Of a stretch of 64,000 nucleotides of DNA, positions 1 through 64,000 are shown one piece after another. Where the stretch lies: NCBI GenBank assembly GCA_049584655.1, contig JBAUYF010000007.1, positions 27,288-91,287 on the forward strand. Reading direction: 5' to 3'. Each line of letters begins with the position of its first letter. Within the stretch, counting starts at the first letter, position 1. The stretch comes from Thermoplasmata archaeon (lineage in GTDB: Archaea > Thermoplasmatota > Thermoplasmata > Lutacidiplasmatales > UBA184). The notes under the pieces were generated by a model. That model did no database searches. It saw nothing but the letters and a program-made list of their open reading frames with translations, and was not told the DNA's origin. The position numbers and the translations under genes are program-made.

Positions 1-174
1 TTCTTCCCGATGGTGCCAATAATTGATCCCAACGTTCGCCCCGAGGGCGGCCAATCGCAAGACAATCGCTCGACCAATCCCCGTCGCCCCACCCGTCACT
101 AGCCCCGACCGACCCGCGAGCGGCTCCGGCCCCACCCAATCGACGGTTCCGGTGGGCTTAGTCTTCACGGGCAT
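1..174 (-). CDS. Short-chain dehydrogenase/reductase, N-terminal fragment only; the gene runs off the left edge of the window
   Basis: Reverse-strand translation from ATG (plus-strand cat at 172-174) gives MPVKTKPTGTVDWVGPEPLAGRSGLVTGGATGIGRAIVLRLAALGANVGINY. The TGxxxGIG Rossmann motif is typical of SDRs. The ORF is not in the supplied track because it is partial. Confidence 0.5.
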   Translation of the reverse strand, partial: MPVKTKPTGTVDWVGPEPLAGRSGLVTGGATGIGRAIVLRLAALGANVGINYWHHREE

Positions 175-202
175 GACTCCCGTGTTCTTCTTCTGTTCGG
201 GG

Positions 203-216
203 TAAAAAAACGCACG
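203..216 (-). terminator. Oligo-T tract on the minus strand (plus strand reads ggggtaaaaaaacgc); possible archaeal terminator downstream of the small membrane ORF 278..463
   Basis: A run of 7 T on the transcribed strand lies just 3' of a minus-strand ORF. Archaeal termination commonly uses oligo-T. Confidence 0.3.
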
Positions 217-277
217 GCGGAGTCGCGAAGGGGCGCGCGCTCGCTCCACCGGCTGCGGGAATAACTTGCGCGGTGAA

Positions 278-463
278 CTAACTCGATCGGGTGGAGGCGA
301 GCGCGGTAACCAGGAGAATCGCCACGATCACGATCAAGAATAGGTAGAACCAGATGGACTGTAGCAAAAAGGCGACGGTCGTGTAATGGACCAAGAAGAC
401 GATCGAGATCAGTAGCGATAGGGGGAGGAAGACGACCAAGCCCACGCGAGAGGGTCGATTCAT
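278..463 (-). CDS. Small 2-TM membrane protein (61 aa)
   Basis: Internal ATG of the 97-aa track ORF gives MNRPSRVGLVVFLPLSLLISIVFLVHYTTVAFLLQSIWFYLFLIVIVAILLV. Two hydrophobic helices. No homolog recognised. Confidence 0.3.
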   Translation of the reverse strand: MNRPSRVGLVVFLPLSLLISIVFLVHYTTVAFLLQSIWFYLFLIVIVAILLVTALASTRSS

Positions 464-644
464 CCCCGATTCCTCAGATCGGTCGGTCTGATCCGCCGGT
501 GTCGTACAACCACGGGGCAGTGAAATCTTCGGACCGCGGTACTCTCGGACCCAACGACGGGCATAGACCAATGCCTCTAGCTCGGTTTGCGCGGAACAGT
601 CGTGGAAAAGACGTTAAGAATGGTCCCCAGGTCCACTCGCCCCG

Positions 645-1055
645 ATGGCACGTCCGAAAATCGAGTTCGTGTATAGTGGCATTCGCGTTCGCAATCTCGC
701 GAAGGCCGTGCGCTTTTACCGCAAGTTGGGCTTCCGTATTTACCGCCGGGGGAAGATGGAGCATGGAGGAGTCTGGGTCCATCTTCGATTCCCCGGCACC
801 GTGAGCCGACTTGAATTGAACTTCTATCCTCGCGGGAGTCGATTTTACGAAGCGATTCGCAAGGGAACGGAATTCGACCATTTCGGCTTCCGTGTATCCG
901 ATGTCGAAGCCTGGACCCGCCAATTGCGACGATGGCACTTTCCAATCGTGGCCGTAGTCCAGGAAACGCATGAGAATCTCGTGTACACACGCGACCCTGA
1001 CGGTAACTGGGTTGAATTCTTCGGCCCCGTCGCGTCGAAGAAATCCCTAAGCTAG
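645..1055 (+). CDS. VOC / glyoxalase-bleomycin resistance family protein
   Basis: 136 aa. The FYRKLGF...HLRF...LELNFY...DHFGFRV...DPDGNWVEF pattern is typical of glyoxalase I-like VOC domains. A paralog lies at 14044..14520. Confidence 0.75.
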   Translation: MARPKIEFVYSGIRVRNLAKAVRFYRKLGFRIYRRGKMEHGGVWVHLRFPGTVSRLELNFYPRGSRFYEAIRKGTEFDHFGFRVSDVEAWTRQLRRWHFPIVAVVQETHENLVYTRDPDGNWVEFFGPVASKKSLS

Positions 1056-1259
1056 CCCCGATCCGAAGACCACGACCCCAGAGTATTCATACTCCCGGTG
1101 AATTGTGAAAACTGGCCACGGGCCAGGAGGTTTCTGGAGATGACGGCGCGCTGTGATTCATTTGATACTCCGGAAACCGACTGAGTAACCCGTTACTCGC
1201 GTCGGTTCCGGCTCGCCCTCGAGCCGAACAATCCGAGGAACCACCACACAAAACACAAC

Positions 1260-2000
1260 GTGCCGAACGACGCGTACCTTGACGCGAGTGTACACTGGAA
1301 AGTTCGATCCGGAAACGCGACCCTGCATGAACAGCGCTACTCGGAGGTCGTCGAGTCGATACTCGATACGGGACTGGCCACTTCGGTGGTGCAGCAGATC
1401 GGTTCTGGAAAGGAAGCTGGCGTCTTCGCATGTCTGAACGGGCCGCATTTGATCGCCGTCAAGGCGTATCGCTTCTACCAGTCGAGCCACCGAGGGGGTC
1501 GACCGATCAAGCAGGAATCGATGGGCCGTCTCGCGTTGGAAGAGTTGGCGCTCTTGACGCAGGCGTGGACCGGAGGCGCCCGCGTGCCCCGCCCCGGTCG
1601 TCGCGTGGAGAACATGTTCTCGATGCAGTATCTTGGGTCGGTCGAGGGGCCCGCTCCCCGGCTCAACGACGTCGCCCTCGAGGCTCCGGAGGAGTTTCTC
1701 GCCGAGTTATTGGCCAGTACGCGCAAGCTCGCCGACGCGGGCGTGGTCCACTCCGATCTGAGTCCCTTCAACATCCTCGTTCACGACGGGCTCCCCTGGT
1801 TCATCGATCTGGGCCAATGCGTACGGGTGGATCGAGTCGGTACGTCCCCGTGGATCCGGTTGACGGAGGCCGGAGACGCGCTGCGAAGCGGATTCAAGAC
1901 GTTCGACCGCTATTTCCGGAAATATGATCTCCGTGTGGATGTCGAAGCAGAGGTAGCGGCTATCGTGACGAAACTCGATCGTTTCGGCGTCCTGCGCTAA
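1260..2000 (+). CDS. RIO-type atypical serine protein kinase (short form); GTG start
   Basis: GSGKEAGVF P-loop-like motif, catalytic HSDLSPFNILV and DLGQ motifs. Roughly 45 aa precede the P-loop, and no wHTH domain is present. Confidence 0.75.
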   Translation: MPNDAYLDASVHWKVRSGNATLHEQRYSEVVESILDTGLATSVVQQIGSGKEAGVFACLNGPHLIAVKAYRFYQSSHRGGRPIKQESMGRLALEELALLTQAWTGGARVPRPGRRVENMFSMQYLGSVEGPAPRLNDVALEAPEEFLAELLASTRKLADAGVVHSDLSPFNILVHDGLPWFIDLGQCVRVDRVGTSPWIRLTEAGDALRSGFKTFDRYFRKYDLRVDVEAEVAAIVTKLDRFGVLR

Positions 2001-2046
2001 TCTCGACCTTCCTTTCGTGCGGAATCCCCGGATTTCGTAGGCGAGG

Positions 2047-3429
2047 CTACCACCGAGCTCCCGGACTATCGCGACCGGAACTAACTCGGTCGTAGGACTC
2101 CACCGCACGAGCGAAGATCTCGCGTAGGCGCGGGGCCGCACGTTTGACGTGGCAGATGCGGGCCGTATGGTAGCCGGCCTCTCCCATACGTCGGGCGCGC
2201 TCCGGCTGGCTGAGGAGCGTCGCCATGCTCGTCACGAGCGCGCGTACGGAGCCCGGTCGCACGGCGTATCCGTTGAAGTCGTCATTGACGAGTTCCGCCA
2301 CCCCGGCCCCTTGGCTGACGACGACCGGGAGTCGATGCATCCATGCCTCAATGACCACGAGACCGAATCCTTCCCACGGGGCCGGATGGACGAAGAGACT
2401 TGCCCCCTCGTAGGCCGCCCGGAGGTCCTCATTCGAAACGTTCCCCGTGAGGATCACCGATTTCTCGAGCTTGAGATCTCGAATCTGCACGCGCAAGCGT
2501 TGCAGCCAGGCGTCTGACTTCGTCGGCTCGTTGATCTTCGATGCTTGCCGCGAGGAGAAACTCTCCCCCCCTACGAGTACCAAGCGATGGTCCGGAAATC
2601 GATCCCGAAGTTGGGCGAAGGCGGCGATGACCAAGTCGTGGCGTTTCACGGGATCCATGCGGCCGACGCATAGCGTGTACGGAGCGTGCCCGACCCCGCT
2701 CCGTGCTCGAAACTCCGCGATCGCCCGGTCGGAAGCGGGGCGATTCTCGTTCGGATCAATATACGGATAGACTTGGAACGCTCGTCCATGGAATCCGTGC
2801 CGGATCAATTCCTCGAGGCCCGCGCGGGTGCTCACGACGATGGCGTCAAATCCCTCCATCGACCGAAGGAAGAATCGACGCACGGGCTCCGGATAACCCC
2901 GAAATTCGAGGGGAATGTGCCAACGCATGAGCGCGGGTGAGGCCGACCCGATCATGCCGCCGACGAGGATCTGCTGAAAGTCGTTCACATAGAACAGGTC
3001 GTAGTCGTTCATGTGATGGAGCAAGTGCTGCGCGGTACGGTGGTTGTACTCCACGAAAGCCTGGTACTCTTCGGGGCGGAACGGTTCGAGTCCCCGGGGA
3101 CCATGAAAGGAACGCCAGACGGCTTCCTTGAACGAATTGTAGCGCTCGCGGAGATCGGCTTCGAGCGGAACGGTTTCAACGGTGTATCCTTCGTCGATCG
3201 TGAACTCCGTCGGAAGGTCCGGCCCTTGCTGCACGACCCACCGAGGATTGGGTGCAATCCAGTGGCCTAAGCCAGTCCGCAATAAGGATCGCATCATTGG
3301 AACCACCCCGCCCACGTTCGGAATGTAGTCGCGCCCGACCTTCCAGGGCCCCCGACGTGGCGGCGAGCGCCCACCGATTGGTTGGATCGGCGGCGTTTGC
3401 GAACTGATACAAATTCTGAGCATTCTCAC
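2047..3429 (-). CDS. GT4-family glycosyltransferase resembling trehalose glycosyltransferring synthase (TreT)
   Basis: GGV..M..L, WHIPL, YIDPN, VGRMDPVKRHD...LVLVGG and EGFGLVVIEAW...G motifs match GT4/TreT-type enzymes as I remember them. Start is GTG at 3429 or ATG at 3423. Confidence 0.7.
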   Translation of the reverse strand: MRMLRICISSQTPPIQPIGGRSPPRRGPWKVGRDYIPNVGGVVPMMRSLLRTGLGHWIAPNPRWVVQQGPDLPTEFTIDEGYTVETVPLEADLRERYNSFKEAVWRSFHGPRGLEPFRPEEYQAFVEYNHRTAQHLLHHMNDYDLFYVNDFQQILVGGMIGSASPALMRWHIPLEFRGYPEPVRRFFLRSMEGFDAIVVSTRAGLEELIRHGFHGRAFQVYPYIDPNENRPASDRAIAEFRARSGVGHAPYTLCVGRMDPVKRHDLVIAAFAQLRDRFPDHRLVLVGGESFSSRQASKINEPTKSDAWLQRLRVQIRDLKLEKSVILTGNVSNEDLRAAYEGASLFVHPAPWEGFGLVVIEAWMHRLPVVVSQGAGVAELVNDDFNGYAVRPGSVRALVTSMATLLSQPERARRMGEAGYHTARICHVKRAAPRLREIFARAVESYDRVSSGRDSPGARW

Positions 3430-3629
3430 CGATCCTACACCGGGCGGATCTCGTCGTTCCCTCCCCGGTACCTCCGGAGGTCTTTAGCTCATTTGGGCAC
3501 GGTACGAGCTCGGCGATCCTCACTGGCTTCAGTCGACGAATTAGATGCGGATTCGTGCTCTCGGAGAGGAAGTACACCGCGAGGATGTCGCCGGCCCACG
3601 CGCGAATCGCCGGCATTTGCCGAGCAGTC

Positions 3630-4082
3630 TCAATGGCGCGCGACCAAGCTTGCACGGTAAACGCCTAGGACGGCGATGGAGACGCCGACTCCTAGGAGTC
3701 CTACCGGTACCCAAATTTCGTGGGCCAGGGTGCCGATCGAGACGCCAATGCCGGCGGTTGTCCAGAGGAAGCCTGCGCCTGCGAGTGCGGTTGAGAGTTC
3801 GAATCGACCCGCTCCTACGGCGACGGCGGCGGCGAGAAAGAAGATGACGCCCAGCACCGCAAGAAAGGTGCCGAATCCGAGGAAGGTCATCAGGCCGGCT
3901 ACGGCGGTCAGAACGGCGAGGAGCGTGGCGGCGGTCCACCAAGCCACGGTGTCGGCGAGGTCTGGGAATTCCGAGGTTCGGTAGGATCCCGCGGTAGCGA
4001 CGCGTCCGCCGACTCGAAAGACGGGAGTGTCAGGGCGCGGTTCAGTGGTCACAGCGGTAATGCTCGGATTCCACACGCACAC
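3630..4082 (-). CDS. Hypothetical multi-pass membrane protein
   Basis: 150-aa ORF with 3-4 hydrophobic helices rich in Ala/Gly/Leu. The start is uncertain. Confidence 0.35.
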   Translation of the reverse strand: MCVWNPSITAVTTEPRPDTPVFRVGGRVATAGSYRTSEFPDLADTVAWWTAATLLAVLTAVAGLMTFLGFGTFLAVLGVIFFLAAAVAVGAGRFELSTALAGAGFLWTTAGIGVSIGTLAHEIWVPVGLLGVGVSIAVLGVYRASLVARH

Positions 4083-4138
4083 TTATCCTAAGCCGAACGG
4101 AGCGGAGTCCCCTAGCCTACGTGGCCGGGCGAGTCCGT

Positions 4139-4714
4139 TCAGAGAGCCAAATACAGGAAGTACGCCGCGAACGCCAGAAGGAAACCTGTCGCGACAACCA
4201 CGACGGTCGATTCGAGCTGTGGGCGCGACTGCACCCCCCGATGGACCGCCGTCGGGAAGACGACGATCCAGACTGCGATGGCAGAGAAGAGACCTACGAA
4301 CAGGACCAACCCTCCCAGAAAAGCGAAGGCGAGCCCAGCGGTGAGCCACCAAAGAATTTGAAACGGATTTCCGATGCCCAGTAACAACGCTTGCGCGTAA
4401 ACTCGGATGCTCGACGGGGTGGCTCCGGCGGGACCCCGCCTCGATCGGAGCAGCAGGATGGCGTACAGCGTCATGACGCAGGCTCCCGACAGGTAGACGA
4501 CCCGAATCTCGGCCGTCAGGCTGACGGAGGATCGGAGCAGAAAGACGACAGCTCCGAGTACGGCGTCGGCGCTCATGGCACCCGCTCCCGCTACCACGCC
4601 GTTGCGTAAGGACCGAACGGCCTGGCTCGAGATGAAGGCATTCATGGGACCCGGCGGGATCGTCAGGGAAAAGCCGAGGGCGAGCCCGAGCAGCAGGAAG
4701 TAACTCGTCTGCAA
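4139..4714 (-). CDS. LysE/RhtB-family amino-acid exporter
   Basis: 191 aa with six hydrophobic segments. The N-terminal LLLGLALGFSLTIPPGPMN motif is characteristic of LysE-type translocators. Confidence 0.7.
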   Translation of the reverse strand: MQTSYFLLLGLALGFSLTIPPGPMNAFISSQAVRSLRNGVVAGAGAMSADAVLGAVVFLLRSSVSLTAEIRVVYLSGACVMTLYAILLLRSRRGPAGATPSSIRVYAQALLLGIGNPFQILWWLTAGLAFAFLGGLVLFVGLFSAIAVWIVVFPTAVHRGVQSRPQLESTVVVVATGFLLAFAAYFLYLAL

Positions 4715-4794
4715 TGGTCTCCTCCGTCGTCGGCGAGATTATTTCACCGGGAGAATTCCCGCATCGGTCGGCTGACTCGGGATGGGGATGCGGT

Positions 4795-5571
4795 TTAGGT
4801 TCCGAACGTTCGGGTGACGCGAACAGTTCCTGCCAATACGAAGGCGGGCGCCAACAACGCGAGGACCGGCGCCGCGAGCAGCAAGTATTGCGCTCCCTCG
4901 AAGGGGGTAAAAAGGAAAATGAAGGGTCCGACCAGAACCAAAAGTAGGATCGCATAGAGCGCGCCCCCGCCAGAAAGAGCCGGTTGACCGTATCGGGCGG
5001 CGCTCAGAATCAAACCCGCCACAATACCCACGGCGCCTATCCAACCCAACCAGAAACCAATGAGTGCGATCGAGGCGCCGATGGGCTGCGTAGATTTGAG
5101 ACAGGAGTAGATGTGCCCCGGTTGACCTCGTAGGCACGAAACCATGCTATTCGCCGAGCCGAGCACGATGGCGGCGACAATGACGATGAGGAGGAACCCG
5201 ATGGATCCGATCAAACAGAGTATCGAGGCAACGCGAAATCCCCCCGACACCTTTCGGAGGGCCGAAAAGGCCCGTCGATACTCGAAGAGGGATACGAGGA
5301 AAAGCAGAGCTCCGGCGAGCAGGGCGATACTGACGACATCGATGAGCGAGTTGCCGTAGGTGAAGAATCCACCCGGCTCGTACGTGCTAAGCCAGAGGAA
5401 CGTTACCGGGAGAACGAACAATGCGATCGCTGCTGCCAATCCCAGACCGGCCCCGGTCCCGAGGCGCCGAACTCCTCGTTGGTCTTCCTTCAAGATCAGG
5501 TGGCTTGCGATCATATTGTCATGCTGGAGGGAGCTCCCCGGACCAGGGCGCGGGAGAGTCAGAGAGCCCAA
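4795..5571 (-). CDS. Integral membrane protein of unknown function (7-8 TM)
   Basis: 258-aa hydrophobic ORF with normal composition. It is divergent from 5817..6740. Confidence 0.55.
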   Translation of the reverse strand: MGSLTLPRPGPGSSLQHDNMIASHLILKEDQRGVRRLGTGAGLGLAAAIALFVLPVTFLWLSTYEPGGFFTYGNSLIDVVSIALLAGALLFLVSLFEYRRAFSALRKVSGGFRVASILCLIGSIGFLLIVIVAAIVLGSANSMVSCLRGQPGHIYSCLKSTQPIGASIALIGFWLGWIGAVGIVAGLILSAARYGQPALSGGGALYAILLLVLVGPFIFLFTPFEGAQYLLLAAPVLALLAPAFVLAGTVRVTRTFGT

Positions 5572-5816
5572 CTCGGTGGCAATCGGGAATCGCCGGGAGA
5601 TTATCTACCCAACGGACCGGACGAAATGATACCCATCCGGAGGCACGCCCGGTAACTTAGGTAGGGCGACCCACGTATCCTAGAAAGTCAGGGCTCGGAG
5701 TTCGACGACCGTTTACGACCGAGCCGGAGTTCGTACGTAACCCGCTTCATAAGCCAAGTGGATGCGACCGCCACCGGGGGGCTCAACCGGCCCCGCAGTG
5801 GAGCGAACGTCGCGGC

Positions 5817-6740
5817 ATGTTCAATGTGGAAGTAGTCGTCGCGCTCGCGATTCTCGCCGGGCTAATGGCCGGCGGGAACTCCTACATCTTTGTACAGTTC
5901 TTCCCCCGTCGGGGGGGGACCCCCAATTTGGGCCGGGCGATCCTCGTAGCGGGGCTGCTCGGTTCGTCCCTTTGCGTCTGGCTTGCGGTGATGTGGGCCG
6001 TCGTGGTACCCAGCTTCGGAGCTTGGCTCGCGGTCTTCCTCGGTATGAATTCCATGATGGTGGCGGTTGGCGTCTGGTTCGTCGCCATCTTCCTTCGCGC
6101 AGAAGAAAGGATGGTGCCTTCCGGGAGCTGGGGTTGGGCGGCAACGTTGTCCCTCTTGGTGATCGGGAATGAACTATTCATGGGAACATCGTTCGTCGGA
6201 GCCGTGGGAGGTCCCGGCGCTCTCTTGGCGGGATCCACTCCGACCCTGATCTCGGGATTCACGGCGTCCGTCAACTCGTTGTGGTTCTTCTGGGCGATGC
6301 TCGCAAATCTGACCTGGCTCGTCCTCTGGCTCCCCCTCGCTCGGAACGAAAAGGAGGCGTTGCTTGGTCTGAGCTCCGTAACGATCGTAGGCCCCTGGGT
6401 GCTTTGGAGCCCGTTCTGGGGACCGCTGGCCCTCCTCCTAGTGGTAGTGATGGTGGCCCTTCTCGTACTTCGATCGTACCGCGCCACGACCCAACCCACT
6501 GTCCGCTACTCCAGGATCGTGACTGGGTCGATTGCGGGGCTGGTGACCGTCGCGGGGGGCGCGACCATTGCCGGGCTGACTGCTGATTCTCCATTCGGAT
6601 CCCTCGCGTGGGCATCGGCTGCCTTCTTCGTTCTCTTCTTCCAACTCCTGTTCTTGTCTCAGTCGGCGTTGAAGCATACGACGCCGGCCGCGGCCAGCAC
6701 CTCCCTACCACTCACGGCACCTAGCGCCGCCTCCGAGTGA
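5817..6740 (+). CDS. Integral membrane protein of unknown function
   Basis: 307 aa with about 8 predicted TM helices. No recognised family. Confidence 0.55.
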   Translation: MFNVEVVVALAILAGLMAGGNSYIFVQFFPRRGGTPNLGRAILVAGLLGSSLCVWLAVMWAVVVPSFGAWLAVFLGMNSMMVAVGVWFVAIFLRAEERMVPSGSWGWAATLSLLVIGNELFMGTSFVGAVGGPGALLAGSTPTLISGFTASVNSLWFFWAMLANLTWLVLWLPLARNEKEALLGLSSVTIVGPWVLWSPFWGPLALLLVVVMVALLVLRSYRATTQPTVRYSRIVTGSIAGLVTVAGGATIAGLTADSPFGSLAWASAAFFVLFFQLLFLSQSALKHTTPAAASTSLPLTAPSAASE

Positions 6741-6839
6741 AAGCGAGTCGAGGGCGTCGAGAGCTGAGTGCTCCCGTTTGGCGAACCCACCGCCGATAAC
6801 GGGATCGAGCTCCTGCCCAGGCGGATGTAATGAGGGTCG

Positions 6840-7550
6840 GTGGCTCCTACCTATGGAAGTTCAATGCCGGCCTCATGTCCCGATTGCGGTGCCCAGGTGG
6901 AGTACGTCTCCGAGCCGGCACGCCTCCTCTCCGGCACCTGCGGGTCCTGCCATCACGAATTCACGATTGTGGGGGGTCACCTCGACGTCAAGCCCGCACC
7001 GGATGCCCGGTCTCGGGCGGAGGTCGGCGCCGAGGGGCCAGCGGCTCCGCAAGGGCCGACCTGCCCAGATTGCGGCGCCCCGACCGCGTTGAGGGTGACC
7101 TCCTCGCGTTCGATTGAGTCGGTCTGCTCCGACTGCGACTCGACGCGTATGTTCGTTCTATCGGACGGAAGTCGACCACCTGCGCGCGAGCCCCGATCCG
7201 ATCGGGGTTGGCGCGATGACGGGGATCGTCGAGCGCCTTCGGCCAGTCGTCCCTGCCGGCAATGCGGCGCCCCGCTGACTTTCACCACGGGTGAAGACGG
7301 GCTGTTGACGGGAGAATGCACCCAGTGCGGGAACCGGTTTACGCTCCCCGCACGCCGTGACTCAGGGGGCCCGCGCAACGATCGCCGCGAGCGCCCGTCA
7401 TTCGGACGCAGCCGTCCCTCCGGATATTCCGGGGGTCGGAACTTCTCCCGCGGCTCGGGGCGACCTCCATCCTACGAGCGAAGGGGCCGACGGAACGATT
7501 CGTCGGACGATGCGGAGGCGCCTCGCCGTCGGCGGCCGCGGCGCGAGTAG
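6840..7550 (+). CDS. Triple zinc-ribbon protein with an RG/RGG-rich C-terminal tail
   Basis: Three tandem CxxCGA-x15-20-CxxC-x3-F(T/V)(I/L) modules: CPDCGA..CGSCHHEFTIV, CPDCGA..CSDCDSTRMFVL and CRQCGA..CTQCGNRFTLP. The tail reads RSRPSGYSGGRNFSRGSGRPPSYERRGRR. Confidence 0.65.
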   Translation: MAPTYGSSMPASCPDCGAQVEYVSEPARLLSGTCGSCHHEFTIVGGHLDVKPAPDARSRAEVGAEGPAAPQGPTCPDCGAPTALRVTSSRSIESVCSDCDSTRMFVLSDGSRPPAREPRSDRGWRDDGDRRAPSASRPCRQCGAPLTFTTGEDGLLTGECTQCGNRFTLPARRDSGGPRNDRRERPSFGRSRPSGYSGGRNFSRGSGRPPSYERRGRRNDSSDDAEAPRRRRPRRE

Positions 7551-7660
7551 GGCTTCTCTGGAATTCGCGAAGGGTCGTTGCGGGATTCTTGGTCGATTGA
7601 CCCGTGCTGAAGGAGCAGGACGCTCGGAGCGGGACCTGTCTGCCGACCGGGTGGTTCGGT

Positions 7661-8566
7661 CTAAGTGAATTCTTCCCGAGCGAAGAAATAGAGACCCGCC
7701 AGCGCCGTGAGCACGAAGTACCCCGCCATGATGATTAGCCCCTCTAGGTAGGTGGGCGCGTACGTCGTGACGGTCGTCGTTCGGCCCCGCGGGCCGGTCA
7801 TGGTGGAGGTCGACACGTGCGCCGGTAGGGTGGAAAGGAAGGGATACGTGATCACCTGCTGGGCATACGTGATGATGAACCACGGTTCGATCTTCACGAG
7901 CACGGTGATTAGTTCTTCGATGATCGAGAATCCGAACAAGAACAAGACGGCGACGACGAGGACGGCGTAGAGGCTGTTCTTGAACATGGAACTAAAGAGA
8001 AAGACAGCGCCGAGCAGGGCGAGCAGGTAGAGCACCGCGATGGCGAAGGATTCGAAGAGCGCTACGGGAAACGCATTCACCCCGAGGTAGACGGCTCCGT
8101 TCGCGAGGAGGATCGCGAGATAGACTACCACGGCAACCAGGGAGGCGATCAGAGCCGCGAGGAACTTGCCCACATAGACGCTGTCGCGACGGATCGGGAG
8201 GCCCATCAGGAAGTATCCGGTCTTGTTCTGGAACTCCCCTGCGATCGCGTCCCCGCCGAAGATGATCCCGGCGAAGATGATCACGACCGTCACCCCGCCG
8301 CCCCAGAACGACCCATAGAAGGCATCGGAACTCGCGGTCAACCCCGACACCGTGGAGGAGCCATGGAAGTACGCCAGTACGAACGAAATGATGGCACCGA
8401 TCGCCGCCACGATTGCCATCATCAGCACGAACCGACGGGATCGGAGATAGTCCCTGAGTTGGTACCGAGAGAGGATCAGGGCCTGCGTCAGCGTGTCGGG
8501 AACTGAACCGATCGCCCCGTCCCCTCGAGGCGCGTTGGCGATCGCCGTAGCCGACGGAGTGCTCAT
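7661..8566 (-). CDS. ABC-2 family transporter permease
   Basis: 301 aa with six TM segments. The start overlaps the stop of the upstream ATPase gene (ATGA at 8563-8566), suggesting an operon. Confidence 0.7.
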   Translation of the reverse strand: MSTPSATAIANAPRGDGAIGSVPDTLTQALILSRYQLRDYLRSRRFVLMMAIVAAIGAIISFVLAYFHGSSTVSGLTASSDAFYGSFWGGGVTVVIIFAGIIFGGDAIAGEFQNKTGYFLMGLPIRRDSVYVGKFLAALIASLVAVVVYLAILLANGAVYLGVNAFPVALFESFAIAVLYLLALLGAVFLFSSMFKNSLYAVLVVAVLFLFGFSIIEELITVLVKIEPWFIITYAQQVITYPFLSTLPAHVSTSTMTGPRGRTTTVTTYAPTYLEGLIIMAGYFVLTALAGLYFFAREEFT

Positions 8567-9510
8567 GCGTCCCCCACCGAGATCTCACGCAAGTAGACCT
8601 CCTCCAGCGCCGATCGCGATTCGCGGAAACTGAGAAGCCCGAGATGGAGCGCTGCGATCTTTTCGAGCAGTACGCTCTGCTCGGCCCGTCCCCCTTTGAC
8701 TTGCAACGAGATCCGTTGAGAAGCGACGCGCGTGACGCCGGCCACCTCTGGCAGCCCGGCGATCGTGCCGTTTAGGACCGCGTCGTCTATGGGGGCAGCG
8801 AACTCGGCCTCGACCGATTGGACCCCGCCGCCTAGACGTCGCGTGACGTTCTCCAGGGAGTCGGCGAAGAGTAACTTCCCATGGTCGATGAGCGCTACGT
8901 CGTCACAGACGTCGACAACTTCGCTGAGGATATGACTGCTCATGAAGATCAGACGATGACCCTTCTTGAGACCACGAACGATGTCGCGGACCTCCGCCAT
9001 TCCCCGAGGGTCGAGCCCAGTGCTCGGCTCATCGAGGATTACGACCTCGGGGTCCGAAAGGAGCGCCGCGGCGATGTTGACGCGCTGTTTCATGCCCTTG
9101 GAGAAGCGGCCCACTTTGTGGGTGGCCCATTCTGACATCTTCACTTCCTCCAAGACGATAGCCGTCCGAGAGCGGATCTCCTCCGGCCGCATCCCGCGCA
9201 GGGCGCCGCTCATCTCGAGAGCCTCCCGGGGGGAGAGCGACGGGTAGATCTCGGGGGTTTCCACCAAGTCGCCGCAGGACGCGAGGGCCCGTCGACGATC
9301 CGCTTGGACGGATACACCGTTGATGAAGGCCTCCCCTTCGGTCGGAAAAATCAGGTCCGTGAACATCTTGAGGGTGGTGGTCTTTCCCGCCCCGTTCGGC
9401 CCTAGGAATCCCATACATCGGGCTCCTTCGACCTTCAGATTGAGATGGTCTAGCGCCGTGAACGCGCCGAACCGCTTGGTCAGATCTATCGCTTGAACGC
9501 TCGGTGACAT
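8563..9510 (-). CDS. ABC transporter ATP-binding protein
   Basis: Walker A GPNGAGKTT, signature LSGGMRQRV-like (FSKGMKQRVNIAAAL), and Walker B ILDEPSTGLD. The probable start is MSPSVQAIDLTKRFG (ATG, cat at 9508-9510). Confidence 0.85.
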   Translation of the reverse strand: MSPSVQAIDLTKRFGAFTALDHLNLKVEGARCMGFLGPNGAGKTTTLKMFTDLIFPTEGEAFINGVSVQADRRRALASCGDLVETPEIYPSLSPREALEMSGALRGMRPEEIRSRTAIVLEEVKMSEWATHKVGRFSKGMKQRVNIAAALLSDPEVVILDEPSTGLDPRGMAEVRDIVRGLKKGHRLIFMSSHILSEVVDVCDDVALIDHGKLLFADSLENVTRRLGGGVQSVEAEFAAPIDDAVLNGTIAGLPEVAGVTRVASQRISLQVKGGRAEQSVLLEKIAALHLGLLSFRESRSALEEVYLREISVGDA

Positions 9511-9699
9511 AGTAGCCCAGTCGCGGGGGTTGGGTCCCGGGAGTTGAAAAGCGTAGCTGCCTATGCGCAGCGCAACCCCGCACGAAGCGCTACTCGCGGG
9601 GCACAAATTCCTCCCGGATCACGATTCCTGGACCACCAGTCGAAATAGCCCATCGCGTCAACCGCCGCGAGCTACGGTTGGCGGTCTTGTCCGAAAAGT

Positions 9700-9750
9700 A
9701 GAGGATCCCGGGCCCGGTGGATCCGCGGGCGGTTACCACCGCCCAGCTCG
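9700..9750 (-). terminator. 7-bp GC hairpin (GGGCGGT-tacc-ACCGCCC) followed on the minus strand by CTTTTCGG; terminator-like element 3' of gene 9775..10185
   Basis: A perfect inverted repeat at 9729-9746 with a T-run downstream on the transcribed strand. Confidence 0.3.
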
Positions 9751-9774
9751 GCCGCGCGGGAGTTTCCCGGTAAT

Positions 9775-10185
9775 CTAGCGGAAGTGGCGCGAAACCGCGA
9801 TCAGGTAAATCGCCAGGATCAACGCCACGATGAATCCGAATGTGATGAACGCTCCGGCCAATCCGTAGGACACCATCTCAAAGATCAGGAAGATGAGCGT
9901 AAGGACCAGGGCCCATAGACGCAGATGCCAGAGACCCACCGCGAGGCCGAGAATAATCAGGCCCACGATGAGCACGATCAGCCCGCCAATGACCCCCGAG
10001 AACCCGAAATGCCCGAACAGGTTCCCTCCTCCGTACTTGACCCCAATCGAGGAACCCACGGCCAGGAAGAGGCCCAGCAGGAACACGACGAACCCATAGA
10101 TCCCGATCAACACGGCGAGGATTGCCACGCCCAAAGGTCGGGAGGGCCGGGTCTCGTAGACCGCCGTGGTGGGTTCTGCCGTCAT
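9775..10185 (-). CDS. Small 4-TM membrane protein; paralog of 31263..31724
   Basis: 136 aa. The C-terminal half GLWHLRLWALVLTLIFLIFEMVSYGL...IAVSRHFR aligns with ALWRQETWALWTLIVLVFLSEAYLF...LAVRRYFY of 31263..31724. Confidence 0.6.
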   Translation of the reverse strand: MTAEPTTAVYETRPSRPLGVAILAVLIGIYGFVVFLLGLFLAVGSSIGVKYGGGNLFGHFGFSGVIGGLIVLIVGLIILGLAVGLWHLRLWALVLTLIFLIFEMVSYGLAGAFITFGFIVALILAIYLIAVSRHFR

Positions 10186-10350
10186 TGAGTCTTAACCTCT
10201 CGAATCGTTGGGAACCCGAGGGGGCATATGAACCCTCGTTTTGGTGTATATTTCGAAAATCTTGCCGCCGAGCGGGTAATCCGGCCTTCTCTTAGGCGAT
10301 TATGTCAGAGGTTCGGCTTCCAAACCGTCTGTTCGGAGGGATTGTATAGG

Positions 10351-11670
10351 TTATACGTCATGGGCGCGCGACGGAGAGTCAGATCTGACTTTCTGGGCCT
10401 CCGCCGGGGTCGTGATACCTCCGGATGCGGCCGCGATCGCAGCGGAGGTAACATACGAAAGGACGAAAATGGTCGCCATCACCGTAACGATCCCGAGAAG
10501 CTCTACCCCCATCTGCTGAACGGCTGAAATCCCACCCCCGAAGAAGAGGCCATTTGGTAGGTTCGGGAACCCCGACCCTTGGGCGAAAGCATGCTGCGCG
10601 AACAGGGGAATCATGAGAATGCCGAACAGTCCACCGACCAAGTGACCCGGAATCAGGCCGACGGGGTCTGAAAACCATCGGACTCGTGAGACCAGGACCT
10701 CCGCGTAAACAAAGATCGGGCCGCACACCAATCCCAGTATCAGGGCGCTCGCGGGCGATACGAAGCCCGCAAGTGGGGTGATGACGATGAGCCCCATAAG
10801 AGTTCCATTGACGGCCCAGGGGAGGTCCGCTGAGCCGCCCCGGCGGAAGAACTGGACCGCCAATACAGATACCATCCCGGCGGCCGCTGCGATGAAGGTC
10901 GTCAGAACGACTACGATCGCTTCCGAATTGAACTGTAGGACGCTCCCCGGATTGAAGCCAAACCATCCAACCCAGAGAAGAAGGATCGATAGGGCGAGCC
11001 ACCCCGGACGGATAGACAATGGCGTTTGCGGGGAGGTAGTATAGCCTCGAGCTCTCTCTTCTCGCCAGACTTGGGCGAGGATGCCCAGGCCAGCGGCGCC
11101 GGCGGCCCCATGAACGACGAGGCCACCCGCAAAATCAACCATACCGATTTTGGCGAGCCATCCCGTCGGATTCCAGATCCAGGCCGCGGGGATCGTCCAA
11201 ATGATCCCAAAGTAGACCACCGAGTAGATCGCGAACGAGGTCAGCTTGACCTTACGCAACACGACGACGCCTACGAGCGCCAGAGTTACGGATGCGAATG
11301 CCGTTTCGAAGAGGAAGTAGGTCCCCATCGCCAGCCCGGTGCCGAAGTAGGCCGGCTGCATCGACCACCAAGGCGTATCGAAAGCGTTCGAGTAGTTCGG
11401 AGAGAATCCTCCCAGGAGGAGCCCGGGACTGTACACAGGGTTTCCGATGAGCCCCGACAGGGTGGGGGCGAACCCGAGGTTGAACCCCACGATCGCCATG
11501 ACGACGAGGGCGAGCCCGCTCATCAGCAGAGTTTTGAGCAGACTTCGGTCCAAGGATTCCCCTAGCTCACCGACCTCGAGGAAGCCGACCGCAAGGGTCA
11601 TGCAGAAGACCAGGAGCGCCGCGATGAGAACCCAGAGATTGTTGTCTAGGTAGGTCGGGTCGAATAACAT
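10351..11670 (-). CDS. amt: Ammonium transporter (Amt/MEP family)
   Basis: About 440 aa with 11 TM segments and Amt motifs (DFAGG..VH..AG..GL..A). The start is MLFDPTYLDNNLW (ATG, cat at 11668-11670). Confidence 0.85.
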   Translation of the reverse strand: MLFDPTYLDNNLWVLIAALLVFCMTLAVGFLEVGELGESLDRSLLKTLLMSGLALVVMAIVGFNLGFAPTLSGLIGNPVYSPGLLLGGFSPNYSNAFDTPWWSMQPAYFGTGLAMGTYFLFETAFASVTLALVGVVVLRKVKLTSFAIYSVVYFGIIWTIPAAWIWNPTGWLAKIGMVDFAGGLVVHGAAGAAGLGILAQVWREERARGYTTSPQTPLSIRPGWLALSILLLWVGWFGFNPGSVLQFNSEAIVVVLTTFIAAAAGMVSVLAVQFFRRGGSADLPWAVNGTLMGLIVITPLAGFVSPASALILGLVCGPIFVYAEVLVSRVRWFSDPVGLIPGHLVGGLFGILMIPLFAQHAFAQGSGFPNLPNGLFFGGGISAVQQMGVELLGIVTVMATIFVLSYVTSAAIAAASGGITTPAEAQKVRSDSPSRAHDV

Positions 11671-11835
11671 CGTTGGATTCCTTGTTCTCGTCGGCTCGAA
11701 GACCGATCCGGGTCCAGACGCCCCGTGAAACACCGAATCGTCCCCTTTTTGAGCCCTCGCTTCGAGGCGAGGGGCCGCACTGCGGCTCTAAGGTTCCGGA
11801 CTGCGGAGCTCGCCGGGGAAAAATATCGGGCCGGC

Positions 11836-12429
11836 TCAGTCGGCCGATGCGTGGATCTGGGAACCCCAAGAGATGAGGGCGATTTCCGCGCCGATTCGCG
11901 GTGCGTCTACTTGCCGTATGCGTTGGAGGAGGTCTTTGCGCGCGGCGGGTGTGAGGACGGTGTCGAGCGTCCGATAGACCTCGTCCTCTCGTCCGTGGTC
12001 CTCCTCGATGCGATCGGCTTCCTTCCGAACCAGGTCGGCCATCTTGAGGGCGTCCGGGCCGGCGGGCGGTTTTCCTTCCTTCATCAACTGTCGGATCTGA
12101 CGCTCGAACTCCTCGGGCTTCCGCTGCTCCTTAGAGCAGCGTTCGAGAAACGCTTCCAGCTCCACTCGGCCGAGCTGGGCCAGCGCATCCTGCACCATGC
12201 GGTCGTTTACGAGGTGGGTTTCGATCAAGTAGCGATGATGTACGTCGAGCAAGCGCTCGATCCGCTTGAGGTCCATGCGCTTCGAGCGTTGAAGCACCTC
12301 GGCCGATTCTCGCAGACGGGCGGCCATCACATAGAGCAAGGTGTGCTGCCGATACATTTCGAGGATCAGGTCATCCTTTGAAAACCCCTCCGGCCCGCGG
12401 TGGGCTTGGGCGGAAGATGAGGCAGGCAC
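11836..12429 (-). CDS. Hemerythrin-like (HHE cation-binding) domain protein
   Basis: Spaced His/Glu motifs (MYRQH, VHHRYLIETHL, EEDHGREDEVY) resemble hemerythrin metal ligands. The plus-strand ORF 11725..12381 is antisense to it and was rejected. Confidence 0.45.
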   Translation of the reverse strand: MPASSSAQAHRGPEGFSKDDLILEMYRQHTLLYVMAARLRESAEVLQRSKRMDLKRIERLLDVHHRYLIETHLVNDRMVQDALAQLGRVELEAFLERCSKEQRKPEEFERQIRQLMKEGKPPAGPDALKMADLVRKEADRIEEDHGREDEVYRTLDTVLTPAARKDLLQRIRQVDAPRIGAEIALISWGSQIHASAD

Positions 12430-12494
12430 GACCGCAATAGGAAATCTGGAGTATTTGGCAAAGAGCTTCGTCGGCGAGAGGCCGGGGTCTCGAC

Positions 12495-13421
12495 CTATAG
12501 CGTGAAATGCGACGTCCGCAGCGATTCGATCTGGTCCGAGATGATGGGCCGACCGAGCCGATCGCGAATTCGCCGACGCTGCCGACGCCGCTGCGCGCGT
12601 ACTGCGGCCGTCCAGGCGGCGACGTCAGGCGCGTCCCGTTCGGGTCGAATCCATTGGATCACCTGATCCAGGTCGTGGAGCTTCCCCAAGTCCCGCTGCA
12701 GTCGGACGAGCTGCTCCTGCGCGTCTACGGGACGAGATGTAGCGAGGGCTTCGCGGAAGAGCCGCATTTCGCGGAGCTCCTTGCGCAAGTCATGCAATCG
12801 AGGGGTCGATACGCGGGCGACGGCTCGGTCGAGCGATCGGGAGACCTCGTCCACGCGTCGGAGGAACTCGGCCTCTGTTTGCAGCATCCAGGACCGCGGG
12901 TCCGAGGCTTCGTGTGCTTCGCGGACCAGACCCCGCAACGCGGCGAACGTCTGATCGTCCGTCAGCGCTTGCGCGAACTTGGCCAGCTTGCGTCGACCGG
13001 CGCGAGCCTCCTTCCTAAGTCGCCCGCGCGCGTTCTGAATGCCCTCGGGGCCGATCGATCGCGAATTTCGAGGGGCTGACGGCAGAACCGAAAGACCGAC
13101 ATCCCGATCACGCACTTGCCCGCACAGTCGAGCAAACGTGTTCACCCGCGCCTGGACCTCCTTCGCGAGCTTTCGCGATTCCGGCGAAATTGAGGCACGC
13201 CAGGGGCGGAACAAGACTGACAGGCGACGCAGGTCCCGGTGCAACACGTGGAGCGGCTCCTCGCCAATGGTGGGACGGATGGCCAATGCCGCCACGCGGG
13301 ACTCGATCGACCCGACCAACGATTCGTACCGTTGGAAGGCGCGTTCTTGATCGTCCGCAGGAATCATGGGAGTTCGCCGACCCCTTTCCCTTTCATTTAA
13401 CTTGCTCTCGAGACTTCTCAA
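12495..13421 (-). CDS. CHAD-domain protein
   Basis: Repeated LHxLRxxxRRLRxxLxxF helical motifs (LHVLHRDLRRLSVLF, LHDLRKELREMRLFREAL, LQRDLGKLHDL) typical of CHAD. The true start is probably the internal MIPADDQ. Confidence 0.6.
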   Translation of the reverse strand: MRSLESKLNERERGRRTPMIPADDQERAFQRYESLVGSIESRVAALAIRPTIGEEPLHVLHRDLRRLSVLFRPWRASISPESRKLAKEVQARVNTFARLCGQVRDRDVGLSVLPSAPRNSRSIGPEGIQNARGRLRKEARAGRRKLAKFAQALTDDQTFAALRGLVREAHEASDPRSWMLQTEAEFLRRVDEVSRSLDRAVARVSTPRLHDLRKELREMRLFREALATSRPVDAQEQLVRLQRDLGKLHDLDQVIQWIRPERDAPDVAAWTAAVRAQRRRQRRRIRDRLGRPIISDQIESLRTSHFTL

Positions 13422-13744
13422 GGCGCAGAGCTGGTCAAATCGTGGTATAACCCCAGCAAGAGAGTTGCGGTAAACTTACCGGACCTCGACGATCGAATGG
13501 CGGATGAACCGAGACGCCGCGCCGTCGACCGATTCGACCAAATTCCTAGTAAAGGTCGCGCCAACTGACGGAAAATTAATCGTGTAGCTCACAGCGCTAC
13601 ATTTGAGGATTGATACTTGTCATGTTGTGCCGTGGCTCGGGGTTAATTGAGCCAATCCGGATTCCACTTTCCCAGTCAGCGTCTTCGCTAAATACCCCTT
13701 CGGAGCTGAACAATCGAGGCAAACCATGGACACGGAGGGAGACA

Positions 13745-13972
13745 ATGCTGCAGATGCAGATAGCCCTGCAGAACGTAGCCATCCGGCGAGCCCATGCGGA
13801 CGCTCGCTTCCGCGGTCTTCAGGAGTACCATAACCTGGAGACCCCGCGCGAGGAGTCCTTGTGGCTCGTCGCGCAGGCACGAACCAACCGAACGACGGTG
13901 CCCGCACGGGAATCCGGCGAGTCCCGGTCACTCCGGACTCGGCTTGCGGAGTTCCTCCGCATCGGGGTCTGA
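13745..13972 (+). CDS. Small basic hypothetical protein (75 aa) in a long AT-rich intergenic region
   Basis: ATG is preceded by GGAGGGAG (SD-like) at a 5-nt spacing. Sequence: MLQMQIALQNVAIRRAHADARFRGLQEY... It is a sub-ORF of track ORF 13610..13972. Confidence 0.3.
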   Translation: MLQMQIALQNVAIRRAHADARFRGLQEYHNLETPREESLWLVAQARTNRTTVPARESGESRSLRTRLAEFLRIGV

Positions 13973-14043
13973 CACCGAACCTGCCCCTAGGGCACCGTCG
14001 AACCCTTTCCCCCGATTACACCGGGGGAACTACTGAAACCGGC

Positions 14044-14520
14044 TTAGGAGCGTCCTTTCGGAGTCCTCTTTCTCTTCAGACGGGCCTTGGCGGCTCGCTC
14101 CTTACGCTTCTCAGCGGCCGTGGGCCATCGGAAGAGCTCGATCCAATTTCCGTCGGGATCTTTGACGTCCGCCACCCATCCCTGGCTCACTTTGAGGTCG
14201 ACCTCAGTAGGACGCGCCCCGTGACCAAGAAGACGGTGATATTCCGCCTCCAATCGGGCGGCCGAAACACTTCCGAGGAGGAATCCAATGTGATCGAGTC
14301 CCTCCCCTGCAGCGTACGGGGCGGCGAATTTCGACTTGCTCGGGTACCAGTTGAGTTCCAGCCGTTGGTGCGACTTGGGATCCTCTAACAGTACCCAGAT
14401 TCCAGCGCCCCACTTTCTCAAGTCGCCTCGAGTCACCTCCCGCAGTCGAAGTCCTCTCGTGTAGAATCGGAGCGATCGCGCCAGGTTCGTCACTCGGATT
14501 CCGGTGTATCGCAGCGGCAT
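14044..14520 (-). CDS. VOC / glyoxalase family protein with a Lys/Arg-rich C-terminal tail
   Basis: FYTRGLRL...LELNWY...DHIGFL...DPDGNWIELF. Paralog of 645..1055. The tail is AEKRKERAAKARLKRKRTPKGRS. Confidence 0.7.
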   Translation of the reverse strand: MPLRYTGIRVTNLARSLRFYTRGLRLREVTRGDLRKWGAGIWVLLEDPKSHQRLELNWYPSKSKFAAPYAAGEGLDHIGFLLGSVSAARLEAEYHRLLGHGARPTEVDLKVSQGWVADVKDPDGNWIELFRWPTAAEKRKERAAKARLKRKRTPKGRS

Positions 14521-14808
14521 GGAGGCTCGAACGACTCGCTCAATTCAAGGTTTCCGCCTTAGGCCTGGCGCCCAAATTGGATTCACGAGAGATCCGTGGA
14601 GTTCGCCGGACGCCGCCTGGGAGATGTGTAGGGCATACAGTTCAATTCGCAAACTCCGGGGTGAGTGGGGAATCGAGCTTATGGGAGGTTTTGGCCCATC
14701 TCAGACGACTAGAACCGTTTCTTGTCAACCAGGTCTCCGGCAGCCTCGACATCGTCGCCATTGGAGAGCTAGGTCTATCTTGGTGAAAGTTTTTGATTTT
14801 GTGGGACG

Positions 14809-15144
14809 ATGGAGTTCCAAGCGACGCGCGCCCCGATCCCCGCGGAGGGGATTATCTGCCCCGGGTGTGGGGAGTCGATTCATCGGAAAACCGTCGCCTT
14901 TCAGTTGTCTGGCTTGCCTTTGATCCTCCGCTCCACAATGGGCGAGGCACGATACCACGGCATTGAGTGCCTTCGGGTCGACGCCCGCCGACGTTACCGT
15001 GCCCAGTTCGAGTTCAAGTCGAGCAATCGATTCGGCTGGCAGGCGCATGCGGCTACGAACGATGAGCGGCTCCTCACTCTGAAGCTGCTGTCCGAGTGGG
15101 CCGAGGCGCGCCGGACCGCTGAAACGAAGTTGCCCGCGCAATAA
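14809..15144 (+). CDS. Hypothetical protein with a CPGCG motif
   Basis: 111-aa ORF. The opposite-strand ORF 14725..15234 looks less protein-like. No family recognised. Confidence 0.25.
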   Translation: MEFQATRAPIPAEGIICPGCGESIHRKTVAFQLSGLPLILRSTMGEARYHGIECLRVDARRRYRAQFEFKSSNRFGWQAHAATNDERLLTLKLLSEWAEARRTAETKLPAQ

Positions 15145-15267
15145 CGCCCTCCTCGGATTGTGAACGACCGCCCGCTCCATCGGAGTACGGTCCGCGAGAC
15201 ATCCGCCTAGACTCAAGTAACACTGCGGTCCCACCCCGAGGAGGCGGGGAGTTCACGTTCCAGCGCT

Positions 15268-16098
15268 ATGCCGTTTGTCGATGTCCATGGAGCACGTCTG
15301 TACTACGAGGTCCGGGGCGACGTAGGCGACCCGATCGTACTGGTCCATGGTTCCTGGGTCGACCACACGACCTGGAACCTAGTCGCCCCCCGGCTCTCGG
15401 AGTCATTTCAGTTATTGCTCTACGATCGACGGGGGCATAGTCAGAGCGGGCCTACCAGCGTGCGGGGCACGATCGTCGATGATGCGCTTGATCTTGCGGC
15501 TTTGCTCGAAAGTACCGGATTGTATCCCGCGCATGTGCTTGGTAGCTCCATGGGCGGTTCGGTCGTGCTGCGACTCGCGGAACGTCGGCCCGAATTATTC
15601 CGAAGTCTACTCGTCCACGAACCTCCCGTGTATGACCTCATCCGGAACGATCCGGGTTGGGCAGCCCAAATAGCCGCCCTTCGCGTGGATTTCGAACGAA
15701 TCGCCGACCAAATTCGCCGTGGTCAGATCGAAGAGGGGGCGCGGGATTTCTGGGAGACGTTCGGGGGCCCAGTCGGCAGCTGGGAGCGCCTCAGGCCGGA
15801 GCTCAAGTCGACTTTCACCGCGAACGCTCCGAGCTGGCTCGAAGAATTCGAGGATCCGGGTGCGACCAGCGCCGATCCGGTCGCGCTCAGCGAATTTCTC
15901 ATGCCCGCGTTACTAACGACGGGAGCGAACTCGGTCGCTTGGCAGCAGGAGATTTCGAACCGCTTGGCCGCGCTGTTTCCGAACGTGACCCGTCAAACAC
16001 TACCGAATACCGGTCACTTGCCGCACCTGACCAACCCCGACCTCTTTCTCGGGGTGGTTCAGGCGTTCTGTCTCGAGAGGACGGTTCCCGTCTCGTAA
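15268..16098 (+). CDS. Alpha/beta-fold hydrolase
   Basis: HGSWVDH...GHSQS...GSSMGGSV nucleophile elbow (GxSxG) and C-terminal GHLPH. SD-like GGAGG lies upstream. Confidence 0.8.
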   Translation: MPFVDVHGARLYYEVRGDVGDPIVLVHGSWVDHTTWNLVAPRLSESFQLLLYDRRGHSQSGPTSVRGTIVDDALDLAALLESTGLYPAHVLGSSMGGSVVLRLAERRPELFRSLLVHEPPVYDLIRNDPGWAAQIAALRVDFERIADQIRRGQIEEGARDFWETFGGPVGSWERLRPELKSTFTANAPSWLEEFEDPGATSADPVALSEFLMPALLTTGANSVAWQQEISNRLAALFPNVTRQTLPNTGHLPHLTNPDLFLGVVQAFCLERTVPVS

Positions 16099-16131
16099 CA
16101 ACAACAGAACACGCGCGTCGATCGAGGGGGG

Positions 16132-16968
16132 CTAATTCCTGGATTCTGGCTTCGACATTCGAAACTCATCGAGCAGAGGCATGACTCCCTTGCCCAACCA
16201 CTGGCCTCCGTCGACGGCGAGTACTTGGCCGGTAATGTAACTCGCTTTGGGACTCACGAGAAAGCGGACCGCCTCGGCTACTTCATTGGGAGTTCCGAAA
16301 CGGCCCAAGGGGATTCCCGCTTCGACCGATCGAACCGTCGACTCCGAGGTCCAAAGTTGCTGGTCCGTTCCCGCCGTTCGAATCGGACCCGGCGCCACCG
16401 CATTGACCCGAATTCCGTATCGGGCCCACTCGACGGCTAATGTGCGCGTGAGCGCGAGAACTCCCGCCTTCGCGGCGGCCGAGTGAGCCGTCCCGGGTCC
16501 GGCCATCCAAGCATACGAAGCGACGATATTCACGATCGAGGCGCTAGGCGATGTTTTCAAGAGCGGAAATGCGGCCCGGGAGCACAGGAAGGTTCCGTCC
16601 AGCACGATCCCTACGACGGCCCGCCAGCCATTGGGCGTGATCGATTCTGCTGGGGCCACAAAATTTCCGGCGGCGTTGTTGATCAGTAGATCCAGACGGC
16701 CGTACTCCTGTTGGGTAGAGCGGACCATCGACTCCACTTGCTCGGCAATTCGGACGTCGGTCGGGACCTCGAGTACGCGCGCCCCCGCAGAGCGTAGCTG
16801 TCGCGCGCCGACATCAAGATGCTTCGCGGATCGGCTGGCAATGACGAGATCGTAGCCGTCCTGGATCAGCGAAGCGCCGATCGCCAACCCGAGTCCGGTA
16901 CCACCCCCGGTGATGACGGCAACGGGTCGATCTCGAAGTACGTCGGACTGAGGGGCCGGCGCTGGCAC
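16132..16968 (-). CDS. SDR family oxidoreductase
   Basis: VAVITGGGTGLGLAI Rossmann motif, NNAAG, and catalytic YAWMAGPGTAHSAAAKAG. Confidence 0.85.
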   Translation of the reverse strand: MPAPAPQSDVLRDRPVAVITGGGTGLGLAIGASLIQDGYDLVIASRSAKHLDVGARQLRSAGARVLEVPTDVRIAEQVESMVRSTQQEYGRLDLLINNAAGNFVAPAESITPNGWRAVVGIVLDGTFLCSRAAFPLLKTSPSASIVNIVASYAWMAGPGTAHSAAAKAGVLALTRTLAVEWARYGIRVNAVAPGPIRTAGTDQQLWTSESTVRSVEAGIPLGRFGTPNEVAEAVRFLVSPKASYITGQVLAVDGGQWLGKGVMPLLDEFRMSKPESRN

Positions 16969-17046
16969 TTCGGTCCGAGACCCGCGACGCCTAAAAACGC
17001 TCCTGCAACGTGCGCTCTAATCCCCCGAGCCAATCACCTAGTCCCG

Positions 17047-17505
17047 ATGTCGTCCGAATCAGCCATCCCCAATCCCGATGCGCTCCGCCTGCGAGAGCGG
17101 CTAGACCTTGCCCTCGAGCGCATCTCGCACCTGCCGGCGTTCGACGGAGTCTACCTCGGTCCATGGTGGGAATTGCCCAGCCTATCTCATCAACTGGGGA
17201 TGGTCGGATGGAAGCGAGCGGTACTTCGACGTGTTGCCGGAGGAGGGGCGGAGCATTGGGGCCATTTGTTCCTGCTCTACTCAGCCGTTGGCCAAACCGC
17301 GGGGGTGGAACCGGAGTCCGATCCCCGAGTGCGATCGCCTCGATACGGCGCCGTACGGAAGGTCGGAGAAATCTCGAAGGTAGCGACGTTCCTGGTCCGA
17401 GCGAGTCACCCGGATGGTTCTCCCTTGCTCGATCTGTTTGCGGAACAGTCGCTGGAGCTTCTGCAGGGCGAAGGGAATTCCTCAACGGTCAGCGAGGTCG
17501 AATGA
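17047..17505 (+). CDS. Hypothetical protein
   Basis: Internal ATG of track ORF 16819..17505 (MSSESAIPNPDALRL...). It lies downstream of the convergent SDR. Composition is normal. Confidence 0.4.
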   Translation: MSSESAIPNPDALRLRERLDLALERISHLPAFDGVYLGPWWELPSLSHQLGMVGWKRAVLRRVAGGGAEHWGHLFLLYSAVGQTAGVEPESDPRVRSPRYGAVRKVGEISKVATFLVRASHPDGSPLLDLFAEQSLELLQGEGNSSTVSEVE

Positions 17506-17512
17506 GGAGGAC

Positions 17513-17875
17513 CTAGCGTGTCCCCTTCCCACTTTGCTCCGGGTTGACCGGGCCGGCAAACAACGCGCGAAGGGCCTCCACGTCCTCCGAGCGCAGTCCG
17601 CTCCCCAACACGCCGTCCCACCTACGAATCGGCTCCCCGTTTCGGAAAGCGACCATCGTCGGAACCACATCGATCGAAAAAAGCTCCCAGAGCGGCGAGT
17701 CCGTATCGGTCAAATCGCCGATAGCCGATTGGAAATCCTGTGAGTGTTCGAGAGCCGCGAAAGGCCTCAAAAACGCTCGACAGAACGGACACCAATCCGC
17801 TGAGAAGCAAACTCCCCAACTGCCCTCCCGTCGAAGGCGCTGGCCGTCAAAGTCCGCCGCGCTCAGTCGTTCCAC
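17513..17875 (-). CDS. Thioredoxin-like protein (WCPFC active site)
   Basis: 120 aa. CxxC appears in a thioredoxin context (SADWCPFCRAF...VPTMVAF). Confidence 0.7.
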   Translation of the reverse strand: MERLSAADFDGQRLRREGSWGVCFSADWCPFCRAFLRPFAALEHSQDFQSAIGDLTDTDSPLWELFSIDVVPTMVAFRNGEPIRRWDGVLGSGLRSEDVEALRALFAGPVNPEQSGKGTR

Positions 17876-18005
17876 AGCGAGTTATCGCGAACGTCTCCAT
17901 AAGCTCGACCTGGACGCGGGACGACGACGCTCGCAGCCCTGGCCGATGTGGAAGCCACAGGGGAGCGGAGCGGGGGCTCGAGAATCAGCAGGTACTTGAG
18001 CCTCT

Positions 18006-18935
18006 TTGAATTGCATCCCACCGAGGGAATCCGAGATGACTTGGCCCGTTCCGATCGAGCGTAAGACCGAGCGAATGTTTCCGCGTCCGTTATCGGGGCG
18101 GATCGAACGTCATCCCTTTCCCAGCCGAGTCTTGCAAGACAACCCGCTTGGGGATCCGGCAGATCGCGAACTTCCGGTCTATATCCCTCCGTCCGGAAAG
18201 ACCGAGGGCCGTCCGCTTCTGGTCCTTCTCTCCGGTTACACAGGGGCGGGATGGATGCATTTCGAACGGTCCCGATGGTTAAACGAGACGCGTGTCGTCC
18301 TTTTAGACCGCTTGATCCGCGCCGGCCGGTTGGCGGAATCGGTCTTGGTCGCCCCGGACTGTTTGACGACACTCGGAGGCAGTCAGTATCTGAATTCGAC
18401 GGCGACCGGACAATACGAGGATTACCTCGTCCAAGAGATCCTTCCGTGGGTCCGCGAAAAATATCACACCGGACCAATGGGCGTCCTCGGAACTTCCAGC
18501 GGAGGATACGGCGCCTTGGTGATGGGCCTTCGCCACCCCGACCTATTTCCTGCCGTGGCGTCGAATGCCGGAGATTGCTACTTCGAGTACGGTTACTTGC
18601 CCGAGTTTCCCATTGACGCGCGCGAGATCCGACGGTCGGGGGGACCGGATAAGTTCCTCGCCCGAATCTTTGAACAACCCATCAGTGACTTCGGACCAAG
18701 AAACCCACTCGCAATCACGCTCGAGCAGGTGGCCTACGCTTCCTGCTACTCGCCGGTCGAGGCTGAGCCGGGGCGTTTCGACCTTCCGTTTGATCTCGAC
18801 TCGGGGGAGCTCGACCTTCCGGTTTGGGCGCGATGGCTGGCCTGGGATCCGGCCCGGATGATCGAGACGGATCGGTACCGAGAGGCGCTGCGCAAGTTAC
18901 GCTACGTGTACGTAGACGGCGGTACGCGAGACTAG
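18006..18935 (+). CDS. Esterase D / S-formylglutathione hydrolase-like serine esterase (PF00756-like), terminated by an in-frame TAG
   Basis: LLSGYTGAG, VLVAPDC and nucleophile elbow GTSSGGYGA match esterase D. The ORF stops at TAG 18933-18935, inside the conserved D-x-FL motif. Confidence 0.7.
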   Translation: MNCIPPRESEMTWPVPIERKTERMFPRPLSGRIERHPFPSRVLQDNPLGDPADRELPVYIPPSGKTEGRPLLVLLSGYTGAGWMHFERSRWLNETRVVLLDRLIRAGRLAESVLVAPDCLTTLGGSQYLNSTATGQYEDYLVQEILPWVREKYHTGPMGVLGTSSGGYGALVMGLRHPDLFPAVASNAGDCYFEYGYLPEFPIDAREIRRSGGPDKFLARIFEQPISDFGPRNPLAITLEQVAYASCYSPVEAEPGRFDLPFDLDSGELDLPVWARWLAWDPARMIETDRYREALRKLRYVYVDGGTRD

Positions 18936-19094
18936 TATTTTCTCGATCTCGGGGCCCGGGTATTCGCAGCGCGGGCGAAACGGCAGGGAGTCACCGTCGA
19001 CCATCAAGAGTTCGACGGCGTGCACGGCGATGGCGGTCGGCGTTACGAAGCGATGTACACGGGCGTCCTCCGCGCTTTGGGCTTCCCGTCTTGA
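18936..19094 (+). other. In-frame continuation of the esterase past the TAG, encoding the catalytic-His region
   Basis: Same frame. It reads YFLDLGARVFAARAKRQGVTVDHQEFDGVHGDGG... and corresponds to esterase D ...DDQFL...GYDHSY. Translation stops at TGA 19092-19094. Confidence 0.5.
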
Positions 19095-19214
19095 AACTCC
19101 GATCTCTCAAACCGACGCAAGACCTAAGAGCCCGAGAATCGACCGTAGGGGCGTAATGCCGTCCGATCACGGAGGTTCGACGACTTTGCCCGGCGCCGAG
19201 GGGAGGGAACGGCG

Positions 19215-19367
19215 ATGATTCAGGACGGCAAGATCGTCTGTGATGAGTGTAAGTCGGTAATCACGCGCGTCACCGTCCTGCCCCCGGAAGGATGGCCCAA
19301 ACTCCACTCTTTGTGCTCGAAATGCTATGCCGCGGCACGCGACCGCGCCGAGCCACGGCTCACGTAA
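19215..19367 (+). CDS. Small zinc-ribbon protein (50 aa, CxxC-x26-CxxC)
   Basis: MIQDGKIVCDECKSVITRVTVLPPEGWPKLHSLCSKCYAAARDRAEPRLT. GGAGG lies about 9 nt upstream. It is under the 60-aa cutoff, so it is absent from the track. Confidence 0.4.
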   Translation: MIQDGKIVCDECKSVITRVTVLPPEGWPKLHSLCSKCYAAARDRAEPRLT

Positions 19368-19382
19368 GCCGTCGCCCTGCGA

Positions 19383-19934
19383 TTATGAGGTCGCGTCGAC
19401 GACCGCCGCCCCGAGCGATGCGGCTTCGTCTTCGATCCACGCGAGCACGACGAAATACCAGCTCATGGCGAGCAGTAGCGGGAGTTCCGGATGGGTTCGA
19501 CCGAGCGGGTCAATCGACACGAGGGCCCCCACGAGCCGACCGGATTGACGAACCGGCTCGATCTCGAGTAACTTCGTCTCTTTCGAGTCGCAAAGATTCC
19601 ACGCCGGCACCAAGAGGCCCGCGCGTCGAAAGGAGTAGGATGCGCCCCCCCGGATTTCTAAGAGATGAGACCGCGAATGGACGGTCATCCGGGCGAGGTC
19701 GACGTTCTGCCCCGGTCGACGCGCGGTGAGATGTGGGTTGAGAAAGCCGGAGCGCTTGAGCGTCCACTCGTCCCCGACGGTCGCCACATGCGCGAGCGAC
19801 CCAATGTGCTTTTCCCAACTCATGACCGCGACGGTCGCGTCGCCGGCCTTTAACGCGTACTCGTGCCGGTCTTCCGTCGATCGGACCCAACGAACGGTGT
19901 TGAGGTCGGCGGCAGCGAAGGCAGTGAGTTCCAT
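19383..19934 (-). CDS. Hypothetical protein (183 aa)
   Basis: Normal composition. No family recognised with confidence. Confidence 0.5.
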   Translation of the reverse strand: MELTAFAAADLNTVRWVRSTEDRHEYALKAGDATVAVMSWEKHIGSLAHVATVGDEWTLKRSGFLNPHLTARRPGQNVDLARMTVHSRSHLLEIRGGASYSFRRAGLLVPAWNLCDSKETKLLEIEPVRQSGRLVGALVSIDPLGRTHPELPLLLAMSWYFVVLAWIEDEAASLGAAVVDATS

Positions 19935-20021
19935 CGGGGCGGCCCACCGTCGCGCCCGTTCTTAAGGGAACCGGCCGGGTTGCAGCCGATTCGGATTTTC
20001 CGAGCTCGCATGAGCGCGGAA

Positions 20022-20738
20022 TCACGATTTTGACGGCGAACTCCGACGAAGACCATCCAGGTCGTGCTTCAACAGATCGAGCTCATGGACCGCCACATCG
20101 CTTTCACCTTCCGAAGCGAGCGGAGTGAGGGGAATGGCCGCCCGGGCCGGAGGGGGAGGAGGCGGCGGAGGAGGCAAGAACGAAGTCGCCGGGCCGGCCA
20201 CGGATGCCGCCTTCACGGAGACCCCCCGTACGCCCCCCGGGTCCAACCTTCGAGACTTCGAAGAAATCACCGCCGGAGTACGGGGAGGGGGTGACGGAAG
20301 TGTCCGTAGGGATCCCGCGGAGGTCGATTTTCTTGGCGGGGCCGTTGGAGTTTCCTCCGGTTCATCCTCCTCGGCGAAATAGGAAATGACTCCGCCAACA
20401 CCGGCCACGATTCCGAGCACCAAGAACAAGATCCACAGATGGAAACCGCCGGCACCCACCGTCGGCTCGAGCGACCAGGTGAGAAGGGCTCCGACCAGCA
20501 GGATCCAGGATGGGAAGAGCAGCGGGAAGCAGCCCCCGATGCGGCGGAAGAAATCATTCGGGGCGCGCCGTTCTGCTGGATCCGGTCGACCATGTACATC
20601 GGGAAGGGGCCGACCGGTAACGCGGGGGGCGGGCGGGTCCGGGGAGGACGCAGGCGTCAGGGCGTCTTCGTCCCAATCGGGGGCATACATGCTGTGGGGA
20701 GCCATCGGCGCAATCTGGAATAATTCGAGGAGGGCCAA
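20022..20738 (-). CDS. Membrane protein with two TM helices and a Pro-rich C-terminal region that includes a PPPPPPPPP run
   Basis: Hydrophobic helices at about aa 70-120. The plus strand (ggagg)n at 20140-20180 is the reverse complement of the poly-Pro codons. Confidence 0.5.
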   Translation of the reverse strand: MALLELFQIAPMAPHSMYAPDWDEDALTPASSPDPPAPRVTGRPLPDVHGRPDPAERRAPNDFFRRIGGCFPLLFPSWILLVGALLTWSLEPTVGAGGFHLWILFLVLGIVAGVGGVISYFAEEDEPEETPTAPPRKSTSAGSLRTLPSPPPRTPAVISSKSRRLDPGGVRGVSVKAASVAGPATSFLPPPPPPPPPARAAIPLTPLASEGESDVAVHELDLLKHDLDGLRRSSPSKS

Positions 20739-20742
20739 TTCA

Positions 20743-21111
20743 ATGTATCGCCGCTGTGGCGAGGCAGGGTGGCCCTGGTCGACTTCGACTCGTAAGGGGA
20801 CGGTCTACCGCCGAACGGGGCTGGGCTTATGCGGAACTACTTCCTATCCCGAAGCCGGAGGATTTCTGCCGCACTACACGTTGGCTCCCGCCTCGCCCAC
20901 TCGAGATCCAGAGAGGGAATTCGACCTTTGTTCTCGTTGCATGGTCGAACCCGAGATTATTCGGGTGGTCGCCGTAAAGAAATCCGGGCTTGCCTTGGGT
21001 TCCGATGCCAATCCAGCCGTTATCAAGGTCCCGCACACGTCCTACGATTTCGCGCCGCGACCAATTCCGTGCATCTCGTGTGCCCGGATACTATCCGCGG
21101 ACGACGATTGA
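20743..21111 (+). CDS. Hypothetical Cys-containing small protein (possible zinc ribbon)
   Basis: Only the non-overlapping 3' part of track ORF 20386..21111 is kept. It contains CSRC and CISC pairs. This is a weak call. Confidence 0.25.
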   Translation: MYRRCGEAGWPWSTSTRKGTVYRRTGLGLCGTTSYPEAGGFLPHYTLAPASPTRDPEREFDLCSRCMVEPEIIRVVAVKKSGLALGSDANPAVIKVPHTSYDFAPRPIPCISCARILSADDD

Positions 21112-21122
21112 ACTCCGGAACG

Positions 21123-21488
21123 CTACCGCTTCGCGACGAGAAACAAGATCCCGCTGATCAAGAGGCAGAGGGAGGCCAGGATCGCAAGAACGCCGGACGC
21201 AAAACCTAACGCGAGCCATCCGACGACCGCCATTACCACGAGGATGATCCCGGCCGCCAAACTCTCGTCGCCCCATCGTGACCTTCCGAGAATCGCAAAA
21301 AATCCGGCGATAAGCCCGACGACAATGAAAACGATCGACTGATCCAGGGACGAGAACGACGCCCCCGCTCGATGAGTCGCGAGGAAAAAGGCGCCCTTGA
21401 AGAAGTCAAAGATGCCGTCTAAGACCAGTAAGGCAGCCCCCAGCAAGCCAAACAGCAATCCAAGCGGGCGGTCCGAGCGGTACGTCAC
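21123..21488 (-). CDS. Small 4-TM membrane protein
   Basis: 121 aa and hydrophobic. The C-terminal LVAKR end resembles the 9775 and 31263 family. Confidence 0.5.
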   Translation of the reverse strand: MTYRSDRPLGLLFGLLGAALLVLDGIFDFFKGAFFLATHRAGASFSSLDQSIVFIVVGLIAGFFAILGRSRWGDESLAAGIILVVMAVVGWLALGFASGVLAILASLCLLISGILFLVAKR

Positions 21489-21765
21489 AGTCCCTCCTCA
21501 GCTACCGCGTGCGCCTCCGGCTCGGGAGGATATAAACCGTTCACGCTCGGCCCCGACGGCATGTCGCATTCTAGCTCTCCGAATGACATTCGATCCGAGC
21601 GAGTTAGTGTCTAGCCCCGGAGCAAGGAAGCCTCCCCTTGCCCAAATCGGGAATCTCGACGAACAGTCGCGCCCGAATACGCAACTGTCGTGGCCCATCC
21701 GTCGTAGGAAAGGTCGGAAATCCGAGGGCAAGGTTTTTCATCTCGGCCCGGACTCCAAACGCCGC

Positions 21766-21872
21766 GGCCGGGATGGGGTAGCTTGGCCTATCCTGGGGGA
21801 CTGTGGATCCCTCGACCCGGGTTCAAAGAGAGGCGGGAACCACCCCACCTCTGGGAACTCTCGGTCCCGGCC
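21766..21872 (+). tRNA. Candidate intron-containing tRNA (probably tRNA-His, anticodon GTG), with a 31-nt intron in the T-loop (59/60)
   Basis: G(-1)+GCCGGGA pairs with TCCCGGC+C73. T8, A14 and G18G19 are present. D-stem is GGGT/ATCC. Anticodon arm is GGGGA-CTGTGGA-TCCCT. T-arm is CCGGG-TTCAAA[31 nt]T-CTCGG. One extra nucleotide sits at position 26. Confidence 0.4.
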
Positions 21873-22775
21873 CTACCGCCGCCGCCCCGGCTTCTTCGCG
21901 CCCCTGCGGGACGATTTCTTACGGTTCGACGCCTTCGATGGACCGCGCTCAAGTTCGGCGAGTTTTTCGGGGAGCGCCGACAACGAGTAGTCCGCCCACG
22001 CGGCTCCCCAGCTTCGAAGATCTTCGGGGGTTAGTCCCCAACCGTGAAGCGACGATGCGCGCCCGATGGGAGTGACCCCTTCCACCGAAGCGGCAGCTTC
22101 CATATCGAATCGGGAGTCCCCGATCAAAAAGATCCGTGCGCCCGGATACCGCCGTCGGTACTCCTGGAGATGTTCCCGCTTCGTGCCTTGCGCCGAGCCC
22201 AAGACATCCTCGAACCAGAATCGCAATCCCTCGCGTTCGAGCAGCAAATCCGCCATCTCGGTTTCCGCTCCCGTCGAGATCACGAGGGTCCAGTGTTCTT
22301 GTGAGAGCCGTTTCAATAGCTTGGGCACCTCGGGGAACGGGCCCGCATGGGCATACGCTTCCGTTACCTTGCGGCCGTGGAACGTCCGGGCTGTGGCGGC
22401 TCGGAGCGTTGCCGGGGCATTTCCGTAGAGCTGGGACAGTTGAGCTTCGAATGGCATGCCGGTCGTGGCGAGGTAGTGAATGCGACCCTCTTCGATCGGA
22501 GTTCCAAAGGCGGTATGCATGACATCCGCGGCCACATGGCTGATGAGGGAGATATCGTCGAGAATCGTGCCATCCATGTCGAAGACGACGACTCCGCGTT
22601 CAACGTGAGTAGGAACAACTTCGCGCGGGAGGGTCGGGAGCCGGGAGATTTCGGAGAACTGGGAGGCGGCAGAGGAGACGATCGGGAGTTCGAGGCCTTC
22701 CAAGGGAGCGTCCGGAGGAGCGGGTTCCGGAGGTGGTGACGAGGAGTGAGAGGGCTTGCGGGCGCGCGGCTTCAT
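21873..22775 (-). CDS. HAD-superfamily hydrolase (phosphoglycolate phosphatase-like) with a basic C-terminal tail
   Basis: VVVFDMDGTILDD (DxD motif I), LVISTG, and IGDSRFDMEAA (motif IV). The ORF N-terminus is probably over-extended. The tail is KASNRKKSSRRGAKKPGRRR. Confidence 0.7.
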   Translation of the reverse strand: MKPRARKPSHSSSPPPEPAPPDAPLEGLELPIVSSAASQFSEISRLPTLPREVVPTHVERGVVVFDMDGTILDDISLISHVAADVMHTAFGTPIEEGRIHYLATTGMPFEAQLSQLYGNAPATLRAATARTFHGRKVTEAYAHAGPFPEVPKLLKRLSQEHWTLVISTGAETEMADLLLEREGLRFWFEDVLGSAQGTKREHLQEYRRRYPGARIFLIGDSRFDMEAAASVEGVTPIGRASSLHGWGLTPEDLRSWGAAWADYSLSALPEKLAELERGPSKASNRKKSSRRGAKKPGRRR

Positions 22776-22892
22776 CGGCCGGGGGAGCCCAGCCCCCTCT
22801 TAAGAGCCGCCTCGCCCTTTACCTCGACCTATCAGGACTCACGAGTTGCCTTGGGTAACTCCGTCCGGCCCTTAGCACGAGCGAGGAATACG

Positions 22893-24248
22893 ATGCATCC
22901 GAGCCGAGCGATCCGAGGTCGAACTTCGCAGCTGTTGAGCAAGCGCCGGATAATTCTCGGAATATCTGGGTCCATCGCTGCAGTCGAAGTCGTTCGAATC
23001 ATTCGAGAGCTAATCCGACACGGTGCGGATGTTCAAGCTGTCATGAGCGCCGAGGCGACTCGTATCATTACCCCGGAGGCGGTCGCGTTCGCAACGGGTC
23101 ATCCTCCCGTGACCCAGCTCTCCGGCGCGGTGGAACATGTTTCGTTCCTTGGCCCGGGGGAAGATCGGGCCGACCTATTCCTCATCGCTCCCGCCACCGC
23201 CAACACGATCTCCAAGATCGCCCACGGTATCGATGACACTCCCGTGACTTCGTTCGCCTCCGTGGCCCTGGGCGGGGGCGTACCGATCCTGATCGCTCCG
23301 GCGATGCACGCGCACATGGGACGCAACCCGGCGGTTCAGGAAAGTCTCGACCGCCTACGCGGCTGGGGTGTCGGAGTTATTGCCTCCCAAGCCGCGGAAG
23401 GAGAGGAGAAGCTCGCGACGCCCGAAGAGGTTGCGGCGGCCGTACTCCATCGACTCGCACGCGGACCTTGGGTCGGTGGAAGCGTGATCGTTATCGGAGG
23501 TGCCTCACGGGAGTCGATAGATGAGGTCCGATCGATCACGAATGAGAGCAGCGGGACGTTCGCCGTCGCGCTTGCCACCCAAGCGCACTATCGGGGCGCC
23601 GATGTTCAGTTTTGGGCGGGCGCGTTGCAAGTGCCCGTTCCCACCTTCTTGTCTCGACAGTCTTGGCGAGGAGTCACCGACCTGATCGAGTTGGCTCGAT
23701 CGCATGCCTTGGAGCTCTCGGCCGCCCGAGCCGTGATCGTACCGGCGGCATTGTCTGACTTTTCAGTCTCCAGCCTCCCCGGGAAAATATCTTCCCGAGA
23801 ACATCCGACGCTCTCGTTGAAGCTGGATCGTGCGCCGAAGGTACTCCCCGAACTCCGGCGATTAGCTCCCCCGCCGGTACGATTGGTGGGATTCAAGCTT
23901 GAAGCGGACACCGCCCCCGCCGCACTCGAGCGGGAGGGTCGTGCGATGTTGGAGGAGGCGCACCTCGACTGGGTGATTGCCAATGACGCGAAGACGCTCG
24001 GAAATCTCAATGTCAACGCCTACGTGCTCAAGCGATCCGGGGGTGGCCACTGGATTCAAGGGCCCAAGGCAGAAGTTGCCGGGAAGATTTGGGACGACCT
24101 TGGGCGCGAAATCGCCGACATCCCATCAACGACGGCGGTGGCATCCGTGTCCGCTTCGGCGAGAACGGCTGACTCGCAAGGATCGCGTCACGGGTCGCTG
24201 CGACGCCGTGCGGCGCGGGGTGGACGGCGCCGGGCCCGTCGGTCTTAA
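22893..24248 (+). CDS. coaBC: Bifunctional phosphopantothenoylcysteine decarboxylase / phosphopantothenate-cysteine ligase
   Basis: The N-terminal flavoprotein ILGISGSIAAVEVVRIIREL...ITPEA...IAPATANTISKIAHGIDD plus a C-terminal DFP/CoaB domain (IVIGGASRESID...SSG). ATG at 22893. Confidence 0.85.
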   Translation: MHPSRAIRGRTSQLLSKRRIILGISGSIAAVEVVRIIRELIRHGADVQAVMSAEATRIITPEAVAFATGHPPVTQLSGAVEHVSFLGPGEDRADLFLIAPATANTISKIAHGIDDTPVTSFASVALGGGVPILIAPAMHAHMGRNPAVQESLDRLRGWGVGVIASQAAEGEEKLATPEEVAAAVLHRLARGPWVGGSVIVIGGASRESIDEVRSITNESSGTFAVALATQAHYRGADVQFWAGALQVPVPTFLSRQSWRGVTDLIELARSHALELSAARAVIVPAALSDFSVSSLPGKISSREHPTLSLKLDRAPKVLPELRRLAPPPVRLVGFKLEADTAPAALEREGRAMLEEAHLDWVIANDAKTLGNLNVNAYVLKRSGGGHWIQGPKAEVAGKIWDDLGREIADIPSTTAVASVSASARTADSQGSRHGSLRRRAARGGRRRARRS

Positions 24249-24280
24249 TAGCCGCGGCACCTGCGCGGCCGAGGTTTCGC

Positions 24281-25420
24281 ATGGTGAAACTGGCCGAATG
24301 GCGAGGCAAAGAGATTCTGCGCCGGTACGCCATTCCGCTTCCTCGGGGGCAGGTAGCCCGAACCCCCCAGGAAGCTGCGGAAGTCATCCGAGCCGGGCGC
24401 GTACCGCTCCCCGCCGTCATCAAGGCTCAAGTCCTGGCCGGAGGCCGGGGGAAGGGCGGGTTCGTCCGTTTCGGGAACACCGCCGAGGAAGTCAGTCTGG
24501 CGGCGGCCGGAATCCTCGGACTTGAATTCAAGGGCGAGAAAGTCAAAGAGGTTCTGATCGAAGAGAAGCTCTCGATCGGACGAGAGCTCTATGTTTCGCT
24601 AACTCTCGATCGGAGCCTCCGACTGCCGGTCCTTCTGACGAGCGCCCAAGGAGGAGTGGAGATCGAATCCGTCCCGGACGACCAGTTGGTCCGACAGTCG
24701 ATCCACCCGTTCACGGGGTTGGTCACTTACGAGAAGAGACGGGCGGGCCAATCGCTCGGCCTCTCCGGTGGTCCAGCCAAAGCGTTGAATCCCCTCCTCG
24801 ACGCTCTGTGGCAGATCTTCGAGAAGGAAGATGCCGAACTGGTCGAGATCAATCCGCTCGCCATTGTAGGTGATGGCTTGGTCGCCCTCGACGCGAAAGT
24901 AATTATCGAGGACGATGCCGGATTCCGCCACCCCGACTACGCGACAATACTCGATGATCGAACTCCGCTCGAAGAGATCGCGCGCGAGAAAGAGATTGCC
25001 TTTGTCCAATTGGATGGGAACATTGGCGTCATCGCGAATGGCGCGGGATTGACCATGGCCACGTTGGACGTGCTCAAGGAGTTCGGCGGTGACCCCGGCG
25101 TTTTCCTCGACCTCGGAGGGACCGACGACCCGGCGAAGGTCACCGAGGCGTTTCTCCTCATGGCCAAAGCAAAGCCGAAGGTCGTCTTCCTCAACATCTT
25201 CGGCGGGGTCACCCGCTGCGATACGGTCGCGCGGGGCTTAGTCGAGGCGATGAAGCAAGTTGTCCCCGCCGAGCGATTCCCACTCGTCGCTCGAATTCGC
25301 GGTAACAACGAGAACGAGGGCCGCGCAATCCTCAAGGAAGCAGGAATAACCTCCCTCTCCAATCTGAAAGAGTCCGCCCAGGCCGTGGTCGCGCTCGCCC
25401 ACCCGGGAGTTTCGTCATGA
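24281..25420 (+). CDS. sucC: Succinyl-CoA synthetase beta subunit
   Basis: MVKLAEWRGKEILRRYAIP...VIKAQVLAGGRGKGG...NIFGGVTRCD. ATGA overlap with sucD. Confidence 0.9.
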   Translation: MVKLAEWRGKEILRRYAIPLPRGQVARTPQEAAEVIRAGRVPLPAVIKAQVLAGGRGKGGFVRFGNTAEEVSLAAAGILGLEFKGEKVKEVLIEEKLSIGRELYVSLTLDRSLRLPVLLTSAQGGVEIESVPDDQLVRQSIHPFTGLVTYEKRRAGQSLGLSGGPAKALNPLLDALWQIFEKEDAELVEINPLAIVGDGLVALDAKVIIEDDAGFRHPDYATILDDRTPLEEIAREKEIAFVQLDGNIGVIANGAGLTMATLDVLKEFGGDPGVFLDLGGTDDPAKVTEAFLLMAKAKPKVVFLNIFGGVTRCDTVARGLVEAMKQVVPAERFPLVARIRGNNENEGRAILKEAGITSLSNLKESAQAVVALAHPGVSS

Positions 25421-26301
25421 GCGTTCTCGTCGACGAATCGACCCGCGTCGTAGTCCAAGGGATCACCGGTCACCAGGGGACGGTCCACACGCGACAGATG
25501 CGGGCCTTCGGCACCAAGGTCGTCGCCGGCGTCACTCCCGGAAAGGGGGGTTCCACGGTCGAAGACGTTCCGGTGTTCGATACGGTCCGCGAGGCGGTCG
25601 ACCGAACCGAGGCGAACGCGGCTTGCATTTTCGTCCCCGCACCTTACACAAAGGACGCACTCATCGAGTCGGTAGACGCCGGCCTCCGACTGGCCGTCAT
25701 CGTCACGGAGCACATTCCGTTCCACGATATGCTTGTGATGTACCACTACGCCCGCGCCGAAGGCGCTCGGATCATTGGCCCAAACTGCCCCGGCATCGCC
25801 GCGCCTGGGAAAGCCAAGGTCGGGATTATTCCAAATGTCGTGTTCCAACCCGGACGGATCGGGGTGATTTCGCGCAGCGGGACCTTGACCTATGAGATCG
25901 TGAACGGGATCAAGGAACACGGACTCGGCCAGAGCACCTGTATCGGACTGGGAGGGGATCCCGTCGTCGGAACTTCTTTTGTGGACGCGCTCCCGTTCTT
26001 CGAGAAGGACCCGGAGACCGACCTCCTCGTGCTCGTCGGCGAGATCGGCGGAACAGCCGAGGAGGACGCCGCCGAGTACATCCGAGATCACTTCACCAAG
26101 CCGGTCGTCGCCTACGTCGCCGGCCGCTCGGCTCCCCCAGGAAAGCGAATGGGCCATGCGGGTGCGATCATCGCACGAGGCAAGGGAACCGCGGAGAGCA
26201 AGCTCAAAGCTTTGCAGGCAGCCGGCGCCGTCGTGGCACGATTTCCCTACGAGATCCCCGACCTCGTAGCGCAGCGTTGGAAGGTATCGAATCGCCGATG
26301 A
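25417..26301 (+). CDS. sucD: Succinyl-CoA synthetase alpha subunit
   Basis: [11 protein letters not shown]...SRSGTLTYE...GEIGG...MGHAGAI (the phosphohistidine region). Confidence 0.9.
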
Positions 26302-26525
26302 CCCCTGGGGATGGACGCCCGGCATCGGTCGAGGAAGCAGGCGAGATGTGCGCCGTTCCCGGCTGCGGGGGCGAATCGGTCCGCCACCTTTCGTTGGCGG
26401 AAGCTCGAAAAGTGTTCACCTCGCTCCCCGAAAGGGGCCGACGAGCGCCGTTATGTCGAGACCATTACAAAGAATGGAAAAAGCGGACCAAGGAAGCCCG
26501 CAAGCTCGACCGACTGACGTGGTAA
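26277..26525 (+). CDS. Small Cys/His zinc-finger-like basic protein
   Basis: CAVPGCGG...LCRDHYKEWKKRTKEARK. It overlaps the sucD 3' end by 25 nt. It may start at the internal MCAVPGC. Confidence 0.3.
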   Translation: MEGIESPMTPGDGRPASVEEAGEMCAVPGCGGESVRHLSLAEARKVFTSLPERGRRAPLCRDHYKEWKKRTKEARKLDRLTW

Positions 26526-26595
26526 GGCGTCTCGAACGAGTTCTCCGATTCGCCAGGAACGGGTTTTGGGGACCCGAACCTCTCAGGTCCCCTAC

Positions 26596-26703
26596 TTACT
26601 GTTTCCGCATCTTTTGCGCCCGCATGCGTCGGCGCATCCGCTTCTTGCGCCATTTCCACCGCATGTGGCCGCGTTTCTTCCAAACGCGCGAGCTACGTTT
26701 CAT
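26596..26703 (-). CDS. rpl41e: 50S ribosomal protein L41e (eL41), 35 aa
   Basis: Reverse-strand ORF ATG(26703)...TAA(26596) = MKRSSRVWKKRGHMRWKWRKKRMRRRMRAQKMRKQ. It matches the archaeal/eukaryotic L41e signature MRxKWxKKRxRRL. TTAATAA lies about 40 nt upstream. Confidence 0.7.
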   Translation of the reverse strand: MKRSSRVWKKRGHMRWKWRKKRMRRRMRAQKMRKQ

Positions 26704-26848
26704 TCAGTTCTCGTCCAGAGCGGCGCGGGTTACTTTCGTCCGCTTATTAAGGTGCCCGAGGGACGCCCCGTCTGTCCGAGGTGAAACTCGTGCCTCGCCC
26801 GCCGCGGGCGCCCCGGCCCTTATGTAGGAGCCGCCACTCGGCTCGATT

Positions 26849-27265
26849 GTGCTGGACACGGCCGACCTCGAGGTGAATATTCTCGAATTCCACGGCAAGA
26901 ACTTCGCCTTCGATCGTTTGGCCTCCCTCGCCGAGGAGGAATTTGCGATCTTCCTGCGGACCGAGACCGAAAGCGAGAGCAAGTTGCGCCCGAAGCTCGT
27001 TCGCCTACGCGTCGTCGTGCCGCGCGAGTGGGTCCTCTTCGATTTGGCGGCCGACCTTTTGGTCTTGGGGCGTGACGGAAAAACGCCGGGCGCTCGCTCG
27101 ACCGAAGCGGCGATCGAGGCGGCGGCGGAAAAGGCTGAGTTCAAAGAACAAGGGATCACCTGGCGCCGCGCCAAGCTGGCGGACGGAGGGTTCGCGTACG
27201 TCCCCGAGGAGCTGGCCTCTCAGCTGCTCGAATCCGGCGGCCTCGCGTCGCTCGGCGTCCAGTGA
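26849..27265 (+). CDS. Hypothetical acidic protein (138 aa)
   Basis: Normal amino-acid composition. It is convergent with top6A. No family recognised. Confidence 0.45.
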   Translation: MLDTADLEVNILEFHGKNFAFDRLASLAEEEFAIFLRTETESESKLRPKLVRLRVVVPREWVLFDLAADLLVLGRDGKTPGARSTEAAIEAAAEKAEFKEQGITWRRAKLADGGFAYVPEELASQLLESGGLASLGVQ

Positions 27266-27277
27266 CGCGACTCCAAG

Positions 27278-28438
27278 TCAGAGCACGCCCATCGCCGTCA
27301 GTTTCTCCGGCAAATAGTGCTCCGTCACGTAGTTGAGTCCGTACTTGGCCAGCGACTGCTGCTCCGCCTTCTTGCCATTTCGCAACATCAGCTCGATCTC
27401 GGAACGCCAGTCCGCGGTTGCAAAGCGCGGGTCGGTCAGTTCGGCTTGGAGGGCGCGCACGTCCTGCTCGGACAGCTTGTCGTGCGGGAGCGCGTAATTC
27501 TCGATATCGGACGCGGTGACCCCGAGGAACTCAGCGGCGGGCGTGGCGAGGTAGTGCGAGATGTGCGCCGTCTTGATCGCTCCGTAGGCGACGGAGGCGA
27601 AGATACGAAACGACCAGGGATCGCCATCCGTGAAGACGACGACGGGGAGATGCAGCTCTTCGTTCATTCGTTTGAGGAAGCGACGGGTCGATCGAGCCGG
27701 TTGTCCCTTCAAGTGAAGTAAAATCGCGTGGTAATCCTCATCGAAATTATTCTCGGCCAGTCGATCTACCATTCCTCCGCATTCGATCGCGATCACGAAC
27801 TTGGCATTCGTCGATAAGAATCGGATCTTTTCCTTCTCGACGTTGAACGGCAGCGCGTAGCCTCCATCGCCGACGTCGTCCTTGCAGTTAATCTTCTTGA
27901 CCGCCCCCTTGCGGTTCGTCTCCCGGATGGTCAGGTCGCCGAGCACCGAGGCGCCATTCTCCTCGGGATGAAGTCGGAAATCTTCCCGAAGGCGCTCGCA
28001 CAAGACTTCCAGATCCTCGATGAGTAGATTCGATTCATCCTCGCTGTGGAACTTCGACTCCTCCCATCCTTCCGAGATATAGTACAGCTCCCGCAACGTC
28101 GACGTCTTGTGGTCGCGGGCCATCTCGTTGATGAAATCTACGAGATAGAACGTGCGCAGCAGCATCAAGGCTCCATCGAGTTTCCGCGCGCTTCGAGTTC
28201 CGAGCGCTCGTCCGAGTCGCCACACACCCTCGCGCATCTGGAACTGGATATTCTGTTTCGTACGAAGCGGAAGGCGCATCCGGGGAATTTCTCCATCCGC
28301 GAGCTGCTGGTAGATTTGGGCGGCGAGTGCCTGGGTCGGCTGTAACGCGTCCGAGCGGATCGCCCGGTCGTCTTCCTCACTCGTCTTCTTCGACTTCGGC
28401 GCTGCTTTCCGCGGCATCGTAGTCCACCTCCTCCCCAT
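27278..28438 (-). CDS. top6A: DNA topoisomerase VI subunit A (Spo11-like)
   Basis: [20 protein letters not shown]...[17 protein letters not shown] (Toprim DxD) and the catalytic-Tyr region. Confidence 0.9.
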
Positions 28439-30392
28439 CCGGCGCAGGAAGGGTTTCGCCTCCGGCTTGGGCCGCCTCTATCACCGCACGCGGGAGCCGC
28501 ACGTCCCAATCCCCGGGGAGTGGCTCTCCGCCGAGCAAGTGTCCCTCATCGACGCCCGCCACGTACCACGAAAGGTCGTTCTCCTCCACCTCCGTCCGAG
28601 CCGGAAACGTGAGCGCGACTCGAGTACGATCGCTTGGGGCCAGCTTGGGGAGCGTCCACCAGGCCCTTCCGAGCTCGGGGTCTGTTCCTGCGGGCTCGGG
28701 TTCCCATCGCGCGATAGAGAAAACTTCGGGAGGTACTTCCGCGAAAAGCTCCAATACGCGCGCGCGCGGCGTGTAGTTCGTGATTTCCGTATCGAACCGG
28801 ATTCCTCCCGTGATTTCCGGAGTTGACGTCTCTAGATTCACAACATCCATGATCCGCGTGATGACCGGCGTGAGGTCCGGGACTGGCTTTCCCACCAAGT
28901 GGCTGGTCTTCTCGGCCAATTTCGGAAGGATCTTGAGGATGATCGCAAATTTCTCCGTGGCAAACTCTCGACGAGTCTTACGGGAGAGATGGGTGCGCAA
29001 GTGCCGGGCGGCGGCCTGGAGTCCGAGCAACAATTCCTTGTCGATCTCGGGGTCCTCTGCGACGGCCTCCTTGGCTTCGCTGGTGAAGGGGATTTTCGTG
29101 GAGGCGATGTGAACGAGCAGAAGACACGGCCCACTCGGGAGGCCACTGCCGCCTTTCTGGTCGAGGCCGTAGCGTCGCCAGTCCATGTTCTGGACCGCGT
29201 TCGTGATCGCACACGCCCCTTGTTGGAATAGCAGGGGAACGCGGTTGGCGAAACGAAGCAGCTGGATAGGTTGGTCGCCCGGCAGTCCGCCCCCGTACAC
29301 GAGGCCGACCTCGACGAGAAACGGAAACCCCCCACGGATCTTCGGAGCCCGGCTGACGGGCGGTGCAAAGAACTCCGGCCGTACATCGCCGAGAACATTG
29401 CGAAGCCCCCGTTTGATCAAGAGCGGCCCGATCGGAGACAAGGAGTCGACACTTGGCGCGACGAGGGGAGCAGCATGCAAGGCGGCTAGAAGTCGCTCCT
29501 GCATTTCTCCTAGGATCGAACCCGGCGCGGCCCGACCCGAGATGCCCGAACTAGTGAGCACCTCGCGGAGCGCCCGGGGCCCAACCCCAGCGAGGTCCTT
29601 CGTGAGCATTTCCGCACAGGTGCCCCGCTTCGAGTTCTTCAGAAGGTATCCGAGCTCTCCCAACTCCAGCCCATAGGGGTGAGGAGGAGTTTCCTTGGGA
29701 ACCGCCGGGAGTTCGGTTGTCGCTCGATTCCACGTGACGCGAGTTCCGTCGGGCTCCACGAGTACTATTTGCGCGTGGGGATTGACGATCGCCGTACCCC
29801 GTAGGTACTCAAATGGGGCTTGGCGTCCGCGCACGTACTTCGCTCGGATCAGGAGCTCGATCCGCGTTCCATGCGGTCGGTCCCAAAGGGCCACATCTTC
29901 CGACACGATACGAGGAAGATTCTTCTGGGTGTCGATCAGCAACTCCAGCACGTGCGCGGCTTCTTCTTCCTCGACTTTGGAGGTGATTCGAGCCGGACGC
30001 GCGGTCGTGAGGGCGGCGTAGAGGATGGCCGCCGAAATCCCGATCCCTTGCTGCCCTCGTGACTGACGATTCGCGTGGAAACGGGATCCGTAGAGAAGTC
30101 GACCGAACACATTGGGAATCTCGCGCCGGAGGATTCCAGGTCCGTTATCCTCGACGGCGACGCGAAGGCGGTCATTGCCTTCCTTCGTGATCTCGACCTG
30201 AATGTCGGGAAGGAACTGTGCGTCAGCGGCAGCATCCATGGCGTTATCCACGGCTTCCTTGACGGTCGTCAAGAGCGCTCGCTGCGGATTGTCGAAGCCC
30301 AAGATCTGGCGATTCCGCTCGAAGAATTCCGCGACGGAAATCTCACGCTGCTGGGAGGCGAGGCGTTCCGCGATCGTTCGAGACGGCGGCAC
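28377..30392 (-). CDS. top6B: DNA topoisomerase VI subunit B (GHKL ATPase)
   Basis: N-terminal [37 protein letters not shown] (Bergerat fold) and ...[11 protein letters not shown]. 671 aa. Confidence 0.9.
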
Positions 30393-30447
30393 GGGCTTCC
30401 CAGCTTGAAGGCAGGTCTATAAGCCCGACGTTAGAATGGTGGGTGAA

Positions 30448-31263
30448 CTACGGCGGCGCGGACGTCGGGGGTCGTGCATCGACGTCGCGCAGCACCGGCC
30501 GGAACGGCCTCCAATGCGCCGCATCGACGAGATCGATCTCCACCCGGAACAGCCGTTGCTCGGGCGAGGCTCCCTCGAACGGGATCGCTTCCATCGCGAT
30601 GGGCTCCCCCCGCGCGTCCCACGCGTTCGTGCCGCCTCCAAACACTACGCCGTCCTCGACGCCCACGCGATTGACGTAGATCATCGGGGTCGCGTTCTCG
30701 ACCGCCCGCGCGGGCAAGACTTTCTCGAACAATCGCCGTGAAGTTACGGGGGAAGCCGAGACGTTGATCAACAGGTCAGCCCCGGCGAGTGAGAGTCCGC
30801 GTGTGACTTCCGGAAAGAAAGCGTCGTAGCAAATCTCGACGCCGAGTCGGTGGGCTCCCAAAGGAAGCGGGGTGCTGCGATCCGTCGGCGTGAAGAAGCT
30901 GCCTTCCTCGAATGGTCCGTACGTAGGCAGGTAGCGCTTGACTTGCGCGAAGACCGACCCGGAAGGTAAAAAGAGAAGGGCTACGTTTTCGACCTCGCCC
31001 GCCCGGGTGGGTCGCCGGCGAGGGGCGCCAACCAAGATCGCCGTTCGGGAACGACTCGCAAGCTCGACCAGTCGCCGCCATTCCGAAGAGGACTCGAACA
31101 ACGCGAGCGCGTGGATTTGGTCACCCACCCGGTACCCGCTTAGAAACAGTTCGGGAAAGATGGCGAGGTCGGCGGGGGCGGCGGTGATGGACCGCTCTAT
31201 GCGGTCGATGTTCGCGGCGACCTGATGCGGAACCGGCGTCAGCTGGCCTAGGGTGAGGCGCAT
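30448..31263 (-). CDS. Carbon-nitrogen hydrolase (nitrilase superfamily)
   Basis: ATG (cat 31261-31263) MRLTLGQLTPV...IFPELFLSGY...RLGVEICYDAFFPE. A Glu-Lys-Cys triad context is present. Its start overlaps the upstream gene's stop by 1 nt (TGATG). Confidence 0.8.
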   Translation of the reverse strand: MRLTLGQLTPVPHQVAANIDRIERSITAAPADLAIFPELFLSGYRVGDQIHALALFESSSEWRRLVELASRSRTAILVGAPRRRPTRAGEVENVALLFLPSGSVFAQVKRYLPTYGPFEEGSFFTPTDRSTPLPLGAHRLGVEICYDAFFPEVTRGLSLAGADLLINVSASPVTSRRLFEKVLPARAVENATPMIYVNRVGVEDGVVFGGGTNAWDARGEPIAMEAIPFEGASPEQRLFRVEIDLVDAAHWRPFRPVLRDVDARPPTSAPP

Positions 31264-31724
31264 CAGTAGAAGTACCGTCGCACGGCCAAAAGGTAGACGA
31301 ACAGCACGAGGAACAAGACGAACAAGACCGAGATCGATCCGATGAAGAACAGGTACGCCTCCGAGAGGAAGACCAACACGATCAATGTCCAGAGCGCCCA
31401 CGTCTCCTGGCGCCAGAGCGCCGTGGCGACGACCAGGAGCGTGATGCCCAGCGCCGAGAGTATGAGCGCCCCGAGGGTCGTTATGGAGTGCACGATGTTG
31501 AGCGAAACGGGGACGAGCGCCGGAAAACTCTCCGACATGAGAAAGAGGAGGCCCGCGAGGATAAGGAGCACCCCGGCGATGGCGATCAGGATGCTGAGAA
31601 TCCCGATGCCAATCGGGAGGCGCGGTCGGATCGGCTCGGGCTCCCAGCGCGGAGGCAGGTGGTCGATCTCGACTGCCGTCGAGGGGTCCGCAGACGCGGT
31701 AGCCGTGGAGCTCGCGGGGGCCAT
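31263..31724 (-). CDS. Small 4-TM membrane protein; paralog of 9775..10185
   Basis: 153 aa. See the alignment described under 9775..10185. It is embedded between GGPP synthase and the CN-hydrolase. Confidence 0.6.
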   Translation of the reverse strand: MAPASSTATASADPSTAVEIDHLPPRWEPEPIRPRLPIGIGILSILIAIAGVLLILAGLLFLMSESFPALVPVSLNIVHSITTLGALILSALGITLLVVATALWRQETWALWTLIVLVFLSEAYLFFIGSISVLFVLFLVLFVYLLAVRRYFY

Positions 31725-31791
31725 CGTTCGATGTTCCGGGGATACATCGAGCCGTCGTACGGGACAAGTAGCTTTCGTTCGACGGGTCTGC

Positions 31792-32847
31792 TCAGAATCG
31801 ACGGGCGGCGGCGCCGCGCGCCAGTCGGTCGAGTAGCGTGTGATACGGCGAGGGTCGGATCGGCTCGAGGGCCTGGACAGCGCGCTCCGCCCACCGCGAA
31901 GCTTCTTCCGCCACTACCGTAGCGGCTCCCGTTGACTCGGTCAATTCATGCAAGCGCAGGAGATCCTTGGCGTGTTTGCGGCGGAGCCGGAACAGCCGGT
32001 CAAATTCTTCCTTCTGGCTCGACCCCAGTCGCTGATAAGCCTCGAGAGAGACGAGCGTGGGATTCCCCTCACGAAGGTCCGTGTAGAGCGGCTTCCCTAA
32101 CAGATCTGCATCGCCGAAGACATCGAGCAGGTCGTCGCGGATCTGGAACGCAATCCCCAGGGCGCGTCCGTACGTCGCACAGGCGTCAATGACATCCGAG
32201 GGGGCACCGGAGATCTCGGCCACTGAAGCGAGCGCAGCCGCGACGATCGCGGCCGTCTTGCGCTCCACGACCCGGAAATAGTGTTCCCGTCCTGAGGTCA
32301 GGTCGAACCGACTCGATTCCTGCAAGACTTCCCCTTCGACGAGGTCCGCGCATGCCTCGCCGCATCGCAAGATCACGGTCTTTGGATACTCCGCTGCAAG
32401 TTCGAAAGCCCGGACGAATAGGAAGTCCCCGGAGACAATAGCCATCGGAACGCCGAACGCACGGGGCATCGAGGGACGTCCTCGACGTAGCTCGGCGTGG
32501 TCGATCACGTCATCGTGGACGAGCGTGGCGGTATGGATCAACTGGAATGCGGCGGCCAAGGAGTGGATCGGGCGCGTTTCCTCGTGACCGAGGGCCCGGT
32601 ACAGTACTGCCATGAGGAGGGGACGGACTCGCTTGCCACCGGTGCTGCACGCGTAGGTAGCTGATTCGGTCAGCTGCGGATAGGTGGATCGGAGCACTTG
32701 GTGAAGTCGCCAATCGATATCGGAAAGGTCGTGGACCAGCGCCGGAAGAAGTTCGGAGATATGCTCGAGCGCCTCGACCCCCAGCGTTTCCGTAACGAGA
32801 ACTTCAAGAGGAGGCTCGGCTGGCTCGGCGGGGACCGGGGACGTCAC
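31792..32847 (-). CDS. Polyprenyl (geranylgeranyl) diphosphate synthase
   Basis: First DDxxD motif (LVHDDVIDHAELRRGRP) and second DD motif region (FQIRDDLLD). The likely GTG start at 32847 overlaps the GGR stop (GTGA). The track ORF N-terminus (Arg-rich) is an over-extension. Confidence 0.8.
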   Translation of the reverse strand: MTSPVPAEPAEPPLEVLVTETLGVEALEHISELLPALVHDLSDIDWRLHQVLRSTYPQLTESATYACSTGGKRVRPLLMAVLYRALGHEETRPIHSLAAAFQLIHTATLVHDDVIDHAELRRGRPSMPRAFGVPMAIVSGDFLFVRAFELAAEYPKTVILRCGEACADLVEGEVLQESSRFDLTSGREHYFRVVERKTAAIVAAALASVAEISGAPSDVIDACATYGRALGIAFQIRDDLLDVFGDADLLGKPLYTDLREGNPTLVSLEAYQRLGSSQKEEFDRLFRLRRKHAKDLLRLHELTESTGAATVVAEEASRWAERAVQALEPIRPSPYHTLLDRLARGAAARRF

Positions 32848-33944
32848 GCGGCGCTCCCGAGCCGAGTCGGTCGACGCAGGCGCATCATCGTGTCGAGACC
32901 GGAAGCCCCGATATAGCGCATGCCTAGCGCGAGTAACGGATTGTAGTGGACAATCGTGTCCCCCAAGAGCTTTATCCGATGCGCATTCGCGAGCGGCCCC
33001 GCCAGATGGGCGCGGAGGAGTGTGTCGTATTCCGCAAGGCTCGTTCCCTCCCGAACACTCTTGGCTGCGACGACCCCCGCATCTCGTCCGGAGATCATGG
33101 CGGTCGGGATACCCCCACCGTTGGTCGCCATCACCAGATTGGCCGCGTCGCCGACGAACAGGGCGCGACCCCGCACCGCGCTCGCCGGGGGTGGCCCGAT
33201 CGGAACCCACCAGCGCGTGAGGTCGAATGGTTCGTTCAACCCGAAACGCTGGCGGAAGTGCTCGAGCAGTCGACTTAGCGTTTGGCCGCGGGGGAGCCGC
33301 GCGACCCCTAACCCCACGTTGGCGTCGCTCTCCTTCGGAATGACCCACGCGTAGCCGCCCGGAGCCACCCGCCCGAAGTAGAGGGCGATCTCGTCCGCGA
33401 AGTGGCCCTCTACGGTCGCCGTGATCATCCGAAACATCTCACGAGGAATCGCGAACCCCGTTCCTCGCGCGACGGTCGAGATCGGACCGTCCGCGCCGAT
33501 GATCACCTCCGCGCGGACCGTCGTGCCGCCGGAGAAGGAGATCTCCGAGTCCTGCACACGCGTTACGCCGCACGGAAATCGCAGCTCTGCGCCCGCGCCT
33601 TCCGCTTGATACGCGAGGGCCTTATCGAACGCTCGGCGAGATACCGAGTAACCGTCCAGCGGGAACCGATAGCGACGCCCGTAGGGCGAAACGCAGACCA
33701 TCCAGTGCGTCGCGCGCAGGATCGTTTCGCTCGGTATATCGAACGAATCATCGATAACCTCGGGGCAATCGAACAGATCCTTGAGTTCGGTCGGTGTGGG
33801 GAGGAACTCCCCACACTGTACGGGATGGCCCAGTTCTGGGCGCTGATCGACGAGGAGCGTCTTAGCGCCGTTCCGCGCGGCAAATTTCGCCGCCAAGCTC
33901 CCGCCCGGGCCGGCTCCCACGACCACGACGTCGAAATGCTCCAC
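32844..33944 (-). CDS. Digeranylgeranylglycerophospholipid (geranylgeranyl) reductase, FAD-dependent
   Basis: MEHFDVVVVGAGPGGSLAAKFAARNGAKTLLVDQR...GEFLP. FAD-binding GxGxxG plus the conserved GGR core. Confidence 0.85.
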   Translation of the reverse strand: MEHFDVVVVGAGPGGSLAAKFAARNGAKTLLVDQRPELGHPVQCGEFLPTPTELKDLFDCPEVIDDSFDIPSETILRATHWMVCVSPYGRRYRFPLDGYSVSRRAFDKALAYQAEGAGAELRFPCGVTRVQDSEISFSGGTTVRAEVIIGADGPISTVARGTGFAIPREMFRMITATVEGHFADEIALYFGRVAPGGYAWVIPKESDANVGLGVARLPRGQTLSRLLEHFRQRFGLNEPFDLTRWWVPIGPPPASAVRGRALFVGDAANLVMATNGGGIPTAMISGRDAGVVAAKSVREGTSLAEYDTLLRAHLAGPLANAHRIKLLGDTIVHYNPLLALGMRYIGASGLDTMMRLRRPTRLGSAA

Positions 33945-33950
33945 GGCCCT

Positions 33951-35549
33951 TCACGCCCCGACCGCCACGAAATGCTGTGCGGCGGAAGAGATCGCGGCAA
34001 GGACCGGCTGCGGGTAAATGCCCAGCGCCACGATCGCAAAGGTCGCGAGGCCGATCGCCATCGCGCGACCGTACCCGATTCCTCCGAGCGGTAAAGGATC
34101 GGCACCGGACGCGCCCTGAATACCTGCGGTATGCGGAGAACCCGCGATGGCACGGTCGGGTTGGTCCATGTACATCACCTTGAGGACGCGTGCGTAGTAG
34201 AAGACGGATAGGGCGCTATTGAGCAGCCCCGCGATCGCAAGATAGACGAAGAACCCTTGCGCCTGGATCGCGGACGAGAAGAGAATGAATTTCGACACGA
34301 AGCCGATCGTGAGGGGAACGCCGGCGAGCGAGAGTAGCATCAGCGCGAACGACGTACCCAGCAACGGTCGTCGAACCCCGAATCCCTTCCAGTCTTCGAT
34401 GAGGGGGCCGACGCCGAGCGATGCCGCCGCCGCCACGACGAGAAACGCGCCGGCTTTCATGAAGACATGGGCGAAGATCTGGAGGGTAGCACCCGTGATC
34501 GCCGGGGCGGTTCCGATCGTGATCCCGATCAGCATGTAGCCTGCTTGCGAGATCGACGAATAGGCGAGCATTCGCTTCATCGAGCGCTGCATCAAGGCCA
34601 AGACATTCCCCACGGTCATCGTCAGCACGGCCATCGCGCCGAGCGTGATCTGTAGTATCGGCCCGAGGTCCGTGGGGGTCGACCCATTTCCGATCGGACT
34701 TGTCGCGGAGCTTACAAAGAGGACCGGACCCAAGAAGACGAGGAAGAAGGCGAAAAGGCCGATTTTCTTTGTCCCACCGGCGAGGAACGCCGAGACATCA
34801 TTCGGCGCGCCGTCGTAGACATCGACCGCCCATGCGTGGAAGGGAACGGCCGTTACCTTGAACGCCAAGCCGGCGATCAGAAACCCATAGCCGACGAGTA
34901 CGAGGTTCGGCAAGCCGACGGAGCCGCCTTCGGCTCGGATCGCGAAGAGATTCGTCGTTCCATAGGCTCCGAAGATCAGTGACGCTCCGTAGAACGAGAG
35001 CACCGTCGAGAGCGCGCCGATAATGTAGAACTTCATCGCGGCTTCCATGCCACGCGGATCCTTCCGCAGGTAGCCGACCATCAGATACGTGGAGATCCCC
35101 GTGATCTCGATCGCGATCAGCAGAAAGATCAGGTCGGCTGCCACCGCGACCAAGAGCATTCCAAGGGTCGCGATCAAAAGAAGCCCGAAGAACGTCGCCG
35201 CTCCGGGGTCGCGCGAGGGGCGCGAGAGCGACGCGAGTGCTACGAGTAAGGCGCTGACGAGAAAGATCCCTTGGAAGATCAGACCCAACGAGCTGAACGT
35301 AAAGAGGGCAGTCAGTGAAGGATGGAGAGGATCGATCTGCGACGCGGGGATCGTCGCCATCCCGGAGAGCGGCGAAAAGCGTAGGTCCGCCACGACCAAC
35401 AGTAACGCAGCCAGTGTACCCACGACCGCGACCCCGCCGAGCACTTCGAGCCGCCGGACCCCGACGACCTCGAGGAGAAAGACGAGAAGCGCGGCCGCGA
35501 GGAGGATGAGCTCGGGCAGCCATGGAAGGGCGAACGAGGCGAGATTCAT
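33951..35549 (-). CDS. nuoN: NADH-quinone oxidoreductase subunit N
   Basis: 532-aa antiporter-like subunit. It is the last gene of the nuo cluster. Confidence 0.85.
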   Translation of the reverse strand: MNLASFALPWLPELILLAAALLVFLLEVVGVRRLEVLGGVAVVGTLAALLLVVADLRFSPLSGMATIPASQIDPLHPSLTALFTFSSLGLIFQGIFLVSALLVALASLSRPSRDPGAATFFGLLLIATLGMLLVAVAADLIFLLIAIEITGISTYLMVGYLRKDPRGMEAAMKFYIIGALSTVLSFYGASLIFGAYGTTNLFAIRAEGGSVGLPNLVLVGYGFLIAGLAFKVTAVPFHAWAVDVYDGAPNDVSAFLAGGTKKIGLFAFFLVFLGPVLFVSSATSPIGNGSTPTDLGPILQITLGAMAVLTMTVGNVLALMQRSMKRMLAYSSISQAGYMLIGITIGTAPAITGATLQIFAHVFMKAGAFLVVAAAASLGVGPLIEDWKGFGVRRPLLGTSFALMLLSLAGVPLTIGFVSKFILFSSAIQAQGFFVYLAIAGLLNSALSVFYYARVLKVMYMDQPDRAIAGSPHTAGIQGASGADPLPLGGIGYGRAMAIGLATFAIVALGIYPQPVLAAISSAAQHFVAVGA

Positions 35550-35559
35550 GGCCTCCGCC

Positions 35560-37044
35560 TCATGGGAACCCGTACACCGGAGAGTTCGAGATCACGTTCA
35601 CCAAGAGCCCAGGTAAGATCCCGTAAAGCACGATCAGAGCCACGAGGATCGCCATGCCGGCGATCTCGTACCACGGGAGGTCATGGACCCGTTCGGAGAA
35701 TCCCTTCGGCGGACCGAAGAGCGTCCGCTGCATCATCCAGATGTAAAACGCCGCCGTTACCACCAGAATGATGAGGGGCAATAGGACCCAGTAGCCGATC
35801 GCATCCCAGGTGGCGAGGAAAGCGGAGAACTCTGCTGGGAAACTCACCAGCGCGGGAAGCCCTAAGGACGCGAGTGACCCGATCATGATCATCGTAGCTA
35901 AGGTAGGGCTCGCCGGCGTGATGCCGCCGAGCGTGGGGATATCGCGGGTCCCGAAGGTGTGATGGACGCTCCCCGAGGCCATGAAAAGAAGCGCGCTCAC
36001 GACTCCGTGGGCAAACATCAGAAGGACGGCCGCGAGCAGGCCGAGCGACGAGTAGACGGCGATCGCGAGCAGCACGATCCCCATGTGATTGATCGAGGAG
36101 TACGCGACCATTCGCTTCAGGTCCCGCTGCGCGAGCGAGACGAGCGAACCCCAGATGATCGAGGCAAACGCAACGACGTAGAGGAGCGGCGTCAAATGGG
36201 ACATGCCCTGCGGAAGGACCTCCACCGCCCACCGGATCAGCCCGTAGCCCCCGAGCTTGAGGAGGAGGCCCGCAAGAAGAACGGATCCGCCGGTCGGCGC
36301 TTCCACGTGGGCATCCGGCAGCCACGTGTGGAAGGGGACGATCGGGAACTTGACGCCAAAGCCGAAGAAGAGGGCGAGGAATATGAACGATTGGACGACG
36401 GCCGAGAGCCCTTGTGCGGCCGAGAAGATACTCCCAAAGTCGAAGGACGAGGCGCCCGAATAGAACGCCAAGACGAGCAGCCCGGTGAGCATGACGATGC
36501 TCGCAACGTGGGTGTAAATGAAGAACTTGATCGCCGCGTAGCGCCGGTTCGGCCCGCCCCAATAGCCGATGATGAAGAACATCGGGACGAGGACCGCTTC
36601 CCAAAAGAGGAAAAAGAGGAGAATATCGAGGGCGATGAACACCCCGAATGAGCCGAGACATGTCAGGAGAACAAGTCCGAACCAGGCACTCGGCCGCTTG
36701 GACTCGTTCCAGCTGTAGACTACGGTGGCGATCTGAAGGAATCCCGTGAGCAGGATCAGGATGAGACTGATCCCGTCGATCCCGACAGTGTAGTTGATGT
36801 GGAGCCAGTAGAGCGAGATCCATGCGTACGATTCCGTGTAATTGTAGAGCGGAACTCCCGTCGCACTCCGCCCGGCCCAGGAGCCGAATCCGAGGAACAT
36901 TGCGGCGATCTCGATCAGGAAGAGGATCGAGGTGCCGAGCGCCACGTACCGGGCCGATCGCCCCGAGGCGAAGGTCAGGACCGTCCCCAGGACCAGGGTA
37001 GCCAGCGTGAACGAGAGGATCGGGAACACGTCAGCCGCCCCCAA
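35560..37044 (-). CDS. nuoM: NADH-quinone oxidoreductase subunit M
   Basis: 494-aa antiporter-like subunit with characteristic WLPDAHVEAPTGGS. Confidence 0.85.
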   Translation of the reverse strand: MGAADVFPILSFTLATLVLGTVLTFASGRSARYVALGTSILFLIEIAAMFLGFGSWAGRSATGVPLYNYTESYAWISLYWLHINYTVGIDGISLILILLTGFLQIATVVYSWNESKRPSAWFGLVLLTCLGSFGVFIALDILLFFLFWEAVLVPMFFIIGYWGGPNRRYAAIKFFIYTHVASIVMLTGLLVLAFYSGASSFDFGSIFSAAQGLSAVVQSFIFLALFFGFGVKFPIVPFHTWLPDAHVEAPTGGSVLLAGLLLKLGGYGLIRWAVEVLPQGMSHLTPLLYVVAFASIIWGSLVSLAQRDLKRMVAYSSINHMGIVLLAIAVYSSLGLLAAVLLMFAHGVVSALLFMASGSVHHTFGTRDIPTLGGITPASPTLATMIMIGSLASLGLPALVSFPAEFSAFLATWDAIGYWVLLPLIILVVTAAFYIWMMQRTLFGPPKGFSERVHDLPWYEIAGMAILVALIVLYGILPGLLVNVISNSPVYGFP

Positions 37045-38920
37045 TTTTCGATACGAGCCAGGGCGCGACGTAAAGCAGGATCAGGACGAAGGCGACGAGG
37101 CCCGTGACGACATAGGCGGCGTAGTCCGAGACAACTCCACTCTGCAGTGTCCTCGCCTGCCGCGAGAGAGCCGCGAACATCCGTTCGAACCCGCGAATGG
37201 TGCCGTCGATTACGTAGCGGTCCACGAAATCGGCGAGTCGCGCGAGGGCGTAGACCCCCTTCTCACCGATCGCGTCGTACGCGTCCTTCACGTAATACCG
37301 ATTGAGGAGCAACCGCCGAATCGACTGCGCAGGCGAACCCTCGGGTAGCACGTAGACCCGTCCATTGCCCCAGAGCACGAACGCCGTGAGTATACCCGCG
37401 AGTCCGAGCACGACTGATCCTACGGAGAGCAGGATCTCCGTTGTACCGTATCCCGGAGGAATACCGGCCCCCGTGAGGAGCGATGCGAATCCAGGAGAGA
37501 AGATCAAGAGACCCGCTACGACGGCGAGTGCCGAGAGGATGAGCATGGGGATCCGCATCGCCCAGGGCGCCTCGTGAGCCTCCGGAAGAGTTGGATCCCG
37601 CGGGGAATCCCCGCTGAACGTCAGGAACCATACCCGGAAAATGTAGTACGCCGTGAGAAAAACGGACGCGAAAGCGAGGAGGAAGAATGGCCAGTAGAGG
37701 GGGTGGCTCCCGAGCTGGAGATAGACCGAAGCCAGCACGTCATCTTTGCTCCAGAACCCGGCGAACGGAGGGATCCCGGCGAGCGCCAAGCCACCGATCG
37801 CAAACGCGGCCGCGGTGAATTTCATCGGCTTGCGGAGCCCGCCCATCTTGAACAGGTCCTGCGTGCCGATGGCGTGAATGACGGCGCCCGCGGAGAGGAA
37901 AAGAAGAGCCTTGAAGAACGCATGGGTGAAGAGATGGAACATCCCGACCATCGCAAAGCCGGCGCCGACGGCCATCACCATGTAGCCGAGTTGGGAGATC
38001 GTCGAGTACGCGATGACCCGCTTGATGTCGGGATGCACGACCGCCATCGAGGCGGCGTAGAACGTGGTGAAACCGCCGATCGCGACGATCGCGAGCGAAT
38101 CGATCGACGTGAAACCGATGAAGAGCGACGTGACGGCCAGCAGGTAGACGCCCGCCGCCACCATCGTCGCCGCGTGAATGAGCGCCGAAACGGTGGTCGG
38201 CCCTTCCATGGCGTCGGGCAGCCAAACATCGAGGGGGAACTGGGCGGACTTACCGGCAGCGCCGGCGAGGATCATCAGGCCGGCGAGCGTGATGAGTGGG
38301 GCTGTGCTGGTGGCGCCGACGAGGAAGGATTGCCCCCCACTCACGAAAATAAATCCATTCGCGGCCCAACCGCCATTCGGGCCGGAGAGGGCGTAGACCT
38401 GGAAGTAGATGAAAATCCCGAGCAGAAACAACACATCGCCGATCCGCGTGACGAGGAACGCCTCCTTGGCCGCACTTGCCGCGCTGGGCCGGGAATAGTA
38501 GAATCCAATGAGGAAGTACGAGCAGACGCCGACCAACTCCCAAAAGACAAAGAACTGGAGGAGGTTATCCGCCAGGACCAGTCCGGTCATAGCTGCGAGG
38601 AACAGCGAGAGCTCCGCGTAGTAGCGGGGGAGACCCTCCTCGTGATGCATGTAGCCGATCGAATACAGCATGACGAGGAATCCGACCACCGTCACGACGA
38701 TGAGCATCAGGGCCGAGACCGGGTCGACTAGGATCCCCATCACGAGGGAGAATCCGTTCGGGAACGTGCCGGGAGACCCGGCGAGGTGGATCCACGTGTA
38801 GCTTTGTTGGAAGTAATGGCCGGGACTCAGGATCTCGGCGACCGCGACGAGCACGCCGATGACCATCGAAACGCCGGACGCGCCCACGGCGATCCATCCG
38901 CCCCACTCGAGGCGGCGCAT
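37031..38920 (-). CDS. nuoL: NADH-quinone oxidoreductase subunit L
   Basis: 629 aa with LPDAMEGPTTVSALIHAATMV. The conserved TM1 (FLVPLLPALAFVLIGLLG) is encoded in-frame upstream of ATG 38920 with no canonical start codon. Confidence 0.8.
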   Translation of the reverse strand: MRRLEWGGWIAVGASGVSMVIGVLVAVAEILSPGHYFQQSYTWIHLAGSPGTFPNGFSLVMGILVDPVSALMLIVVTVVGFLVMLYSIGYMHHEEGLPRYYAELSLFLAAMTGLVLADNLLQFFVFWELVGVCSYFLIGFYYSRPSAASAAKEAFLVTRIGDVLFLLGIFIYFQVYALSGPNGGWAANGFIFVSGGQSFLVGATSTAPLITLAGLMILAGAAGKSAQFPLDVWLPDAMEGPTTVSALIHAATMVAAGVYLLAVTSLFIGFTSIDSLAIVAIGGFTTFYAASMAVVHPDIKRVIAYSTISQLGYMVMAVGAGFAMVGMFHLFTHAFFKALLFLSAGAVIHAIGTQDLFKMGGLRKPMKFTAAAFAIGGLALAGIPPFAGFWSKDDVLASVYLQLGSHPLYWPFFLLAFASVFLTAYYIFRVWFLTFSGDSPRDPTLPEAHEAPWAMRIPMLILSALAVVAGLLIFSPGFASLLTGAGIPPGYGTTEILLSVGSVVLGLAGILTAFVLWGNGRVYVLPEGSPAQSIRRLLLNRYYVKDAYDAIGEKGVYALARLADFVDRYVIDGTIRGFERMFAALSRQARTLQSGVVSDYAAYVVTGLVAFVLILLYVAPWLVSKIGGG

Positions 38921-39029
38921 CTTGGTGCCGAGCAGTCCGATGAGGACGAAGGCGAGGGCCGGGAGGAGCGGGACGAGGAAAGCGCCTCCGAATACCCAAT
39001 CGAGCGACCCGTTCGTTGTTCGATCCCTC

Positions 39030-39347
39030 CTATAGTTTGAGTTGCGTCGCTTCGCCGACGTTGATCGAACCGCGGAGCCGGTTGAGGGCGAGCACGATCG
39101 CGAGACCTACGGCAACCTCGGTGGCGGCGAGGCCGATCAGTACTACGGCGATCGATTGACCGTTCAAGCCGGACGGCGCGGGGAGAAAAGCCGCAAAGTA
39201 CACGAAATTGAGGATCGTGGCATTCATGCCGATCTCGATGGCGATCAGGAGAAGAATGAAGTTCCGGCGCGTCAGGATCCCGAAGATTCCCACGCCGAGC
39301 AAGGACGCGGAAAGCGCCAGAAATCCCGCCAACGGAAGGGTCGTCAT
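39030..39347 (-). CDS. nuoK: NADH-quinone oxidoreductase subunit K
   Basis: 105 aa from ATG (cat 39345-39347), MTTLPLAGFLAL.... ATGA overlap with the nuoJ stop. Confidence 0.8.
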   Translation of the reverse strand: MTTLPLAGFLALSASLLGVGIFGILTRRNFILLLIAIEIGMNATILNFVYFAAFLPAPSGLNGQSIAVVLIGLAATEVAVGLAIVLALNRLRGSINVGEATQLKL

Positions 39348-39889
39348 TCGCGGCCCTCCCGAACAAGGTACAGCGCGCCGCTCAAGGCCGCGAGCATGAC
39401 CAGGCCCAGCAGGATGAGCCACGCGCCATTCGCATTGAACAGGTTGGCGGAGAGAAGGGTGGGGTCGTAGGTCTGGATCGACGTCGAGGATTGCGGAAGC
39501 TCGCTCAGTACCGAGCCGACCATGATGACCACGAGCACGGCGAGCGCGACGGGGATCGGGCCGATGCCCGTCGCCGCATCGCGGGAGAAGATCCGTTTAC
39601 GCGTGACCATCACCCCGAAGAGAAGGAGAATCGTGACGGCGCCCGCGTAGACGCCAAGTTGGAGTACTCCGAGGAAAGGCGCCTCGAGGAGGAAGTAGAT
39701 CGCCGAGAGATCGATGAAGAAGAGCGCGACCCAGAGGATGGTGTGCACAAGCTCGCGGACGAGCAGCGCCAAGATGGCCGTGACGACGGCGACGACGCCG
39801 AGCGCGGCGAATGCCACCAGCTCCAGGTTCACGAGTGAGTCCCCCAGAAGAGACACTCCTTGGGGCAGACCGAAATGCACGTACCGCAT
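39344..39889 (-). CDS. nuoJ: NADH-quinone oxidoreductase subunit J
   Basis: Hydrophobic and about 170 aa. The true start is probably about 18 codons downstream of the track start. Confidence 0.75.
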   Translation of the reverse strand: MRYVHFGLPQGVSLLGDSLVNLELVAFAALGVVAVVTAILALLVRELVHTILWVALFFIDLSAIYFLLEAPFLGVLQLGVYAGAVTILLLFGVMVTRKRIFSRDAATGIGPIPVALAVLVVIMVGSVLSELPQSSTSIQTYDPTLLSANLFNANGAWLILLGLVMLAALSGALYLVREGRE

Positions 39890-40632
39890 CGGACGCAGTC
39901 GGAGTCGTTGATGACCGGCTCCTTCCAGATTCGCTTCGTTTGCTTTTCACCGGGCTTCGGCTCCGGCTTCGGGATGTCGAGCATCGTGATGCACTGTGTC
40001 GGGCAGTCCCGCGAGCACGCGTTGCAGCCGATGCAGAGGGGGGGGTCGAGCAGGATGGCGTCCTCGTTGGCCGGACGCTCCAAGCGGATCGGGTTCATGG
40101 GCAGCTTGCGCTCGAAGATCTCGAACATCTTTTGCGGCGTGTAGACCATCTCCGAGCGCCGCGTCACGGAGAGTTCGTACTTCGTGGTCATCGTGAGGCA
40201 GCCCTCGGGGCACGCGTCGGAGCAGAACCCGCAGTAGCTGCATTTTCCGTAGTCGATCTGCGGGCACTTTTTCGGGTGCTTGGGGTCGCCGCCCGGGACC
40301 GAGACCATCTCGATGCAAATGTCCGGACAACTGAAGGCACAGAGGTTGCACGAGATGCAGGTGTTGATGTTCAGGGCGTGCACCCCGCGATAATTGTCCC
40401 ACACCTGCCCGACGCCGAACGGCTTCCCCGAGGCAACGCGCAATTCGTCCCGGAATTTCGGATCTTCGAGCCGCTCGAACGGATAGACGATCGTCGACGG
40501 GCGGATGAGGCTCTTCGCAAACTGCCGGGCGGCGGTGGCCAGCGGTTTGACAACGTAGAGGATCGGGTTGTCGTCGCTCGCCGTTTTCTGGGTGCTGTTG
40601 GTTGCCATGTGCTCCGTTCCTTTAGCCACCAA
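39829..40632 (-). CDS. nuoI: NADH-quinone oxidoreductase subunit I with four 4Fe-4S ferredoxin motifs
   Basis: CISCNLCAFSCP, CSYCGFCSDACP, CIGCNACSRDCP and CVRCGTCISVCP. This is twice the usual two clusters. Confidence 0.8.
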   Translation of the reverse strand: MVAKGTEHMATNSTQKTASDDNPILYVVKPLATAARQFAKSLIRPSTIVYPFERLEDPKFRDELRVASGKPFGVGQVWDNYRGVHALNINTCISCNLCAFSCPDICIEMVSVPGGDPKHPKKCPQIDYGKCSYCGFCSDACPEGCLTMTTKYELSVTRRSEMVYTPQKMFEIFERKLPMNPIRLERPANEDAILLDPPLCIGCNACSRDCPTQCITMLDIPKPEPKPGEKQTKRIWKEPVINDSDCVRCGTCISVCPKECLFWGTHS

Positions 40633-41752
40633 TGCTCGGGACGCAACCGAATACGGGTAGGCATTTCACGAGGACTACGACGGCCGCGAGAACGACGCTG
40701 AGGAGGGCCAGTGGGATCATTCGGTTCCACCCCACGCGCAAGAGCTGGTCGGTGCGCACGCGCGGCAACGAGGCCCGGATCCAGACGAAGACGCCAAACA
40801 CGGCGTAGGTTTTGATCATGAACCAGAAGATGCCCGCGAGGGGAAAGTTGGTGAGCGCGCTCGGGACGTACGACGGGAGCGTCCATCCGCCGAGAAACAA
40901 CAGGACGACGAGGATGCTCCCGACGAGGGCGCGGAGGTAATCCGCGAGCATGAAGAACGCGAAGAGCATGCCCCCGTACTCGGTGTTCCAGCCCTCGACA
41001 AGCTCAGCTTCGGCCTCCGGTAGGTCGAAGGGAATGCGTTCCATCTCGGCGAGCATTCCGGCGACGAAGACGATCAGGGCGATGAAGAGGGGTCCCCAGA
41101 ACCAGTAATTCTGTTGTTCGAGCACGATCGTGTTCAGATCGAAGCTCCCGGCAAGCACGATCACGGCGACGACGGCCAGAAGCAGCGGCACCTCGTAGGC
41201 GATCATCTGCGCCGCCGAGCGCATGCCGCCCATGAGCGAGTACTTGTTGTTGCTCGACCACGCACTGATGAAAATGAAGAGGGGAGCGAACGAGAAGATC
41301 GCCAACGCGAGGAGCAAGCTCAGCGGGAGCGCCCCACTGTTCCATCCGGTCGAAATCGGGAGGACGCCAAAGATCACGAGCGACGTGACCATGTAGGCCG
41401 TGGGTCCCGAGAAGAAACCGAGAGCGTCGGCCTCGCGCGGCTTGAACGTCTGCTTATGGAACAACTTGAGCCCGTCCGCAAAATTCTGCAACAGGCCGGC
41501 GTAGCCGACATGCATCGCGCCCCGCCGGTCCATGAAGCGGCCCAAGAGCTTGCGTTCCCACCAGATGAGCAGGATCGTGTTGAGCATGCTGGCGGCGAGC
41601 AGGATCGCGGCAAAGATCAGGACCGCGATCGTGAGAATCAAACCGCTGTTCGTGATCCAGTCGCTGAGTGGGGCCGGGAGCACGGAGCCGAGGGCATGGA
41701 AGAGGGTGTTCGAGAGGAAGAACGCCACCGAAAACAACGAATCAGAGGTCAT
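40622..41752 (-). CDS. nuoH: NADH-quinone oxidoreductase subunit H
   Basis: 376 aa with 8 TM segments. NuoH/ND1 motifs are present (WERKLLGRFMDRRG, GYAGLLQNFADGLK). Confidence 0.85.
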   Translation of the reverse strand: MTSDSLFSVAFFLSNTLFHALGSVLPAPLSDWITNSGLILTIAVLIFAAILLAASMLNTILLIWWERKLLGRFMDRRGAMHVGYAGLLQNFADGLKLFHKQTFKPREADALGFFSGPTAYMVTSLVIFGVLPISTGWNSGALPLSLLLALAIFSFAPLFIFISAWSSNNKYSLMGGMRSAAQMIAYEVPLLLAVVAVIVLAGSFDLNTIVLEQQNYWFWGPLFIALIVFVAGMLAEMERIPFDLPEAEAELVEGWNTEYGGMLFAFFMLADYLRALVGSILVVLLFLGGWTLPSYVPSALTNFPLAGIFWFMIKTYAVFGVFVWIRASLPRVRTDQLLRVGWNRMIPLALLSVVLAAVVVLVKCLPVFGCVPSIGG

Positions 41753-41768
41753 CGCGCCGGCTCCCTCC

Positions 41769-42914
41769 CTAGCGGTCGGACTCCCCGACGCAGACGTCCA
41801 CGCTGCCCATGATCGGCGGAATGTCCGCGACGCGATAGCCGATCATATACTGCTTGGAGGCGCTCAAGTTCGCAAAGACGGGGGACCGGAATTTCACGCG
41901 ATACGGATGTTCCGCCCCTTCGTTGACCACGTACGCCTGCGCTTCCCCATGCGGCTCTTCGACCGACGAAAAACCGATGCCCTTGGGGTAATTCCTCTTG
42001 AGCAGGTAGCCCTCCTTACCGACGGGGGCGTAGGGGGCACCGAGCCAGCGGGGCAACGGAGACGCCAGTACGGGACCGGGATGTTTCTCGAGCCAAGTTA
42101 GGATCTGGCGAATGATGTTGACGGACTGTCGAAGTTCCTCCATCCGGACAAGGTAGCGGCCCGTCACATCCGCGCTATCGGCCTGGGCGACTTCGAAATT
42201 AACCTGCCCGTAGGCGGAATACGGCCGATCGCGGCGCAGGTCACGGGCGACGCCGGCCGAGCGGAGCATCGGTCCGGTGACTCCGTGCGCGACACAGTCA
42301 TTGGCCTTGAGCACACCGAGACCATCGCACCGCCGGCGAAAGATCGTCGATCCCATGCACAGGCGGTCGTATTCGACGAACCGGTCGTCCAACCAGTCGA
42401 GAACCTTCCGCGCCTGGTCGATGAATCCGTTGGGGAGGTCGTTGCGAACGCCGCCCACGCGCATGTATTCGTAGGTCAATCGACCGCCGGTGTAGCTCTG
42501 GAATAGGTCGAGAACCAAGTCGCGGTCTCGCATCCCATAGAGGAACGGGCTCATCAGCCCCAGGTCCTGCACGAACGCCGCGTACCACATCAGATGCGAC
42601 GCGATGCGTTGGAATTCATCGGACATCGTCCGAATGAACTCGGCCCGTTCCGGCGGATCGATATGGAGCGACTTTTCGGCCGCCAGAATATAGAGATGCT
42701 CCCAGGCCATGCCGGCAACGTAGCAGCAACGGTCCATCAGCGTGATGACCTCGTTATAATGGCGGTCCTCGCTGATCTTTTCGATCCCGCGATGCAAGTA
42801 GCCCATTTCCGGGTCCACGTCGAGAATGATCTCGCCATCGATCTTGACCCGAAGGTTCCAGAGACCATGGGTCATGGGGTGCTGAGGCCCCATATTGATC
42901 CACATTTCAGACAT
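41769..42914 (-). CDS. nuoD: NADH-quinone oxidoreductase subunit D (49 kDa)
   Basis: MSEMWINMGPQHPMTHGLWNLRV...RGIEKI.... ATG (cat 42912-42914). Confidence 0.85.
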   Translation of the reverse strand: MSEMWINMGPQHPMTHGLWNLRVKIDGEIILDVDPEMGYLHRGIEKISEDRHYNEVITLMDRCCYVAGMAWEHLYILAAEKSLHIDPPERAEFIRTMSDEFQRIASHLMWYAAFVQDLGLMSPFLYGMRDRDLVLDLFQSYTGGRLTYEYMRVGGVRNDLPNGFIDQARKVLDWLDDRFVEYDRLCMGSTIFRRRCDGLGVLKANDCVAHGVTGPMLRSAGVARDLRRDRPYSAYGQVNFEVAQADSADVTGRYLVRMEELRQSVNIIRQILTWLEKHPGPVLASPLPRWLGAPYAPVGKEGYLLKRNYPKGIGFSSVEEPHGEAQAYVVNEGAEHPYRVKFRSPVFANLSASKQYMIGYRVADIPPIMGSVDVCVGESDR

Positions 42915-43383
42915 GGCGCGTCTTGACCTCCAACTCCTCGGGCTCGTGAAGTTTAAACGACCGAAGCAGCGGATGGAATTGGTATCCATCCGGCATCAGT
43001 AAATGGCGGAGGTCGGGGTGATGGTCGAAGGTGATGTCGACCATTTCCCAGGCCTCCCGCTCATGCCAATTGGCGGACGGCCAGACCGGCGTCGCGCTTT
43101 CGATGTGGGGGTTGTCGGCCGGGAGATCAGAGGAGAGAAGCAGGTATTGCTTTTCCACGTCGGACCACAGAACGTAGAACGCCTCGCGGTGGTCGACCCA
43201 GTCGATTCCACCGACCATCGACAAATGGCGGAAGCCGAGCTGATCGCGTAAGGCGCGGAACACGTCGAGCGCACCTTCCCTGCGAAATCGAACGCGCCCA
43301 ACAAATCCTTCGAACGGCTCGACCCCGAGGAGGCGGTCTCCCACGATGGGAGTCAACCGTCCCGCCACGTCGTCTGGCTGCAT
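42907..43383 (-). CDS. nuoC: NADH-quinone oxidoreductase subunit C (30 kDa)
   Basis: 158 aa. DHHPDLRHLLMPDGYQFHPLLRSF is typical of NuoC. Confidence 0.8.
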   Translation of the reverse strand: MQPDDVAGRLTPIVGDRLLGVEPFEGFVGRVRFRREGALDVFRALRDQLGFRHLSMVGGIDWVDHREAFYVLWSDVEKQYLLLSSDLPADNPHIESATPVWPSANWHEREAWEMVDITFDHHPDLRHLLMPDGYQFHPLLRSFKLHEPEELEVKTRHV

Positions 43384-43421
43384 CTCTCGCTTCCTGGTGT
43401 CTTCGGTTCAGCGCGGAGGGG

Positions 43422-44039
43422 TTACTCCTTCCGTTCGCGGATGAGTTCTTCGAGCACCAAGATCCCGTCCAGCATTGCCTCCGGACGGGGCGGGCAACCC
43501 GCAATGTAAACGTCGACGGGAATCAGTTTGTCTACGCCCGGAACCACCGAATAGGCGGTGCGGAACGGTCCGCCGCCGGTCGCGCAGTTCCCCATCGCGA
43601 TGGCCCACTTCGGCTCCGGCATCTGTTCGTACAGCGTGATCAGCTTGTGGGCGACCTTCCACGTCACGGTGCCGTTAACGATGAGCAGGTCGCACTGTCG
43701 CGGCGAGGAGCGGGGCACCACCCCGAACCGCTCTGCGTCCCATCGCGCCCCGAACGCCGAGGCGAATTCGATCGCGCAGCACGCGAGTCCCCAGTGCAAG
43801 GGGAAGAGGGAATTCCGCCCGGCCCAATTGAATACCGGCCGTACGACCTTGTCATGGGCTTGCTCGGCCAGCAAGGAGGTCAAGGCTTCCTTCGCCGCCG
43901 GGACGAACTCTCGGGCGCGGAGCGTTTCGATCTCCACGAAAGGAACGGCGGGCGCACTCGCCATGGGAAGTTCGTCCGAAGGGGCGGGAGGAGTCGCTAA
44001 CTTGGAGGCAGGGGAAGGAGCTGGGTTGCTGCTGCTCAT
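43422..44039 (-). CDS. nuoB: NADH-quinone oxidoreductase subunit B (PSST, [4Fe-4S])
   Basis: ATG (cat 44037-44039), MSSSNPAP...[12 protein letters not shown]...CATGGGPF...[13 protein letters not shown] overlap with the nuoA stop. Confidence 0.85.
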
Positions 44040-44401
44040 ACCACCCACCGCTTTTCCCCGGACAGCGCGTAGTAGATTCCCGCGATGACGAGCGCCGCGA
44101 ACGCGAAGGCGATGAAGACCGGGTACCAACTGCTGTTGATGCCGCGGAAGGTGAGACCCCAGAGGGCGAGGATGAATCCGATCACATCGACGGCGACAAA
44201 CACGATCGCGAACGTATAGTGCTGCGTGGGGAAATCGATCTGCGCCTCTCCCTCGGCCTCCTCCCCGCACTCATAGGTCGTCAGTTGCAGGTACGACTTA
44301 CGACCCCGCGCGCTCAGTAGGTGGTTCGCCGTGATCGACCCCACGCCGAAAATCGCGGCGACTAATGCGAATACCAGGAACGTGGTGACCCCGGCGTCCA
44401 T
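44036..44401 (-). CDS. nuoA: NADH-quinone oxidoreductase subunit A
   Basis: 121 aa with 3 TM segments. AGGAGG lies 6 nt upstream of the ATG. Confidence 0.85.
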
Positions 44402-44446
44402 CCTATTCCTCCTTCCGGTAGCTCAGACGATATTCTGACCCTTTGA

Positions 44447-44455
44447 GCGTATTTA
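44447..44455 (-). promoter_or_regulatory. Archaeal TATA box (TTAAATA on the minus strand) about 46-54 nt upstream of nuoA
   Basis: Plus strand reads gcgTATTTAAgcg. AT-rich box in a GC-rich background. A GC hairpin at about 44598-44616 (CCGCTCC-tcgg-GAGCGG) further upstream could terminate the crotonase gene. Confidence 0.4.
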
Positions 44456-44674
44456 AGCGATGCCCGCAGTCGGCGGAGAACGACTCGAACTTCGAGGACT
44501 CCATGGGCTCAATTGCCCGGCCGTCGGTCTGGATAGCTCACGTTGAACCTGCTACGTGGCGGGCCAGTTGACTCTCGGAATTCGCGGTGAACCGCTCCTC
44601 GGGAGCGGCGCCCTGAGACTCAATACCTCGGATTGGGAATGTTGCGCGGCCGCTGAAAGGCCCCGACGCCGCCG

Positions 44675-45463
44675 CTAAGGATGGAAGTTCGGTTTTCGTT
44701 TCTCTTGGAACGCGCGAATGCCTTCCGGAAGCTCTCGACCCTGGGCCGCCTCCACCATCCCGCGGCGCTCCAGCATCATCTGAGATTCCAGGCTCTCGGA
44801 AAAAGCGGAGACCATCAGTCGCTTCATCCACCCCCAAGCGAACGTCGGTCCATCGGCGAGCTCTTGCGCCCGTTCCAGCGCCCGGGACGCCAATCGCTCG
44901 GCTGATACTATCTCATGGATCAACCCAAGCTCCCGCGCTCGCTCAGCCGAAATTCGTCCGTTAGAGAACAGGATCTCCTGGGCCAATCCGATCCCGAGGT
45001 AGTGGGGCAGGAAATAGGTCAATCCCCCGTCCGGCACGGCTCCTAGTCCGGGGAATGCGGGTACCATGACGGTCGACTCCGTCCCGATTCTCCAGTCCGC
45101 CGCGAGTGCCAGGGAGAGACCGCCTCCGGCGGCCACTCCAGGGAGCGCGGCCAGGACAGGCTTGTGCATTCCCACGATCTCTCGAATCGCGAGCTCTTGC
45201 TCGCCCGTGAGCTCGTGGAACAGCTCGGCCAGGCGACCCTGGCCCAAGTGCTCGTGCATTGTGGCGACGTCTCCCCCGGCACAAAATGCCTTCCCGGCCC
45301 CGGTCAAGAGGACAGCTCGAGCGGTGGAATCCATCGAGGCTCGCTGGAGCGCTTGGCGAAGTTCCCTCATCGAGGGTACGTCCAGCGCATTCAATCGTTC
45401 AGGCCGGTTGATGCAGATCCGAAGGACAGCGCCCCGATGCTCGACTTCGACCGAACCGTTCAT
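44675..45463 (-). CDS. Enoyl-CoA hydratase/isomerase (crotonase family)
   Basis: LNALDVPSMRELRQAL...LLTGAGKAFCAGGD...GIGLAQEILFSNGRISAERARELGL. Confidence 0.85.
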   Translation of the reverse strand: MNGSVEVEHRGAVLRICINRPERLNALDVPSMRELRQALQRASMDSTARAVLLTGAGKAFCAGGDVATMHEHLGQGRLAELFHELTGEQELAIREIVGMHKPVLAALPGVAAGGGLSLALAADWRIGTESTVMVPAFPGLGAVPDGGLTYFLPHYLGIGLAQEILFSNGRISAERARELGLIHEIVSAERLASRALERAQELADGPTFAWGWMKRLMVSAFSESLESQMMLERRGMVEAAQGRELPEGIRAFQEKRKPNFHP

Positions 45464-45509
45464 GGCGCGTCTCTAAGCTCGAACTTCGATAGAGCTCGAT
45501 AGGTTCCGC

Positions 45510-46763
45510 CTACCCAGTCGAACCGGAAGTCGGTGGGGGTTTCTTGCGGGGGTCCTGGCTTCCGGGCGCCGGAGAACTTACGATTGGGTTGCGGGTGACG
45601 CCCACCGTTCCTTCCGGCGGGGGCGCGAACTCATCCGGGTTGGGAAGCTGAGGCCCGGGAGATGCCGCTTTGGCCCCGCGTCCGGCCGTTCCGTAGGGGG
45701 ATACGATCGAGGCGGACTCGGCCGACTCGGCTTTGATCTCGTCCTCGATGCTCTTGATCTCGGTGAGCAGTTCCTCTTGCTGCGGGATCGGGCCAAGAAC
45801 GTTGTCCATCGAACCGATCTGCCTCTCCAGGTCCTCGAGGGAGTTCAGCGGCCGATCCGGTACCGTGCGCGAGGTTCCCAGGTACTCGGAGGCGCCTTCC
45901 ATCAAGCGTGAAAACTCGAAGGGGAAGAGAATCTTCGTGGCCTGTCCGTTCCCTACGGCGGTAACGGTGTCCAGCGAAAGCACTGTCAAGGCCTTGGCGT
46001 CCAACGTGCTCGCGCCGAGTGCGAGGATTCGGAGGCGCTGGGCTTCTCCTTGCGCCTGAAGGATCGTGGCAACCCGAGCCCCCTCGGCTTCCAGGATCTG
46101 AGACTGTCGAACTCCTTCGGCTTGCAGGATTCGGGACCGCTTCTGCCCTTCGGACACGAGAATCGCGCTTCGCTTCTCTCCGTCCGCTCGGAGCACGGCG
46201 GCGCGACGTTGACGTTCGGCGGAGGTTTGCTCCTCCATCGCCGTCTTGACCGGTCCAACGGGATCCACTTCCTTGATCTCGACCGCTTCGACGCGAACGC
46301 CCCAGCGGTCCGTGGCTTCATCCAGAATATCGCGGAGTCGGGTGTTGATCCTCTCGCGGTTGTACAGAATCTCGTCCAGTTCCATATCGCCGATGATCGA
46401 CCGCAGCGTCGTTTGGGCGAGGGCTACCGTGGCGACGTGGAAGTCCTGGACCTGGAAGATCGCTTTCGGTGCATCGACGACTTTGATGTAAATGATCGCG
46501 TCGACATTCGTGGGAGAGTTGTCCTTGGTGATGACCTCTTGGCGAGGAACTTCCAGCACCTGCGTACGTAGATCGATCTTGAGTACGACCGACAGCGGAC
46601 TGACGATATTGAACCCCGGGTTGATCATCCGCTTGTACGACCCCAAGAGGGTGACAATCCCCTGCTGGTAGGGGTTGATCGTGTAAATCATCCGGCTCAG
46701 GAGCACGAGGATGACAATCACCACGACGATCGCGATGAAGATGATAGTCGTGTAATCGGCCAC
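45510..46763 (-). CDS. SPFH / band-7 (stomatin-prohibitin) family protein with a long coiled-coil and low-complexity C-terminus
   Basis: N-terminal TM, then SPFH core (IVSPLSVVLKIDLRTQVLEVPRQEVITKDN...), then an Ala/Glu/Gln/Arg-rich heptad region. Confidence 0.85.
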   Translation of the reverse strand: MADYTTIIFIAIVVVIVILVLLSRMIYTINPYQQGIVTLLGSYKRMINPGFNIVSPLSVVLKIDLRTQVLEVPRQEVITKDNSPTNVDAIIYIKVVDAPKAIFQVQDFHVATVALAQTTLRSIIGDMELDEILYNRERINTRLRDILDEATDRWGVRVEAVEIKEVDPVGPVKTAMEEQTSAERQRRAAVLRADGEKRSAILVSEGQKRSRILQAEGVRQSQILEAEGARVATILQAQGEAQRLRILALGASTLDAKALTVLSLDTVTAVGNGQATKILFPFEFSRLMEGASEYLGTSRTVPDRPLNSLEDLERQIGSMDNVLGPIPQQEELLTEIKSIEDEIKAESAESASIVSPYGTAGRGAKAASPGPQLPNPDEFAPPPEGTVGVTRNPIVSSPAPGSQDPRKKPPPTSGSTG

Positions 46764-46840
46764 GTCCGCCTCGTCCTAAGTTAGGTTCCCTGGAAGACCG
46801 AAAGGGGTGTAACCTTTCCCCCTGTGCGCACCCATTGAAA

Positions 46841-47311
46841 TCATGGGGGAGTCGGAGGAGCCTCGATCGGGGTTACCGTCAGGGAAACTCCTTCTCCCTT
46901 GACAACGCGCACATGGGTCCCCACCGGAATAGGAAAGTTCGCCCGCGCAGACCAGATTTCCGAGTTGACCCGTACTTTTCCGCGCAGCGTATCTGGGACG
47001 ATCGGGACAATCACGATGGCCTCCTGGCCGGCCAATCCTGCGGAAGTCGTGCTGATCGGCCAGTGGGTGGGGGCAACGTAGCGGTAGTACGGGATCTCGC
47101 AGAGCGCGGCCACTAAGGCGGCCACGATGACCACGACTGGCCCGCCATAGCTATCTAACAAAAAGCTCGGCACGAAAATGTAGAGAAGACCGGCAGCCAG
47201 GAGCACAGAAGCAGGGATGAACAGAAGCGCGCCCGGATGCACCAGTTCAAACAAGAAGAGGGCGGCCCCGGCAGCGACCAACGCGATCCCGATGGTTTCG
47301 TAGATTGCCAT
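46841..47311 (-). CDS. NfeD-like short-form membrane protein (the stomatin operon partner)
   Basis: 156 aa with N-terminal TM helices and a C-terminal OB-like beta domain. It lies immediately upstream of the SPFH gene on the same strand. Confidence 0.7.
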   Translation of the reverse strand: MAIYETIGIALVAAGAALFLFELVHPGALLFIPASVLLAAGLLYIFVPSFLLDSYGGPVVVIVAALVAALCEIPYYRYVAPTHWPISTTSAGLAGQEAIVIVPIVPDTLRGKVRVNSEIWSARANFPIPVGTHVRVVKGEGVSLTVTPIEAPPTPP

Positions 47312-47411
47312 ATCGGTGCCCGGGGAGAGGGATGGTGTCCTTAAGGGCTTGACTCCGCGACCTTCCTATCTTCCGAACTCGACCCGATGGGTCGTCGCGC
47401 GCGAGGCGTTC

Positions 47412-48089
47412 TCAACGGATGTACGTGGAAGTGGTGGCCAGGTCGAAGTTGGTCACGACTTTGAGCCGGCGTCCATCGCCGCCCGCGGAGTACTGCAAGA
47501 AGGGGTACATGCGCCAGAGATCGCCTTCCGCCATTCGGGTGGCGGGATGATCGGCGCCAAAGGCGGAGCGGGTCACATGCGCGGTCACGCGTCGCACCCC
47601 GGCTTCGTCCAGATAACCAAGAGAGTGTAGATACTCATGGGCCAGAATCACATAGACGAACGAATTGAACTCGAGAGGCGAGGTGGCGTGCTCGCGCATC
47701 GCCTGGACCAATCCTTCATTCATCACGATCAAATTCCCCGTGATCTGCCAATACGCTCCGAGGCCCGGAGGCAGGTTCGACAGCCCAAGTCCGAGGCCTG
47801 GCCGCTCGCGCCCCAGTACGTGTTGGACGGCGGCCCGGACGACCTTGAACACGCCGTTGTAGTCCGCCTGCCCGTCCAATCCGTGAAGCATTCGAAATGG
47901 ACGCTCGGCGGCCGCTGGCGGAGGCGGGGCGACGGTCGAGGGTCGGTCCCGGCCCCGGGGACCCTCCGAAAGTGAAAACGGAATCCTCGTCATCATGTGT
48001 ACACCGGCATTCCCCCACTTATAGGGGACCTTACGGACAAGAAACCTAGGTACTCCATCGGTCGCTGGCTCGGTGCGGTCCGACATCAT
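47412..48089 (-). CDS. Putative zincin-like metallopeptidase (HExxH)
   Basis: ILAHEYLHSLG contains an HExxH motif. About 200 aa. Family assignment is uncertain. Confidence 0.4.
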   Translation of the reverse strand: MMSDRTEPATDGVPRFLVRKVPYKWGNAGVHMMTRIPFSLSEGPRGRDRPSTVAPPPPAAAERPFRMLHGLDGQADYNGVFKVVRAAVQHVLGRERPGLGLGLSNLPPGLGAYWQITGNLIVMNEGLVQAMREHATSPLEFNSFVYVILAHEYLHSLGYLDEAGVRRVTAHVTRSAFGADHPATRMAEGDLWRMYPFLQYSAGGDGRRLKVVTNFDLATTSTYIR

Positions 48090-48927
48090 TCGGACGCCTC
48101 CGGCAACCTATTTGCTTGGGGACGGTCGGTCCGGTGCAATGCCCCGGCCGGAAGAGATACTGTATCCGACTACGAAGGAGCGTTTTGAAGACCGGCGCAA
48201 TGAGGGAGAGCAGCGGCGACTTCGAGGCGAGTTCTTCGACCACTCGACCCTCCTCGCCGTCTCGCGGCTCGTAACACAAGGTCAGTTCGATGCGCTGGAC
48301 TATCCGATCGCTACGGGCAAGGAGGGGGGGGTCTTCCGCGCCACCAGCGGAGAGACGTTCCGGGCAGTGAAGGTGTATCGGATCGGGAACTCGATCTTTC
48401 GACGTTTGCCCCCGTATGCGATCGAAGAGCTCCGCAAGGAAGCCAGCGACCGCAATTTCGCCGGCTTAGTGTTCGCATGGACTCGGCGGGAGCACACCAT
48501 TTTGCGAAGACTATACGCGGCCGGAGTCCGGGTGCCTCAGCCGTATGGGTACCGTCGAAACGTCCTCGTGATGGATTTCATCGGGACCGAAGGAATCGCG
48601 GCGCCTCGGCTGAAGGAATCCGTGGTCTCGGATCCAGCCCAGCTGTATGAAGACCTCGTCACCCAGGTCCGCCGAATGGTCGTCGACGCACATCTCGTCC
48701 ATGGCGACCTGTCACCGTACAACATTCTTCTGGCGCAGGATCTTCCCGTCTTGATCGACGTGGCACAGTCCATCTCGAGCCTGCACCCGCAAGCGAAGAC
48801 CTTGCTGGCGCGCGACATTGCCAATTTCGCGAAGTACTTCCGACGGTTGGGCTTGAAGTCGGACGCGCGGGAGATGTTCCAGTCGGTGGGGGGAGATACG
48901 GTGTCCCTCCCGCGAGGTACGACCTGA
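48073..48927 (+). CDS. rio1: Rio1-type serine/threonine protein kinase
   Basis: ATGKEGGVFRA P-loop, catalytic LVHGDLSPYNILL and IDVAQ. It is followed by a KH-domain gene, as is typical in archaea. Confidence 0.85.
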   Translation: MRSDIIRTPPATYLLGDGRSGAMPRPEEILYPTTKERFEDRRNEGEQRRLRGEFFDHSTLLAVSRLVTQGQFDALDYPIATGKEGGVFRATSGETFRAVKVYRIGNSIFRRLPPYAIEELRKEASDRNFAGLVFAWTRREHTILRRLYAAGVRVPQPYGYRRNVLVMDFIGTEGIAAPRLKESVVSDPAQLYEDLVTQVRRMVVDAHLVHGDLSPYNILLAQDLPVLIDVAQSISSLHPQAKTLLARDIANFAKYFRRLGLKSDAREMFQSVGGDTVSLPRGTT

Positions 48928-48929
48928 CG

Positions 48930-49499
48930 ATGCCCGTCCTCCATGTTCGGGTGCCGGAAGACCGGATCGCTGTTCTCATCGGGACCGGAGGGAAGACCAA
49001 GCAGGAGATTGCGGCCAAGACGCACACCGAACTGCAGATCGATCCCGAAGACGGCCAGGTACAGGTCTCCTCGCCCGATACGGATCCCATCGCCGCGCTC
49101 ACCGCGCGGGATATCGTCCTCGCGGTAGGCCGAGGATTCTCGCCGGAGCGGGCGATGCGGCTGTTGAAGGACGACACGTACCTGGGCGTGATCGATATCA
49201 AGCAGGTGACGGGCAAGCACGAAAAGGACGCGCTTCGCCGCATCCGCAGCCGTGTGATTGGAGTCCGGGGCCGTGCGCGCACCCGCATCGAAGAGCTTTC
49301 GGGCTGCTCGGTCAGCGTCTATGGTACCACTGTCGCCCTGATCGGCCAAGAGCGCCAGCTCGAACGAGGATCGCACGCAGTCGAACTGCTGATCCGGGGA
49401 AGCGAGCACTCTACCGTCTTCCACATGCTCGCGCGCAATCGCCGAGACGACGCGCTCGAGACGGCGACTCTACCGGCCGAACTGGACGACGTGGAGTGA
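48930..49499 (+). CDS. KH-domain RNA-binding protein (Rio1-associated)
   Basis: IGTGGKTKQEI and a second KH module (IGVRGRARTRIEELSGC). 189 aa. Confidence 0.75.
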   Translation: MPVLHVRVPEDRIAVLIGTGGKTKQEIAAKTHTELQIDPEDGQVQVSSPDTDPIAALTARDIVLAVGRGFSPERAMRLLKDDTYLGVIDIKQVTGKHEKDALRRIRSRVIGVRGRARTRIEELSGCSVSVYGTTVALIGQERQLERGSHAVELLIRGSEHSTVFHMLARNRRDDALETATLPAELDDVE

Positions 49500-49503
49500 G
49501 TCC

Positions 49504-50778
49504 GTGGCCAAGACGGTCCCGCTTGACGCCCGGACTCTTCAGTGGGCTCGCCGGCTATTTGCTCGGTACTATCGCTCCGCCCCGATCTCTCCTCCAGCCC
49601 GGTTGGCGCGGCGGGAATTCGCCGCCTTTCCGTTCGCCGAACAGACGCTCATGCGTCGCCACGCATCCCTCCGTTCCGCGGAGGAGTTCCACGCCTTCCT
49701 CAGTCGGGAGAGCCCGCGTCACGTCTACTACTCGTCGGCGTACTACCGGCACCCGGCCGACCCCAAGATGGCGGACAAGGACTGGTTGGGTGCGGACCTC
49801 ATCTTCGACCTCGATTCGGACCACCTCCGCGGAGCCGGCGAACTGGATTACCCGGGCCAGCTACGTCTCGTGAAGGAGCGGCTGAAACAGCTGTTGGACG
49901 ACTTCCTTTTCGGCGATTTCGGAGTCGATCCCGCCCAAACCTCGCTCGTGTTCTCCGGGGGACGTGGATACCACGTCCACGTGCACGATCCGCCTTTTCA
50001 GAGCCTGACCAGCCCCGAGCGACGGGAGATCGTTGAGTACGTGCTAGGGATGGGGTACGACCCCCTTTCCGCCGTCGAAGAAGTACGCGAGGGGGACGGG
50101 GGAGTAGGAGATGCCGACGGGTCGGCGGTCTCAGAAGTATTGGCGAATGCCTCCGGCCGTCGCACGCGAGCGCGGTCGTTTAAACGGCTACCCGCCCCCG
50201 ACGCGCCGGGATGGAAGGGTCGAACGACGCGCGCCGTGATCCGCCTGCTCGAGCATTGGGATGCGATCGGAGCGGAAGGCGCGACACAGGAGTTGTTGCG
50301 TATGAACGTCGAGCCGGTGCGCGCTCGCCGATGGGCCAAGTGGTTGGTGACGGACGGGGGCGGTCGGAGGATCCGGGAAACTCGGTCGCTCGAAGTCTTC
50401 CCCAAGGAGGTTCCGAAAGACTTCCTGGATGTTGTGCTTCCGCAAGCCGCGATCGAGCTGCAGGGAGAAACCGATGCGCCGGTCACCACAGACATCCATC
50501 GCTTGATTCGGCTACCCGACTCGATTCACGGAGGAACCGGGTTCCGTGCCAAAGCGATCGAGCGTGCGTCCCTGGACGAATTCGATCCGTGGCGCGACGC
50601 CCTCTTTCCCGCCGCCAGGGAGGAGCGTTTCTCGGTACAGCTGACGGAATCGATCCGATATCCGTTTCAGCCGGATGCCATCGTCGGCCGCTCGGGCGAT
50701 ACCGTGGACGTCGTCACGCCGGCGGCGCTGTTTCTGGTGCTGCGGGGCGAAGCGGTGCTTCCGCCCGAACCGGCATGA
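49504..50778 (+). CDS. priS: DNA primase small (catalytic) subunit
   Basis: YYSSAYYRHPADPKMADKDWLGADLIFDLDSDHL (catalytic Asp triad context) and HVHVHDPPF. 424 aa. Confidence 0.85.
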   Translation: MAKTVPLDARTLQWARRLFARYYRSAPISPPARLARREFAAFPFAEQTLMRRHASLRSAEEFHAFLSRESPRHVYYSSAYYRHPADPKMADKDWLGADLIFDLDSDHLRGAGELDYPGQLRLVKERLKQLLDDFLFGDFGVDPAQTSLVFSGGRGYHVHVHDPPFQSLTSPERREIVEYVLGMGYDPLSAVEEVREGDGGVGDADGSAVSEVLANASGRRTRARSFKRLPAPDAPGWKGRTTRAVIRLLEHWDAIGAEGATQELLRMNVEPVRARRWAKWLVTDGGGRRIRETRSLEVFPKEVPKDFLDVVLPQAAIELQGETDAPVTTDIHRLIRLPDSIHGGTGFRAKAIERASLDEFDPWRDALFPAAREERFSVQLTESIRYPFQPDAIVGRSGDTVDVVTPAALFLVLRGEAVLPPEPA

Positions 50779-51718
50779 CCAAGCGCCCGATCTTTTCGAT
50801 CGACGCTTCGATCTGATCGCCGGATTTGAGCTTCCGGCTCTCGTTACCAAATTCGTAGCCCGGAACGCCGCCAAGGCTGCCGAGCGAGATCACATCCCCC
50901 GGCTCGAGCGTGATGCCGCGCGTGATATGTTCGAGGATCTGCGGGATCCGGAAAATGTAGTCGGAGGTATCGCCCTGTTGCCGAATGACGCCGCCTACCT
51001 TGAGTTCCATTCGGAGCGGATACGGGTCGCCGACCTCTTCCTTCGGCACGATCCACGGACCGACCGCCATCGAGGCATCGAATCCTTTTCCCATGACCCA
51101 GTCGGGCGGCGAGTCGGGCGGATACTGAAGGTCCCGATATCCCATGTCCAGCGCGATCGTGTAGCCGGCAATGTAATCGAACGCCTGGGCGGCGGCGATG
51201 TGCTTGCCCTGCTTTCCGATCACGGCGGCGAGCTCGAGCTCCACGTCGGGAAAGGTCCCCGCGCTGTGGAGCACGAGAGGTTCGCTCGGGCCGACGAGGC
51301 TGTTGAAGAAGCGGGTGAAGAGGTACGGCTGCTTCGGCATGGGCGCGTGCTTCTCGGCGACGTGACTCTTGGAGTTCGAAGCGAGAAGGTAGATCTTGGA
51401 ACCGTTGATCACGGGTGCCAGGAGGCGTATCCCTTCCTCGGCCTTGAATAAGTAGCGCGCCCCCGTCGCGGCGCGAGGGGTCCAGCCCATCTTGCGACGG
51501 CGGTCGATGTACTCTTGGATCTTGCGAGTGATCTCGACGGATTCGGCTCCCCCGGAAAAGAAGACCCGCATGTCGCGGAATCGACTCGGGTCCGCGCCCT
51601 TGATGGGATTTACTCCGAAATAGTCGCGGCAGGCCGTATCCAGATCGATGAATTCGTTCGCGTCGGTGATCATTCCGAAGTGGAATTGATCGCCGAGCAG
51701 GAAGTGAACGAGCTTCAC
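50714..51718 (-). CDS. Fumarylacetoacetate hydrolase (FAH) family protein
   Basis: The C-terminal 200 aa match the FAH-fold pattern (PYLFTRF..., ELELAAVIGK, GYTIALDMGYRD, GDVISLGS). Its 3' end overlaps priS by 64 nt, convergently. Confidence 0.8.
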   Translation of the reverse strand: MKLVHFLLGDQFHFGMITDANEFIDLDTACRDYFGVNPIKGADPSRFRDMRVFFSGGAESVEITRKIQEYIDRRRKMGWTPRAATGARYLFKAEEGIRLLAPVINGSKIYLLASNSKSHVAEKHAPMPKQPYLFTRFFNSLVGPSEPLVLHSAGTFPDVELELAAVIGKQGKHIAAAQAFDYIAGYTIALDMGYRDLQYPPDSPPDWVMGKGFDASMAVGPWIVPKEEVGDPYPLRMELKVGGVIRQQGDTSDYIFRIPQILEHITRGITLEPGDVISLGSLGGVPGYEFGNESRKLKSGDQIEASIEKIGRLVMPVRAEAPLRPAAPETAPPA

Positions 51719-51751
51719 GCGTCGCTACCCGGAGGTCCGGGAGCGTGAGGG

Positions 51752-52471
51752 TTAGATAACGGTGGGGGGGGCGGAATTCGTCCCCGGCCCCGAAGGCTCT
51801 CGTCGAGGGGCGTAGGATAGCAGGTGACCGTCCCCTAACCGTTCGAGAGCTAAGAGAGTGAGCGCAACGGTCTTCTCCGGATCCGGGCATTCGGGGCCCG
51901 TCATCAGGGGCGGAGCCGATGAGCCCCCGATGAGGATCGGGGCTACGTAGACAGTGAATCGGTCGAACGAACCGCTGCGCAGAACGCTCGCGAGCACGCG
52001 CGACCCGCCCTCGACCATCAGGCGTCGGACTCCGCGGGCATGGAGAAGGCTCCAGAGCCGCGGGATCTCCACGGTGTCTCGCCCCGCCACCACGGTTTCT
52101 ATCCCTGCGGGGAATTTCCGGGTAGAGCGCTCGCTCACCGCCACGAGTGTGGGAAGCGCGCCGTCGAGAACGCGAGCTTTCTCCGGCACTCGGCCCCGAG
52201 AGTCCAAGACGATGCGCAGCGGCGGTGGGTGGGGTGGCTCATTGACCAGTTCCCAGTGGACCCGCAAGGAGGGATCATCGAGAATAACCGTCCCCACGCC
52301 GACGACGATCCCGTCCGATTCGGCTCGAAGTCGCTGGACTCGCGCAAGATCCTCCGGTCCAGACAAATAGGCGCGTCGACCGTTCGCGTACGCTAAGCGT
52401 CCATCGGCCGAAACGGCACAATTGACCCATACCGCCGGCCGAGCCTCCGCCGCCGACTGCGACGATTCCAT
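51752..52471 (-). CDS. 2,5-diamino-6-ribosylamino-4(3H)-pyrimidinone 5'-phosphate reductase-like (RibD C-terminal/RibG-type reductase)
   Basis: ATG (cat 52469-52471), MESSQ...VWVNCAVSADGRLA...DGIVVGVGTVILDDPSLRVHW.... Dihydrofolate-reductase-like fold motifs are present. Confidence 0.7.
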   Translation of the reverse strand: MESSQSAAEARPAVWVNCAVSADGRLAYANGRRAYLSGPEDLARVQRLRAESDGIVVGVGTVILDDPSLRVHWELVNEPPHPPPLRIVLDSRGRVPEKARVLDGALPTLVAVSERSTRKFPAGIETVVAGRDTVEIPRLWSLLHARGVRRLMVEGGSRVLASVLRSGSFDRFTVYVAPILIGGSSAPPLMTGPECPDPEKTVALTLLALERLGDGHLLSYAPRREPSGPGTNSAPPTVI

Positions 52472-52479
52472 GATGGAAG

Positions 52480-53967
52480 TCACGGTCCCGCAGCGCGCAG
52501 GCGAACGATCTCTGCTTCGACATCGCCGACCGGTTCGTGGGCCGCTCGGAGGTCTTCGAGATTTATTCCCACATTGGCCAGCGCGCCCTCGCTGGTGGCC
52601 CGAAGTAGTGCGAGGGACGTCACGAGGTCGCTTTCCAATGCCGCCTTTACTCGACTCCGCATATTCCCGAGGGTATCGCTGAGGTGACGTGCGAGCCGAG
52701 CCGTCTCGAGCGGAACTTCCGCTGCCTTGCGAAGGCTTACCACCCAAACCTTCTGGACCACGGAGTCGTGCGGGCGTTCTTTGAGGTCCCGTCGCGCCGA
52801 ACGCACGGATTCGTACGCCGCCGAATCTTCCCCGACGAGCTCCAAGAAACGAGCACGGGCGGCTCGGGCGGAGCTCAAGGCCGGTTCGAGCACTGGGTCT
52901 TCTCCGCCTTTGGGGATCGAGTAGGCTAGCGCCATCTCTCCGAGAGCGGCCCCCATCGCCCCGGCCGCCGCCGCCGCACTCCCTCCGCCCGGAGTAGGAG
53001 TACGGGCGGCGATCCGCTCGACGAACTCTCGGAACGGTTCGGCGGCCATGCCGCTGGTTCCGGACGTTCCAACCGAGCGGACTTTCCGTTCTAAAACTGC
53101 GGATCGGTCGAACCGATTGAGCTGGAGATAGTACTCCGCTGCGTCGAACAGAGCGTCTTCGGGGATGAGGCCCACGACTTCGGACTCCTCGATCGTCACG
53201 CCGAAACGTGCGGCTTCTCGTCGCACGAACTCGAGTGCCCGGGGGACGGACGTCCGACGGTAGTCGGTCAGATTCATCGAGACTTGGGCTCGTTGACGTT
53301 CCTTGATCTCGAAGCCGAGTGCTTTGACCTCCACCAACCCGCCGTCACGGGCGCGAATGGCCTTCGCAATCTTCTTGGCGATCGCCACGTCCGGGGTCGA
53401 CAGATAGGCGTTGTAGGCGATCAGTACAGGTCGCGCGCCGATAGCTACCGCACCGGCAGTCGGGTGGATTCGAGGTTCTCCGAAGTCCGGTGTGCGTGCC
53501 GGATCGGATGCGATCGCGTCCCGGATTCCCTCGAATTGACCTTCGCGCACGCGTGCGAGGTCGGCGCGCTCCGGTCGCTGGGCGGCCAATCCGTAGAGGT
53601 AGACCGGTATCTTGAGCTCTCGAGCGACCCGCTCGCTCAATTGGCGCGCGAGCCCCACCGCATCTTCCATCGAGGACTCCCCTAGTGGCACAAAGGGGAC
53701 GACATCCGTTGCGCCCATCCGGGGATGCTCTCCGTGGTGATGCGTAAGATCGATCAGTTCGGTCGCGACGCGCATCATTCGAATGACTGCCTCGACGAGA
53801 TCGTTGCCCTCGCCGGCGAGCGAAATGACGCATCGGTGATGGTCGGCGTTGCTCTCGATGTCGAGGACTGTGACGTGCGGAACCGCGCGGGCGGCATCTG
53901 CGATCCGAGTGATGATCGCGGCATCGCGTCCCTCGGAAAAGTTGGGGACGCACTCGAACATGGTCAT
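52480..53967 (-). CDS. ftcD: Glutamate formimidoyltransferase / formimidoyltetrahydrofolate cyclodeaminase (FtcD-like, two-domain)
   Basis: N-terminal MFECVPNFSEGRD (formiminotransferase hallmark) plus a C-terminal cyclodeaminase domain (TPTPGGGSAAAAAGAMGAALGEMA). Confidence 0.8.
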   Translation of the reverse strand: MTMFECVPNFSEGRDAAIITRIADAARAVPHVTVLDIESNADHHRCVISLAGEGNDLVEAVIRMMRVATELIDLTHHHGEHPRMGATDVVPFVPLGESSMEDAVGLARQLSERVARELKIPVYLYGLAAQRPERADLARVREGQFEGIRDAIASDPARTPDFGEPRIHPTAGAVAIGARPVLIAYNAYLSTPDVAIAKKIAKAIRARDGGLVEVKALGFEIKERQRAQVSMNLTDYRRTSVPRALEFVRREAARFGVTIEESEVVGLIPEDALFDAAEYYLQLNRFDRSAVLERKVRSVGTSGTSGMAAEPFREFVERIAARTPTPGGGSAAAAAGAMGAALGEMALAYSIPKGGEDPVLEPALSSARAARARFLELVGEDSAAYESVRSARRDLKERPHDSVVQKVWVVSLRKAAEVPLETARLARHLSDTLGNMRSRVKAALESDLVTSLALLRATSEGALANVGINLEDLRAAHEPVGDVEAEIVRLRAAGP

Positions 53968-54998
53968 GGATCCGGCCCGCCGTACGTTTCAAGCAGCGTT
54001 TGACGCGCGCGCGCGTCCGCCGGCGAACTCGTCACCACCGGCCGTTTCCGAGCTCGTGCCACGGCCGCCTTGACACGATCCGGAGAAAATCCGTGTCCCT
54101 CCACGAGAATCCGCTCTACCGCGGCCTCGTCCACCGGTCCAAAATAAGGCGCGGCGGTTGCCTCCACTGCGGGATGGCGGAACAGTTCCGCAACGGGCTC
54201 CACCTCTTTGGGATCGAGGCCGGCCTTCATCAGCGTTGCCTCCCAGCCCAGATGTTCTTGCACCAACTTCAGCGCCCGTTTCGGCCCTATCCCTTTGGCT
54301 CCGTCGTTGAAATCCGTTCCCACGAGAATCCCGATCAGAATTAGCTCATCTCCGCTCACTCCAAGCTGACTCAGCAAGTCGTCCCGGTTCACGAGCTGGG
54401 CGCCCGGGCTCTGACCGGCCCGCCCCCGCGCAGCGAGGCCCCGCACGAGCCGAGGAGCGCCAAAGAGGAGCGAATCATAATCTTCGGAGGCGGCTGCCCA
54501 AACGGATCCGCGCGCTGCCATTGTCGCCGCCTGGGCTTCGCCTTCCGACGGCGCTTGCACGGAAGGTACTCCCAACGCAGTCAGCAACTCCCGAACTTCC
54601 TCGACCATGGATCGCGTGAGCCGGGAAGTCTGCGCGGCCTTCTTGCGCGCAGTTTCGAGATCCCCGGCGGCGAGTGCTTCACTCCACTGCGCCTCGGCGC
54701 GCTCTTTGGCGAGTATCCTCGACCGGATCGTTCCGGCCTTAAGATCCGGCGGGCGACCGTCGAAGACCCATACCGGAAGGACGCCTTGGCTCAGGAGCGA
54801 TGAGGTGCGATAGAAAACCCCAATCAGATGGCTGGTGGGGTGGCCCTCCGGATCCGTGAACGGCATCCCATCGCGCTGGCGAATCGTCGCGAGGAATTGG
54901 TAAATGGCGTTGTAGCCGTCGACAGCCAAGGAGCGCCCGGAGAGGGCGTCCCAAGGAAGCTCCTGCGGGCTGACCAACTCCCGAAACGGAAGGCCCAC
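53964..54998 (-). CDS. fen: Flap endonuclease 1
   Basis: GTG start (cac 54996-54998). (V)GLPFRELVSPQELPWDALSGRSLAVDGYNAIYQFL...HLIGVFYRTSSLL. C-terminal PIP-like region present. The track ORF is over-extended at its N-terminus. Confidence 0.85.
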   Translation of the reverse strand: MGLPFRELVSPQELPWDALSGRSLAVDGYNAIYQFLATIRQRDGMPFTDPEGHPTSHLIGVFYRTSSLLSQGVLPVWVFDGRPPDLKAGTIRSRILAKERAEAQWSEALAAGDLETARKKAAQTSRLTRSMVEEVRELLTALGVPSVQAPSEGEAQAATMAARGSVWAAASEDYDSLLFGAPRLVRGLAARGRAGQSPGAQLVNRDDLLSQLGVSGDELILIGILVGTDFNDGAKGIGPKRALKLVQEHLGWEATLMKAGLDPKEVEPVAELFRHPAVEATAAPYFGPVDEAAVERILVEGHGFSPDRVKAAVARARKRPVVTSSPADARARQTLLETYGGPDP

Positions 54999-55116
54999 GA
55001 TCGAAGCGAAGCGGCGCGGAGTACTTGTGGTTGCCGTCGGAAAGTTTTGGTGGCGGTGCTGGAACGTGCGCGAAGGGTGAAGTACCGGAGGCCGTACTGC
55101 CGGCGCGAGGAAGGCG

Positions 55117-55902
55117 ATGGAGATCAAGTGGCAGGATGAGGCAGGATCCTCCGGGCTCGAACCAGGCGCCGTCATTGTGTCGAGCTTCCCGAGCGCGGGA
55201 CTCGCCGCGACCGTTGCGGCGCATTACATGGTCCAAGCCCTCAAACTCCCCCGCATCGGAATCTTCGACGGGCCGGACATGGCGCCCATCGCCGTCGTAC
55301 AGGACGGCGTGGTGAATCCTCCGATCCGAGTCTACGGGCAGAAGGATTTTGCCGCGATCCTCTCGGAGTTTCCTCCGACTCCCGCCTTGGCGTCCGCGCT
55401 GGCGACGACGATCTTGAACGGCGCAATCCAGCGCAAGGCGCGGATGATTGTGTGTTTTGAGGGGGTGGTCCCGCACCCGTTGGAGGAGGGTCAGGATCCG
55501 GCCGCGGAGGCCCCCGATGAAAAGGTCTGGGTTGCTTTTGCCCGCAAGGACCCGGCTATCACCAAGACGTTCGAGCCCACCCAGGCAGGACTGCTGGAGG
55601 ATGGGGTACTCGGCGGAGTCTCCGGAGCGCTGCTCGTCCAGGGTATCAACCGCTCGATTCCCGTCGCCGTGTTACTCGTCAGCGCACGGGCGGTCGAAGG
55701 GCTTCCCGATCATCGGGCGGGCGCGGCGTTGATCGAAACGTTCGATCGGTTGCTCCCGGAGCTCAAGATCGATACGGGGCCTCTAAGAGTCGAAGCGGAG
55801 CGCATCGAACGAGCGCTACGCGCCGCGATGAAAACGCACGGAAAATCGGAAGCGGCGGGAAAGGCTATCGTCGAGCCGGCAAGCGCGGACATGTACCGGT
55901 AA
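55117..55902 (+). CDS. PAC2-family proteasome assembly chaperone (PbaA/PbaB-like) with a C-terminal HbYX motif
   Basis: VIVSSFPSAGLAATVAAHYMVQAL matches PAC2/DUF75. The C-terminus ...ADMYR fits the HbYX proteasome alpha-ring docking motif. Confidence 0.7.
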   Translation: MEIKWQDEAGSSGLEPGAVIVSSFPSAGLAATVAAHYMVQALKLPRIGIFDGPDMAPIAVVQDGVVNPPIRVYGQKDFAAILSEFPPTPALASALATTILNGAIQRKARMIVCFEGVVPHPLEEGQDPAAEAPDEKVWVAFARKDPAITKTFEPTQAGLLEDGVLGGVSGALLVQGINRSIPVAVLLVSARAVEGLPDHRAGAALIETFDRLLPELKIDTGPLRVEAERIERALRAAMKTHGKSEAAGKAIVEPASADMYR

Positions 55903-55917
55903 GGGTCCCCCGCGGCC

Positions 55918-56093
55918 GACGCCCCCGGCTAATAGGCGTCGGTATAGGTCAACAGGTAGAGGACGCCCCCGACCATCACGGTGAGGAGGATCAGGATCGA
56001 GATCGGATTGGAGGAAAAGACCGCGACCGTCAACCCGATCAACACAGCGGGGAGGAGGATCGCCAGGAGGAATGTCCAGAGCTTTCCGTCCAT
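55918..56093 (-). CDS. Small 2-TM membrane peptide (58 aa) downstream of the FtsZ-like gene
   Basis: MDGKLWTFLLAILLPAVLIGLTVAVFSSNPISILILLTVMVGGVLYLLTYTDAY. ATG at 56093, TAG stop. It is below the track cutoff. Confidence 0.35.
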
Positions 56094-56180
56094 CGCAACC
56101 GCGAGGAGCCCGAGCTCCTCTTAACGATTCTAGCTCGAGGCGAGAGCGCCCCGACCGTCGATGACTCGGTTACCCACTCC

Positions 56181-57104
56181 TCAGTGGAGCGCCTCGGGGG
56201 GACGCGGAGGAGATTCGATCTCGAACGTCAACTCGGCCTCGTGGAACGACGGGCTGGCGGCAGGGGTAGGGGCGTAGGGGCCTAGTCGGGCGGGGCTCTC
56301 GGGCGGAAGCGAAACTTCGATCGTCAGGGGAGCCGACTCGGGGGGCTCGTTCATCGCCCGCCGCGCTCCGAGGGGCCGGGCCGCGGCCGCCGCTACGAGT
56401 GCTTCTGTGGGAATGAGATAGGCTTTCTCGATGTGACTCGCGATCGTTTCCGCCCAGTGTTGGTCCAGCTGGTTGAAAGGAAGCTTGCGCTGCCGCGCCG
56501 CCAGGTACTCGTTGTCGAGGACCTGGAGATTCGCACACCCACGTTGTTGCTTCGCGACGAACTCCTCCACGAAATGCAGGCGCGCCAGCCCACGATCCGC
56601 AACGGACCGGCGGTCCCCTTCCGCGAGGAAGGGCTTGATCACAAAGGCGGAGAGGATTTCGCACTGCCGTGCGGCGGCGCCAAGTACGTAAGGGAACGCT
56701 CCCGTTCCACTGCCGCCCCCCAGACTGCCGACGACGGTGACGAATGTGGCGCCCTCAAAGATTCGGTCCAGCGCCGGCTGCGCGGCGTGCGCCAGCATAC
56801 CGCCGACCACCGTGGAGCCACCGGTATCGGTCTCGACACCCGAATCGGGACCCAAGTAAACGCGTCGATCGAACTCCTCGAAACCCTGGACGCGGGGATC
56901 GCAGTTGATGGCTACGGTCTCGAGATAGCGAAGATGTCGGCGGGCGATGGCCCGGCCGACTTGGATAGCTCCGCCGCCGACAGCGGCCAAAACGAAACGG
57001 ACGTCGTGACCGAGCCGCAAGTCCTCCAACCCTTCGACCGCCGGGTCGGACGGCTCTTCCAGGTTGATCTCTCGGTTGGGTCCATCTCGTGCGGCCTCGT
57101 ACAT
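56181..57104 (-). CDS. Divergent FtsZ/tubulin-superfamily GTPase: GTPase domain only, no canonical C-terminal domain, Pro-rich acidic tail
   Basis: ATG (cat 57102-57104), MYEAARDGP.... AAVGGGAIQVG (G-box), AINCD, VGSLGGGSGTGAFP (tubulin/FtsZ signature GGGTGSG), FVIKPFLAEGDRR (cf. FtsZ VVTKPFxFEGxxR), LQVLDNEYL. The protein ends ...FEIESPPRPPEALH. Confidence 0.7.
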   Translation of the reverse strand: MYEAARDGPNREINLEEPSDPAVEGLEDLRLGHDVRFVLAAVGGGAIQVGRAIARRHLRYLETVAINCDPRVQGFEEFDRRVYLGPDSGVETDTGGSTVVGGMLAHAAQPALDRIFEGATFVTVVGSLGGGSGTGAFPYVLGAAARQCEILSAFVIKPFLAEGDRRSVADRGLARLHFVEEFVAKQQRGCANLQVLDNEYLAARQRKLPFNQLDQHWAETIASHIEKAYLIPTEALVAAAAARPLGARRAMNEPPESAPLTIEVSLPPESPARLGPYAPTPAASPSFHEAELTFEIESPPRPPEALH

Positions 57105-57141
57105 TGCAACTCCCCTGCGTCGTGTCTTCCCTTGCCGCTCC

Positions 57142-57642
57142 CTATCGACCGACGACCCCCTTTCGCTCCAAATCGCGGGCACTCTCTTGGAGGGCACCGA
57201 CTTGAGCCCGCTGTTCGGCGGCTTGCTGGACCGACGTGCGCGCGCGTTGGACGAGTTCGACGACCTTGAGTTCGAGCTCGGCTCGACGCACGAACTCGGC
57301 GAGGACATCGCCGATCGGGCGGTCGTTTCCGACAAGTCGAGCGTAGGCGCCCAGGGTTTCGATCTCATCGCTTCGCAGTCGAACGGGAACTTCGACGATT
57401 CCCGTAGGGTCCAAGCGGGCCGGGGGTGTGGCCGACAGCGCCCGAGCACGCAAGAAGCTGCGCAGCGCCTCTCGCATCAACTCCGAGCGGCTGGCAAACT
57501 CTCCGTTCGAGACGAACGAATCCAGCAGCTGGAGCTCTTTGCGGTTGCACCGTAGGGCGATGCGCTCATCCTCGCGACCCGCCAGGCGGTCTGCCGATTC
57601 TTTCGAACCTTCAGATGCCTTGTTGGGAGCGTTGTCGAACAC
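57142..57642 (-). CDS. Ribbon-helix-helix (CopG/ParR-like) DNA-binding protein with a C-terminal coiled coil
   Basis: ERIALRCNRKELQLLDSFVSNGEFASRSELMREALRSFL fits the RHH pattern (beta strand then two helices). The track start is TTG 57669, which abuts the TATA box. The proposed start is GTG 57642, on a leaderless transcript. Confidence 0.6.
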   Translation of the reverse strand: MFDNAPNKASEGSKESADRLAGREDERIALRCNRKELQLLDSFVSNGEFASRSELMREALRSFLRARALSATPPARLDPTGIVEVPVRLRSDEIETLGAYARLVGNDRPIGDVLAEFVRRAELELKVVELVQRARTSVQQAAEQRAQVGALQESARDLERKGVVGR

Positions 57643-57670
57643 GACTGGGCGCTGGTATGCAGAATGCAAC

Positions 57671-57678
57671 TATTTAAA
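57671..57678 (-). promoter_or_regulatory. Consensus archaeal TATA box (TTTAAATA on the minus strand) for the RHH and FtsZ-like cassette
   Basis: Plus strand reads cTATTTAAAga. It lies about 29 nt upstream of GTG 57642 and is embedded in an AT-rich 200-nt region. Confidence 0.5.
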
Positions 57679-57814
57679 GAGATGCCATGGGCTGCGCCGA
57701 GCATTGCACCGGTACGTCCTAGCAGGAGTTCTATGACGTGTCGAACAAATTTTGATAGGCCGGAACTAGCGTCGATCGTGAAAATCTCACTGTATAACCG
57801 CTCCAAATTTTCGC

Positions 57815-57822
57815 AAAAAAAA
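57815..57822 (-). terminator. T8 tract on the minus strand 66 nt downstream of pilin gene 57888..58739
   Basis: Plus-strand A8 (gcaaaaaaaaca). Oligo-T is the archaeal termination signal. Confidence 0.4.
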
Positions 57823-57887
57823 CACGCGCGAAGGTGCGACGTTGGAACGAACTACATTCAATCGCGCGCAGGATCGCGGTCGACTCT

Positions 57888-58739
57888 CTAATCGACTCCC
57901 GCGATGCCGTAGATCTGGATCGCGGCGAGAATGGTCGACGGGTATCCTTCGTAGGTCAGGTAGATCTCACACGCCCCCGGCACCACGAAGCACCAACCAG
58001 GAGCGCCGTGGAAGTCGTCCCCGTCGACGCAGGGGTTGCCGGAGTAACCCGGGGCGCAGTCCCCGCTGTAGTCGAGCGGGGTTCCCGGGGTGTGCGTGTA
58101 CAGGATGAACGTATCCCCATTGTTGACCACGCCGGAATAGTTCAGGAGCGGTACGAAAATCCCGAGCCGATTGTACAGTGTGCTATAGGACCCCGAGGGG
58201 ATGAACGTCCCGCACTCCCCGAGGTGGGGCGCGTTAGGGGCGGGTCCCGTGGAACTTCCCGGGAACCAGGTCATGGCCGCCAATGATCCTTGTACCAAGT
58301 AGGTCGTGTAGTTCTGCCCCAGAGCATTGGTCGCTCGGCAGACGAACGAGAACTGGATCTCATCCAGCGAGATATCATCGGGTGTGTGTTGGGTAAAAAC
58401 GATCTGCGTGGAATTCATCTGGGAGTAATTCCCGGTCGCCGTAGTATCACACTGATACGTGATCGCGTTTCCCAACGTCCAGGTGTGCGGGAGCACGTTG
58501 TTGACCCAGGGAAAGTGATACGAATCGAATGTACAGTCGGTCGGATCTCCCCAGACGGGATTCGAAGTGCCCGATCGAACCAGGTAGGAAAGCGTGGGAG
58601 CGGGAGTGGGAAGGTTGAGGTGGAACTCCCACAAGATCGAGCCGACGGCCACCGTCAGGCCGACCAGGAGGACCATCGAAATGATGGTGCTCACGGCCCG
58701 CAACGGCCCAACGCGCCGACGGGACCACTTTCGGACCAT
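57888..58739 (-). CDS. Type IV pilin-like protein (class III signal peptide, Pilin_N-like) with N-glycosylation sequons
   Basis: N-terminus MVRKWSRRRVGPLRAVSTIISMVLLVGLTVAVGSIL is a basic stretch then AVS.VI..IL.V.ITV hydrophobic helix. Sequons NYS, NST, NYT, NYS and several Cys pairs. Confidence 0.65.
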   Translation of the reverse strand: MVRKWSRRRVGPLRAVSTIISMVLLVGLTVAVGSILWEFHLNLPTPAPTLSYLVRSGTSNPVWGDPTDCTFDSYHFPWVNNVLPHTWTLGNAITYQCDTTATGNYSQMNSTQIVFTQHTPDDISLDEIQFSFVCRATNALGQNYTTYLVQGSLAAMTWFPGSSTGPAPNAPHLGECGTFIPSGSYSTLYNRLGIFVPLLNYSGVVNNGDTFILYTHTPGTPLDYSGDCAPGYSGNPCVDGDDFHGAPGWCFVVPGACEIYLTYEGYPSTILAAIQIYGIAGVD

Positions 58740-58962
58740 CGGCGTAAATACTTGGACTCGAGGGATATCTACTTTGCCTTGGCCGGGCTTTCCTCTCGAG
58801 AGCGAGATTCGCCCTCGTCGCGGATCCGGCGTCTATCGAGTGAGGAAGGGCGAGGAAGAAGAGCGGCCTCTCCCCGAGTGAGTGTGTGTCAATACGCATT
58901 GATATGCAGGCCGACTATTGACGATTTGTAAGTCGTTATTTGTCGTTTCCACTCGGCTATGC

Positions 58963-58971
58963 TTTTAAATA
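58963..58971 (+). promoter_or_regulatory. TATA box TTTTAAATA upstream of pilin gene 59030
   Basis: About 60 nt upstream of the ATG. GGAGG lies 10 nt before the ATG. Confidence 0.45.
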
Positions 58972-59029
58972 GGGGAGGCTTTCCATACGCATACCTGCGG
59001 GTCGAAGGACCCTCGGAGGAAAAAGGCGA

Positions 59030-59623
59030 ATGCACGTATTTGGACGGAAAGCGAGAAGTTGGAGAAAGGGGCGCAAGCGGGGAGTATCCCCGATCATCGC
59101 TACGATTTTGCTCGTGGCGATTACCGTGGTACTGGCTGCCGTGCTCTATATCCTCATCTCGGGATTGACGAAGGGACCCGGCAACACGCCGCTTAGCACG
59201 GCGTTTGGATTCGGAACAGCGACCCAAGTGAACCCGACAGCCACTACGGCTGGCGAGTGCACAGCAGCTCACTTCTGCTATGAGATCGCGATTAGCGAAG
59301 CGAGCGGCGGGCTCACGGCGAACGATATCCAGCTGAAGCTGACCACGAATACGGGCACGATCATTGCGGTGAACGACTTCTATGTCGATGCCGCGAACTT
59401 GGCCGTGAACGGTTATCTCGCGTCCGCCGTCAACCCCTCCGGGGCATGGGCGTCGACCGCGGGAACGGGTGGAGCAGCCGTCGAAATTACGGGCACGACC
59501 GTCATGACCGGCGCGATGGTCATGTGGATCGATATTACCGCGTCCGTATACGGCACCGGCGCCATCTTGACCGCGTTCGGACAGGGGTCGTTCTCGTCTT
59601 CGGTCTCGACCACCCTCCCGTAA
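59030..59623 (+). CDS. Archaeal type IV pilin (class III signal peptide)
   Basis: MHVFGRKARSWRKGRKRG|VSPIIATILLVAITVVLAAVLYILISGL is a textbook prepilin signal (cleavage after G). The rest is Thr/Ala/Gly-rich. Confidence 0.8.
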   Translation: MHVFGRKARSWRKGRKRGVSPIIATILLVAITVVLAAVLYILISGLTKGPGNTPLSTAFGFGTATQVNPTATTAGECTAAHFCYEIAISEASGGLTANDIQLKLTTNTGTIIAVNDFYVDAANLAVNGYLASAVNPSGAWASTAGTGGAAVEITGTTVMTGAMVMWIDITASVYGTGAILTAFGQGSFSSSVSTTLP

Positions 59624-59774
59624 GTCAGTCGCAGCACGTCTAGACCAACCCTTTCCAATTCCCATTTTTCAACCGCCATTGCGGCGACCTTAGCGCCCGC
59701 GCGTCGGCGATCCAAACGCTTGCGCTGGGAACGTCTAAATAGGCCCCCTTGGAATGATTTACCGAGAGGTCGTT

Positions 59775-60980
59775 GTGAGAAGGGCCAGTCGACGTGTTGC
59801 GCTTCGAACTCAGAATTTCCGACGCTCTCGGCGGTCCTTCCGCCGGAACGGCCGCGGGGTATCGGAGGTCGTCGCGACGATCCTGCTGCTCGGTCTCACC
59901 GTAACGTTGTTCTCCTCTATCTTTTTCTTCGTCAACACGTTTCCCCGACCTCCTTCCCAATCTGCCAGCCAGTTCCAGGGGTCGCTGCTCTTTACGCCGA
60001 ACGGTGGCTACATCACGAACGTCCTGATCTTGCACCTCTCCGGTCAAGTGCTGAGCTCGCCCGTGACGACGATCTACATGCGATCCTCGGCGAACCCGGG
60101 CTTCTACAGCGCCCAATACACGGTCGCGCAGGGGCTCAATGGCTCCAACTACTGGGCGCTCGGTCAGACCTGGAACATCTCGCTCACCTCCACGGGACCG
60201 CAGCCCGGGCCCTCTCCCAACGGCGACCCCGTCCCGGACAACATGACCGTCTACATCCTGTCGGGAACGCAGTTGATTTTCACTGTCACGCTCCCCGGTC
60301 AAGTGCCGGCGCTGGCCCCTTACTTTACGAATTTCGGAACCAAGCCGTCTCCCCCCGTGGTGGCGCAGGCCTTCAATATAACGATCTTCGTCTCAAGCAC
60401 CGATCTGAACACGCACTCGGTCTACGTGAACATCTCGCAGCTTCCGGGAGTGTCGGGCGCCTTGCTAAACGCCCAGAAGATGACGAAGGGCAGCTTACCG
60501 GGGGAATACTACTACAACGTCCCCGCCGGGGTGACTTCGAATACGGGGACCTACTACGTGGTGTTCAACGCTACCGATGCCATGACAGGCCTTCGGGGGG
60601 CGCAGGGCTTCGCCTTGACGATCCAGACGCCCAGCAGCCCATCCACGCTGCTCACCGTGGGGGCCGTCAACTTGACGGCTGTCTATCACGGAGGCACGAA
60701 ACCGGCGTACTTCTCCGCGATAGTTTCGGACCTGGCCGTCTCCGGGGGTACGGCGAACGTCACGGTTTGGTTCAACATCACGATCAACGGAGGCGCGTCC
60801 ACTACGATCGGCACGGCCGTCACCGGAACGGTGGGCCCGGGCGGGACCATCACCTTGAATTCCGCAGCGTTCAAGACGGCCGCGACGAGCGCCGCGGGTC
60901 AGAAATGGGTCCTGCTGGTCACGGCGACCGCAACCAGCTTGGGGACCGCCACGGGAACGATCTCGGGCGTCCTCAGTTAG
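59775..60980 (+). CDS. Large type IV pilin-like surface protein with many N-glycosylation sequons
   Basis: ...RRNGRG|VSEVVATILLLGLTVTLFSSIFFF class-III signal. There are more than 12 NxS/T sequons. TATA-like TCTAAATA at 59733-59740 implies a start at GTG 59775 rather than the track ATG 59754. Confidence 0.65.
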   Translation: MRRASRRVALRTQNFRRSRRSFRRNGRGVSEVVATILLLGLTVTLFSSIFFFVNTFPRPPSQSASQFQGSLLFTPNGGYITNVLILHLSGQVLSSPVTTIYMRSSANPGFYSAQYTVAQGLNGSNYWALGQTWNISLTSTGPQPGPSPNGDPVPDNMTVYILSGTQLIFTVTLPGQVPALAPYFTNFGTKPSPPVVAQAFNITIFVSSTDLNTHSVYVNISQLPGVSGALLNAQKMTKGSLPGEYYYNVPAGVTSNTGTYYVVFNATDAMTGLRGAQGFALTIQTPSSPSTLLTVGAVNLTAVYHGGTKPAYFSAIVSDLAVSGGTANVTVWFNITINGGASTTIGTAVTGTVGPGGTITLNSAAFKTAATSAAGQKWVLLVTATATSLGTATGTISGVLS

Positions 60981-62089
60981 CCCTGCGGACCCTTGTTTGC
61001 GGAGCGTAGCGGAGCTGACTCCGCACTATTCGGAAGCGAAACTCCGCACTTCCAGCATGACGTCTCGTTCGGATAGACGACGGCTTGGCAGTTTGGACAA
61101 CGGCGCTCGTCGACCGTCGAAGCGATGCTGGACCCCGCCGCGGTCCCCGGCGGCGCTGCGAGATTAGTCGGGCCCGATCCAGGATTCGCCGGCGGGGCCT
61201 GGGCGTTTGATTCCGCTCGGGCCGCTTCTTCCTTCCGGTTCGCTTCTCGCCGCTTGAACCAGATGTAGACGACCAGCGCGAAGAAGAAGACCCCGCCCAC
61301 GTAGAGGAAGACCTCGACGTAGAGACCCAGAATGACGCCCTCGAGGGTGGTGAAAAAGTCGCCCGTTACGGGACCCTCGATCCCTCCGCTGTAGCCGTTA
61401 TTCTCGTTCAGGAAGATCCAGTAGTTCGGCGTGGACTTGTTGGTGGACGCGTTGATGTTCCGGACCGCCAACCCCATCTGGAACCACCAGACGTTATTCC
61501 CGTTGAGCGCCAGGGGGATTTCGACCAGAGTCGTCCCGTTCGTATTCGGGGGGAACGTGTAATTGCCTACCACCAACGGGTAGGGGGTTCCGCAATTGGA
61601 CGAAGGGGGAGGAGAGGAGCCCGTGGCGCCCGGACAAGTGCTAACCCAGACGTTCAGCCATTGAGGGGTCCCATTTCCCGGGGGGATGTACTGGGGGTAG
61701 ACGGAGACGCTGAAATTGTAGGTCCCCCCGCTGTTGCCGAGGAAAGGTGATACCTGGGCATTCTGGAGCACGGAATTGCCGTTGCCGTTCGGCAAACTGG
61801 GATCCGAGCTACCCGGAGACGACGGAGTTCGCAATTCCTGCGCGTAAAAAACGGTGAAAGCGGGAGTTGCGATCAGGAGGGCGACGATCCCCAAGGTCGC
61901 GAGGTACCGGGGTCGCTTCATTCCGCCCAAGATGGGGACCGCGAGGCCGAAGATCAGGAACGCGGGGATCGCGATGAGAACGCCTAGGTAGGCGAGTGAC
62001 GCAAATAGGACGAGCGTGGCGAGGGCAATGAGAGCGATTCTTCCCCACCGAGTTGCGACGAAAGCCCTAAAGCCGCCCTTCCGCTCCAC
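60977..62089 (-). CDS. Membrane glycoprotein: N-terminal TM helices, a sequon-rich extracytoplasmic domain, a C-terminal TM, and a cytoplasmic zinc ribbon
   Basis: 370 aa. Multiple NxS/T sites (NFS, NGT, NYT, NGT, NAS, NKS). C-terminal CPNCQAVVYPNETSCWKCG. Confidence 0.6.
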   Translation of the reverse strand: MERKGGFRAFVATRWGRIALIALATLVLFASLAYLGVLIAIPAFLIFGLAVPILGGMKRPRYLATLGIVALLIATPAFTVFYAQELRTPSSPGSSDPSLPNGNGNSVLQNAQVSPFLGNSGGTYNFSVSVYPQYIPPGNGTPQWLNVWVSTCPGATGSSPPPSSNCGTPYPLVVGNYTFPPNTNGTTLVEIPLALNGNNVWWFQMGLAVRNINASTNKSTPNYWIFLNENNGYSGGIEGPVTGDFFTTLEGVILGLYVEVFLYVGGVFFFALVVYIWFKRREANRKEEAARAESNAQAPPANPGSGPTNLAAPPGTAAGSSIASTVDERRCPNCQAVVYPNETSCWKCGVSLPNSAESAPLRSANKGPQG

Positions 62090-62119
62090 AGACGAGCGGA
62101 GGCGAGTCGGCCTTCCTAA

Positions 62120-63460
62120 TTAAGCAGTGGGGGGCGGACCATCGTCGAGACAGCCGGAACTGACCCTCGACTCGCGCTGATCATCCTCGACGGCCTCGGA
62201 GATCTGCCCCATCCCGACACGGGCGGGCTTTCTCCGGTCGTAGCGGCTCGGACGCCGAATCTCGACCATTTACTCACGCTCGGGCAGTCCGGACAAGTCG
62301 TTGTGATCGGCCCTGGTGTGGCGCCCGAATCGGACGCAGGCGTCCTGGCGCTTCTCGGGTACGACCCCGTGCGCGACTCTCCGGGACGCGGCGTGCTCGA
62401 AGCCGAGGGGGTTGGAATATCCTTGGGCTCGGGAGATGTGGCACTCCGGCTAAACTTCGCCACGATCGATGGCGACGGCCAGGTCCTCGACTCGCGGGTC
62501 GGTCGATCCCTCGGGACCGCCGAAGCTGCCGAACTGGCCCGGTCTCTGACCGAAGCCGATACCCTCGGCCCGGAAGGGATTCGCGCCGAGGTCCGAGCCA
62601 CGGTTGGACATCGCGGCGTCCTTTGGCTCCACCCAGTGTCCGGCGATAGGCTCTCGGAGCAAGTGTCGAATTCAGACCCCTTCTACGAAAAGGTCGGAGG
62701 GATGGGACAGGCGCGAACCGCTCTCCAGCCGCGTCTCCTAGTTGTGCAGCCACTAGACCAATCGCCGGAGGCCGCACGGACCGCCCATGCGATCAACGAG
62801 TTTACTATGCGGGCCGGGAAAATTCTTGCCGGACATCGCGTGAACGCCCGCCGTGCGCTGGCGGGCAAACTGATTGCCAACGGCATTCTGCTTCGCAACG
62901 CCGGGCGACGGATCCCCGGAGTGCCCGCGCTCTTCACGCAAAAATACGGTATCGAAGGCGCCGCGGTGACCGAGATGCCCGTCGAACGCGGAATCGCTCG
63001 ATTGCTCGGGCTTGCCGACCTCTATGTGGGTCCAATGGGACCAGATCGAGCCGCCGGCTTCCGAGAGCGAGCGCTAGCCACGCGGCAAGCACTCGAGAAG
63101 TACCCGTTCGTCTACGTCCACCTCAAAGGCCCCGACGAGCCGGGGCATGACGGCAACGCTCGGCTCAAGCAAGAGATCGTGGAAGCGATTGATGCGTCAT
63201 TCTTCGGCCCTTTCATGAGCGGCCTCGATTGGAGCCGCACTCGTATCGCAATCACGGCCGACCACGCCACGCCGTGCATTCGAAAGGGGCATTCCGACGA
63301 CCCGGTGCCCCTCTTGATGGTCGGAGAGAGAGTCCCTCCTCCTAGCGCATCGGCCGCCCTGAAATTTGGGGACTCCACGTCCGCGCACGGGGATCTCGGC
63401 ACGCGACGCGGGAACGAGCTCATGGGGCTCTTACGTAGTCCCCGAAAAGAGACCCAGTGA
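62120..63460 (+). CDS. apgM: 2,3-bisphosphoglycerate-independent phosphoglycerate mutase, archaeal type (ApgM); start codon unresolved
   Basis: The conserved N-terminal LIILDGLGD metal-binding motif at 62177 and the rest of the protein (THAINEFTMRAG..., ITADHATP) are in one open frame starting after TAA 62117. There is no ATG/GTG/TTG between that stop and the motif. The track call starts at GTG 62303. Confidence 0.7.
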   Translation, partial: LSSGGRTIVETAGTDPRLALIILDGLGDLPHPDTGGLSPVVAARTPNLDHLLTLGQSGQVVVIGPGVAPESDAGVLALLGYDPVRDSPGRGVLEAEGVGISLGSGDVALRLNFATIDGDGQVLDSRVGRSLGTAEAAELARSLTEADTLGPEGIRAEVRATVGHRGVLWLHPVSGDRLSEQVSNSDPFYEKVGGMGQARTALQPRLLVVQPLDQSPEAARTAHAINEFTMRAGKILAGHRVNARRALAGKLIANGILLRNAGRRIPGVPALFTQKYGIEGAAVTEMPVERGIARLLGLADLYVGPMGPDRAAGFRERALATRQALEKYPFVYVHLKGPDEPGHDGNARLKQEIVEAIDASFFGPFMSGLDWSRTRIAITADHATPCIRKGHSDDPVPLLMVGERVPPPSASAALKFGDSTSAHGDLGTRRGNELMGLLRSPRKETQ

Positions 63461-64000
63461 CGCATAGCGCGGCACTCCGAGTCGATCGTAGGCGTGGGGA
63501 AGAGATTCGCGAACGATTGGCTGCGAGCGGCGCGTTACGAACTGACCTTGAGATCCGGCGAGAGGGCGACTATCTCGTGCTTCCGGTCTTGGAATCGACG
63601 ACTCGAGATCCCGCTTGGGGAGAGTGGGTCGAAGCCGAATTCGAGGCGCTTCCTCATTCTTCCGTCCGATCATATCGGGATCTGCTCTCGTGGACGGAGG
63701 CGGACGCGCAGCTCCTTCCTCGATCCTTCGACGTCGTGGGGGACATCGTCCTGATTCGTGTTCCGGAGGAGTTGCGCGGCCGCTCTACCGAGATCGGCGA
63801 CGCTCTGCGCCGATTTGTCCCAGGTACGCGATTGGTGGGAGCCGATTTTGGCGTGCATGGCGAGGCGCGACGCCGTCGCTTGGTCGCGATCGCCGGGACC
63901 GGGCCTTGGCGGACGCGGCATCGAGAAAACGGGATTGAAATGGAGGTCGACGTCGACCGTGCGTACTTCTCCCCCCGCTTGGCTCGCGAACACGAACTCG
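63457..64000 (+). CDS. tRNA (guanine37-N1)-methyltransferase Trm5/Taw2-like (Met-10+ family), 5' partial
   Basis: Frame beginning at GTG 63457 (GTGA overlap with the apgM stop) encodes ...FDVVGDIVLIRVPEEL...TRHRENGIEMEVDVDRAYFSPRLAREHEL. It runs off the window end. Confidence 0.6.
   Translation, partial: MTHSAALRVDRRRGEEIRERLAASGALRTDLEIRREGDYLVLPVLESTTRDPAWGEWVEAEFEALPHSSVRSYRDLLSWTEADAQLLPRSFDVVGDIVLIRVPEELRGRSTEIGDALRRFVPGTRLVGADFGVHGEARRRRLVAIAGTGPWRTRHRENGIEMEVDVDRAYFSPRLAREHEL

Follow-up and report, generated by a model that had tools for sequence, protein, structure and literature searches.

Does an in-frame amber codon inside an otherwise intact archaeal gene mark a mutation, a sequence error or a codon that is still translated? 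The question is raised by an esterase gene of an uncultured Thermoplasmata archaeon from soil, of whose genome we analyzed one stretch of 64,000 nucleotides (64 kb, referred to as the window in this text). On the forward strand, the esterase frame opens with an ATG at position 18036 and contains a single TAG at 18933–18935. Behind it, 52 sense codons follow in the same frame until a TGA is reached at 19092–19094. An initial annotation had described this arrangement, and sequence and translation confirm it. The reading that we favor, with a probability of about 75%, is that one strain or population of soil Thermoplasmata carries a very recent loss-of-function allele, or incipient pseudogene, for a serine esterase of family PF00756 (CE1 / esterase-D-like).

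The residues before the stop read RYVYVDGGTRD, and the frame continues behind it with YFLDLGARVF...EFDGVHGDGGRRYEAMYTGVLRALGFPS. A mechanically called open reading frame that ends with the stop at 18935 extends from 18006 to 18935 and begins with a TTG at 18006, but the start shared by the orthologs is the ATG at 18036 (MTWPVP...). The 5' part of the gene thus comprises codons 1–299 (18036–18932, plus strand), as supported by its translation, its PF00756 match and the ATG common to the orthologs, and the amber triplet is codon 300. The cut-off 3' part (codons 301–352, 18936–19091, plus strand) is intact and coding-like, with a coding score of +0.20 per codon. It contains the sequence DGVHGDGG, ends in GFPS, and its 52 codons encode a protein segment that is 100% identical to that of an intact relative (P0001). 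The TGA at 19092–19094 (plus strand) is the original stop of the gene and is common to the intact relatives. With the amber codon masked, the joined frame encodes 352 aa. The gene measures 1059 nt in the window, in two near-identical assemblies (L001 and L002) and in a nearby outgroup (L003), and all of these end in GFPS followed by the stop codon.

The joined 352 aa product matches the Pfam family PF00756 ('Putative esterase') over residues 43–330, that is, across the stop, with 58.9 bits (E-value 8.7e-16), the gathering cut-off of this family being 22 bits. The same assignment was found precomputed on all 120 homologs among the matches listed. A database search returned thousands of full-length homologs of 352–360 aa, and where their source was named, it was always a 'Thermoplasmata archaeon' MAG. 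The copy in the window is a disrupted member of this family. The initial annotation had called the gene esterase-D-like, which holds at the superfamily and Pfam level, but not at the equivalog level: TIGR02821 (S-formylglutathione hydrolase / esterase D equivalog) reaches 35.7 of the 281.7 bits required, and only residues 126–178 align. The protein is therefore not an S-formylglutathione hydrolase proper. With the known members of PF00756 (esterase D / S-formylglutathione hydrolase, CE1 feruloyl esterases, antigen 85) it shares the fold, the GxSxG motif, the acid after strand β7 and the His after strand β8. It differs from them in belonging to a large Thermoplasmata-wide subfamily of about 352–360 aa, and in that the gene is interrupted in the window. 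The closest solved structure is 8Z91, an esterase from a soil metagenome, on which a model of the intact protein superposes with a TM score of 0.79 at 26% sequence identity; no paper on this PDB entry turned up in a literature search. Superposition on feruloyl esterases and S-formylglutathione hydrolases gives TM scores of about 0.5–0.56.

The canonical triad of α/β-hydrolases consists of a GxSxG elbow after β5, an acid after β7 and a His after β8. The AlphaFold2 model of the intact esterase (mean pLDDT 91, pTM 0.91) places Ser154 (18495–18497, plus strand), which is part of a GTSSG sequence, between strand 148–152 and helix 155–166, as in a nucleophile elbow. Asp299 (18930–18932, plus strand), the candidate for the catalytic acid, is modelled just after strand 290–296, and His330 (19023–19025, plus strand) just after strand 322–326. 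Alignment and model thus put Ser154, Asp299 and His330 at the canonical positions, where they would form a putative catalytic triad. In an alignment of 48 homologs with 62–86% identity, G152, T153, S154, S155, G156, D299, E300 and H330 are invariant. In profile alignments, the D299-E300 pair corresponds to E-E in 8z91 and to D-D in the feruloyl esterase 5vol, and H330 pairs with a His of either structure. The amber codon takes the place of Glu300, which directly follows Asp299, and it parts Ser154 and Asp299 from His330, so that no uninterrupted frame encodes all three residues. The initial annotation had placed the stop between the catalytic Asp and the catalytic His, a view that the invariance of Asp299, Glu300 and His330 and their position in the model support.

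Termination at the TAG would yield a product of 299 aa that lacks one helix, the last β-strand, the loop with His330 and the C-terminal helix. According to the secondary structure of the AlphaFold2 model, the missing elements are helix 303–316, strand 322–326 and helix 335–347. No usable restart is available behind the stop. The only in-frame start codons are codons 329, 340 and 348, and the first of these, a GTG at codon 329, lies too far downstream for a useful or complementing C-terminal fragment. Since the 299 aa product is without His330, it would have no Ser-Asp-His triad and should be inactive, which is a strong prediction from the sequence and the model.

How the codon arose can be seen from its relatives. 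The best database match (P0001, 352 aa, 99% identical) has a Glu at codon 300 (GTRDEYFLD). The DNA behind this entry was taken from two sources, contig JBAUXN010000013.1 of an NCBI MAG and a Logan assembly made independently from run SRR28061326. Positions 8036–29096 of the window are 99.87% identical to the former and 99.81% identical to the latter. At position 18933, the window has a T, where both near-identical assemblies (L001, L002) have a G, and the codon is accordingly TAG in the one case and GAG in the others. The nearest outgroups (L003 and L004) also carry a G at 18933, therefore the T is the derived state. The sense codon of the closest relatives and outgroups is one mutational step away from the stop.

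The initial annotation had pointed to a comparison of orthologs at the TAG codon, and across the 82 orthologous loci that we fetched, codon 300 is GAG in 72 and GAA in 10 cases. None of the 82 loci has an in-frame stop; the window is alone in having a TAG. Eighty of these loci belong to species representatives, most of which were obtained in studies of soil or peat. The GTDB representative of the species of the window itself was absent from the species-representative matches, the best of which was 89% identical. It had also been envisaged that orthologs might end at the same point with unrelated sequence downstream. This proved wrong, since every ortholog runs on into the same conserved C-terminus, which also refutes a family that naturally ends at codon 300. 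In one species representative, a locus from a metagenome bin (L074, positions 3001–4054 of the sequence fetched from CAWISZ010000001.1, MAG MFD09222.bin.1.49), the esterase ortholog has a frameshift near codon 69 that divides it between two frames. This could be a second, independent disruption in the family or an assembly indel. The esterase ortholog is intact in the other 79 species representatives.

A single G to T transversion at 18933 would have converted the invariant Glu300 codon GAG into the amber codon TAG, directly after the catalytic Asp299. That one substitution, with GAG to TAG among the options, had produced a recent pseudogene was the first explanation offered in the initial annotation, and it is now supported by the G at 18933 in two near-identical assemblies and by the GAG or GAA found in 82 of 82 loci. 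As a feature, this is a textbook single-step nonsense mutation, of a kind that is already known and not novel. Like nonsense pseudogenes and segregating loss-of-function alleles in other prokaryotic populations, it consists of a single substitution that puts a premature stop into an otherwise intact gene. The sense codon is retained in the nearest strains and in every ortholog, a residue essential for catalysis is encoded behind the stop, and no further decay is seen. The allele differs from such pseudogenes in nothing of kind; here it is known from assembled sequence. The tetranucleotide CTAG is strongly under-represented in the whole window (52 occurrences versus about 221 expected from base composition), and the G to T change adds one, as part of the palindrome ACTAGT (18931–18936).

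It is possible that the T results from an error in assembly, consensus or base calling, in which case the organism has GAG and an intact gene, and the window shows a mis-polished base or a minor variant in a mixed-strain consensus. We consider this unlikely. The TAG allele was found in no other assembly and is thus a singleton, both near-identical assemblies having GAG. The truncated product is not on record, either in its 299 aa form starting from the ATG, or as a 309 aa form starting from the TTG, as translated or with an initial Met. JGI metagenome contigs contained no match for either allele when searched with a 50-mer and a 26-mer that span codon 300 and have an N at the variable base. 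The 52 codons downstream of the stop are untouched, and the frameshifted L074 locus demonstrates that such disruptions do occur in these MAGs.

The other differences between the window and its two relatives help to judge this. Taken together, 30 sites differ between the window and JBAUXN010000013.1 or the Logan contig. Of these, 25 are coding substitutions, of which 16 are synonymous, 8 missense and one nonsense; the remainder are three substitutions and two 1 bp indels, all intergenic. Apart from these indels, at 26568 and 20770, the window does not differ in length from the relatives. One of them is a homopolymer of five versus four G residues, the other a single extra T. Random errors are expected to be mostly non-synonymous, with indels inside genes. 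The differences found, for the most part synonymous or intergenic, thus resemble genuine strain divergence under purifying selection and not random error. The homopolymer indel is of a type that fits an error; taken together, however, the 29 differences other than the nonsense change appear biological, with 16 of 25 coding substitutions being synonymous and all indels intergenic. The G to T change itself is not of the homopolymer type, and its local context is not of low complexity. As the tract contains real SNPs at about 1.3 per kb, a real SNP should a priori be far likelier per differing site than an error. We therefore infer that the T at 18933 is truly present in cells.

The differences are unevenly distributed. 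When positions 1–29096 and 45929–64000 of the window were compared with JBAUXN010000013.1, no difference was found in 1–8290 and 45929–64000, and 28 were found in 8291–26581. They are densest between 16052 and 18953 (13 differences in 2.9 kb), and seven of these lie in the esterase gene. This mosaic suggests either that the tract has diverged locally or recombined, or that the consensus was drawn from mixed strains; the latter would speak for an error at 18933. We also considered whether the share of the esterase gene (7 of 28 differences) could indicate relaxed selection, but only four of the changes are derived in the window, and two of these are synonymous, so that no usable signal remains. 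The excess agrees with local divergence or recombination of this tract.

The window-derived changes in the esterase gene are two synonymous substitutions, one missense substitution (A194D) and the nonsense substitution. None falls into the 52 codons behind the stop, therefore the event must have been very recent, if it is real. An intact tail agrees with a very recent mutation, and it would agree equally well with a sequence error or with a gene that is still translated.

A gene that is still translated would require that the TAG is decoded, by pyrrolysine, by another form of amber suppression or by readthrough, and that the full-length 352 aa esterase is still made. The Thermoplasmata (phylum Thermoplasmatota) include the Methanomassiliicoccales lineage, which uses pyrrolysine (PMC3941956; bioRxiv 10.1101/2024.09.30.615893), and it is for this lineage that pyrrolysine has been reported within the Thermoplasmatota (bioRxiv 10.1101/2024.09.30.615893). 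Because the phylum contains such methanogens, we took the recoding option seriously. The locus resembles the recoded genes of Methanomassiliicoccales and Methanosarcinales in that a TAG lies in frame within a conserved gene, here one from the Thermoplasmatota, and the frame downstream of it is intact and coding-like. Nevertheless, decoding appears very unlikely. The in-frame TAG is not conserved as it is in recoded genes: it occurs in none of the 82 orthologous loci, including those of the two strains with more than 99.8% identity (99.8–99.9%), which have GAG. It also replaces an invariant Glu beside the catalytic Asp, so that any other residue inserted there would amount to a damaging missense change.

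TAG also serves as a frequent terminator in the window. It ends 15 of the 55 other genes in the window by our own gene calls (27%) and 18 of 61 (30%) by independent database calls, among them the CN-hydrolase gene ending at 30448, the HAD gene at 21873–22775 and a gene for a 166 aa protein at 57142. The initial annotation had cited these three genes as an argument against global reassignment, and TAG is indeed an ordinary terminator here. The median use of TAG as terminator is 5% in archaea with pyrrolysine and 22% in those without it (PMC12626013), hence the values for the window lie above the latter and far from the former, and TAG is not depleted as it would be expected to be in a pyrrolysine user. 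We regard this as supportive only and have downgraded it as an argument, because archaea with pyrrolysine range from 1 to 27% TAG, which makes stop codon usage alone an unreliable predictor (PMC12626013).

Further signs of decoding were sought in the window. Besides the esterase gene, no TAG-terminated gene in the window is followed by a coding-like in-frame extension. Neither a tRNA gene nor a pyl-type family was found among the genes of the 64 kb, and the RNA 3' of the stop (18930–19050) shows no structure beyond that of shuffled sequence (z = -0.13). In archaea, pyrrolysine co-occurs strongly with methane and methylamine metabolism (PMC12626013). The window contains a complex-I operon, along with genes for topoisomerase VI, an archaeal primase and an FtsZ/tubulin-type protein, and no genes for methanogenesis or methylamine metabolism among the families listed for it. 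The organism thus looks respiratory and not methanogenic, and the interrupted gene does not encode a methylamine methyltransferase, which again sets it apart from the known cases. The alternative of readthrough or pyrrolysine decoding, which the initial annotation had named, therefore finds no support: TAG is absent from the orthologs at this codon, common as a terminator, and accompanied by no tRNA or pyl family in the window. If the amber codon were translated nonetheless, by pyrrolysine or another suppressor, in a respiratory, non-methanogenic soil member of the Thermoplasmata whose strain tolerates new TAG codons in ordinary genes, this would place amber suppression in a lineage and a lifestyle from which it is not known, but we hold that to be highly improbable.

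The search for coding-like extensions yielded one other candidate, which involves a different stop codon. A nuoN-like gene (33951–35549, minus strand) ends with TGA, and a geranylgeranyl-reductase-like gene (32844–33944, minus strand) follows 6 nt further on in the same frame. As a split frame (32844–35549, minus strand), this pair was rejected: because the second gene has a GTG start of its own and a GxGxxG motif at its N-terminus, these are two genes.

That the 299 aa protein is a selected short variant with a new non-catalytic or otherwise altered role is scarcely credible, since nothing specific speaks for it beyond a 5' part that remains an open, expressed-looking frame with its own start, while the short form occurs in no ortholog or close strain, the loss of a core β-strand and the catalytic His from a single-domain α/β-hydrolase usually destabilizes the fold, and the discarded tail is still perfectly conserved, which leaves no time for selection on a new form.

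Annotators should mark the locus as a disrupted gene or pseudogene or flag it for a check of the reads, and not list it as a recoding candidate. It matters little beyond this. As a negative example, it illustrates that finding a TAG in frame does not by itself point to pyrrolysine in the Thermoplasmatota. If the loss-of-function allele is real, at least one strain can do without the esterase despite the conservation of its family across Thermoplasmata MAGs from soil and peat, and the allele could possibly serve as a strain marker for the population.

Two further genes of the window may be mentioned here. At 52480–53967 (minus strand) lies an intact frame for a formiminotransferase-cyclodeaminase-like (FTCD) protein of 495 aa. 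The NCBI record of JBAUXN lists only a C-terminal product of 189 aa for this gene, and the Logan gene calls give 493–495 aa. A truncation of the gene in JBAUXN was rejected, as its DNA is 100% identical to that of the window; the discrepancy is one of gene calling or annotation only. On the same strand as the esterase gene and 120 nt 3' of it, a short frame (19215–19367, plus strand) encodes a Cys-rich protein of 50 aa with a zinc-ribbon-like CDEC...CSKC arrangement. Its Pfam match is weak and below threshold, and the gene calls of both near-identical relatives include this frame.

Follow-up and report, generated by a model that had tools for sequence, protein, structure and literature searches.

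A tRNA-His(GUG) gene with a probable bulge-helix-bulge intron in its T-loop, conserved across a clade of Thermoplasmata archaea

The splice motif of archaea, a bulge-helix-bulge (BHB) structure, has a 3-4-3 hBHBh' geometry and is cut after the second base of each bulge (PMC3239211, PMC5829648). According to reviews, the Euryarchaeota, which have α4 or α'2 splicing endonucleases, carry introns only at position 37/38, in strict motifs (PMC4090602, PMC4033280). The splicing endonuclease (EndA) of Thermoplasma acidophilum, which has been characterized structurally, is of the α'2 type with narrow specificity, and introns in the T-loop are generally ascribed to the Crenarchaeota and their relatives (PMC6379350). 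The closest precedents for an intron between T-loop positions 59 and 60 come from ARMAN-2, in which pre-tRNA-Cys has a 59/60 intron with a relaxed hBH motif that is cleaved in vitro and pre-tRNA-Pro is interrupted at 53/54 and 59/60 by introns with the strict motif (PMC3239211).

Here we describe a locus in a 64-kb stretch of DNA (the window, in which all positions are counted unless a related locus is named) and find that positions 21766-21872 of its forward strand very probably constitute a functional tRNA-His(GUG) gene of a Thermoplasmata archaeon with a protein-spliced BHB intron at 59/60. We group this case with the known introns because the same mechanism and insertion site are documented in ARMAN-2, which bears out the remark in the initial annotation of the window that this noncanonical site is known from some archaea. 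The mechanism and the 59/60 site are already known; the lineage, the tRNA, and the fixation across a clade are new, and a full-text search of the literature on noncanonical tRNA introns in Thermoplasmata found no report.

The locus resembles those of ARMAN-2 in having its insertion at 59/60 in the T-loop and a BHB-type motif on the T-stem, and the ARMAN-2 Pro intron has the strict hBHBh' motif, like most of the Thermoplasmata relatives described below. ARMAN-2 differs, however, in belonging to the DPANN lineage, in having an ε2 endonuclease of broad specificity, and in carrying such introns in other tRNAs; its introns are shorter (13 nt in tRNA-Cys), and 56% of its tRNA genes are disrupted (PMC3239211), whereas a single intron, which is fixed, is at issue in the Thermoplasmata clade. 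The introns of a 2008 study, as far as that study is cited in two later papers (PMC6379350, PMC4033280), were missed by standard tRNA finders, as is the one described here. In the same accounts, the organisms concerned have heterotetrameric (αβ)2 endonucleases in which a specific loop confers tolerance of relaxed motifs, several introns per gene are frequent, and introns of different genes can be related (transposition); unlike those introns, the one in the window has no second copy within the 64 kb. Canonical archaeal introns at 37/38 have the same 3-4-3 geometry and the same cuts after the second bulge base, with EndA and RtcB expected to act in both cases, but their motif is made from anticodon-loop bases and the anticodon stem, whereas the motif here is made from U54-A57 and the T-stem.

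Organization of the gene in the window

The window has a G+C content of ~62% and encodes the archaeal markers Topo VI-B, the small subunit of the archaeal/eukaryotic primase, and PAC2 (Pfam). A CoaBC scan of species-representative genomes returned 39 loci, and the closest CoaBC relatives are uncultured Thermoplasmata MAGs, with identities of 87%, 80%, and then 63-70%. These sequence comparisons place the host, an archaeon, in the Thermoplasmata. Among the other genes of the window, the reverse-strand open reading frame (ORF) at 20022-20738 encodes 238 aa with a run of 11 prolines, Pro/Ser-rich low-complexity segments, and a hydrophobic stretch; Pfam gave no match for this ORF or for the reverse-strand ORFs at 19383-19934 and 21123-21488, the latter hydrophobic. 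A run of long same-strand ORFs with a third-position G+C of 0.77-0.86 and hydrophobic N termini occupies the reverse strand at 33951-42989 and looks like a membrane-complex operon, possibly one resembling NADH-quinone oxidoreductase.

The tRNA gene begins with a genome-encoded G(-1) at 21766, which stands opposite the discriminator C73 at 21872 and is an identity element of tRNA-His. The 5' exon (21767-21827), delimited by ARAGORN on the spliced sequence and by a 3'-truncated Rfam match, comprises tRNA positions 1-59, namely the 5' strand of the acceptor, the D-arm, the anticodon arm, the variable loop, the 5' strand of the T-stem, and T-loop bases U54-A59. The 3' exon (TCTCGGTCCCGGCC, 21859-21872) supplies positions 60-73, that is, U60, the 3' strands of the T-stem and acceptor, and C73. 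Read in order, the elements are G(-1), GCCGGGA, UG, GGGU-AGCUUGGCCUA-UCCU, G, the anticodon arm GGGGA-CUGUGGA-UCCCU, CGAC, CCGGG, UUCAAA, 31 nt of insert, U, CUCGG, UCCCGGC, and C. The acceptor strands GCCGGGA and TCCCGGC occupy 21767-21773 and 21865-21871, the anticodon GTG (His) lies at 21803-21805 with U33 before it, and the T-stem strands CCGGG and CUCGG lie at 21817-21821 and 21860-21864. The T-loop itself (UUCAAA at 21822-21827 and U at 21859) is divided by the 31-nt intron GAGAGGCGGGAACCACCCCACCTCTGGGAAC at 21828-21858. Its deletion restores a canonical cloverleaf that ARAGORN, given the spliced sequence only, calls a 76-nt tRNA-His(gtg) with the mature T-loop UUCAAAU; the predicted junction at 59/60 joins ...GGGUUCAAA to UCUCGGUCCCGGCC.

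Thus, every sequence element named in the initial annotation (G(-1), acceptor, anticodon arm, T-arm, and insert) is present as described there, and its assignment of the gene to tRNA-His(GUG) and of the insert to the 59/60 position holds. Its D-arm needs correction. The proposed pairing of GGGU with AUCC leaves two bases before the anticodon stem, and in the register of ARAGORN and Rfam, which is shifted by one base, the pairs are G10-U25, G11-C24, G12-C23, and U13.U22, giving standard positions for U8, A14, G18, G19, and A21.

The gene was also correctly said to abut the stop codon of a HAD gene. A convergent gene on the reverse strand (21873-22775) encodes a 300-aa HAD-family hydrolase, confirmed by Pfam (HAD_2/Hydrolase/HAD), and although it lies outside the RNA gene, its stop codon (CTA as read on the forward strand, 21873-21875) directly adjoins C73. 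The 3' exon in the window therefore does not encode CCA, C73 being followed by CTA. When the 6 nt after C73 were compared, most relatives had the same CTA of the HAD stop codon, and nine copies, among the matches listed, had CCACGC, which may represent an encoded CCA end in one subclade.

The suggestion that standard tRNA scans might overlook this gene proved right, and until the 31 nt are removed or the region is cut, both programs pass over it. ARAGORN found 0 tRNAs in the 64-kb window, and Rfam found no tRNA there at the gathering score; at E <= 10 over 21600-22000, Rfam again gave no tRNA match and returned only a meaningless match to a miRNA model. The Rfam tRNA model matches the window gene only if the search region stops at the exon end, in which case it gives a 3'-truncated match to 21767-21827 (23 bits, E = 0.0037, model positions 1-57 of 71). 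With its intron option, ARAGORN called a tRNA-His in 55 of the ~140 related copies, among the matches listed, and none in the window. These calls (75-92 nt, as against 105-108 nt for the true gene) start at or near G(-1) and finish within the intron, whose bases are taken as a false T-arm or as the 3' strand of the acceptor, so that none has the true 3' end. Examples of such miscalled genes are L003 4924-4999, L007 4929-5004, and L009 4949-5024, with 52 other related loci.

Other kinds of interrupted gene do not fit. A group I or group II self-splicing intron is ruled out, since the insert is 31 nt long and the expected catalytic fold runs to hundreds of nucleotides, and Rfam models of such introns matched nothing in the window at the gathering score, nor anything over 21600-22000 at E <= 10. 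A split or permuted tRNA gene is ruled out by exons that are colinear and 31 nt apart, and no second copy of the T-arm or 3' end lies within the 64-kb window. Searches of the window for transposed copies of the intron (<= 3 mismatches) and for a duplicated tRNA 3' half such as an att site would provide (23-mer match) were likewise negative, and further tRNA-like T-arms were no more numerous in the window than expected by chance. A 14-mer on the reverse strand at 40291-40304 (TCTCGGTCCCGGGC), inside the reverse-strand ORF 39829-40632, matches the tRNA 3' exon with 1 mismatch; this is probably a chance match, because the adjoining T-loop bases differ and 2 of 100 shuffles yield two such matches.

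Conservation of the gene, its insert, and an upstream element

The same tRNA-His gene lies beside the HAD gene, ~1.1 kb upstream of CoaBC, in 19-20 related genomes, these being the relatives whose locus reaches far enough upstream (the locus of the nearest relative, L001, with 87% identity, stops just short). In 19 genome relatives, the exons are the same as in the window or differ by one D-loop base. The inserts, by comparison, are 31-32 nt long and comprise 19 different sequences in 20 genes. A metagenome probe of 33 nt of exon sequence, from the anticodon stem to A59, which an intronless gene would match equally well, detected at least 120 contigs, the majority of which came from peat and soil. 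At least 140 further copies of the window gene were recovered, making at least 141 in all, 4 of which are broken by a contig end. The comparison with related genomes that the initial annotation had proposed thus turned up the same gene, with its 59/60 insert, in both the genomes and the contigs.

Among the matches listed, an insert separates A59 from U60 in every one of the 137 copies whose 3' end is complete, and none of these copies is intronless; the insert is 29 nt long in 13 copies, 30 nt in 1, 31 nt in 20, and 32 nt in 103. There are at least 113 distinct complete inserts, as against near-invariant exons. The 3' exon reads TCTCGGTCCCGGCC in 135 of the 137 copies among the matches listed. 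In the first of the two exceptions, G52.U62 has become G-C, which strengthens the pair, and in the second (L144, 1427-1534), A7-U66 has become G7-C66, a compensatory change with one partner on each side of the intron. All 84 aligned genes have the G(-1):C73 pair, and position -1 is G in all 120 distinct upstream sequences among the matches listed. Because the gene recurs in 19-20 genomes and at least 120 contigs, always with the insert at 59/60, the recurrence of a split gene with so constant an insertion site far exceeds chance. By its distribution in these sequences, the 59/60 intron is fixed across a Thermoplasmata clade in which such introns were thought to be absent.

Upstream of the gene, the only strongly conserved block besides the last 4 nt lies at -39 to -26 (120 distinct upstream sequences, among the matches listed). 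In the window, it is represented by a promoter-like BRE/TATA-type element, GCAAGGTTTTTCAT, on the forward strand at 21728-21741, about -39 to -26 from G+1; the consensus of the block is G-AAA-CC-TTTT-C-TT, with up to 1.9 bits per position, and forms a box resembling GAAACCTTTTCTT. In the same 120 upstream sequences, conservation is also seen in the four bases just ahead of the gene, C-G-T-G(-1). In archaeal promoters, a purine-rich BRE precedes a T-rich TATA box that lies ~25-30 nt upstream of the start. By its position and composition, the -39 to -26 box is a candidate promoter, transcription from which would leave a very short 5' leader. A scan for bacterial-type promoters and terminators gave nothing relevant, as expected for an archaeal host.

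The splice motif and alternatives to splicing at 59/60

We registered the motif by counting from the ends of the insert, for which an alignment is not needed. The outer helix h is the 5-bp T-stem (49-53/61-65). In the central helix H of the window copy, U54, U55, C56, and A57 (21822-21825) face 21856, 21855, 21854, and 21853, respectively, in the intron segment GGGA (21853-21856). This geometry leaves a 5' bulge B1 of A58, A59, and the first intron base G (21826-21828; splice site between 21827 and 21828) and a 3' bulge B2 of A, C, and U60 (21857-21859; splice site between 21858 and 21859). The remaining intron bases (21829-21852) form, by their fold and covariation, a hairpin h' in which A2-G6 pair with C21-U25 and G8-G10 pair with C17-C19.

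Intron bases n-2, n-3, n-4, and n-5 stand opposite U54, U55, C56, and A57 throughout, and among the matches listed, the pairs with U54, U55, and C56 form in all 113 distinct introns, the pair with A57 forms in 81 (strict motif) and is absent in 32 (relaxed motif), and the intron ends in AC in 84. On the intron side of H, relatives have UGAG (71), GGAG (15), GGAA (11), or UGGG (5), as well as GGGA, UGAA, and others; opposite U54 and U55, the intron alternates between A and G, so that the pairs are retained. Among the matches listed, the 137 complete copies all share the mature T-loop UUCAAAU only if the cut is made at 59/60. Splice registers at 58/59 and 60/61 were rejected because the mature T-loop would be altered or the central helix lost.

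We tested covariation over the full structure in 84 distinct genes whose introns are 32 nt long, aligned without gaps, and found 97.1% of cells paired, compared with 30-68% after the partners were slid by 1-3 columns. Outer helix h was paired in 100% of cells, and 7 of the 10 pairs of intron hairpin h' showed changes on both sides, with 91% of cells paired (84 introns). None of 500 shuffles matched the observed value on any covariation measure, and RNAalifold independently returned the cloverleaf helices, the T-stem across the insert, and the intron hairpin. The apex of the hairpin, GGGG/CCCC, is nearly invariant (columns 71-74/80-83 of alignment A2, 84 genes) and may be a stability or recognition element; the basal pairs covary freely.

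The BHB motif that the initial annotation had left to be sought at the splice sites can therefore be folded in the family, in 113 introns among the matches listed and with covariation, but in the window itself the helix is imperfect. Both the window copy and L002, the nearest relative having the gene, contain only three pairs in the central helix, U54-A, U55.G, and C56-G, followed by an A57.G mismatch. The two 3-nt bulges are present in the window copy (A58 A59|G and A C|U60), which is thus a relaxed form of the BHB. In the predicted minimum-energy fold of the window precursor, GGGUUC pairs with GAACUC and part of the T-stem is opened. When the T-arm is folded with its intron, the BHB conformer of the window and L002 is less stable than the local optimum by 4.0-4.5 kcal/mol, compared with 1.4-3.3 kcal/mol in relatives with the strict motif. 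We rejected the window's energy optimum, in which G53-C56 pair with the intron sequence GAAC, as the functional fold because this register is not kept in relatives whose introns end in UGAGAC. The unpaired state of A57 is concentrated in certain D-loop variants, being found, for instance, in 16 of the 18 genes whose D-loop is the shorter GGTTATCC; on account of this grouping it is inherited rather than sporadic and is evidently tolerated.

As modeled, the weak central helix in the window and L002 and the competing fold of the window precursor count against splicing at 59/60, and, by analogy, so do the narrow α'2 EndA of Thermoplasma acidophilum and the reviews that allow introns only at 37/38. 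We therefore considered whether the insert might instead be kept, so that the mature tRNA-His would bear an extra 31-nt T-loop hairpin and be functional in spite of its odd shape. The insert does fold into a stable hairpin and is present in every complete copy among the matches listed. What is conserved, however, goes beyond a mere hairpin to the requirements of the endonuclease, two 3-nt bulges exactly 4 bp apart, and in 113 of 113 distinct introns, among the matches listed, the 3' segment of the intron pairs with U54-C56, sequestering T-loop bases of the elbow between D-loop and T-loop. The elbow of every tRNA uses those T-loop bases. Moreover, the insert drifts freely (29-32 nt, 113 variants among the matches listed), as expected of a discarded spacer, and we regard its retention as very improbable. 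We give almost no credence to a dead tRNA-His gene broken by an insertion, with the working tRNA-His encoded elsewhere. The failure of gene finders to call the gene is what such a relic would lead one to expect, but its exons have stayed invariant while the adjacent CoaBC has diverged to 63-70% identity, the BHB geometry has been kept through compensatory changes, an acceptor change has been compensated across the insert, the promoter-like box upstream has been kept, and 0 of 137 sampled copies, among the matches listed, are intronless.

A rather unlikely alternative that nevertheless deserves some weight accepts the BHB intron and holds that the subclades with the relaxed motif, including the window, process it differently. 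For example, the first intron base, i1, might pair with n-5, leaving a 3-bp helix and an all-exonic bulge of A57-A59; processing of this kind would need an endonuclease whose specificity has broadened, or else mature-domain-dependent splicing. It would accommodate the 32 of 113 introns without the A57 pair (among the matches listed), which group by D-loop variant and are thus inherited, as well as the less favorable energy of the BHB conformer in the window, and i1 could pair with n-5 in 91 of the 113 introns among the matches listed (G-U in 74, U-G in 13, A-U in 2, and C-G in 2). Against it, the 7-nt T-loop is given only by cuts at 59/60, and every copy has an intact 3' bulge and T-stem, which would set the register for a symmetric enzyme. 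This possibility refines splicing of the BHB intron as the main explanation and does not replace it.

Proposed processing and its implications

From the gene structure, its conservation, the motif with its covariation, and the upstream box, all directly established, we infer how the gene is transcribed, how its transcript is cleaved at 59/60, ligated, and processed at its ends, and which enzymes act on it; the enzymatic steps draw on established knowledge of archaeal tRNA splicing. Transcription would start a few bases upstream of G(-1), from the BRE/TATA-like box ~30 nt upstream. In the precursor, the T-stem would stack on a helix formed by U54-U55-C56-(A57) and the 3' segment of the intron (GGGA in the window, UGAG in most relatives), leaving the 3-nt bulges A58-A59-i1 and i(n-1)-i(n)-U60 and folding the rest of the intron into a G+C-rich hairpin. 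The archaeal splicing endonuclease, EndA, would then cleave behind the second base of each bulge, and a ligase of the RtcB type would unite the exons to give the T-loop UUCAAAU. RNase P would be expected to keep G(-1), because it is encoded opposite C73, and, since C73 is followed by CTA and not by CCA, the CCA end would be added enzymatically after transcription. A tblastn search with M. jannaschii EndA, a query that we confirmed against PDB 1a79, found no match in the window or in any of the 159 related loci (1.18 Mb), as expected if the EndA gene is sited elsewhere.

Since UUCA, on which the central helix is built, is universal in T-loops, the motif should be able to form in any tRNA that has at 59/60 a short insert with YGAR-NN at its end, and this may explain why the 59/60 site recurs in unrelated archaea. 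The intron set described here bears on that question. We also put forward, as a speculation that we think unlikely, that the soil and peat Thermoplasmata clade needs 59/60 splicing for what is probably its only tRNA-His and that about a quarter of its lineages, the window included, have inherited the relaxed motif. If this were true and the endonuclease of the clade were of the narrow α'2 type, the rule that a narrow enzyme implies introns at 37/38 in strict BHB motifs only would fail; if the endonuclease were not narrow, broader specificity would have evolved independently in the clade.

For genome annotation, because gene finders miss or miscall the intron-bearing gene, genomes of the clade may seem to be without tRNA-His or may carry a wrong annotation of it, and a missed tRNA-His would affect the tRNA-count quality criteria applied to metagenome-assembled genomes. 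For this high-G+C Thermoplasmata clade, the -39 to -26 box could provide a model of the promoter. The 59/60 intron is a clear, clade-wide counterexample to the statement that euryarchaeal introns lie only at 37/38 (PMC4090602), and its more than 100 natural variants are ready material on what the local endonuclease tolerates. A T-loop intron that has become fixed might itself have a function, either in the order of processing or in blocking integrases that target the 3' half of tRNA genes.

What the first reader, a model, noticed from the sequence alone, without database searches (positions are those of the whole stretch)
55918..57690. RHH DNA-binding protein, truncated FtsZ/tubulin-like GTPase and 2-TM peptide cassette under a consensus archaeal promoter
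The GTPase (56181..57104) keeps the FtsZ/tubulin nucleotide-binding core (GGGxGxG-like G-box, GGGSGTGAFP, KPFxxEGxRR T-loop context). It replaces the C-terminal polymerisation domain with a Pro-rich acidic tail. It is preceded by a ribbon-helix-helix protein carrying a coiled-coil tail and followed by a tiny 2-TM protein. The gene order (DNA-binding adaptor, then tubulin-like NTPase) and the AT-rich upstream region recall type III TubR-TubZ-tubC partition modules. They also recall the GTPase-only FtsZ-like families implicated in membrane remodelling. The canonical FtsZ/CetZ proteins of this genome are probably elsewhere. I do not know of a characterised archaeal RHH plus minimal-tubulin plus membrane-peptide module like this one.
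Basis: partly seen in the sequence, partly recalled or inferred. Interest (0 to 1): 0.8.

Follow-up and report, generated by a model that had tools for sequence, protein, structure and literature searches.

The report
Half-FtsZ gene with CdrS-like regulator
A soil archaeon, and at least 124 related species, carries a conserved gene pair: a DNA-binding regulator and a cell-division protein (FtsZ) relative that kept only its GTP-binding half, next to a tiny membrane protein. It looks like an undescribed offshoot of the known archaeal cdrS-ftsZ2 division module, not a DNA-partition system.

Summary
On the minus strand lie an RHH gene (57142-57642; true start GTG 57642), a 307-aa FtsZ-like gene (56181-57104) and a 54-aa two-helix membrane gene (55929-56093). 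All are under strong purifying selection.

The FtsZ-like protein keeps the GTP-binding motifs and folds as strands S1-S6 plus helix H7. It has no T7 loop and no C-terminal domain. It ends in a Pro-rich linker and a conserved ELTFE[IV]..RPP peptide.

The family is narrow: 124 GTDB species, all Thermoplasmata MAGs, including UBA184 and Lutacidiplasma. It is chromosomal and absent from plasmid, phage and viral collections.

RHH-Tub-TM2 adjacency survives in two different genomic neighbourhoods. TM2 appears to have its own promoter.

A 9-bp near-palindrome, TGTTCGACA, sits at fixed positions: on the RHH start codon, at -105, and often at -126. It flanks a conserved TATA box and is almost absent elsewhere, so it is a probable autoregulatory operator.

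The RHH domain best matches CdrS in 40/40 members. The GTPase matches FtsZ (E 5e-17), not TubZ or CetZ (E above 0.2).

Two UBA184-order MAGs also carry two-domain FtsZ genes.

Best reading: a diverged paralogue of cdrS-ftsZ2 whose half-FtsZ modulates division. Function is inferred only.

The parts
57142..57642 (-). RHH DNA-binding protein, 166 aa, GTG start. Layout: disordered N-terminus, CdrS-like RHH domain (about residues 26-70), linker, long helix 110-160, conserved C-terminal DLERKGVVGR.
   Evidence: Start fixed by homologue alignment. CdrS model is the best hit in 40/40 members and RHH_1 hits 28/40. AF2 secondary structure. dN/dS 0.14-0.16.
56181..57104 (-). Half-FtsZ: a 307-aa FtsZ-derived GTP-binding domain (S1-S6 plus H7). 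No T7 loop and no C-terminal domain. Residues 243-307 form a Pro-rich linker plus the conserved peptide EAELTFEIESPPRPP.
   Evidence: Pfam, NCBIfam and PDB hits. AF2 model and Foldseek. Motif conservation in 128 members. dN/dS 0.02-0.045.
55929..56093 (-). 54-aa two-transmembrane-helix hairpin protein (TM2). Conserved residues: G3, P15, F26, N29-P30, G43, Y46-L47, Y50.
   Evidence: Alignments A3 and A7. Present next to the half-FtsZ in both neighbourhood types. dN/dS 0.05-0.06.
57633..57641 (-). Operator copy O1, TGTTCGACA, overlapping the GTG start codon (GTG TTC GAC AAC). It lies about 29 nt downstream of the TATA box, near the expected transcription start.
   Evidence: Exact in 74/75 loci at +1. 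Direct repeat D2 in the window.
57671..57678 (-). TATA box TTTAAATA (TTTAAGTA in most relatives) at -36 from the RHH start. This implies a nearly leaderless RHH mRNA.
   Evidence: Fixed position in about 75 loci.
57734..57747 (-). Operator copy O2, TGTTCGACA (extended form TGTTCGACACGTCA), 106 bp upstream of O1, about 10 helical turns.
   Evidence: Exact in 68/75 loci at -103 to -106. The only other exact copy in the 64-kb window.
57792..57798 (-). Invariant GTTATAC box at -155. It may be a distal TATA-like element. In many relatives a third operator copy (O3, at -126) lies 23 nt downstream of it; the window itself has no copy there within one mismatch.
   Evidence: Present at -154 to -157 in every locus examined. 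Function not tested.
57110..57115 (-). Shine-Dalgarno-like GGGGAG, 5 nt upstream of the half-FtsZ ATG, in the 37-nt RHH-Tub spacer.
   Evidence: A G-rich run is conserved before the Tub start in relatives. In the divergent clade the two genes overlap by 23 nt or are 1 nt apart.
56117..56124 (-). TATA-like box TTAAGAGG at -31..-24 from the TM2 ATG. Probable separate promoter for a leaderless TM2 mRNA.
   Evidence: AT-rich box conserved at this distance, including in loci where another gene is inserted between Tub and TM2.

Best explanation
This is a chromosomal, vertically inherited module of the Lutacidiplasmatales/UBA184-type Thermoplasmata. It is best read as a diverged paralogue of the archaeal cdrS-ftsZ2 cell-division unit.

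**Gene 1 (RHH).** It encodes a CdrS-like ribbon-helix-helix protein with a long C-terminal helix. I infer that its dimers bind the 9-bp near-palindrome TGTTCGACA. One copy sits at the transcription start and start codon. Another sits 10 helical turns upstream, and often a third lies 2 turns further. Bound there, possibly bridged through the helix, the protein would autoregulate the bicistronic RHH/half-FtsZ operon.

**Gene 2 (half-FtsZ).** It encodes only the N-terminal GTP-binding domain of FtsZ. It should bind GTP. It lacks the T7 loop and the C-terminal domain, so it cannot supply the bottom face needed for head-to-tail polymerisation or for activating GTP hydrolysis in a neighbour. Like FtsZ, it keeps a disordered linker ending in a conserved peptide, here ELTFE[IV]..RPP, which points to a docking partner.

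**Inferred function.** It acts as an accessory or regulator of the FtsZ division machinery. At least two MAGs of the clade also carry two-domain FtsZ genes. The most specific version is that its GTP-bound face docks on the growing, CTD-exposed end of an FtsZ filament and blocks further growth. Its tail and the adjacent 54-aa hairpin membrane protein would place it at the membrane.

**Status of each step.** Gene content, fold, motifs, linkage and cis-elements are shown. DNA binding, GTP binding, partner identity and any role in division are inferred.
For: - **Fold and motifs.** AF2 core S1-S6 plus H7 with a disordered tail. Foldseek top 50 hits are all FtsZ. T1, T4, T5 and T6 motifs are intact in about 122-124 of 128 members, and ELTFE[VI] in 118/128.
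- **FtsZ origin.** The family profile scores FtsZ at 5e-17 against TubZ, RepX and CetZ at 0.2 or worse.
- **RHH affinity.** The CdrS model is the best hit in 40/40 members. Archaeal ftsZ2 is commonly preceded by an RHH gene, called cdrS or 'parD'.
- **Linkage.**
  - RHH is immediately upstream of Tub in every locus with enough upstream sequence.
  - The trio is kept in a second, unrelated neighbourhood (NDK-Sua5-M24).
  - RHH and Tub overlap or abut there.
- **Operator.**
  - 158 exact copies at three fixed promoter positions in 77 loci, against 1 elsewhere in 1.04 Mb (about 8 expected).
  - Only two copies in the 64-kb window.
  - A related palindrome, TGTCCGACA, lies just downstream of the TATA box in the divergent clade.
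- **Selection.** dN/dS 0.02-0.16.
- **Co-occurrence with two-domain FtsZ** in MAGs UBA61 and UBA184.
- **Capping logic.** FtsZ grows at the CTD-exposed end, where the GTP-bound NTD of the incoming subunit docks (PMC11157280).
Against: - There is no experimental or expression data, and the lineage is uncultured.
- The CdrS match is far below the model's cut-off (23-35 bits against 100). The RHH protein is 166 aa against 61 aa for CdrS.
- FtsZ1 versus FtsZ2 origin was not resolved.
- I could not test whether the top-face residues match this lineage's FtsZ.
- Part of the canonical top interface comes from the missing C-domain (H10; my own knowledge).
- The tail motif is not the archaeal GID motif that binds SepF, so the partner is unknown.
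- Several sublineages have eroded T4 motifs (GGRSGTG, GGEAGTE, GGETGSS, GGSSGTG), so GTP binding may not be essential everywhere.
- TM2 has very short soluble ends and is separately transcribed, so a direct Tub-TM2 contact is speculative.
- Co-occurrence with canonical FtsZ rests on a published supplementary table for two MAGs, not on the window's own genome.
Confidence: 0.45

Rival explanations
1. Membrane or envelope function independent of the FtsZ ring. The half-FtsZ would be a GTP-dependent switch that works with the 2-TM peptide, and perhaps the neighbouring type IV pilin-like genes, in membrane remodelling, vesicle formation or surface-structure assembly. Makarova and Koonin proposed a role of this kind for FtsZl families.
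For: - The 2-TM gene stays adjacent in both neighbourhood types.
- Pilin_N genes lie upstream in the main clade.
- There is precedent for non-polymerising FtsZ-like proteins implicated in membrane remodelling.
- The tail motif differs from the SepF-binding GID motif.
Against: - The pilin genes are absent from the second neighbourhood.
- TM2 is separately transcribed and is displaced by insertions in some lineages.
- No vWA, OmpA or dynamin-like partners are present.
- The CdrS-like regulator points to the division module.
Confidence: 0.2
2. Toxin-antitoxin-like or ligand-sensing regulatory pair. The RHH protein (N-terminal DNA binding, C-terminal partner binding, like ParD-type antitoxins) would bind and neutralise the half-FtsZ. 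Alternatively, the half-FtsZ would act as a GTP-sensing co-repressor. Either way the main output would be transcriptional control or conditional growth arrest.
For: - The RHH resembles ParD antitoxins weakly.
- The antitoxin-first gene order and an operator at the promoter fit this layout.
- Both proteins have conserved terminal peptides: DLERKGVVGR and ELTFE.
- The operator is confined to this promoter within the sequence examined.
Against: - The module is single-copy and syntenic, with strong purifying selection across at least 124 species. Mobile, patchy TA modules do not behave like this.
- There are no plasmid, phage or defence-system matches.
- No known toxin fold is present.
- This reading also overlaps with the main explanation, since a capper held in check by its regulator would fit both.
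Confidence: 0.15
3. Type III (TubZRC-like) DNA segregation. The RHH would be a centromere-binding adaptor on the TGTTCGACA repeats, and the tubulin-like GTPase the motor.
For: - The gene order is DNA-binding protein then tubulin-family GTPase.
- Direct repeats lie upstream.
- The GTPase has a flexible tail with a conserved end, as TubZ does (my own knowledge).
Against: - The GTPase lacks the domain needed for filament formation.
- The profile is FtsZ-like, not TubZ-like.
- Only 2-3 repeats are present, placed around a TATA box and transcription start, which is typical of an operator.
- The setting is a chromosomal housekeeping region (PAC2, FEN1, FTCD, primase).
- The family is absent from plasmids, phages and IMG/VR.
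Confidence: 0.05

Closest known systems
cdrS-ftsZ2 operon of Halobacteria and other Euryarchaeota (Darnell 2020, PMC7439475; Liao 2021, PMC8406309)
   Same: - An RHH gene lies directly upstream of, and co-oriented with, an FtsZ-family gene on an archaeal chromosome.
- The RHH domain's best profile match is CdrS in 40/40 members.
- The pair is probably co-transcribed.
   Different: - The RHH is 166 aa with a long helical extension, against 61 aa for CdrS.
- Its scores are far below the CdrS cut-off.
- The FtsZ-family gene lacks the T7 loop and the C-terminal domain.
- Its C-terminal peptide is ELTFE, not GID.
- A 2-TM micro-protein gene is adjacent.
- The binding sites appear confined to its own promoter within the sequence examined, which is more like CdrL than like the multi-site CdrS.
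CdrL (haloarchaeal RHH plus zinc-ribbon regulator that binds only upstream of cdrS-ftsZ2; PMC7439475)
   Same: It is a larger RHH protein with a C-terminal extension. It acts, or here is predicted to act, on a single promoter that drives an RHH-FtsZ operon.
   Different: - CdrL is restricted to Halobacteria and has a double-zinc-ribbon C-terminus.
- It lies upstream of cdrS as a separate gene.
- Here no zinc ribbon is present and the RHH domain itself is CdrS-like.
FtsZl1 / Tubulin_2 family (Makarova & Koonin 2010, PMC2875224)
   Same: Both are FtsZ-superfamily proteins in which only the N-terminal nucleotide-binding part is recognisable. Both have no T7 loop or FtsZ C-domain, and polymerisation is doubtful.
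   Different: - FtsZl1 proteins are about 1000 aa with a coiled coil and an alpha-helical C-domain, and later work assigns them to Pfam PF13809.
- Their operons include vWA, OmpA and GTPase genes.
- The present family is 300-320 aa, matches PF00091 and has none of these neighbours.
TubZ-TubR-tubC type III plasmid/phage partition
   Same: A DNA-binding protein gene precedes a tubulin-family GTPase gene, with repeats upstream and a flexible GTPase tail.
   Different: - TubZ is a two-domain polymerising GTPase.
- TubR is a winged-helix protein (my own knowledge).
- tubC is an array of many iterons.
- The system is plasmid- or phage-borne. None of these features is met here.
FtsZ filament end-cappers (bottom-face FtsZ mutants, MciZ, MipZ; e.g. 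PMC9897490, PMC11157280)
   Same: A protein with an intact GTP-bound NTD face but no CTD face would be expected to add to the growing end and stop elongation. This is a functional analogy only.
   Different: The known cappers are engineered mutants or unrelated small proteins and ATPases. No natural FtsZ paralogue with this role is known to me, and capping was not tested here.

Membership tests
Canonical FtsZ (FtsZ1/FtsZ2) | N-terminal GTP-binding domain with T1 GGGG, T4 GGGTG[ST]G, T5 and T6 motifs | tested here: met
   PF00091 at E 3.9e-10. Motifs are intact in about 122-124 of 128 members. Foldseek top hits are all FtsZ.
Canonical FtsZ (FtsZ1/FtsZ2) | T7 synergy loop (NxDFxD) after H7 and the C-terminal (FtsZ_C) domain | tested here: not met
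   The AF2 model ends with H7 at residue 242, followed by disorder. All 120 listed homologues carry PF00091 only. There is no NxDxxD motif in the family consensus.
Canonical FtsZ (FtsZ1/FtsZ2) | Score above the TIGR00065 equivalog cut-off | tested here: not met
   59.9 bits against a cut-off of 295.2; only residues 42-177 align.
Canonical FtsZ (FtsZ1/FtsZ2) | Archaeal C-terminal peptide centred on the GID motif (SepF binding; PMC8178401) | tested here: not met
   The conserved tail motif is E[AV]ELTFE[IV]xxxxRPP in 118/128 members.
cdrS-ftsZ2 module | RHH gene immediately upstream of, and co-oriented with, an FtsZ-family gene | tested here: met
   The spacer is 37 nt in the window. The arrangement is found in every locus with upstream sequence, and the genes overlap or abut in the divergent clade.
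cdrS-ftsZ2 module | RHH protein is a CdrS orthologue (NF058555 equivalog; about 61 aa) | tested here: not met
   It is the best-hit family in 40/40 members, but the window protein scores 23 bits (best member E 5.5e-9) against a cut-off of 100. The protein is 166 aa.
cdrS-ftsZ2 module | Downstream gene is a full-length FtsZ2 required for constriction | tested here: not met
   The gene encodes only the N-terminal domain. FtsZ1 versus FtsZ2 affinity is unresolved. Function is not testable here.
cdrS-ftsZ2 module | Co-transcription of the two genes | tested here: inconclusive
   The spacer is short with an SD-like GGGGAG, and no TATA-like box was noticed in it by eye. The genes overlap by 23 nt in L086. 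No transcript data are available.
TubZRC type III partition | TubZ-family two-domain polymerising GTPase | tested here: not met
   Family profile against TubZ/RepX gives E 0.2-0.35, against 5e-17 for FtsZ. There is no C-terminal domain.
TubZRC type III partition | Winged-helix TubR adaptor and a multi-iteron tubC centromere | tested here: not met
   The upstream protein is an RHH. Only 2-3 copies of a 9-bp site are present, positioned around the TATA box and transcription start. The TubR fold is from my own knowledge.
TubZRC type III partition | Carried on plasmids or phages | tested here: not met
   No tblastn match in 72,556 plasmids or 50,697 phages, and no relative in IMG/VR. The neighbourhood is housekeeping genes.
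FtsZl1 (Tubulin_2) | About 1000-aa protein with coiled coil and alpha-helical C-domain, Pfam PF13809, neighbours vWA/OmpA/GTPase | tested here: not met
   The protein is 307 aa. No PF13809 hit at E up to 1. The neighbours are RHH, the 2-TM gene, PAC2 and FEN1. Family definition.
CetZ | Sequence and profile similarity to CetZ, including the CetZ C-terminal domain | tested here: not met
   CetZ structure 4B45 scores E 0.34. No C-terminal domain is present.
Type II toxin-antitoxin (ParD-like) | RHH antitoxin plus a recognised toxin family, with a mobile or patchy distribution | tested here: not met
   ParD similarity is weak (15/40 members at E 8e-4 or worse). The downstream gene is FtsZ-derived. 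The module is vertical and syntenic in 124 species. No PADLOC hit.

The most novel reading that the evidence does not exclude
The half-FtsZ is a natural, dedicated terminator of FtsZ filaments. It would be a tubulin-superfamily paralogue that lost its polymerising face and now caps the growing end of the cell's own FtsZ1/FtsZ2 polymers. Its dose would be set by a CdrS-derived autorepressor, which may also bind it directly, and it would be positioned through its ELTFE tail and the 54-aa membrane hairpin. To my knowledge this would be the first cellular example of a cytoskeletal polymer regulated by a truncated paralogue of its own subunit in prokaryotes.
Probability: 0.2. Interest if true: 0.8.

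Novelty: new variant of a known kind. Interest (0 to 1): 0.55.

Why it matters
Archaeal FtsZ-based division is poorly understood, and Thermoplasmata show unusual, reduced division toolkits (PMC11188069).

- **A natural experiment on FtsZ domains.** An order-wide, strongly conserved FtsZ N-domain-only protein, with its own C-terminal docking peptide and a dedicated CdrS-like regulator, shows what the GTP-binding half does alone.
- **A candidate new ring regulator.** It offers a possible new class of endogenous FtsZ-ring regulator.
- **A directly testable regulatory element.** The sharply defined operator TGTTCGACA, at fixed spacing around the promoter, can be tested as an archaeal cis-regulatory element.
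- **Evolution of the division module.** It would extend the cdrS-ftsZ2 theme: the RHH-FtsZ gene pair can duplicate and specialise.

Tried and rejected
1. **FtsZl1 membership.** Rejected on architecture and Pfam family.
2. **TubZRC partition.** Rejected on profile scores, fold, mobile-element searches and repeat number.
3. **A second RHH repeat in the regulator.** I suspected one at residues 83-128. hhalign gives 0.7% probability and AF2 does not pair the strands, so I dropped it.
4. **RHH fold search.** No significant PDB match; ParD RHH domains appear only at E above 6. The monomer model has pTM 0.40, so it was not used beyond secondary structure.
5. **A covarying palindrome between the TATA box and the start codon.** On inspection it is a semi-conserved sequence (GGAxTTTxCAT), not a covarying stem. 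Dropped.
6. **Using the nearest generic FtsZ hits to find this lineage's own FtsZ.** The hits are a mix of bacterial and DPANN FtsZ and are uninformative.
7. **Literature on Lutacidiplasmatales and Thermoplasmatota.** Neither paper mentions FtsZ or cell division.
8. **Other negative searches.** No Rfam match. No PADLOC hit, and the only PHROG hits were two weak ones for the RHH protein, the better being a transcriptional repressor family at E 4.9e-5. No paralogue of any of the three genes in the 64-kb window.
9. **AFDB fold search.** The library was unavailable.
10. **Not attempted.**
    - FtsZ1 versus FtsZ2 phylogeny, because I had no labelled reference set.
    - The third protein-database search was not spent. 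Reaching this lineage's canonical FtsZ within the 120 listed hits was unlikely, and co-occurrence was already documented from a published supplement.


Full report
**1. What is there**

Three co-oriented ORFs lie on the minus strand:
- an RHH gene at 57142-57669, measured from the first TTG;
- a tubulin/FtsZ-like gene at 56181-57104 (307 aa from ATG);
- a 54-aa ORF at 55929-56093.

Alignment with homologues moves the RHH start to GTG 57642 (MFDNAP..., 166 aa).

Pfam finds only the Tubulin/FtsZ GTPase domain in the middle gene (PF00091, E 3.9e-10, residues 59-175). It finds a borderline RHH_1 match in the upstream gene. NCBIfam gives ftsZ at 59.9 bits against a cut-off of 295. For the RHH, the haloarchaeal CdrS model is the best hit.

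Against the two closest relatives, dN/dS is 0.02-0.05 for the GTPase, 0.05-0.06 for the 54-aa gene and 0.14-0.16 for the RHH. All three are therefore real genes under purifying selection.

**2. The GTPase is an FtsZ N-terminal domain and nothing else**

An AlphaFold2 model built on 55 family members (mean pLDDT 81.8) is confident for residues about 30-242. It shows six strands and the helices up to a long H7 (210-242). It is disordered from 243 to 307.

Foldseek against the PDB returns only FtsZ in the top 50, aligning about 200 columns. The family profile hits FtsZ chains at E 5e-17 to 1e-10. PhuZ scores 4e-4, TubZ/RepX 0.2-0.35 and CetZ (4B45) 0.34.

In 128 full-length members the nucleotide-binding motifs are nearly invariant:

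| Motif | Members |
|---|---|
| T1 GGG | 124 |
| T4 GGGxGxG | about 122 |
| PFxxEGxRR | 122 |
| T6 DNE | 124 |

There is no T7 NxDxxD loop and no FtsZ_C domain. All 120 listed homologues carry PF00091 only and are about 284-324 aa.

The tail is 23% proline and variable. It ends in a conserved peptide, E[AV]ELTFE[IV]xxxxRPP, found in 118/128 members. This repeats the FtsZ layout of core, disordered linker and docking peptide. The peptide, however, is not the archaeal GID motif that binds SepF.

A few sublineages have degraded T4 motifs (GGRSGTG, GGEAGTE, GGETGSS, GGSSGTG) while keeping the tail motif.

**3. Distribution**

The family is narrow. A full HMMER scan of 1.84 billion cluster representatives gives 15 representatives below 1e-30. 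Scores then drop sharply to generic FtsZ at about 1e-12, covering only residues 36-180.

A scan of one genome per GTDB species finds 124 species. Nearly all are labelled Thermoplasmata MAGs from soil and peat, including UBA184, UBA61 and Candidatus Lutacidiplasma silvani. UBA184 belongs to the order Lutacidiplasmatales, formerly TMEG.

There is no match in 72,556 plasmids, 50,697 phages or IMG/VR. There is also no PADLOC hit, and no PHROG hit for the half-FtsZ or TM2.

**4. Gene linkage**

In the 85 related loci fetched first, tblastn finds the RHH gene immediately upstream of the GTPase wherever sequence is available. The 2-TM gene lies downstream in all but one. PAC2 and FEN1 follow, so much of this is simple synteny.

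The decisive evidence comes from divergent members at about 40% identity. P0131 (L086) and P0127 (L091) sit in a different neighbourhood, with NDK, Sua5 and peptidase M24 upstream and differing genes downstream. They still have a homologous RHH gene upstream, overlapping by 23 nt or 1 nt away. They also have a homologous 56-aa 2-TM gene downstream.

RHH plus half-FtsZ is thus a tight bicistronic unit, with a G-rich Shine-Dalgarno sequence before the second gene.

The 2-TM gene is different.
- A GC-rich stretch follows the GTPase stop codon.
- An AT-rich TATA-like box (TTAAGAGG or TTTATGAG) sits at -31..-24 from the TM2 ATG.
- In L064 and L084 a reverse-strand gene is inserted between the two genes. 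In L051 TM2 is not within 700 nt.

So TM2 is a conserved neighbour that very probably has its own promoter.

**5. A sharply defined operator**

Aligning the upstream regions revealed a 9-bp near-palindrome, TGTTCGACA, at fixed positions:
- O1 at +1, overlapping the start codon (GTG TTC GAC AAC = MFDN);
- O2 at -103 to -106;
- O3 at -125 or -126, in part of the loci.

A conserved TATA box, TTTAA(G/A)TA, lies at -36.

In 77 unique loci (1.04 Mb) there are 158 exact copies at these positions on the coding strand and one copy elsewhere, against about 8 expected by chance. O1 is exact in 74/75 loci, O2 in 68/75 and O3 in 15/75.

In the 64-kb window the exact motif occurs only at 57633-57641 and 57739-57747. 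The spacings of about 105 and 21 bp correspond to 10 and 2 helical turns.

The divergent clade has the perfect palindrome TGTCCGACA. There it occurs twice, 24 nt apart, just downstream of the TATA box and before the ATG. In L089 two copies lie inside the N-terminal coding region (MFDKSSLGLFDK). This shows that the constraint acts on the DNA.

A site that overlaps the expected transcription start is the classic position of an archaeal repressor. The obvious binder is the RHH encoded by the first gene. This is inference; nothing was tested.

An invariant GTTATAC box at -155 is unexplained.

**6. The RHH protein**

All 40 sampled members hit the CdrS model best (best E 5.5e-9). ParD is hit by 15/40 and Pfam RHH_1 by 28/40. 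Scores stay far below the CdrS equivalog cut-off.

The protein has about 100 extra residues, including a long predicted helix at 110-160 and a conserved C-terminal DLERKGVVGR. A suspected second RHH repeat was not supported. The monomer model found no significant structural neighbour.

**7. Comparison with known systems**

CdrS is a 61-aa RHH encoded 3 nt upstream of ftsZ2 and co-transcribed with it. It is required for normal division in haloarchaea, and the locus is widely conserved in Euryarchaeota. Pende et al. likewise note that ftsZ2 frequently sits next to 'parD'. CdrL is a larger RHH protein that binds only upstream of cdrS-ftsZ2.

The present module shares the gene order and the RHH type. 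It differs in the truncated FtsZ, the longer RHH, the tail motif and the 2-TM neighbour.

FtsZl1 proteins are about 1000 aa with coiled coils, fall in Pfam Tubulin_2 and have vWA/OmpA neighbours, so this family is not a member. TubZRC fails on every defining feature tested.

**8. Canonical FtsZ co-occurs**

The supplementary data of Santana-Molina et al. (PMC9871819) include an hmmsearch of a CetZ C-terminal HMM against their full FtsZ/tubulin set. It lists these hits:
- for MAG UBA61 (GCA_002503985.1): DASW01000002.1:398444-399325 and DASW01000009.1:116109-116990, each 294 aa;
- for MAG UBA184 (GCA_002495185.1): DAEB01000013.1:24774-25649 and DAEB01000007.1:4291-4692.

Their scores are typical of archaeal FtsZ C-domains.

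The half-FtsZ genes of these same MAGs lie on other contigs, DASW01000003.1 and DAEB01000016.1. The truncated protein is therefore an extra paralogue, not the lineage's only FtsZ. I could not check the window's own genome. The 64-kb window contains no other FtsZ-like gene.

**9. Mechanism**

Shown:
- a GTP-binding FtsZ N-domain with intact motifs;
- no T7 loop or C-domain;
- a conserved C-terminal peptide;
- tight coupling to a CdrS-like RHH;
- a promoter-specific operator;
- a conserved adjacent micro-membrane protein.

From established knowledge, the T7 loop of the C-domain completes the neighbour's GTPase site and forms the bottom polymer face. FtsZ filaments grow at the CTD-exposed end, where the GTP-bound NTD of the incoming subunit docks (PMC11157280).

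Inferred: the half-FtsZ cannot form canonical filaments alone. It could add once to a growing FtsZ end and block it, or otherwise act as a GTP-dependent adaptor at the ring or membrane. The RHH would autoregulate its dose.

The rival readings are listed with their weights: a ring-independent membrane function, a TA-like or GTP-sensing regulatory pair, and a partition system.

**10. Verdict**

It is wrong in its lead analogy.

I found no description of this family in the searched literature. Databases annotate it as 'hypothetical protein' or 'Tubulin/FtsZ family, GTPase domain'. I classify it as a new variant of a known kind, an offshoot of cdrS-ftsZ2.

Interest is moderate to good. The main limits are the lack of any functional data and the uncultured host.

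Noticed in passing
window 57792-57798 (minus strand); all related loci at -154 to -157 from the RHH start: An invariant GTTATAC heptamer lies upstream of the operator sites in every locus examined. It could be a distal TATA-like box: the O3 operator copy lies 23 nt downstream of it, mirroring the TATA1-O1 arrangement. Read on the other strand (GTATAAC), it could be a promoter for an antisense transcript. No Rfam match.
   Followed up: partly
L064:8866-9414 and L084:5376-5939 (reverse strand, between the half-FtsZ and the 2-TM gene): In Ca. Lutacidiplasma silvani and a relative, an unrelated 182-187-aa gene is inserted on the opposite strand between the half-FtsZ and the 2-TM gene. The TATA-like box stays with the 2-TM gene.
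   Followed up: partly
L089:7446-7490 (also L090): In one divergent sublineage the operator is duplicated inside the RHH coding region (GTGTTCGACAAG, then CTGTTCGACAAG 24 nt later). This produces the peptide repeat MFDK...LFDK, a case of a DNA-binding site shaping a protein N-terminus.
   Followed up: partly
window 57145-57642 compared with L006:7463-7960: Synonymous divergence of the RHH gene against the closest relative is about three times lower than that of the adjacent half-FtsZ gene (dS 0.275 against 0.93). This suggests extra constraint on the RHH DNA or RNA, or a recent recombination event.
   Followed up: no
family members P0124, P0130, P0134; L064, L084: Several sublineages have lost glycines of the T4 signature (GGRSGTG, GGEAGTE, GGETGSS, GGSSGTG, GGASGTG) but keep the C-terminal EL(T/L)FE peptide. 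This hints that partner binding matters more than GTP binding in those lineages.
   Followed up: partly
window 57888-58739 and 59030-59623; T-run 57815-57822: Two type IV pilin-like genes (class III signal-peptide N-termini; weak Pilin_N hit) lie upstream. The nearer one, on the same strand as the RHH gene, ends in an 8-T run that probably terminates its transcript before the RHH promoter region. Pilin genes recur upstream in main-clade loci but not in the divergent clade.
   Followed up: no
window 53964-55175 (minus) and 55117-55902 (plus): The FEN1 (XPG_N/XPG_I) ORF, as listed, is 403 aa and overlaps the divergent PAC2 proteasome-chaperone gene by 59 nt. Homologues are 335-368 aa, so the true FEN1 start is probably further downstream and the two genes share a short divergent promoter region.
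   Followed up: no
proteins P0144 (333 aa) and P0145 (236 aa) from the representative search: The best non-family hits are other short FtsZ-like proteins from metagenomes. They lack a recognisable T7 motif or an FtsZ C-terminal peptide, so they may be further truncated or divergent FtsZ families.
   Followed up: no

Follow-up and report, generated by a model that had tools for sequence, protein, structure and literature searches.

A locus with three genes for type IV pilin-type surface proteins in a soil archaeon of the Thermoplasmata

Genes and signals of the locus

The DNA analyzed here, a stretch of 64 kb referred to as the window, comes from a soil archaeon of the Thermoplasmata that is a relative of Lutacidiplasmatales. 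A check of its open reading frames confirmed three pilin-type genes, labelled A, B and C, which lie next to a gene for a membrane protein, D:

57815-57822, minus strand: oligo-T run (T8), 66 nt after the stop of A; the only T8 in the window
57888..58739, minus strand: gene A, 283 aa, divergent pilin-type protein with predicted cleavage after A15; 4 sequons
58964-58973, plus strand: TATA-like box TTTAAATAGG, 57 nt before the ATG of B
59015-59019, plus strand: GGAGG, possible ribosome-binding site of B
59030..59623, plus strand: gene B, 197 aa, PilA/CdiPB-like candidate major pilin with predicted cleavage after G18 and predicted mature N-terminus VSPIIATILLVAITVVLAAVLYILISGLTKG; two cysteines (C77 and C83) and zero N-glycosylation sequons
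59734-59743, plus strand: TATA-like box TCTAAATAGG, 32 nt before the GTG of C at 59775
59775..60980, plus strand: gene C, 401 aa, GTG start, large pilin-type protein with predicted cleavage after G28; 9 sequons
60977..62089, minus strand: gene D, 370 aa, conserved neighbour of the pilin genes

The first-pass annotation had assigned a TATA box of its own to each of the three pilin genes, which holds for B and C, where the boxes are conserved, and is not confirmed for A, which has a weak TATA with 3 mismatches that is conserved in the closest relatives only. Sequences with at most one mismatch to TTTAAATA occur upstream of 27 of 44 B orthologues and 45 of 59 C orthologues, as compared to 0.7% of random 170-nt windows, and the boxes ahead of these 45 C orthologues, of the type TCTAAATA, lie at a consistent distance. 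The box upstream of B may function as a promoter, and the position of the other one, 32 nt before the GTG of C, predicts a leaderless or near-leaderless mRNA. The oligo-T run that had been noticed at one of the pilin genes is indeed present behind the stop of A, where it likely acts as an archaeal terminator parting A from the RHH/FtsZ-like operon. The proteins had also been described as all dense in NxS/T sequons. Against a background of 0.26 sequons per 100 aa this applies to A, C and D, with 4, 9 and 7, respectively, whereas B has none and sequons are scarce in its family overall. Judged only from the sequons, the proteins that carry them may be glycosylated.

Class III signals and relatives of the pilin-type proteins

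Class III signal peptides have a charged n-region, a charged residue at position -2 and G, A or S at position -1, directly before the hydrophobic domain (PMC4371748). The N-termini of A, B and C are built in this way: a basic stretch precedes an R-[G/A] site (R-A↓V in A, R-G↓V in B and C, the arrow marking the predicted cut), and right after the site follows an uninterrupted hydrophobic helix of at least 20 residues; the hydrophobic segments on the Kyte-Doolittle scale are 10-41 in A, 16-51 in B and 28-56 in C. The predicted sites read MVRKWSRRRVGPLRA↓VSTIISMVLLVGLTVAVGSIL in A, ...WRKGRKRG↓VSPIIATILLVAITVVLAAVLYILISGL in B and ...SFRRNGRG↓VSEVVATILLLGLTVTLFSSIFFFV in C. A FlaFind-style prediction, which had been proposed as a check, picked out the same proteins: among all open reading frames of at least 40 aa in the window, a loosened FlaFind-like regular expression flagged only A, B, C and one frame antisense to B. 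The motifs are kept across about 80 related species-level genomes, as R[GA]↓VSP in 43 of 46 members of the B family, [RK][GA]↓[VIA][SA][DE] in 58 of 65 of the C family and R[GA]↓VS[TE] in 7 of 12 of the A family; three further A members show divergent sites of the G↓[VI] type.

The Pfam model Pilin_N (PF07790), with a cut-off of 25.2 bits, is passed by B (32.4 bits) and C (31.1 bits). TIGR02537 describes the N-terminal domain common to archaellins and pilins, and with its cut-off of 20 it gives 50.3 for B and a borderline 20.0 for C. Protein A stays under the Pilin_N threshold with 16.3 bits, but 6 of 10 A orthologues match the model at E values up to 0.01 (best 2.5e-5), the motif R-[GA]↓VS[TE]II is kept in the A family, and the N-terminus of A aligns with that of B at an E value of 1e-5. 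The class III signal peptide is shared with archaellins; in contrast to these, A, B and C have no match to the archaellin domain PF01917 at E values up to 0.1, and no archaellum accessory genes lie nearby. Lutacidiplasmatales have been reported to be without archaellum genes (PMC9287336).

The best PDB match of B is 8rey_M, the CdiPB subunit of the pilus of Cuniculiplasma divulgatum (Thermoplasmatales; PDB 8REY), in which CdiPB is the major and CdiPA the minor pilin (Gaines et al. 2025, PMC12448462). Residues 19-102 of B align with residues 1-84 of the chain, with an overall phmmer E value of 2.9e-4, and over the first 35 residues of the predicted mature protein 24 of 35 are identical. The 8REY chain opens with VSPIIATILL, and its modelled start is exactly the V that is homologous to the predicted mature V of B. 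The sequence homology between B and CdiPB includes the mature N-terminus; it is mainly limited to the N-terminal helix, after which the likeness drops and the homology of the globular domains is weak. In both organisms a small pilin gene is found beside a second pilin-type gene, which here encodes the 401-aa three-domain protein C. The model of the C. divulgatum pilus includes glycans (PMC12448462), whereas the 197-aa B protein is sequon-free.

A wider relationship is with the PilA proteins of Euryarchaeota. The R-[GA]↓VS-type site occurs in Haloferax volcanii PilA1-6 (arCOG02416; PF07790, Pilin_N/DUF1628), where PilA4-6 carry RAVS (PMC4371748). As in the euryarchaeal stand-alone major pilins, whose H-domain hardly varies between paralogues or orthologues, the H-domain of B is a 30-residue helix that is nearly invariant across about 45 species, and further PDB matches of B are the haloarchaeal PilA2 of Natrinema, Pilin_N pilins and Iho670. 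The present proteins differ from the PilA family in their phylum-level lineage, in globular domains that show no sequence relation and in being predicted from sequence. Public pipelines already call the type IV pilin identity of such proteins: the homologues are annotated as 'type IV pilin', 'PilA' or 'archaellin/type IV pilin N-terminal domain-containing protein', and 1361 homologues of B carry one of the first two names.

It might be argued that A, B and C start with ordinary Sec or Tat signal peptides, or with signal anchors, in which the pilin-like motif is coincidental, a reading that could draw on the sub-threshold Pilin_N score of A and on the RRR in its n-region. We consider this extremely improbable, since the charged residue and the G or A stand directly before and not after the hydrophobic stretch in three families, B and C pass curated models, no AxA-type site follows the helix of A, B or C, and the solved CdiPB chain has the homologous V as its mature end. 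Furthermore, none of the three proteins matches a substrate-binding protein family in Pfam or NCBIfam, which argues against the earlier alternative of ordinary substrate-binding proteins. The class III prepilin starts first noticed from the sequence of A, B and C are supported by the domain models, the conservation in some 80 genomes and the homology of B to a pilin of solved structure.

The Ig-like protein and the neighbouring genes

Structure prediction of the large pilin-like protein, also proposed earlier, gave an AF2 model of C with an N-terminal helix (29-54) followed by three tandem Ig-like beta-sandwich domains; of the three pilin-type proteins, C is the one that was modelled. The best Foldseek matches are tandem-repeat adhesins, for example SiiE and an ice-binding adhesin. 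Within the clade, C-type genes vary from 290 to over 800 aa and are duplicated in L081 and L090. Archaeal minor pilins with Ig-like domains and variable length (250-550 aa) were described by Makarova, Koonin and Albers (2016, PMC4858521), and C resembles their arCOG02911-type proteins: it is positive in the FlaFind-like search, has an all-beta, Ig-like fold, varies in length and is readily duplicated. This likeness is an analogy of architecture and not an arCOG assignment. C may serve as a minor pilin or tip pilin, or as an adhesin with a pilin-type anchor.

The latter option can be extended to some or all class III proteins of the locus, C especially, which would then be surface glycoproteins or adhesins anchored by a pilin-like helix instead of filament subunits. 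They could belong to the unordered glycoprotein envelope of S-layer-less Thermoplasmata, such a layer being present in Thermoplasmatales, or to a bindosome-like 'functionalised' type IV filament system. The three Ig-like domains, 9 sequons and adhesin matches of C agree with this, as do its relatives, which span 290 to 1781 aa and in some cases have CARDB domains; the very large ones, of 1701 and 1781 aa, look more like anchored adhesins than like filament subunits. For many of the archaeal proteins that FlaFind picks out no pilus role is known (PMC4371748), and binding proteins with class III signal peptides are widespread (bioRxiv 10.64898/2026.04.22.720090). Nevertheless, we find this explanation rather unlikely. 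The substrate-binding domain typical of bindosome proteins was not detected in A, B or C, the small B protein with its nearly invariant helix is homologous to a proven filament subunit, and large Ig-like minor pilins are an accepted part of archaeal pili (PMC4858521).

Protein A has a cysteine-rich, conserved ectodomain with 8 cysteines and the motifs WGDPTDC and DxDDFHGAPGWCF (consensus DxDDYHGAPxWCF), and was found in only about 10 of the surveyed genomes. The three pilin-type genes occupy a variable 'pilin island' in a Thermoplasmata genome.

Protein D was correctly described at first as the product of a convergent gene, with an ectodomain between transmembrane helices and a CPNC...CWKC zinc ribbon. 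Its layout comprises three N-terminal transmembrane helices, a beta-sandwich ectodomain (about 108-242) with 6 sequons and a conserved C152/C166 pair, a fourth transmembrane helix, a disordered linker and the C-terminal zinc ribbon, of which the cysteines C331/334/345/348 are invariant in 35 homologues. No class III signal was found in D, and its Pfam matches are to zinc-ribbon models only. In 4 genomes D is directly followed by the RHH and FtsZ-like genes, with no pilin genes between, and more distant homologues occur in unrelated contexts with neither pilin nor tubulin neighbours. Since D is retained in pilin-free loci and its distant homologues stand in other surroundings, nothing ties it to the pilins, and a role as platform or accessory protein of a type IV pilus is not supported, also in view of the absence of a T2SSF/FlaJ domain.

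It is conceivable that the pilins, D and the genes for the RHH, FtsZ-like and 54-aa proteins constitute one module, in which D and the FtsZ-like protein would control a surface filament or its placement. Of about 55 loci with sufficient flanking sequence, nearly all share the gene order ApgM, D, [C, B, (A)], RHH, Tubulin-like, 54-aa protein, which persists even where D is only 26% identical. Moreover, TYTAAATAGG (one mismatch allowed) has only three sites in the window, upstream of B, C and the RHH gene, and some type IV pilus loci of Thermococci and Halobacteria have been seen to contain FtsZ-family genes (PMC4858521). However, the housekeeping genes on both sides (ApgM, Trm5, PPDK, PAC2, FEN1, FTCD) are equally syntenic in the clade, so that adjacency carries no specific signal, and a TATA box close to the consensus may be no more than the sign of a strong promoter. 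The A/B pair is divergent and the C/D pair convergent, with 3' ends overlapping by 4 nt, and the genes therefore do not share a transcript. No match to CetZ structures was obtained for the FtsZ-like protein, and the pilin-free genomes and distant homologues of D point in the same direction. Such a module is in our view improbable. Of the original proposal of a pilin locus, made up of three pilin genes and D, the pilin genes stand, whereas the membership of D came from adjacency alone in a neighbourhood that is syntenic throughout.

Proposed assembly of the pilin-type proteins

Neither a PilB/FlaI-type P-loop ATPase nor T2SSF or Peptidase_A24 was found in the window, and no membrane frame of the GxGD type (prepilin peptidase-like) was detected there. 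Around the related loci, the ATPase Walker A motif is absent within 10 kb on either side in all 93 cases, and precomputed Pfam tables of six looked-up contexts list no T2SSE or T2SSF. The observation in the first-pass annotation that the window has no assembly ATPase or platform gene is correct, and extends to the prepilin peptidase, but the significance attached to it is not justified, since this is the documented euryarchaeal norm. In H. volcanii, pilA1-6 lie apart from pilB3C3 (PMC4371748, PMC4858521), and in C. divulgatum the cdiPA/B genes are about 500 kb away from the assembly machinery (PMC12448462), which includes CdiPE1/E2 and a split CdiPF; a counterpart in the lineage of B would be encoded outside the regions covered here. 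With an assembly motor encoded elsewhere being normal for such genes, and with B closely resembling a subunit solved by cryo-EM, the locus is real but ordinary: three neighbouring genes for type IV pilin-type surface proteins.

The explanation that we prefer, and regard as probable in its full form, is that all three island genes encode type IV pilin-type proteins, which would be assembled into a pilus by machinery encoded in trans. Each precursor would be inserted through Sec and cut after the R-G/A site by a class III signal peptidase of the PibD/ArlK type, encoded elsewhere, and the conserved hydrophobic N-terminal helix would serve filament assembly by a secretion ATPase and a platform protein that are likewise encoded in trans. 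The small, sequon-free B protein, with its nearly invariant CdiPB-homologous helix, would be the filament-forming major pilin. Protein C, with three glycosylatable Ig-like domains, may be built in as a minor or tip pilin, or it may be an adhesin located on the filament or next to it, and A may be a cysteine-rich accessory minor pilin of some lineages only, while D would be a neighbouring membrane protein outside the proposed pilus.

It is quite improbable that the clade lacks all type IV filament machinery, in which case its strongly conserved pilin-type proteins would have to function with no canonical assembly system. If so, A, B and C could be envelope proteins anchored in the membrane, or they could be organised by D and the FtsZ-like protein, next to which the pilin-type genes are kept across the order.

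Prepilin-type proteins and the candidate major pilin

The locus lies in DNA with a G+C content of about 62% (GC3 about 0.7–0.8 in real genes), and the reading frames from which the first-pass annotation derived a pilin locus are all present:

57888..58739, minus strand: pilin-type gene A, 283 aa
59030..59623, plus strand: pilin-type gene B, 197 aa
59754 or 59775..60980, plus strand: pilin-type gene C, 408 or 401 aa depending on the start chosen
60977..62089, minus strand: gene D, membrane protein with a zinc ribbon, 370 aa

The prepilin-type starts proposed for A, B and C were borne out, since all three combine a basic stretch with a charged residue at −2, G or A at −1 and then an unbroken hydrophobic segment, which are the criteria for archaeal prepilins (PMC4371748). 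Cleavage is predicted between MVRKWSRRRVGPLRA and VSTIISMVLLVGLTVAVGSIL in A, between MHVFGRKARSWRKGRKRG and VSPIIATILLVAITVVLAAVLYILISGL in B, and between ...RRSFRRNGRG and VSEVVATILLLGLTVTLFSSIFFFV in C. For the suggested FlaFind-style check, all ORFs of 40 aa or longer across the 64-kb window were screened with a loosened FlaFind-like regular expression; apart from one ORF antisense to B, it picked out A, B and C alone, which implies that their clustering is not due to chance. The Pfam family Pilin_N (cut-off 25.2 bits) matches B with 32.4 bits and C with 31.1 bits, and TIGR02537 (cut-off 20) gives 50.3 for B and 20.0 for C. The Pilin_N score of A itself is only 16.3 bits; six of 10 A orthologues match the family (best E 2.5e-5), and the A family has kept R-[GA] before the cleavage point and VS[TE]II after it. 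The three proteins are alike solely in this N-terminal segment. A 66-aa ORF at 58681..58881 on the plus strand, called by some gene callers, trims A to 262 aa, a form that would lose the basic n-region; orthologues retain the complete N-terminus, which favours the 283-aa form and suggests that the small ORF is spurious.

An archaellin identity was rejected, as PF01917 gave no match. That A, B and C carry ordinary Sec or Tat signals, for instance as substrate-binding proteins, deserves next to no credence, since the cleavage motif precedes the helix and substrate-binding domains are absent; this identity was rejected as well.

The best match of B among solved structures is 8rey_M (E 2.9e-4). 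This is the subunit of the CdiP pilus of Cuniculiplasma divulgatum (Thermoplasmatales; PDB 8REY), the major pilin CdiPB (PMC12448462). Its modelled chain starts with VSPIIATILLIAITVVLAATLVTILGGFTHGVSNT and the predicted mature end of B is VSPIIATILLVAITVVLAAVLYILISGLTKGPGNT, with 24 of 35 residues identical. Further PDB matches are Natrinema PilA2, a filament of a 'Pilin_N domain-containing protein' and Iho670. Across some 45 species the helix of the B family, R[GA] before the cleavage point followed by VSPIIATILLVAITVVLAAVLYVLISGLT.G, is almost invariant, which recalls the conserved H-domain of Haloferax volcanii PilA1-6 that is needed for pilus formation (PMC4371748). The 1361 database homologues bear names such as 'archaellin/type IV pilin N-terminal domain-containing protein', 'type IV pilin' and 'archaeal type IV pilus assembly protein PilA'. 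Judged from its sequence, B is a candidate CdiPB/PilA-like major pilin, with strong homology confined to the helix.

The AlphaFold model of C (mean pLDDT 77.1) has a helix at residues 29–54 followed by three beta-sandwich domains, for which the top Foldseek matches were tandem-repeat adhesins and complement MG-domain arrays. Homologues of C are named 'type IV pilin', some carry CARDB, and within the clade they measure some 290 aa at the shortest and more than 800 aa at the longest. These properties fit the minor pilins of Makarova et al. 2016 (PMC4858521), which are FlaFind-positive, Ig-like and length-variable, and they fit a pilin-anchored adhesin too. The variable length and Ig-like fold are also what one would expect if C (and others) were anchored surface glycoproteins, a reading that we regard as unlikely, though worth keeping in mind, next to that of C as a minor pilin. 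In a sister lineage (GCA_028867375.1, D homologue 26% identical), giant Pilin_N proteins occupy the position of C:

L099/L100, 11238..16583, minus strand: 1781 aa, with CARDB
L099/L100, 16788..21182, minus strand: 1701 aa

Both are adhesin-sized proteins with a pilin-type N-terminus. Gene A, present in only about 10 of the surveyed genomes, encodes a conserved, Cys-rich ectodomain with 8 Cys and the motifs WGDPTDC and DxDDYHGAPxWCF (invariant in the family as WGDPTD(C) and D.DD.HG.P.WCF), for which no match was found in Pfam or among PDB sequences.

Promoters, sequons and protein D

The elements found upstream of B, C and the neighbouring RHH gene are:

58964-58973: TATA-like box TTTAAATAGG, 57 nt before the ATG of B
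59015-59019: GGAGG upstream of B
59734-59743: TATA-like box TCTAAATAGG, 32 nt before the GTG of C at 59775
57669-57678, minus strand: near-consensus TATA box TTTAAATAGT, about 27 nt before the start of the 166-aa RHH gene

The claim that each gene has its own TATA box thus holds for B and C; for A the candidate box is weak. The boxes of B and C are phylogenetically conserved: with at most one mismatch, TTTAAATA was found at consistent distances in 27 of 44 upstream regions of B and 45 of 59 of C, as compared to 0.7% of random 170-nt windows. TTTAAATAGT is the sole other one-mismatch match in the window to the motif common to both promoters. Since the alternative ATG of C at 59754 lies merely 11 nt past TCTAAATAGG, the GTG at 59775, also called by NCBI (401 aa), is the more plausible start, and a leaderless mRNA is predicted. 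The oligo-T run attributed to one of the genes is indeed there, as the sole T8 in the window, 66 nt past the stop of A. A scan for sigma-70 promoters and intrinsic terminators was uninformative, these models not being applicable to archaea.

All four proteins had been described as rich in sequons, which is correct for A (4; 1.41 per 100 aa), C (9; 2.24) and D (7, six of them in the ectodomain; 1.89), the background in 38 further genes of the window being 0.26 per 100 aa, and incorrect for B, which has none. Family medians per 100 aa are 1.41 for A, 0.47 for B (zero sequons in 16 of 46 members), 1.72 for C and 2.19 for D, with 0–0.3 for cytoplasmic neighbours. Glycosylation of the sequon-bearing proteins may be expected on this basis.

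The ectodomain between membrane helices and the terminal zinc ribbon ascribed to D agree with both its model and its homologues. In the model (pLDDT 86.7), three transmembrane helices precede a beta sandwich of eight strands; a fourth transmembrane helix then continues into a cytoplasmic helix, after which a disordered linker leads to the ribbon. Basic residues flanking the predicted cytoplasmic helix ends place the sandwich outside. The Ig-like ectodomain has a conserved Cys pair, and an APLPS-like tail follows the ribbon, which is cytoplasmic. Conserved among 109 close homologues are the N-terminal helices, STCPGATG...C, GIEGPV and the invariant ribbon E..CPNC.AVVYP.E..CWKCG. A profile search yielded 439 representatives at 50% identity, including proteins of 17–21% identity with the same architecture and several of 600–830 aa in which the profile matched 2–3 stretches. 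No curated family covers D past the zinc ribbon, and D has no class III signal; it represents an uncharacterised membrane-protein family. Other zinc-ribbon proteins occur on the same contig:

5817..7550, plus strand: 307-aa polytopic membrane protein without Pfam match, followed by a 236-aa protein

The latter carries several CxxC pairs (a DUF7351-like double zinc ribbon) together with an Arg-rich tail. About 10 kb past the window end lies a zinc-ribbon (DZR) protein of 974–1108 aa, also present in relatives L006, L009 and L010 at 1..~420-680.

A variable island beside an FtsZ-like cassette

Related loci, collected with a profile of D, came from soil and peat Thermoplasmata MAGs, including Candidatus Lutacidiplasma silvani and 'Candidatus Lutacidiplasmatales'. 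With D read as plus, the order in 80 species-level genomes is ApgM(−), D(+), then C(−), B(−) and sometimes A(+), followed by RHH(+), tubulin-like(+), 54-aa transmembrane protein(+) and PAC2(−). Between D and RHH lie 206 bp to 9.1 kb; the gap is empty in 4 genomes and otherwise contains B alone, C alone, C with B, or all three, from which we infer that the pilin genes make up an island of varying content whose site is fixed. In L024, L029, L034 and L088, D is followed directly by the RHH and FtsZ-like genes (gap 206–296 bp) without a pilin-type gene. The island is either dispensable at this site or has moved elsewhere in such genomes.

The cassette that adjoins A was present in every locus with enough flank:

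55929..57678, minus strand: co-directional genes for RHH (166 aa), FtsZ-like (307 aa) and 54-aa membrane proteins

The RHH protein gave a weak CdrS-like match, and in the divergent FtsZ-like protein the match to FtsZ (about 52–59 bits) is limited to the N-terminal GTPase domain. A CetZ identity (arCOG02202-type, known from other pilus loci) was rejected, since the PDB search gave FtsZ N-terminal domains, at about 52 bits or less, and no CetZ entry; any parallel with CetZ-type pilus loci would be by analogy only.

Housekeeping genes on both sides show equal synteny, and hence the adjacency of D, pilin and FtsZ-like genes cannot be read as functional linkage. A joint module of these three components accordingly receives little credence, the more so as distant D homologues adjoin a beta-helix surface protein, Topo VI B or an acetyltransferase, with no pilin or tubulin genes nearby. 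Membership of D in a pilin locus is likewise not upheld, D being retained in the four genomes without pilin genes and its distant homologues lying elsewhere. The coding ends of C and D overlap by 4 nt at 60977..60980 (TAG of C, TAA of D), so these convergent genes are not co-transcribed; there is no room for a terminator, and the transcripts must overlap antisense at their 3' ends.

Assembly machinery and proposed function

The absence of an assembly ATPase or platform from the window was confirmed, and a prepilin peptidase was not detected there either: a P-loop expression on ORFs of at least 150 aa found only an ABC transporter ATPase (8563..9606), Pfam scans of 38 ORFs found no T2SSE, T2SSF or Peptidase_A24, and no GxGD-type membrane ORF was detected. 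A T2SSE-type Walker A expression had 0 matches in 93 loci (±10 kb, ~1.5 Mb). Such absence is to be expected and is less noteworthy than had been proposed, remote pilin genes being a known pattern: the arrangement is like that of C. divulgatum, where cdiPA and cdiPB, 862 bp apart, lie ~500 kb from the machinery (PMC12448462), pilA1-6 of H. volcanii are not co-regulated with pilB3C3 (PMC4371748), and stand-alone PilA genes are numerous (PMC4858521). An absence of archaellum genes has been reported for Lutacidiplasmatales (PMC9287336), and pilus arCOGs and KOs do not occur in the portion of the Sheridan 2022 supplementary data considered here. That the clade lacks any type IV filament machinery, with the pilins acting otherwise, possibly together with D and the FtsZ-like protein, seems very improbable.

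We consider it probable that the locus supplies subunits of a type IV pilus. Sec would insert each precursor, and a PibD-type peptidase encoded elsewhere would cut after R-G/A. B would polymerise through its invariant helix with the help of a trans-encoded ATPase and platform; C, and A where present, would be glycosylated proteins acting as adhesins or as minor or tip pilins. D would be unrelated to the pilus, or peripheral at most.

Public pipelines already annotate proteins of the A, B and C types as type IV pilins, and the gene arrangement matches that of the closest studied relatives; beyond the prediction of pili, the locus adds little. The D family may merit its own study, independent of pilins. 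Soil Thermoplasmata of the Lutacidiplasmatales type are uncultured and were earlier described as non-motile. A conserved pilin gene with a strong putative promoter, whose product is homologous to a structurally solved Thermoplasmatales subunit, predicts that they form adhesive type IV pili, which would bear on their attachment in acidic soils and peat.
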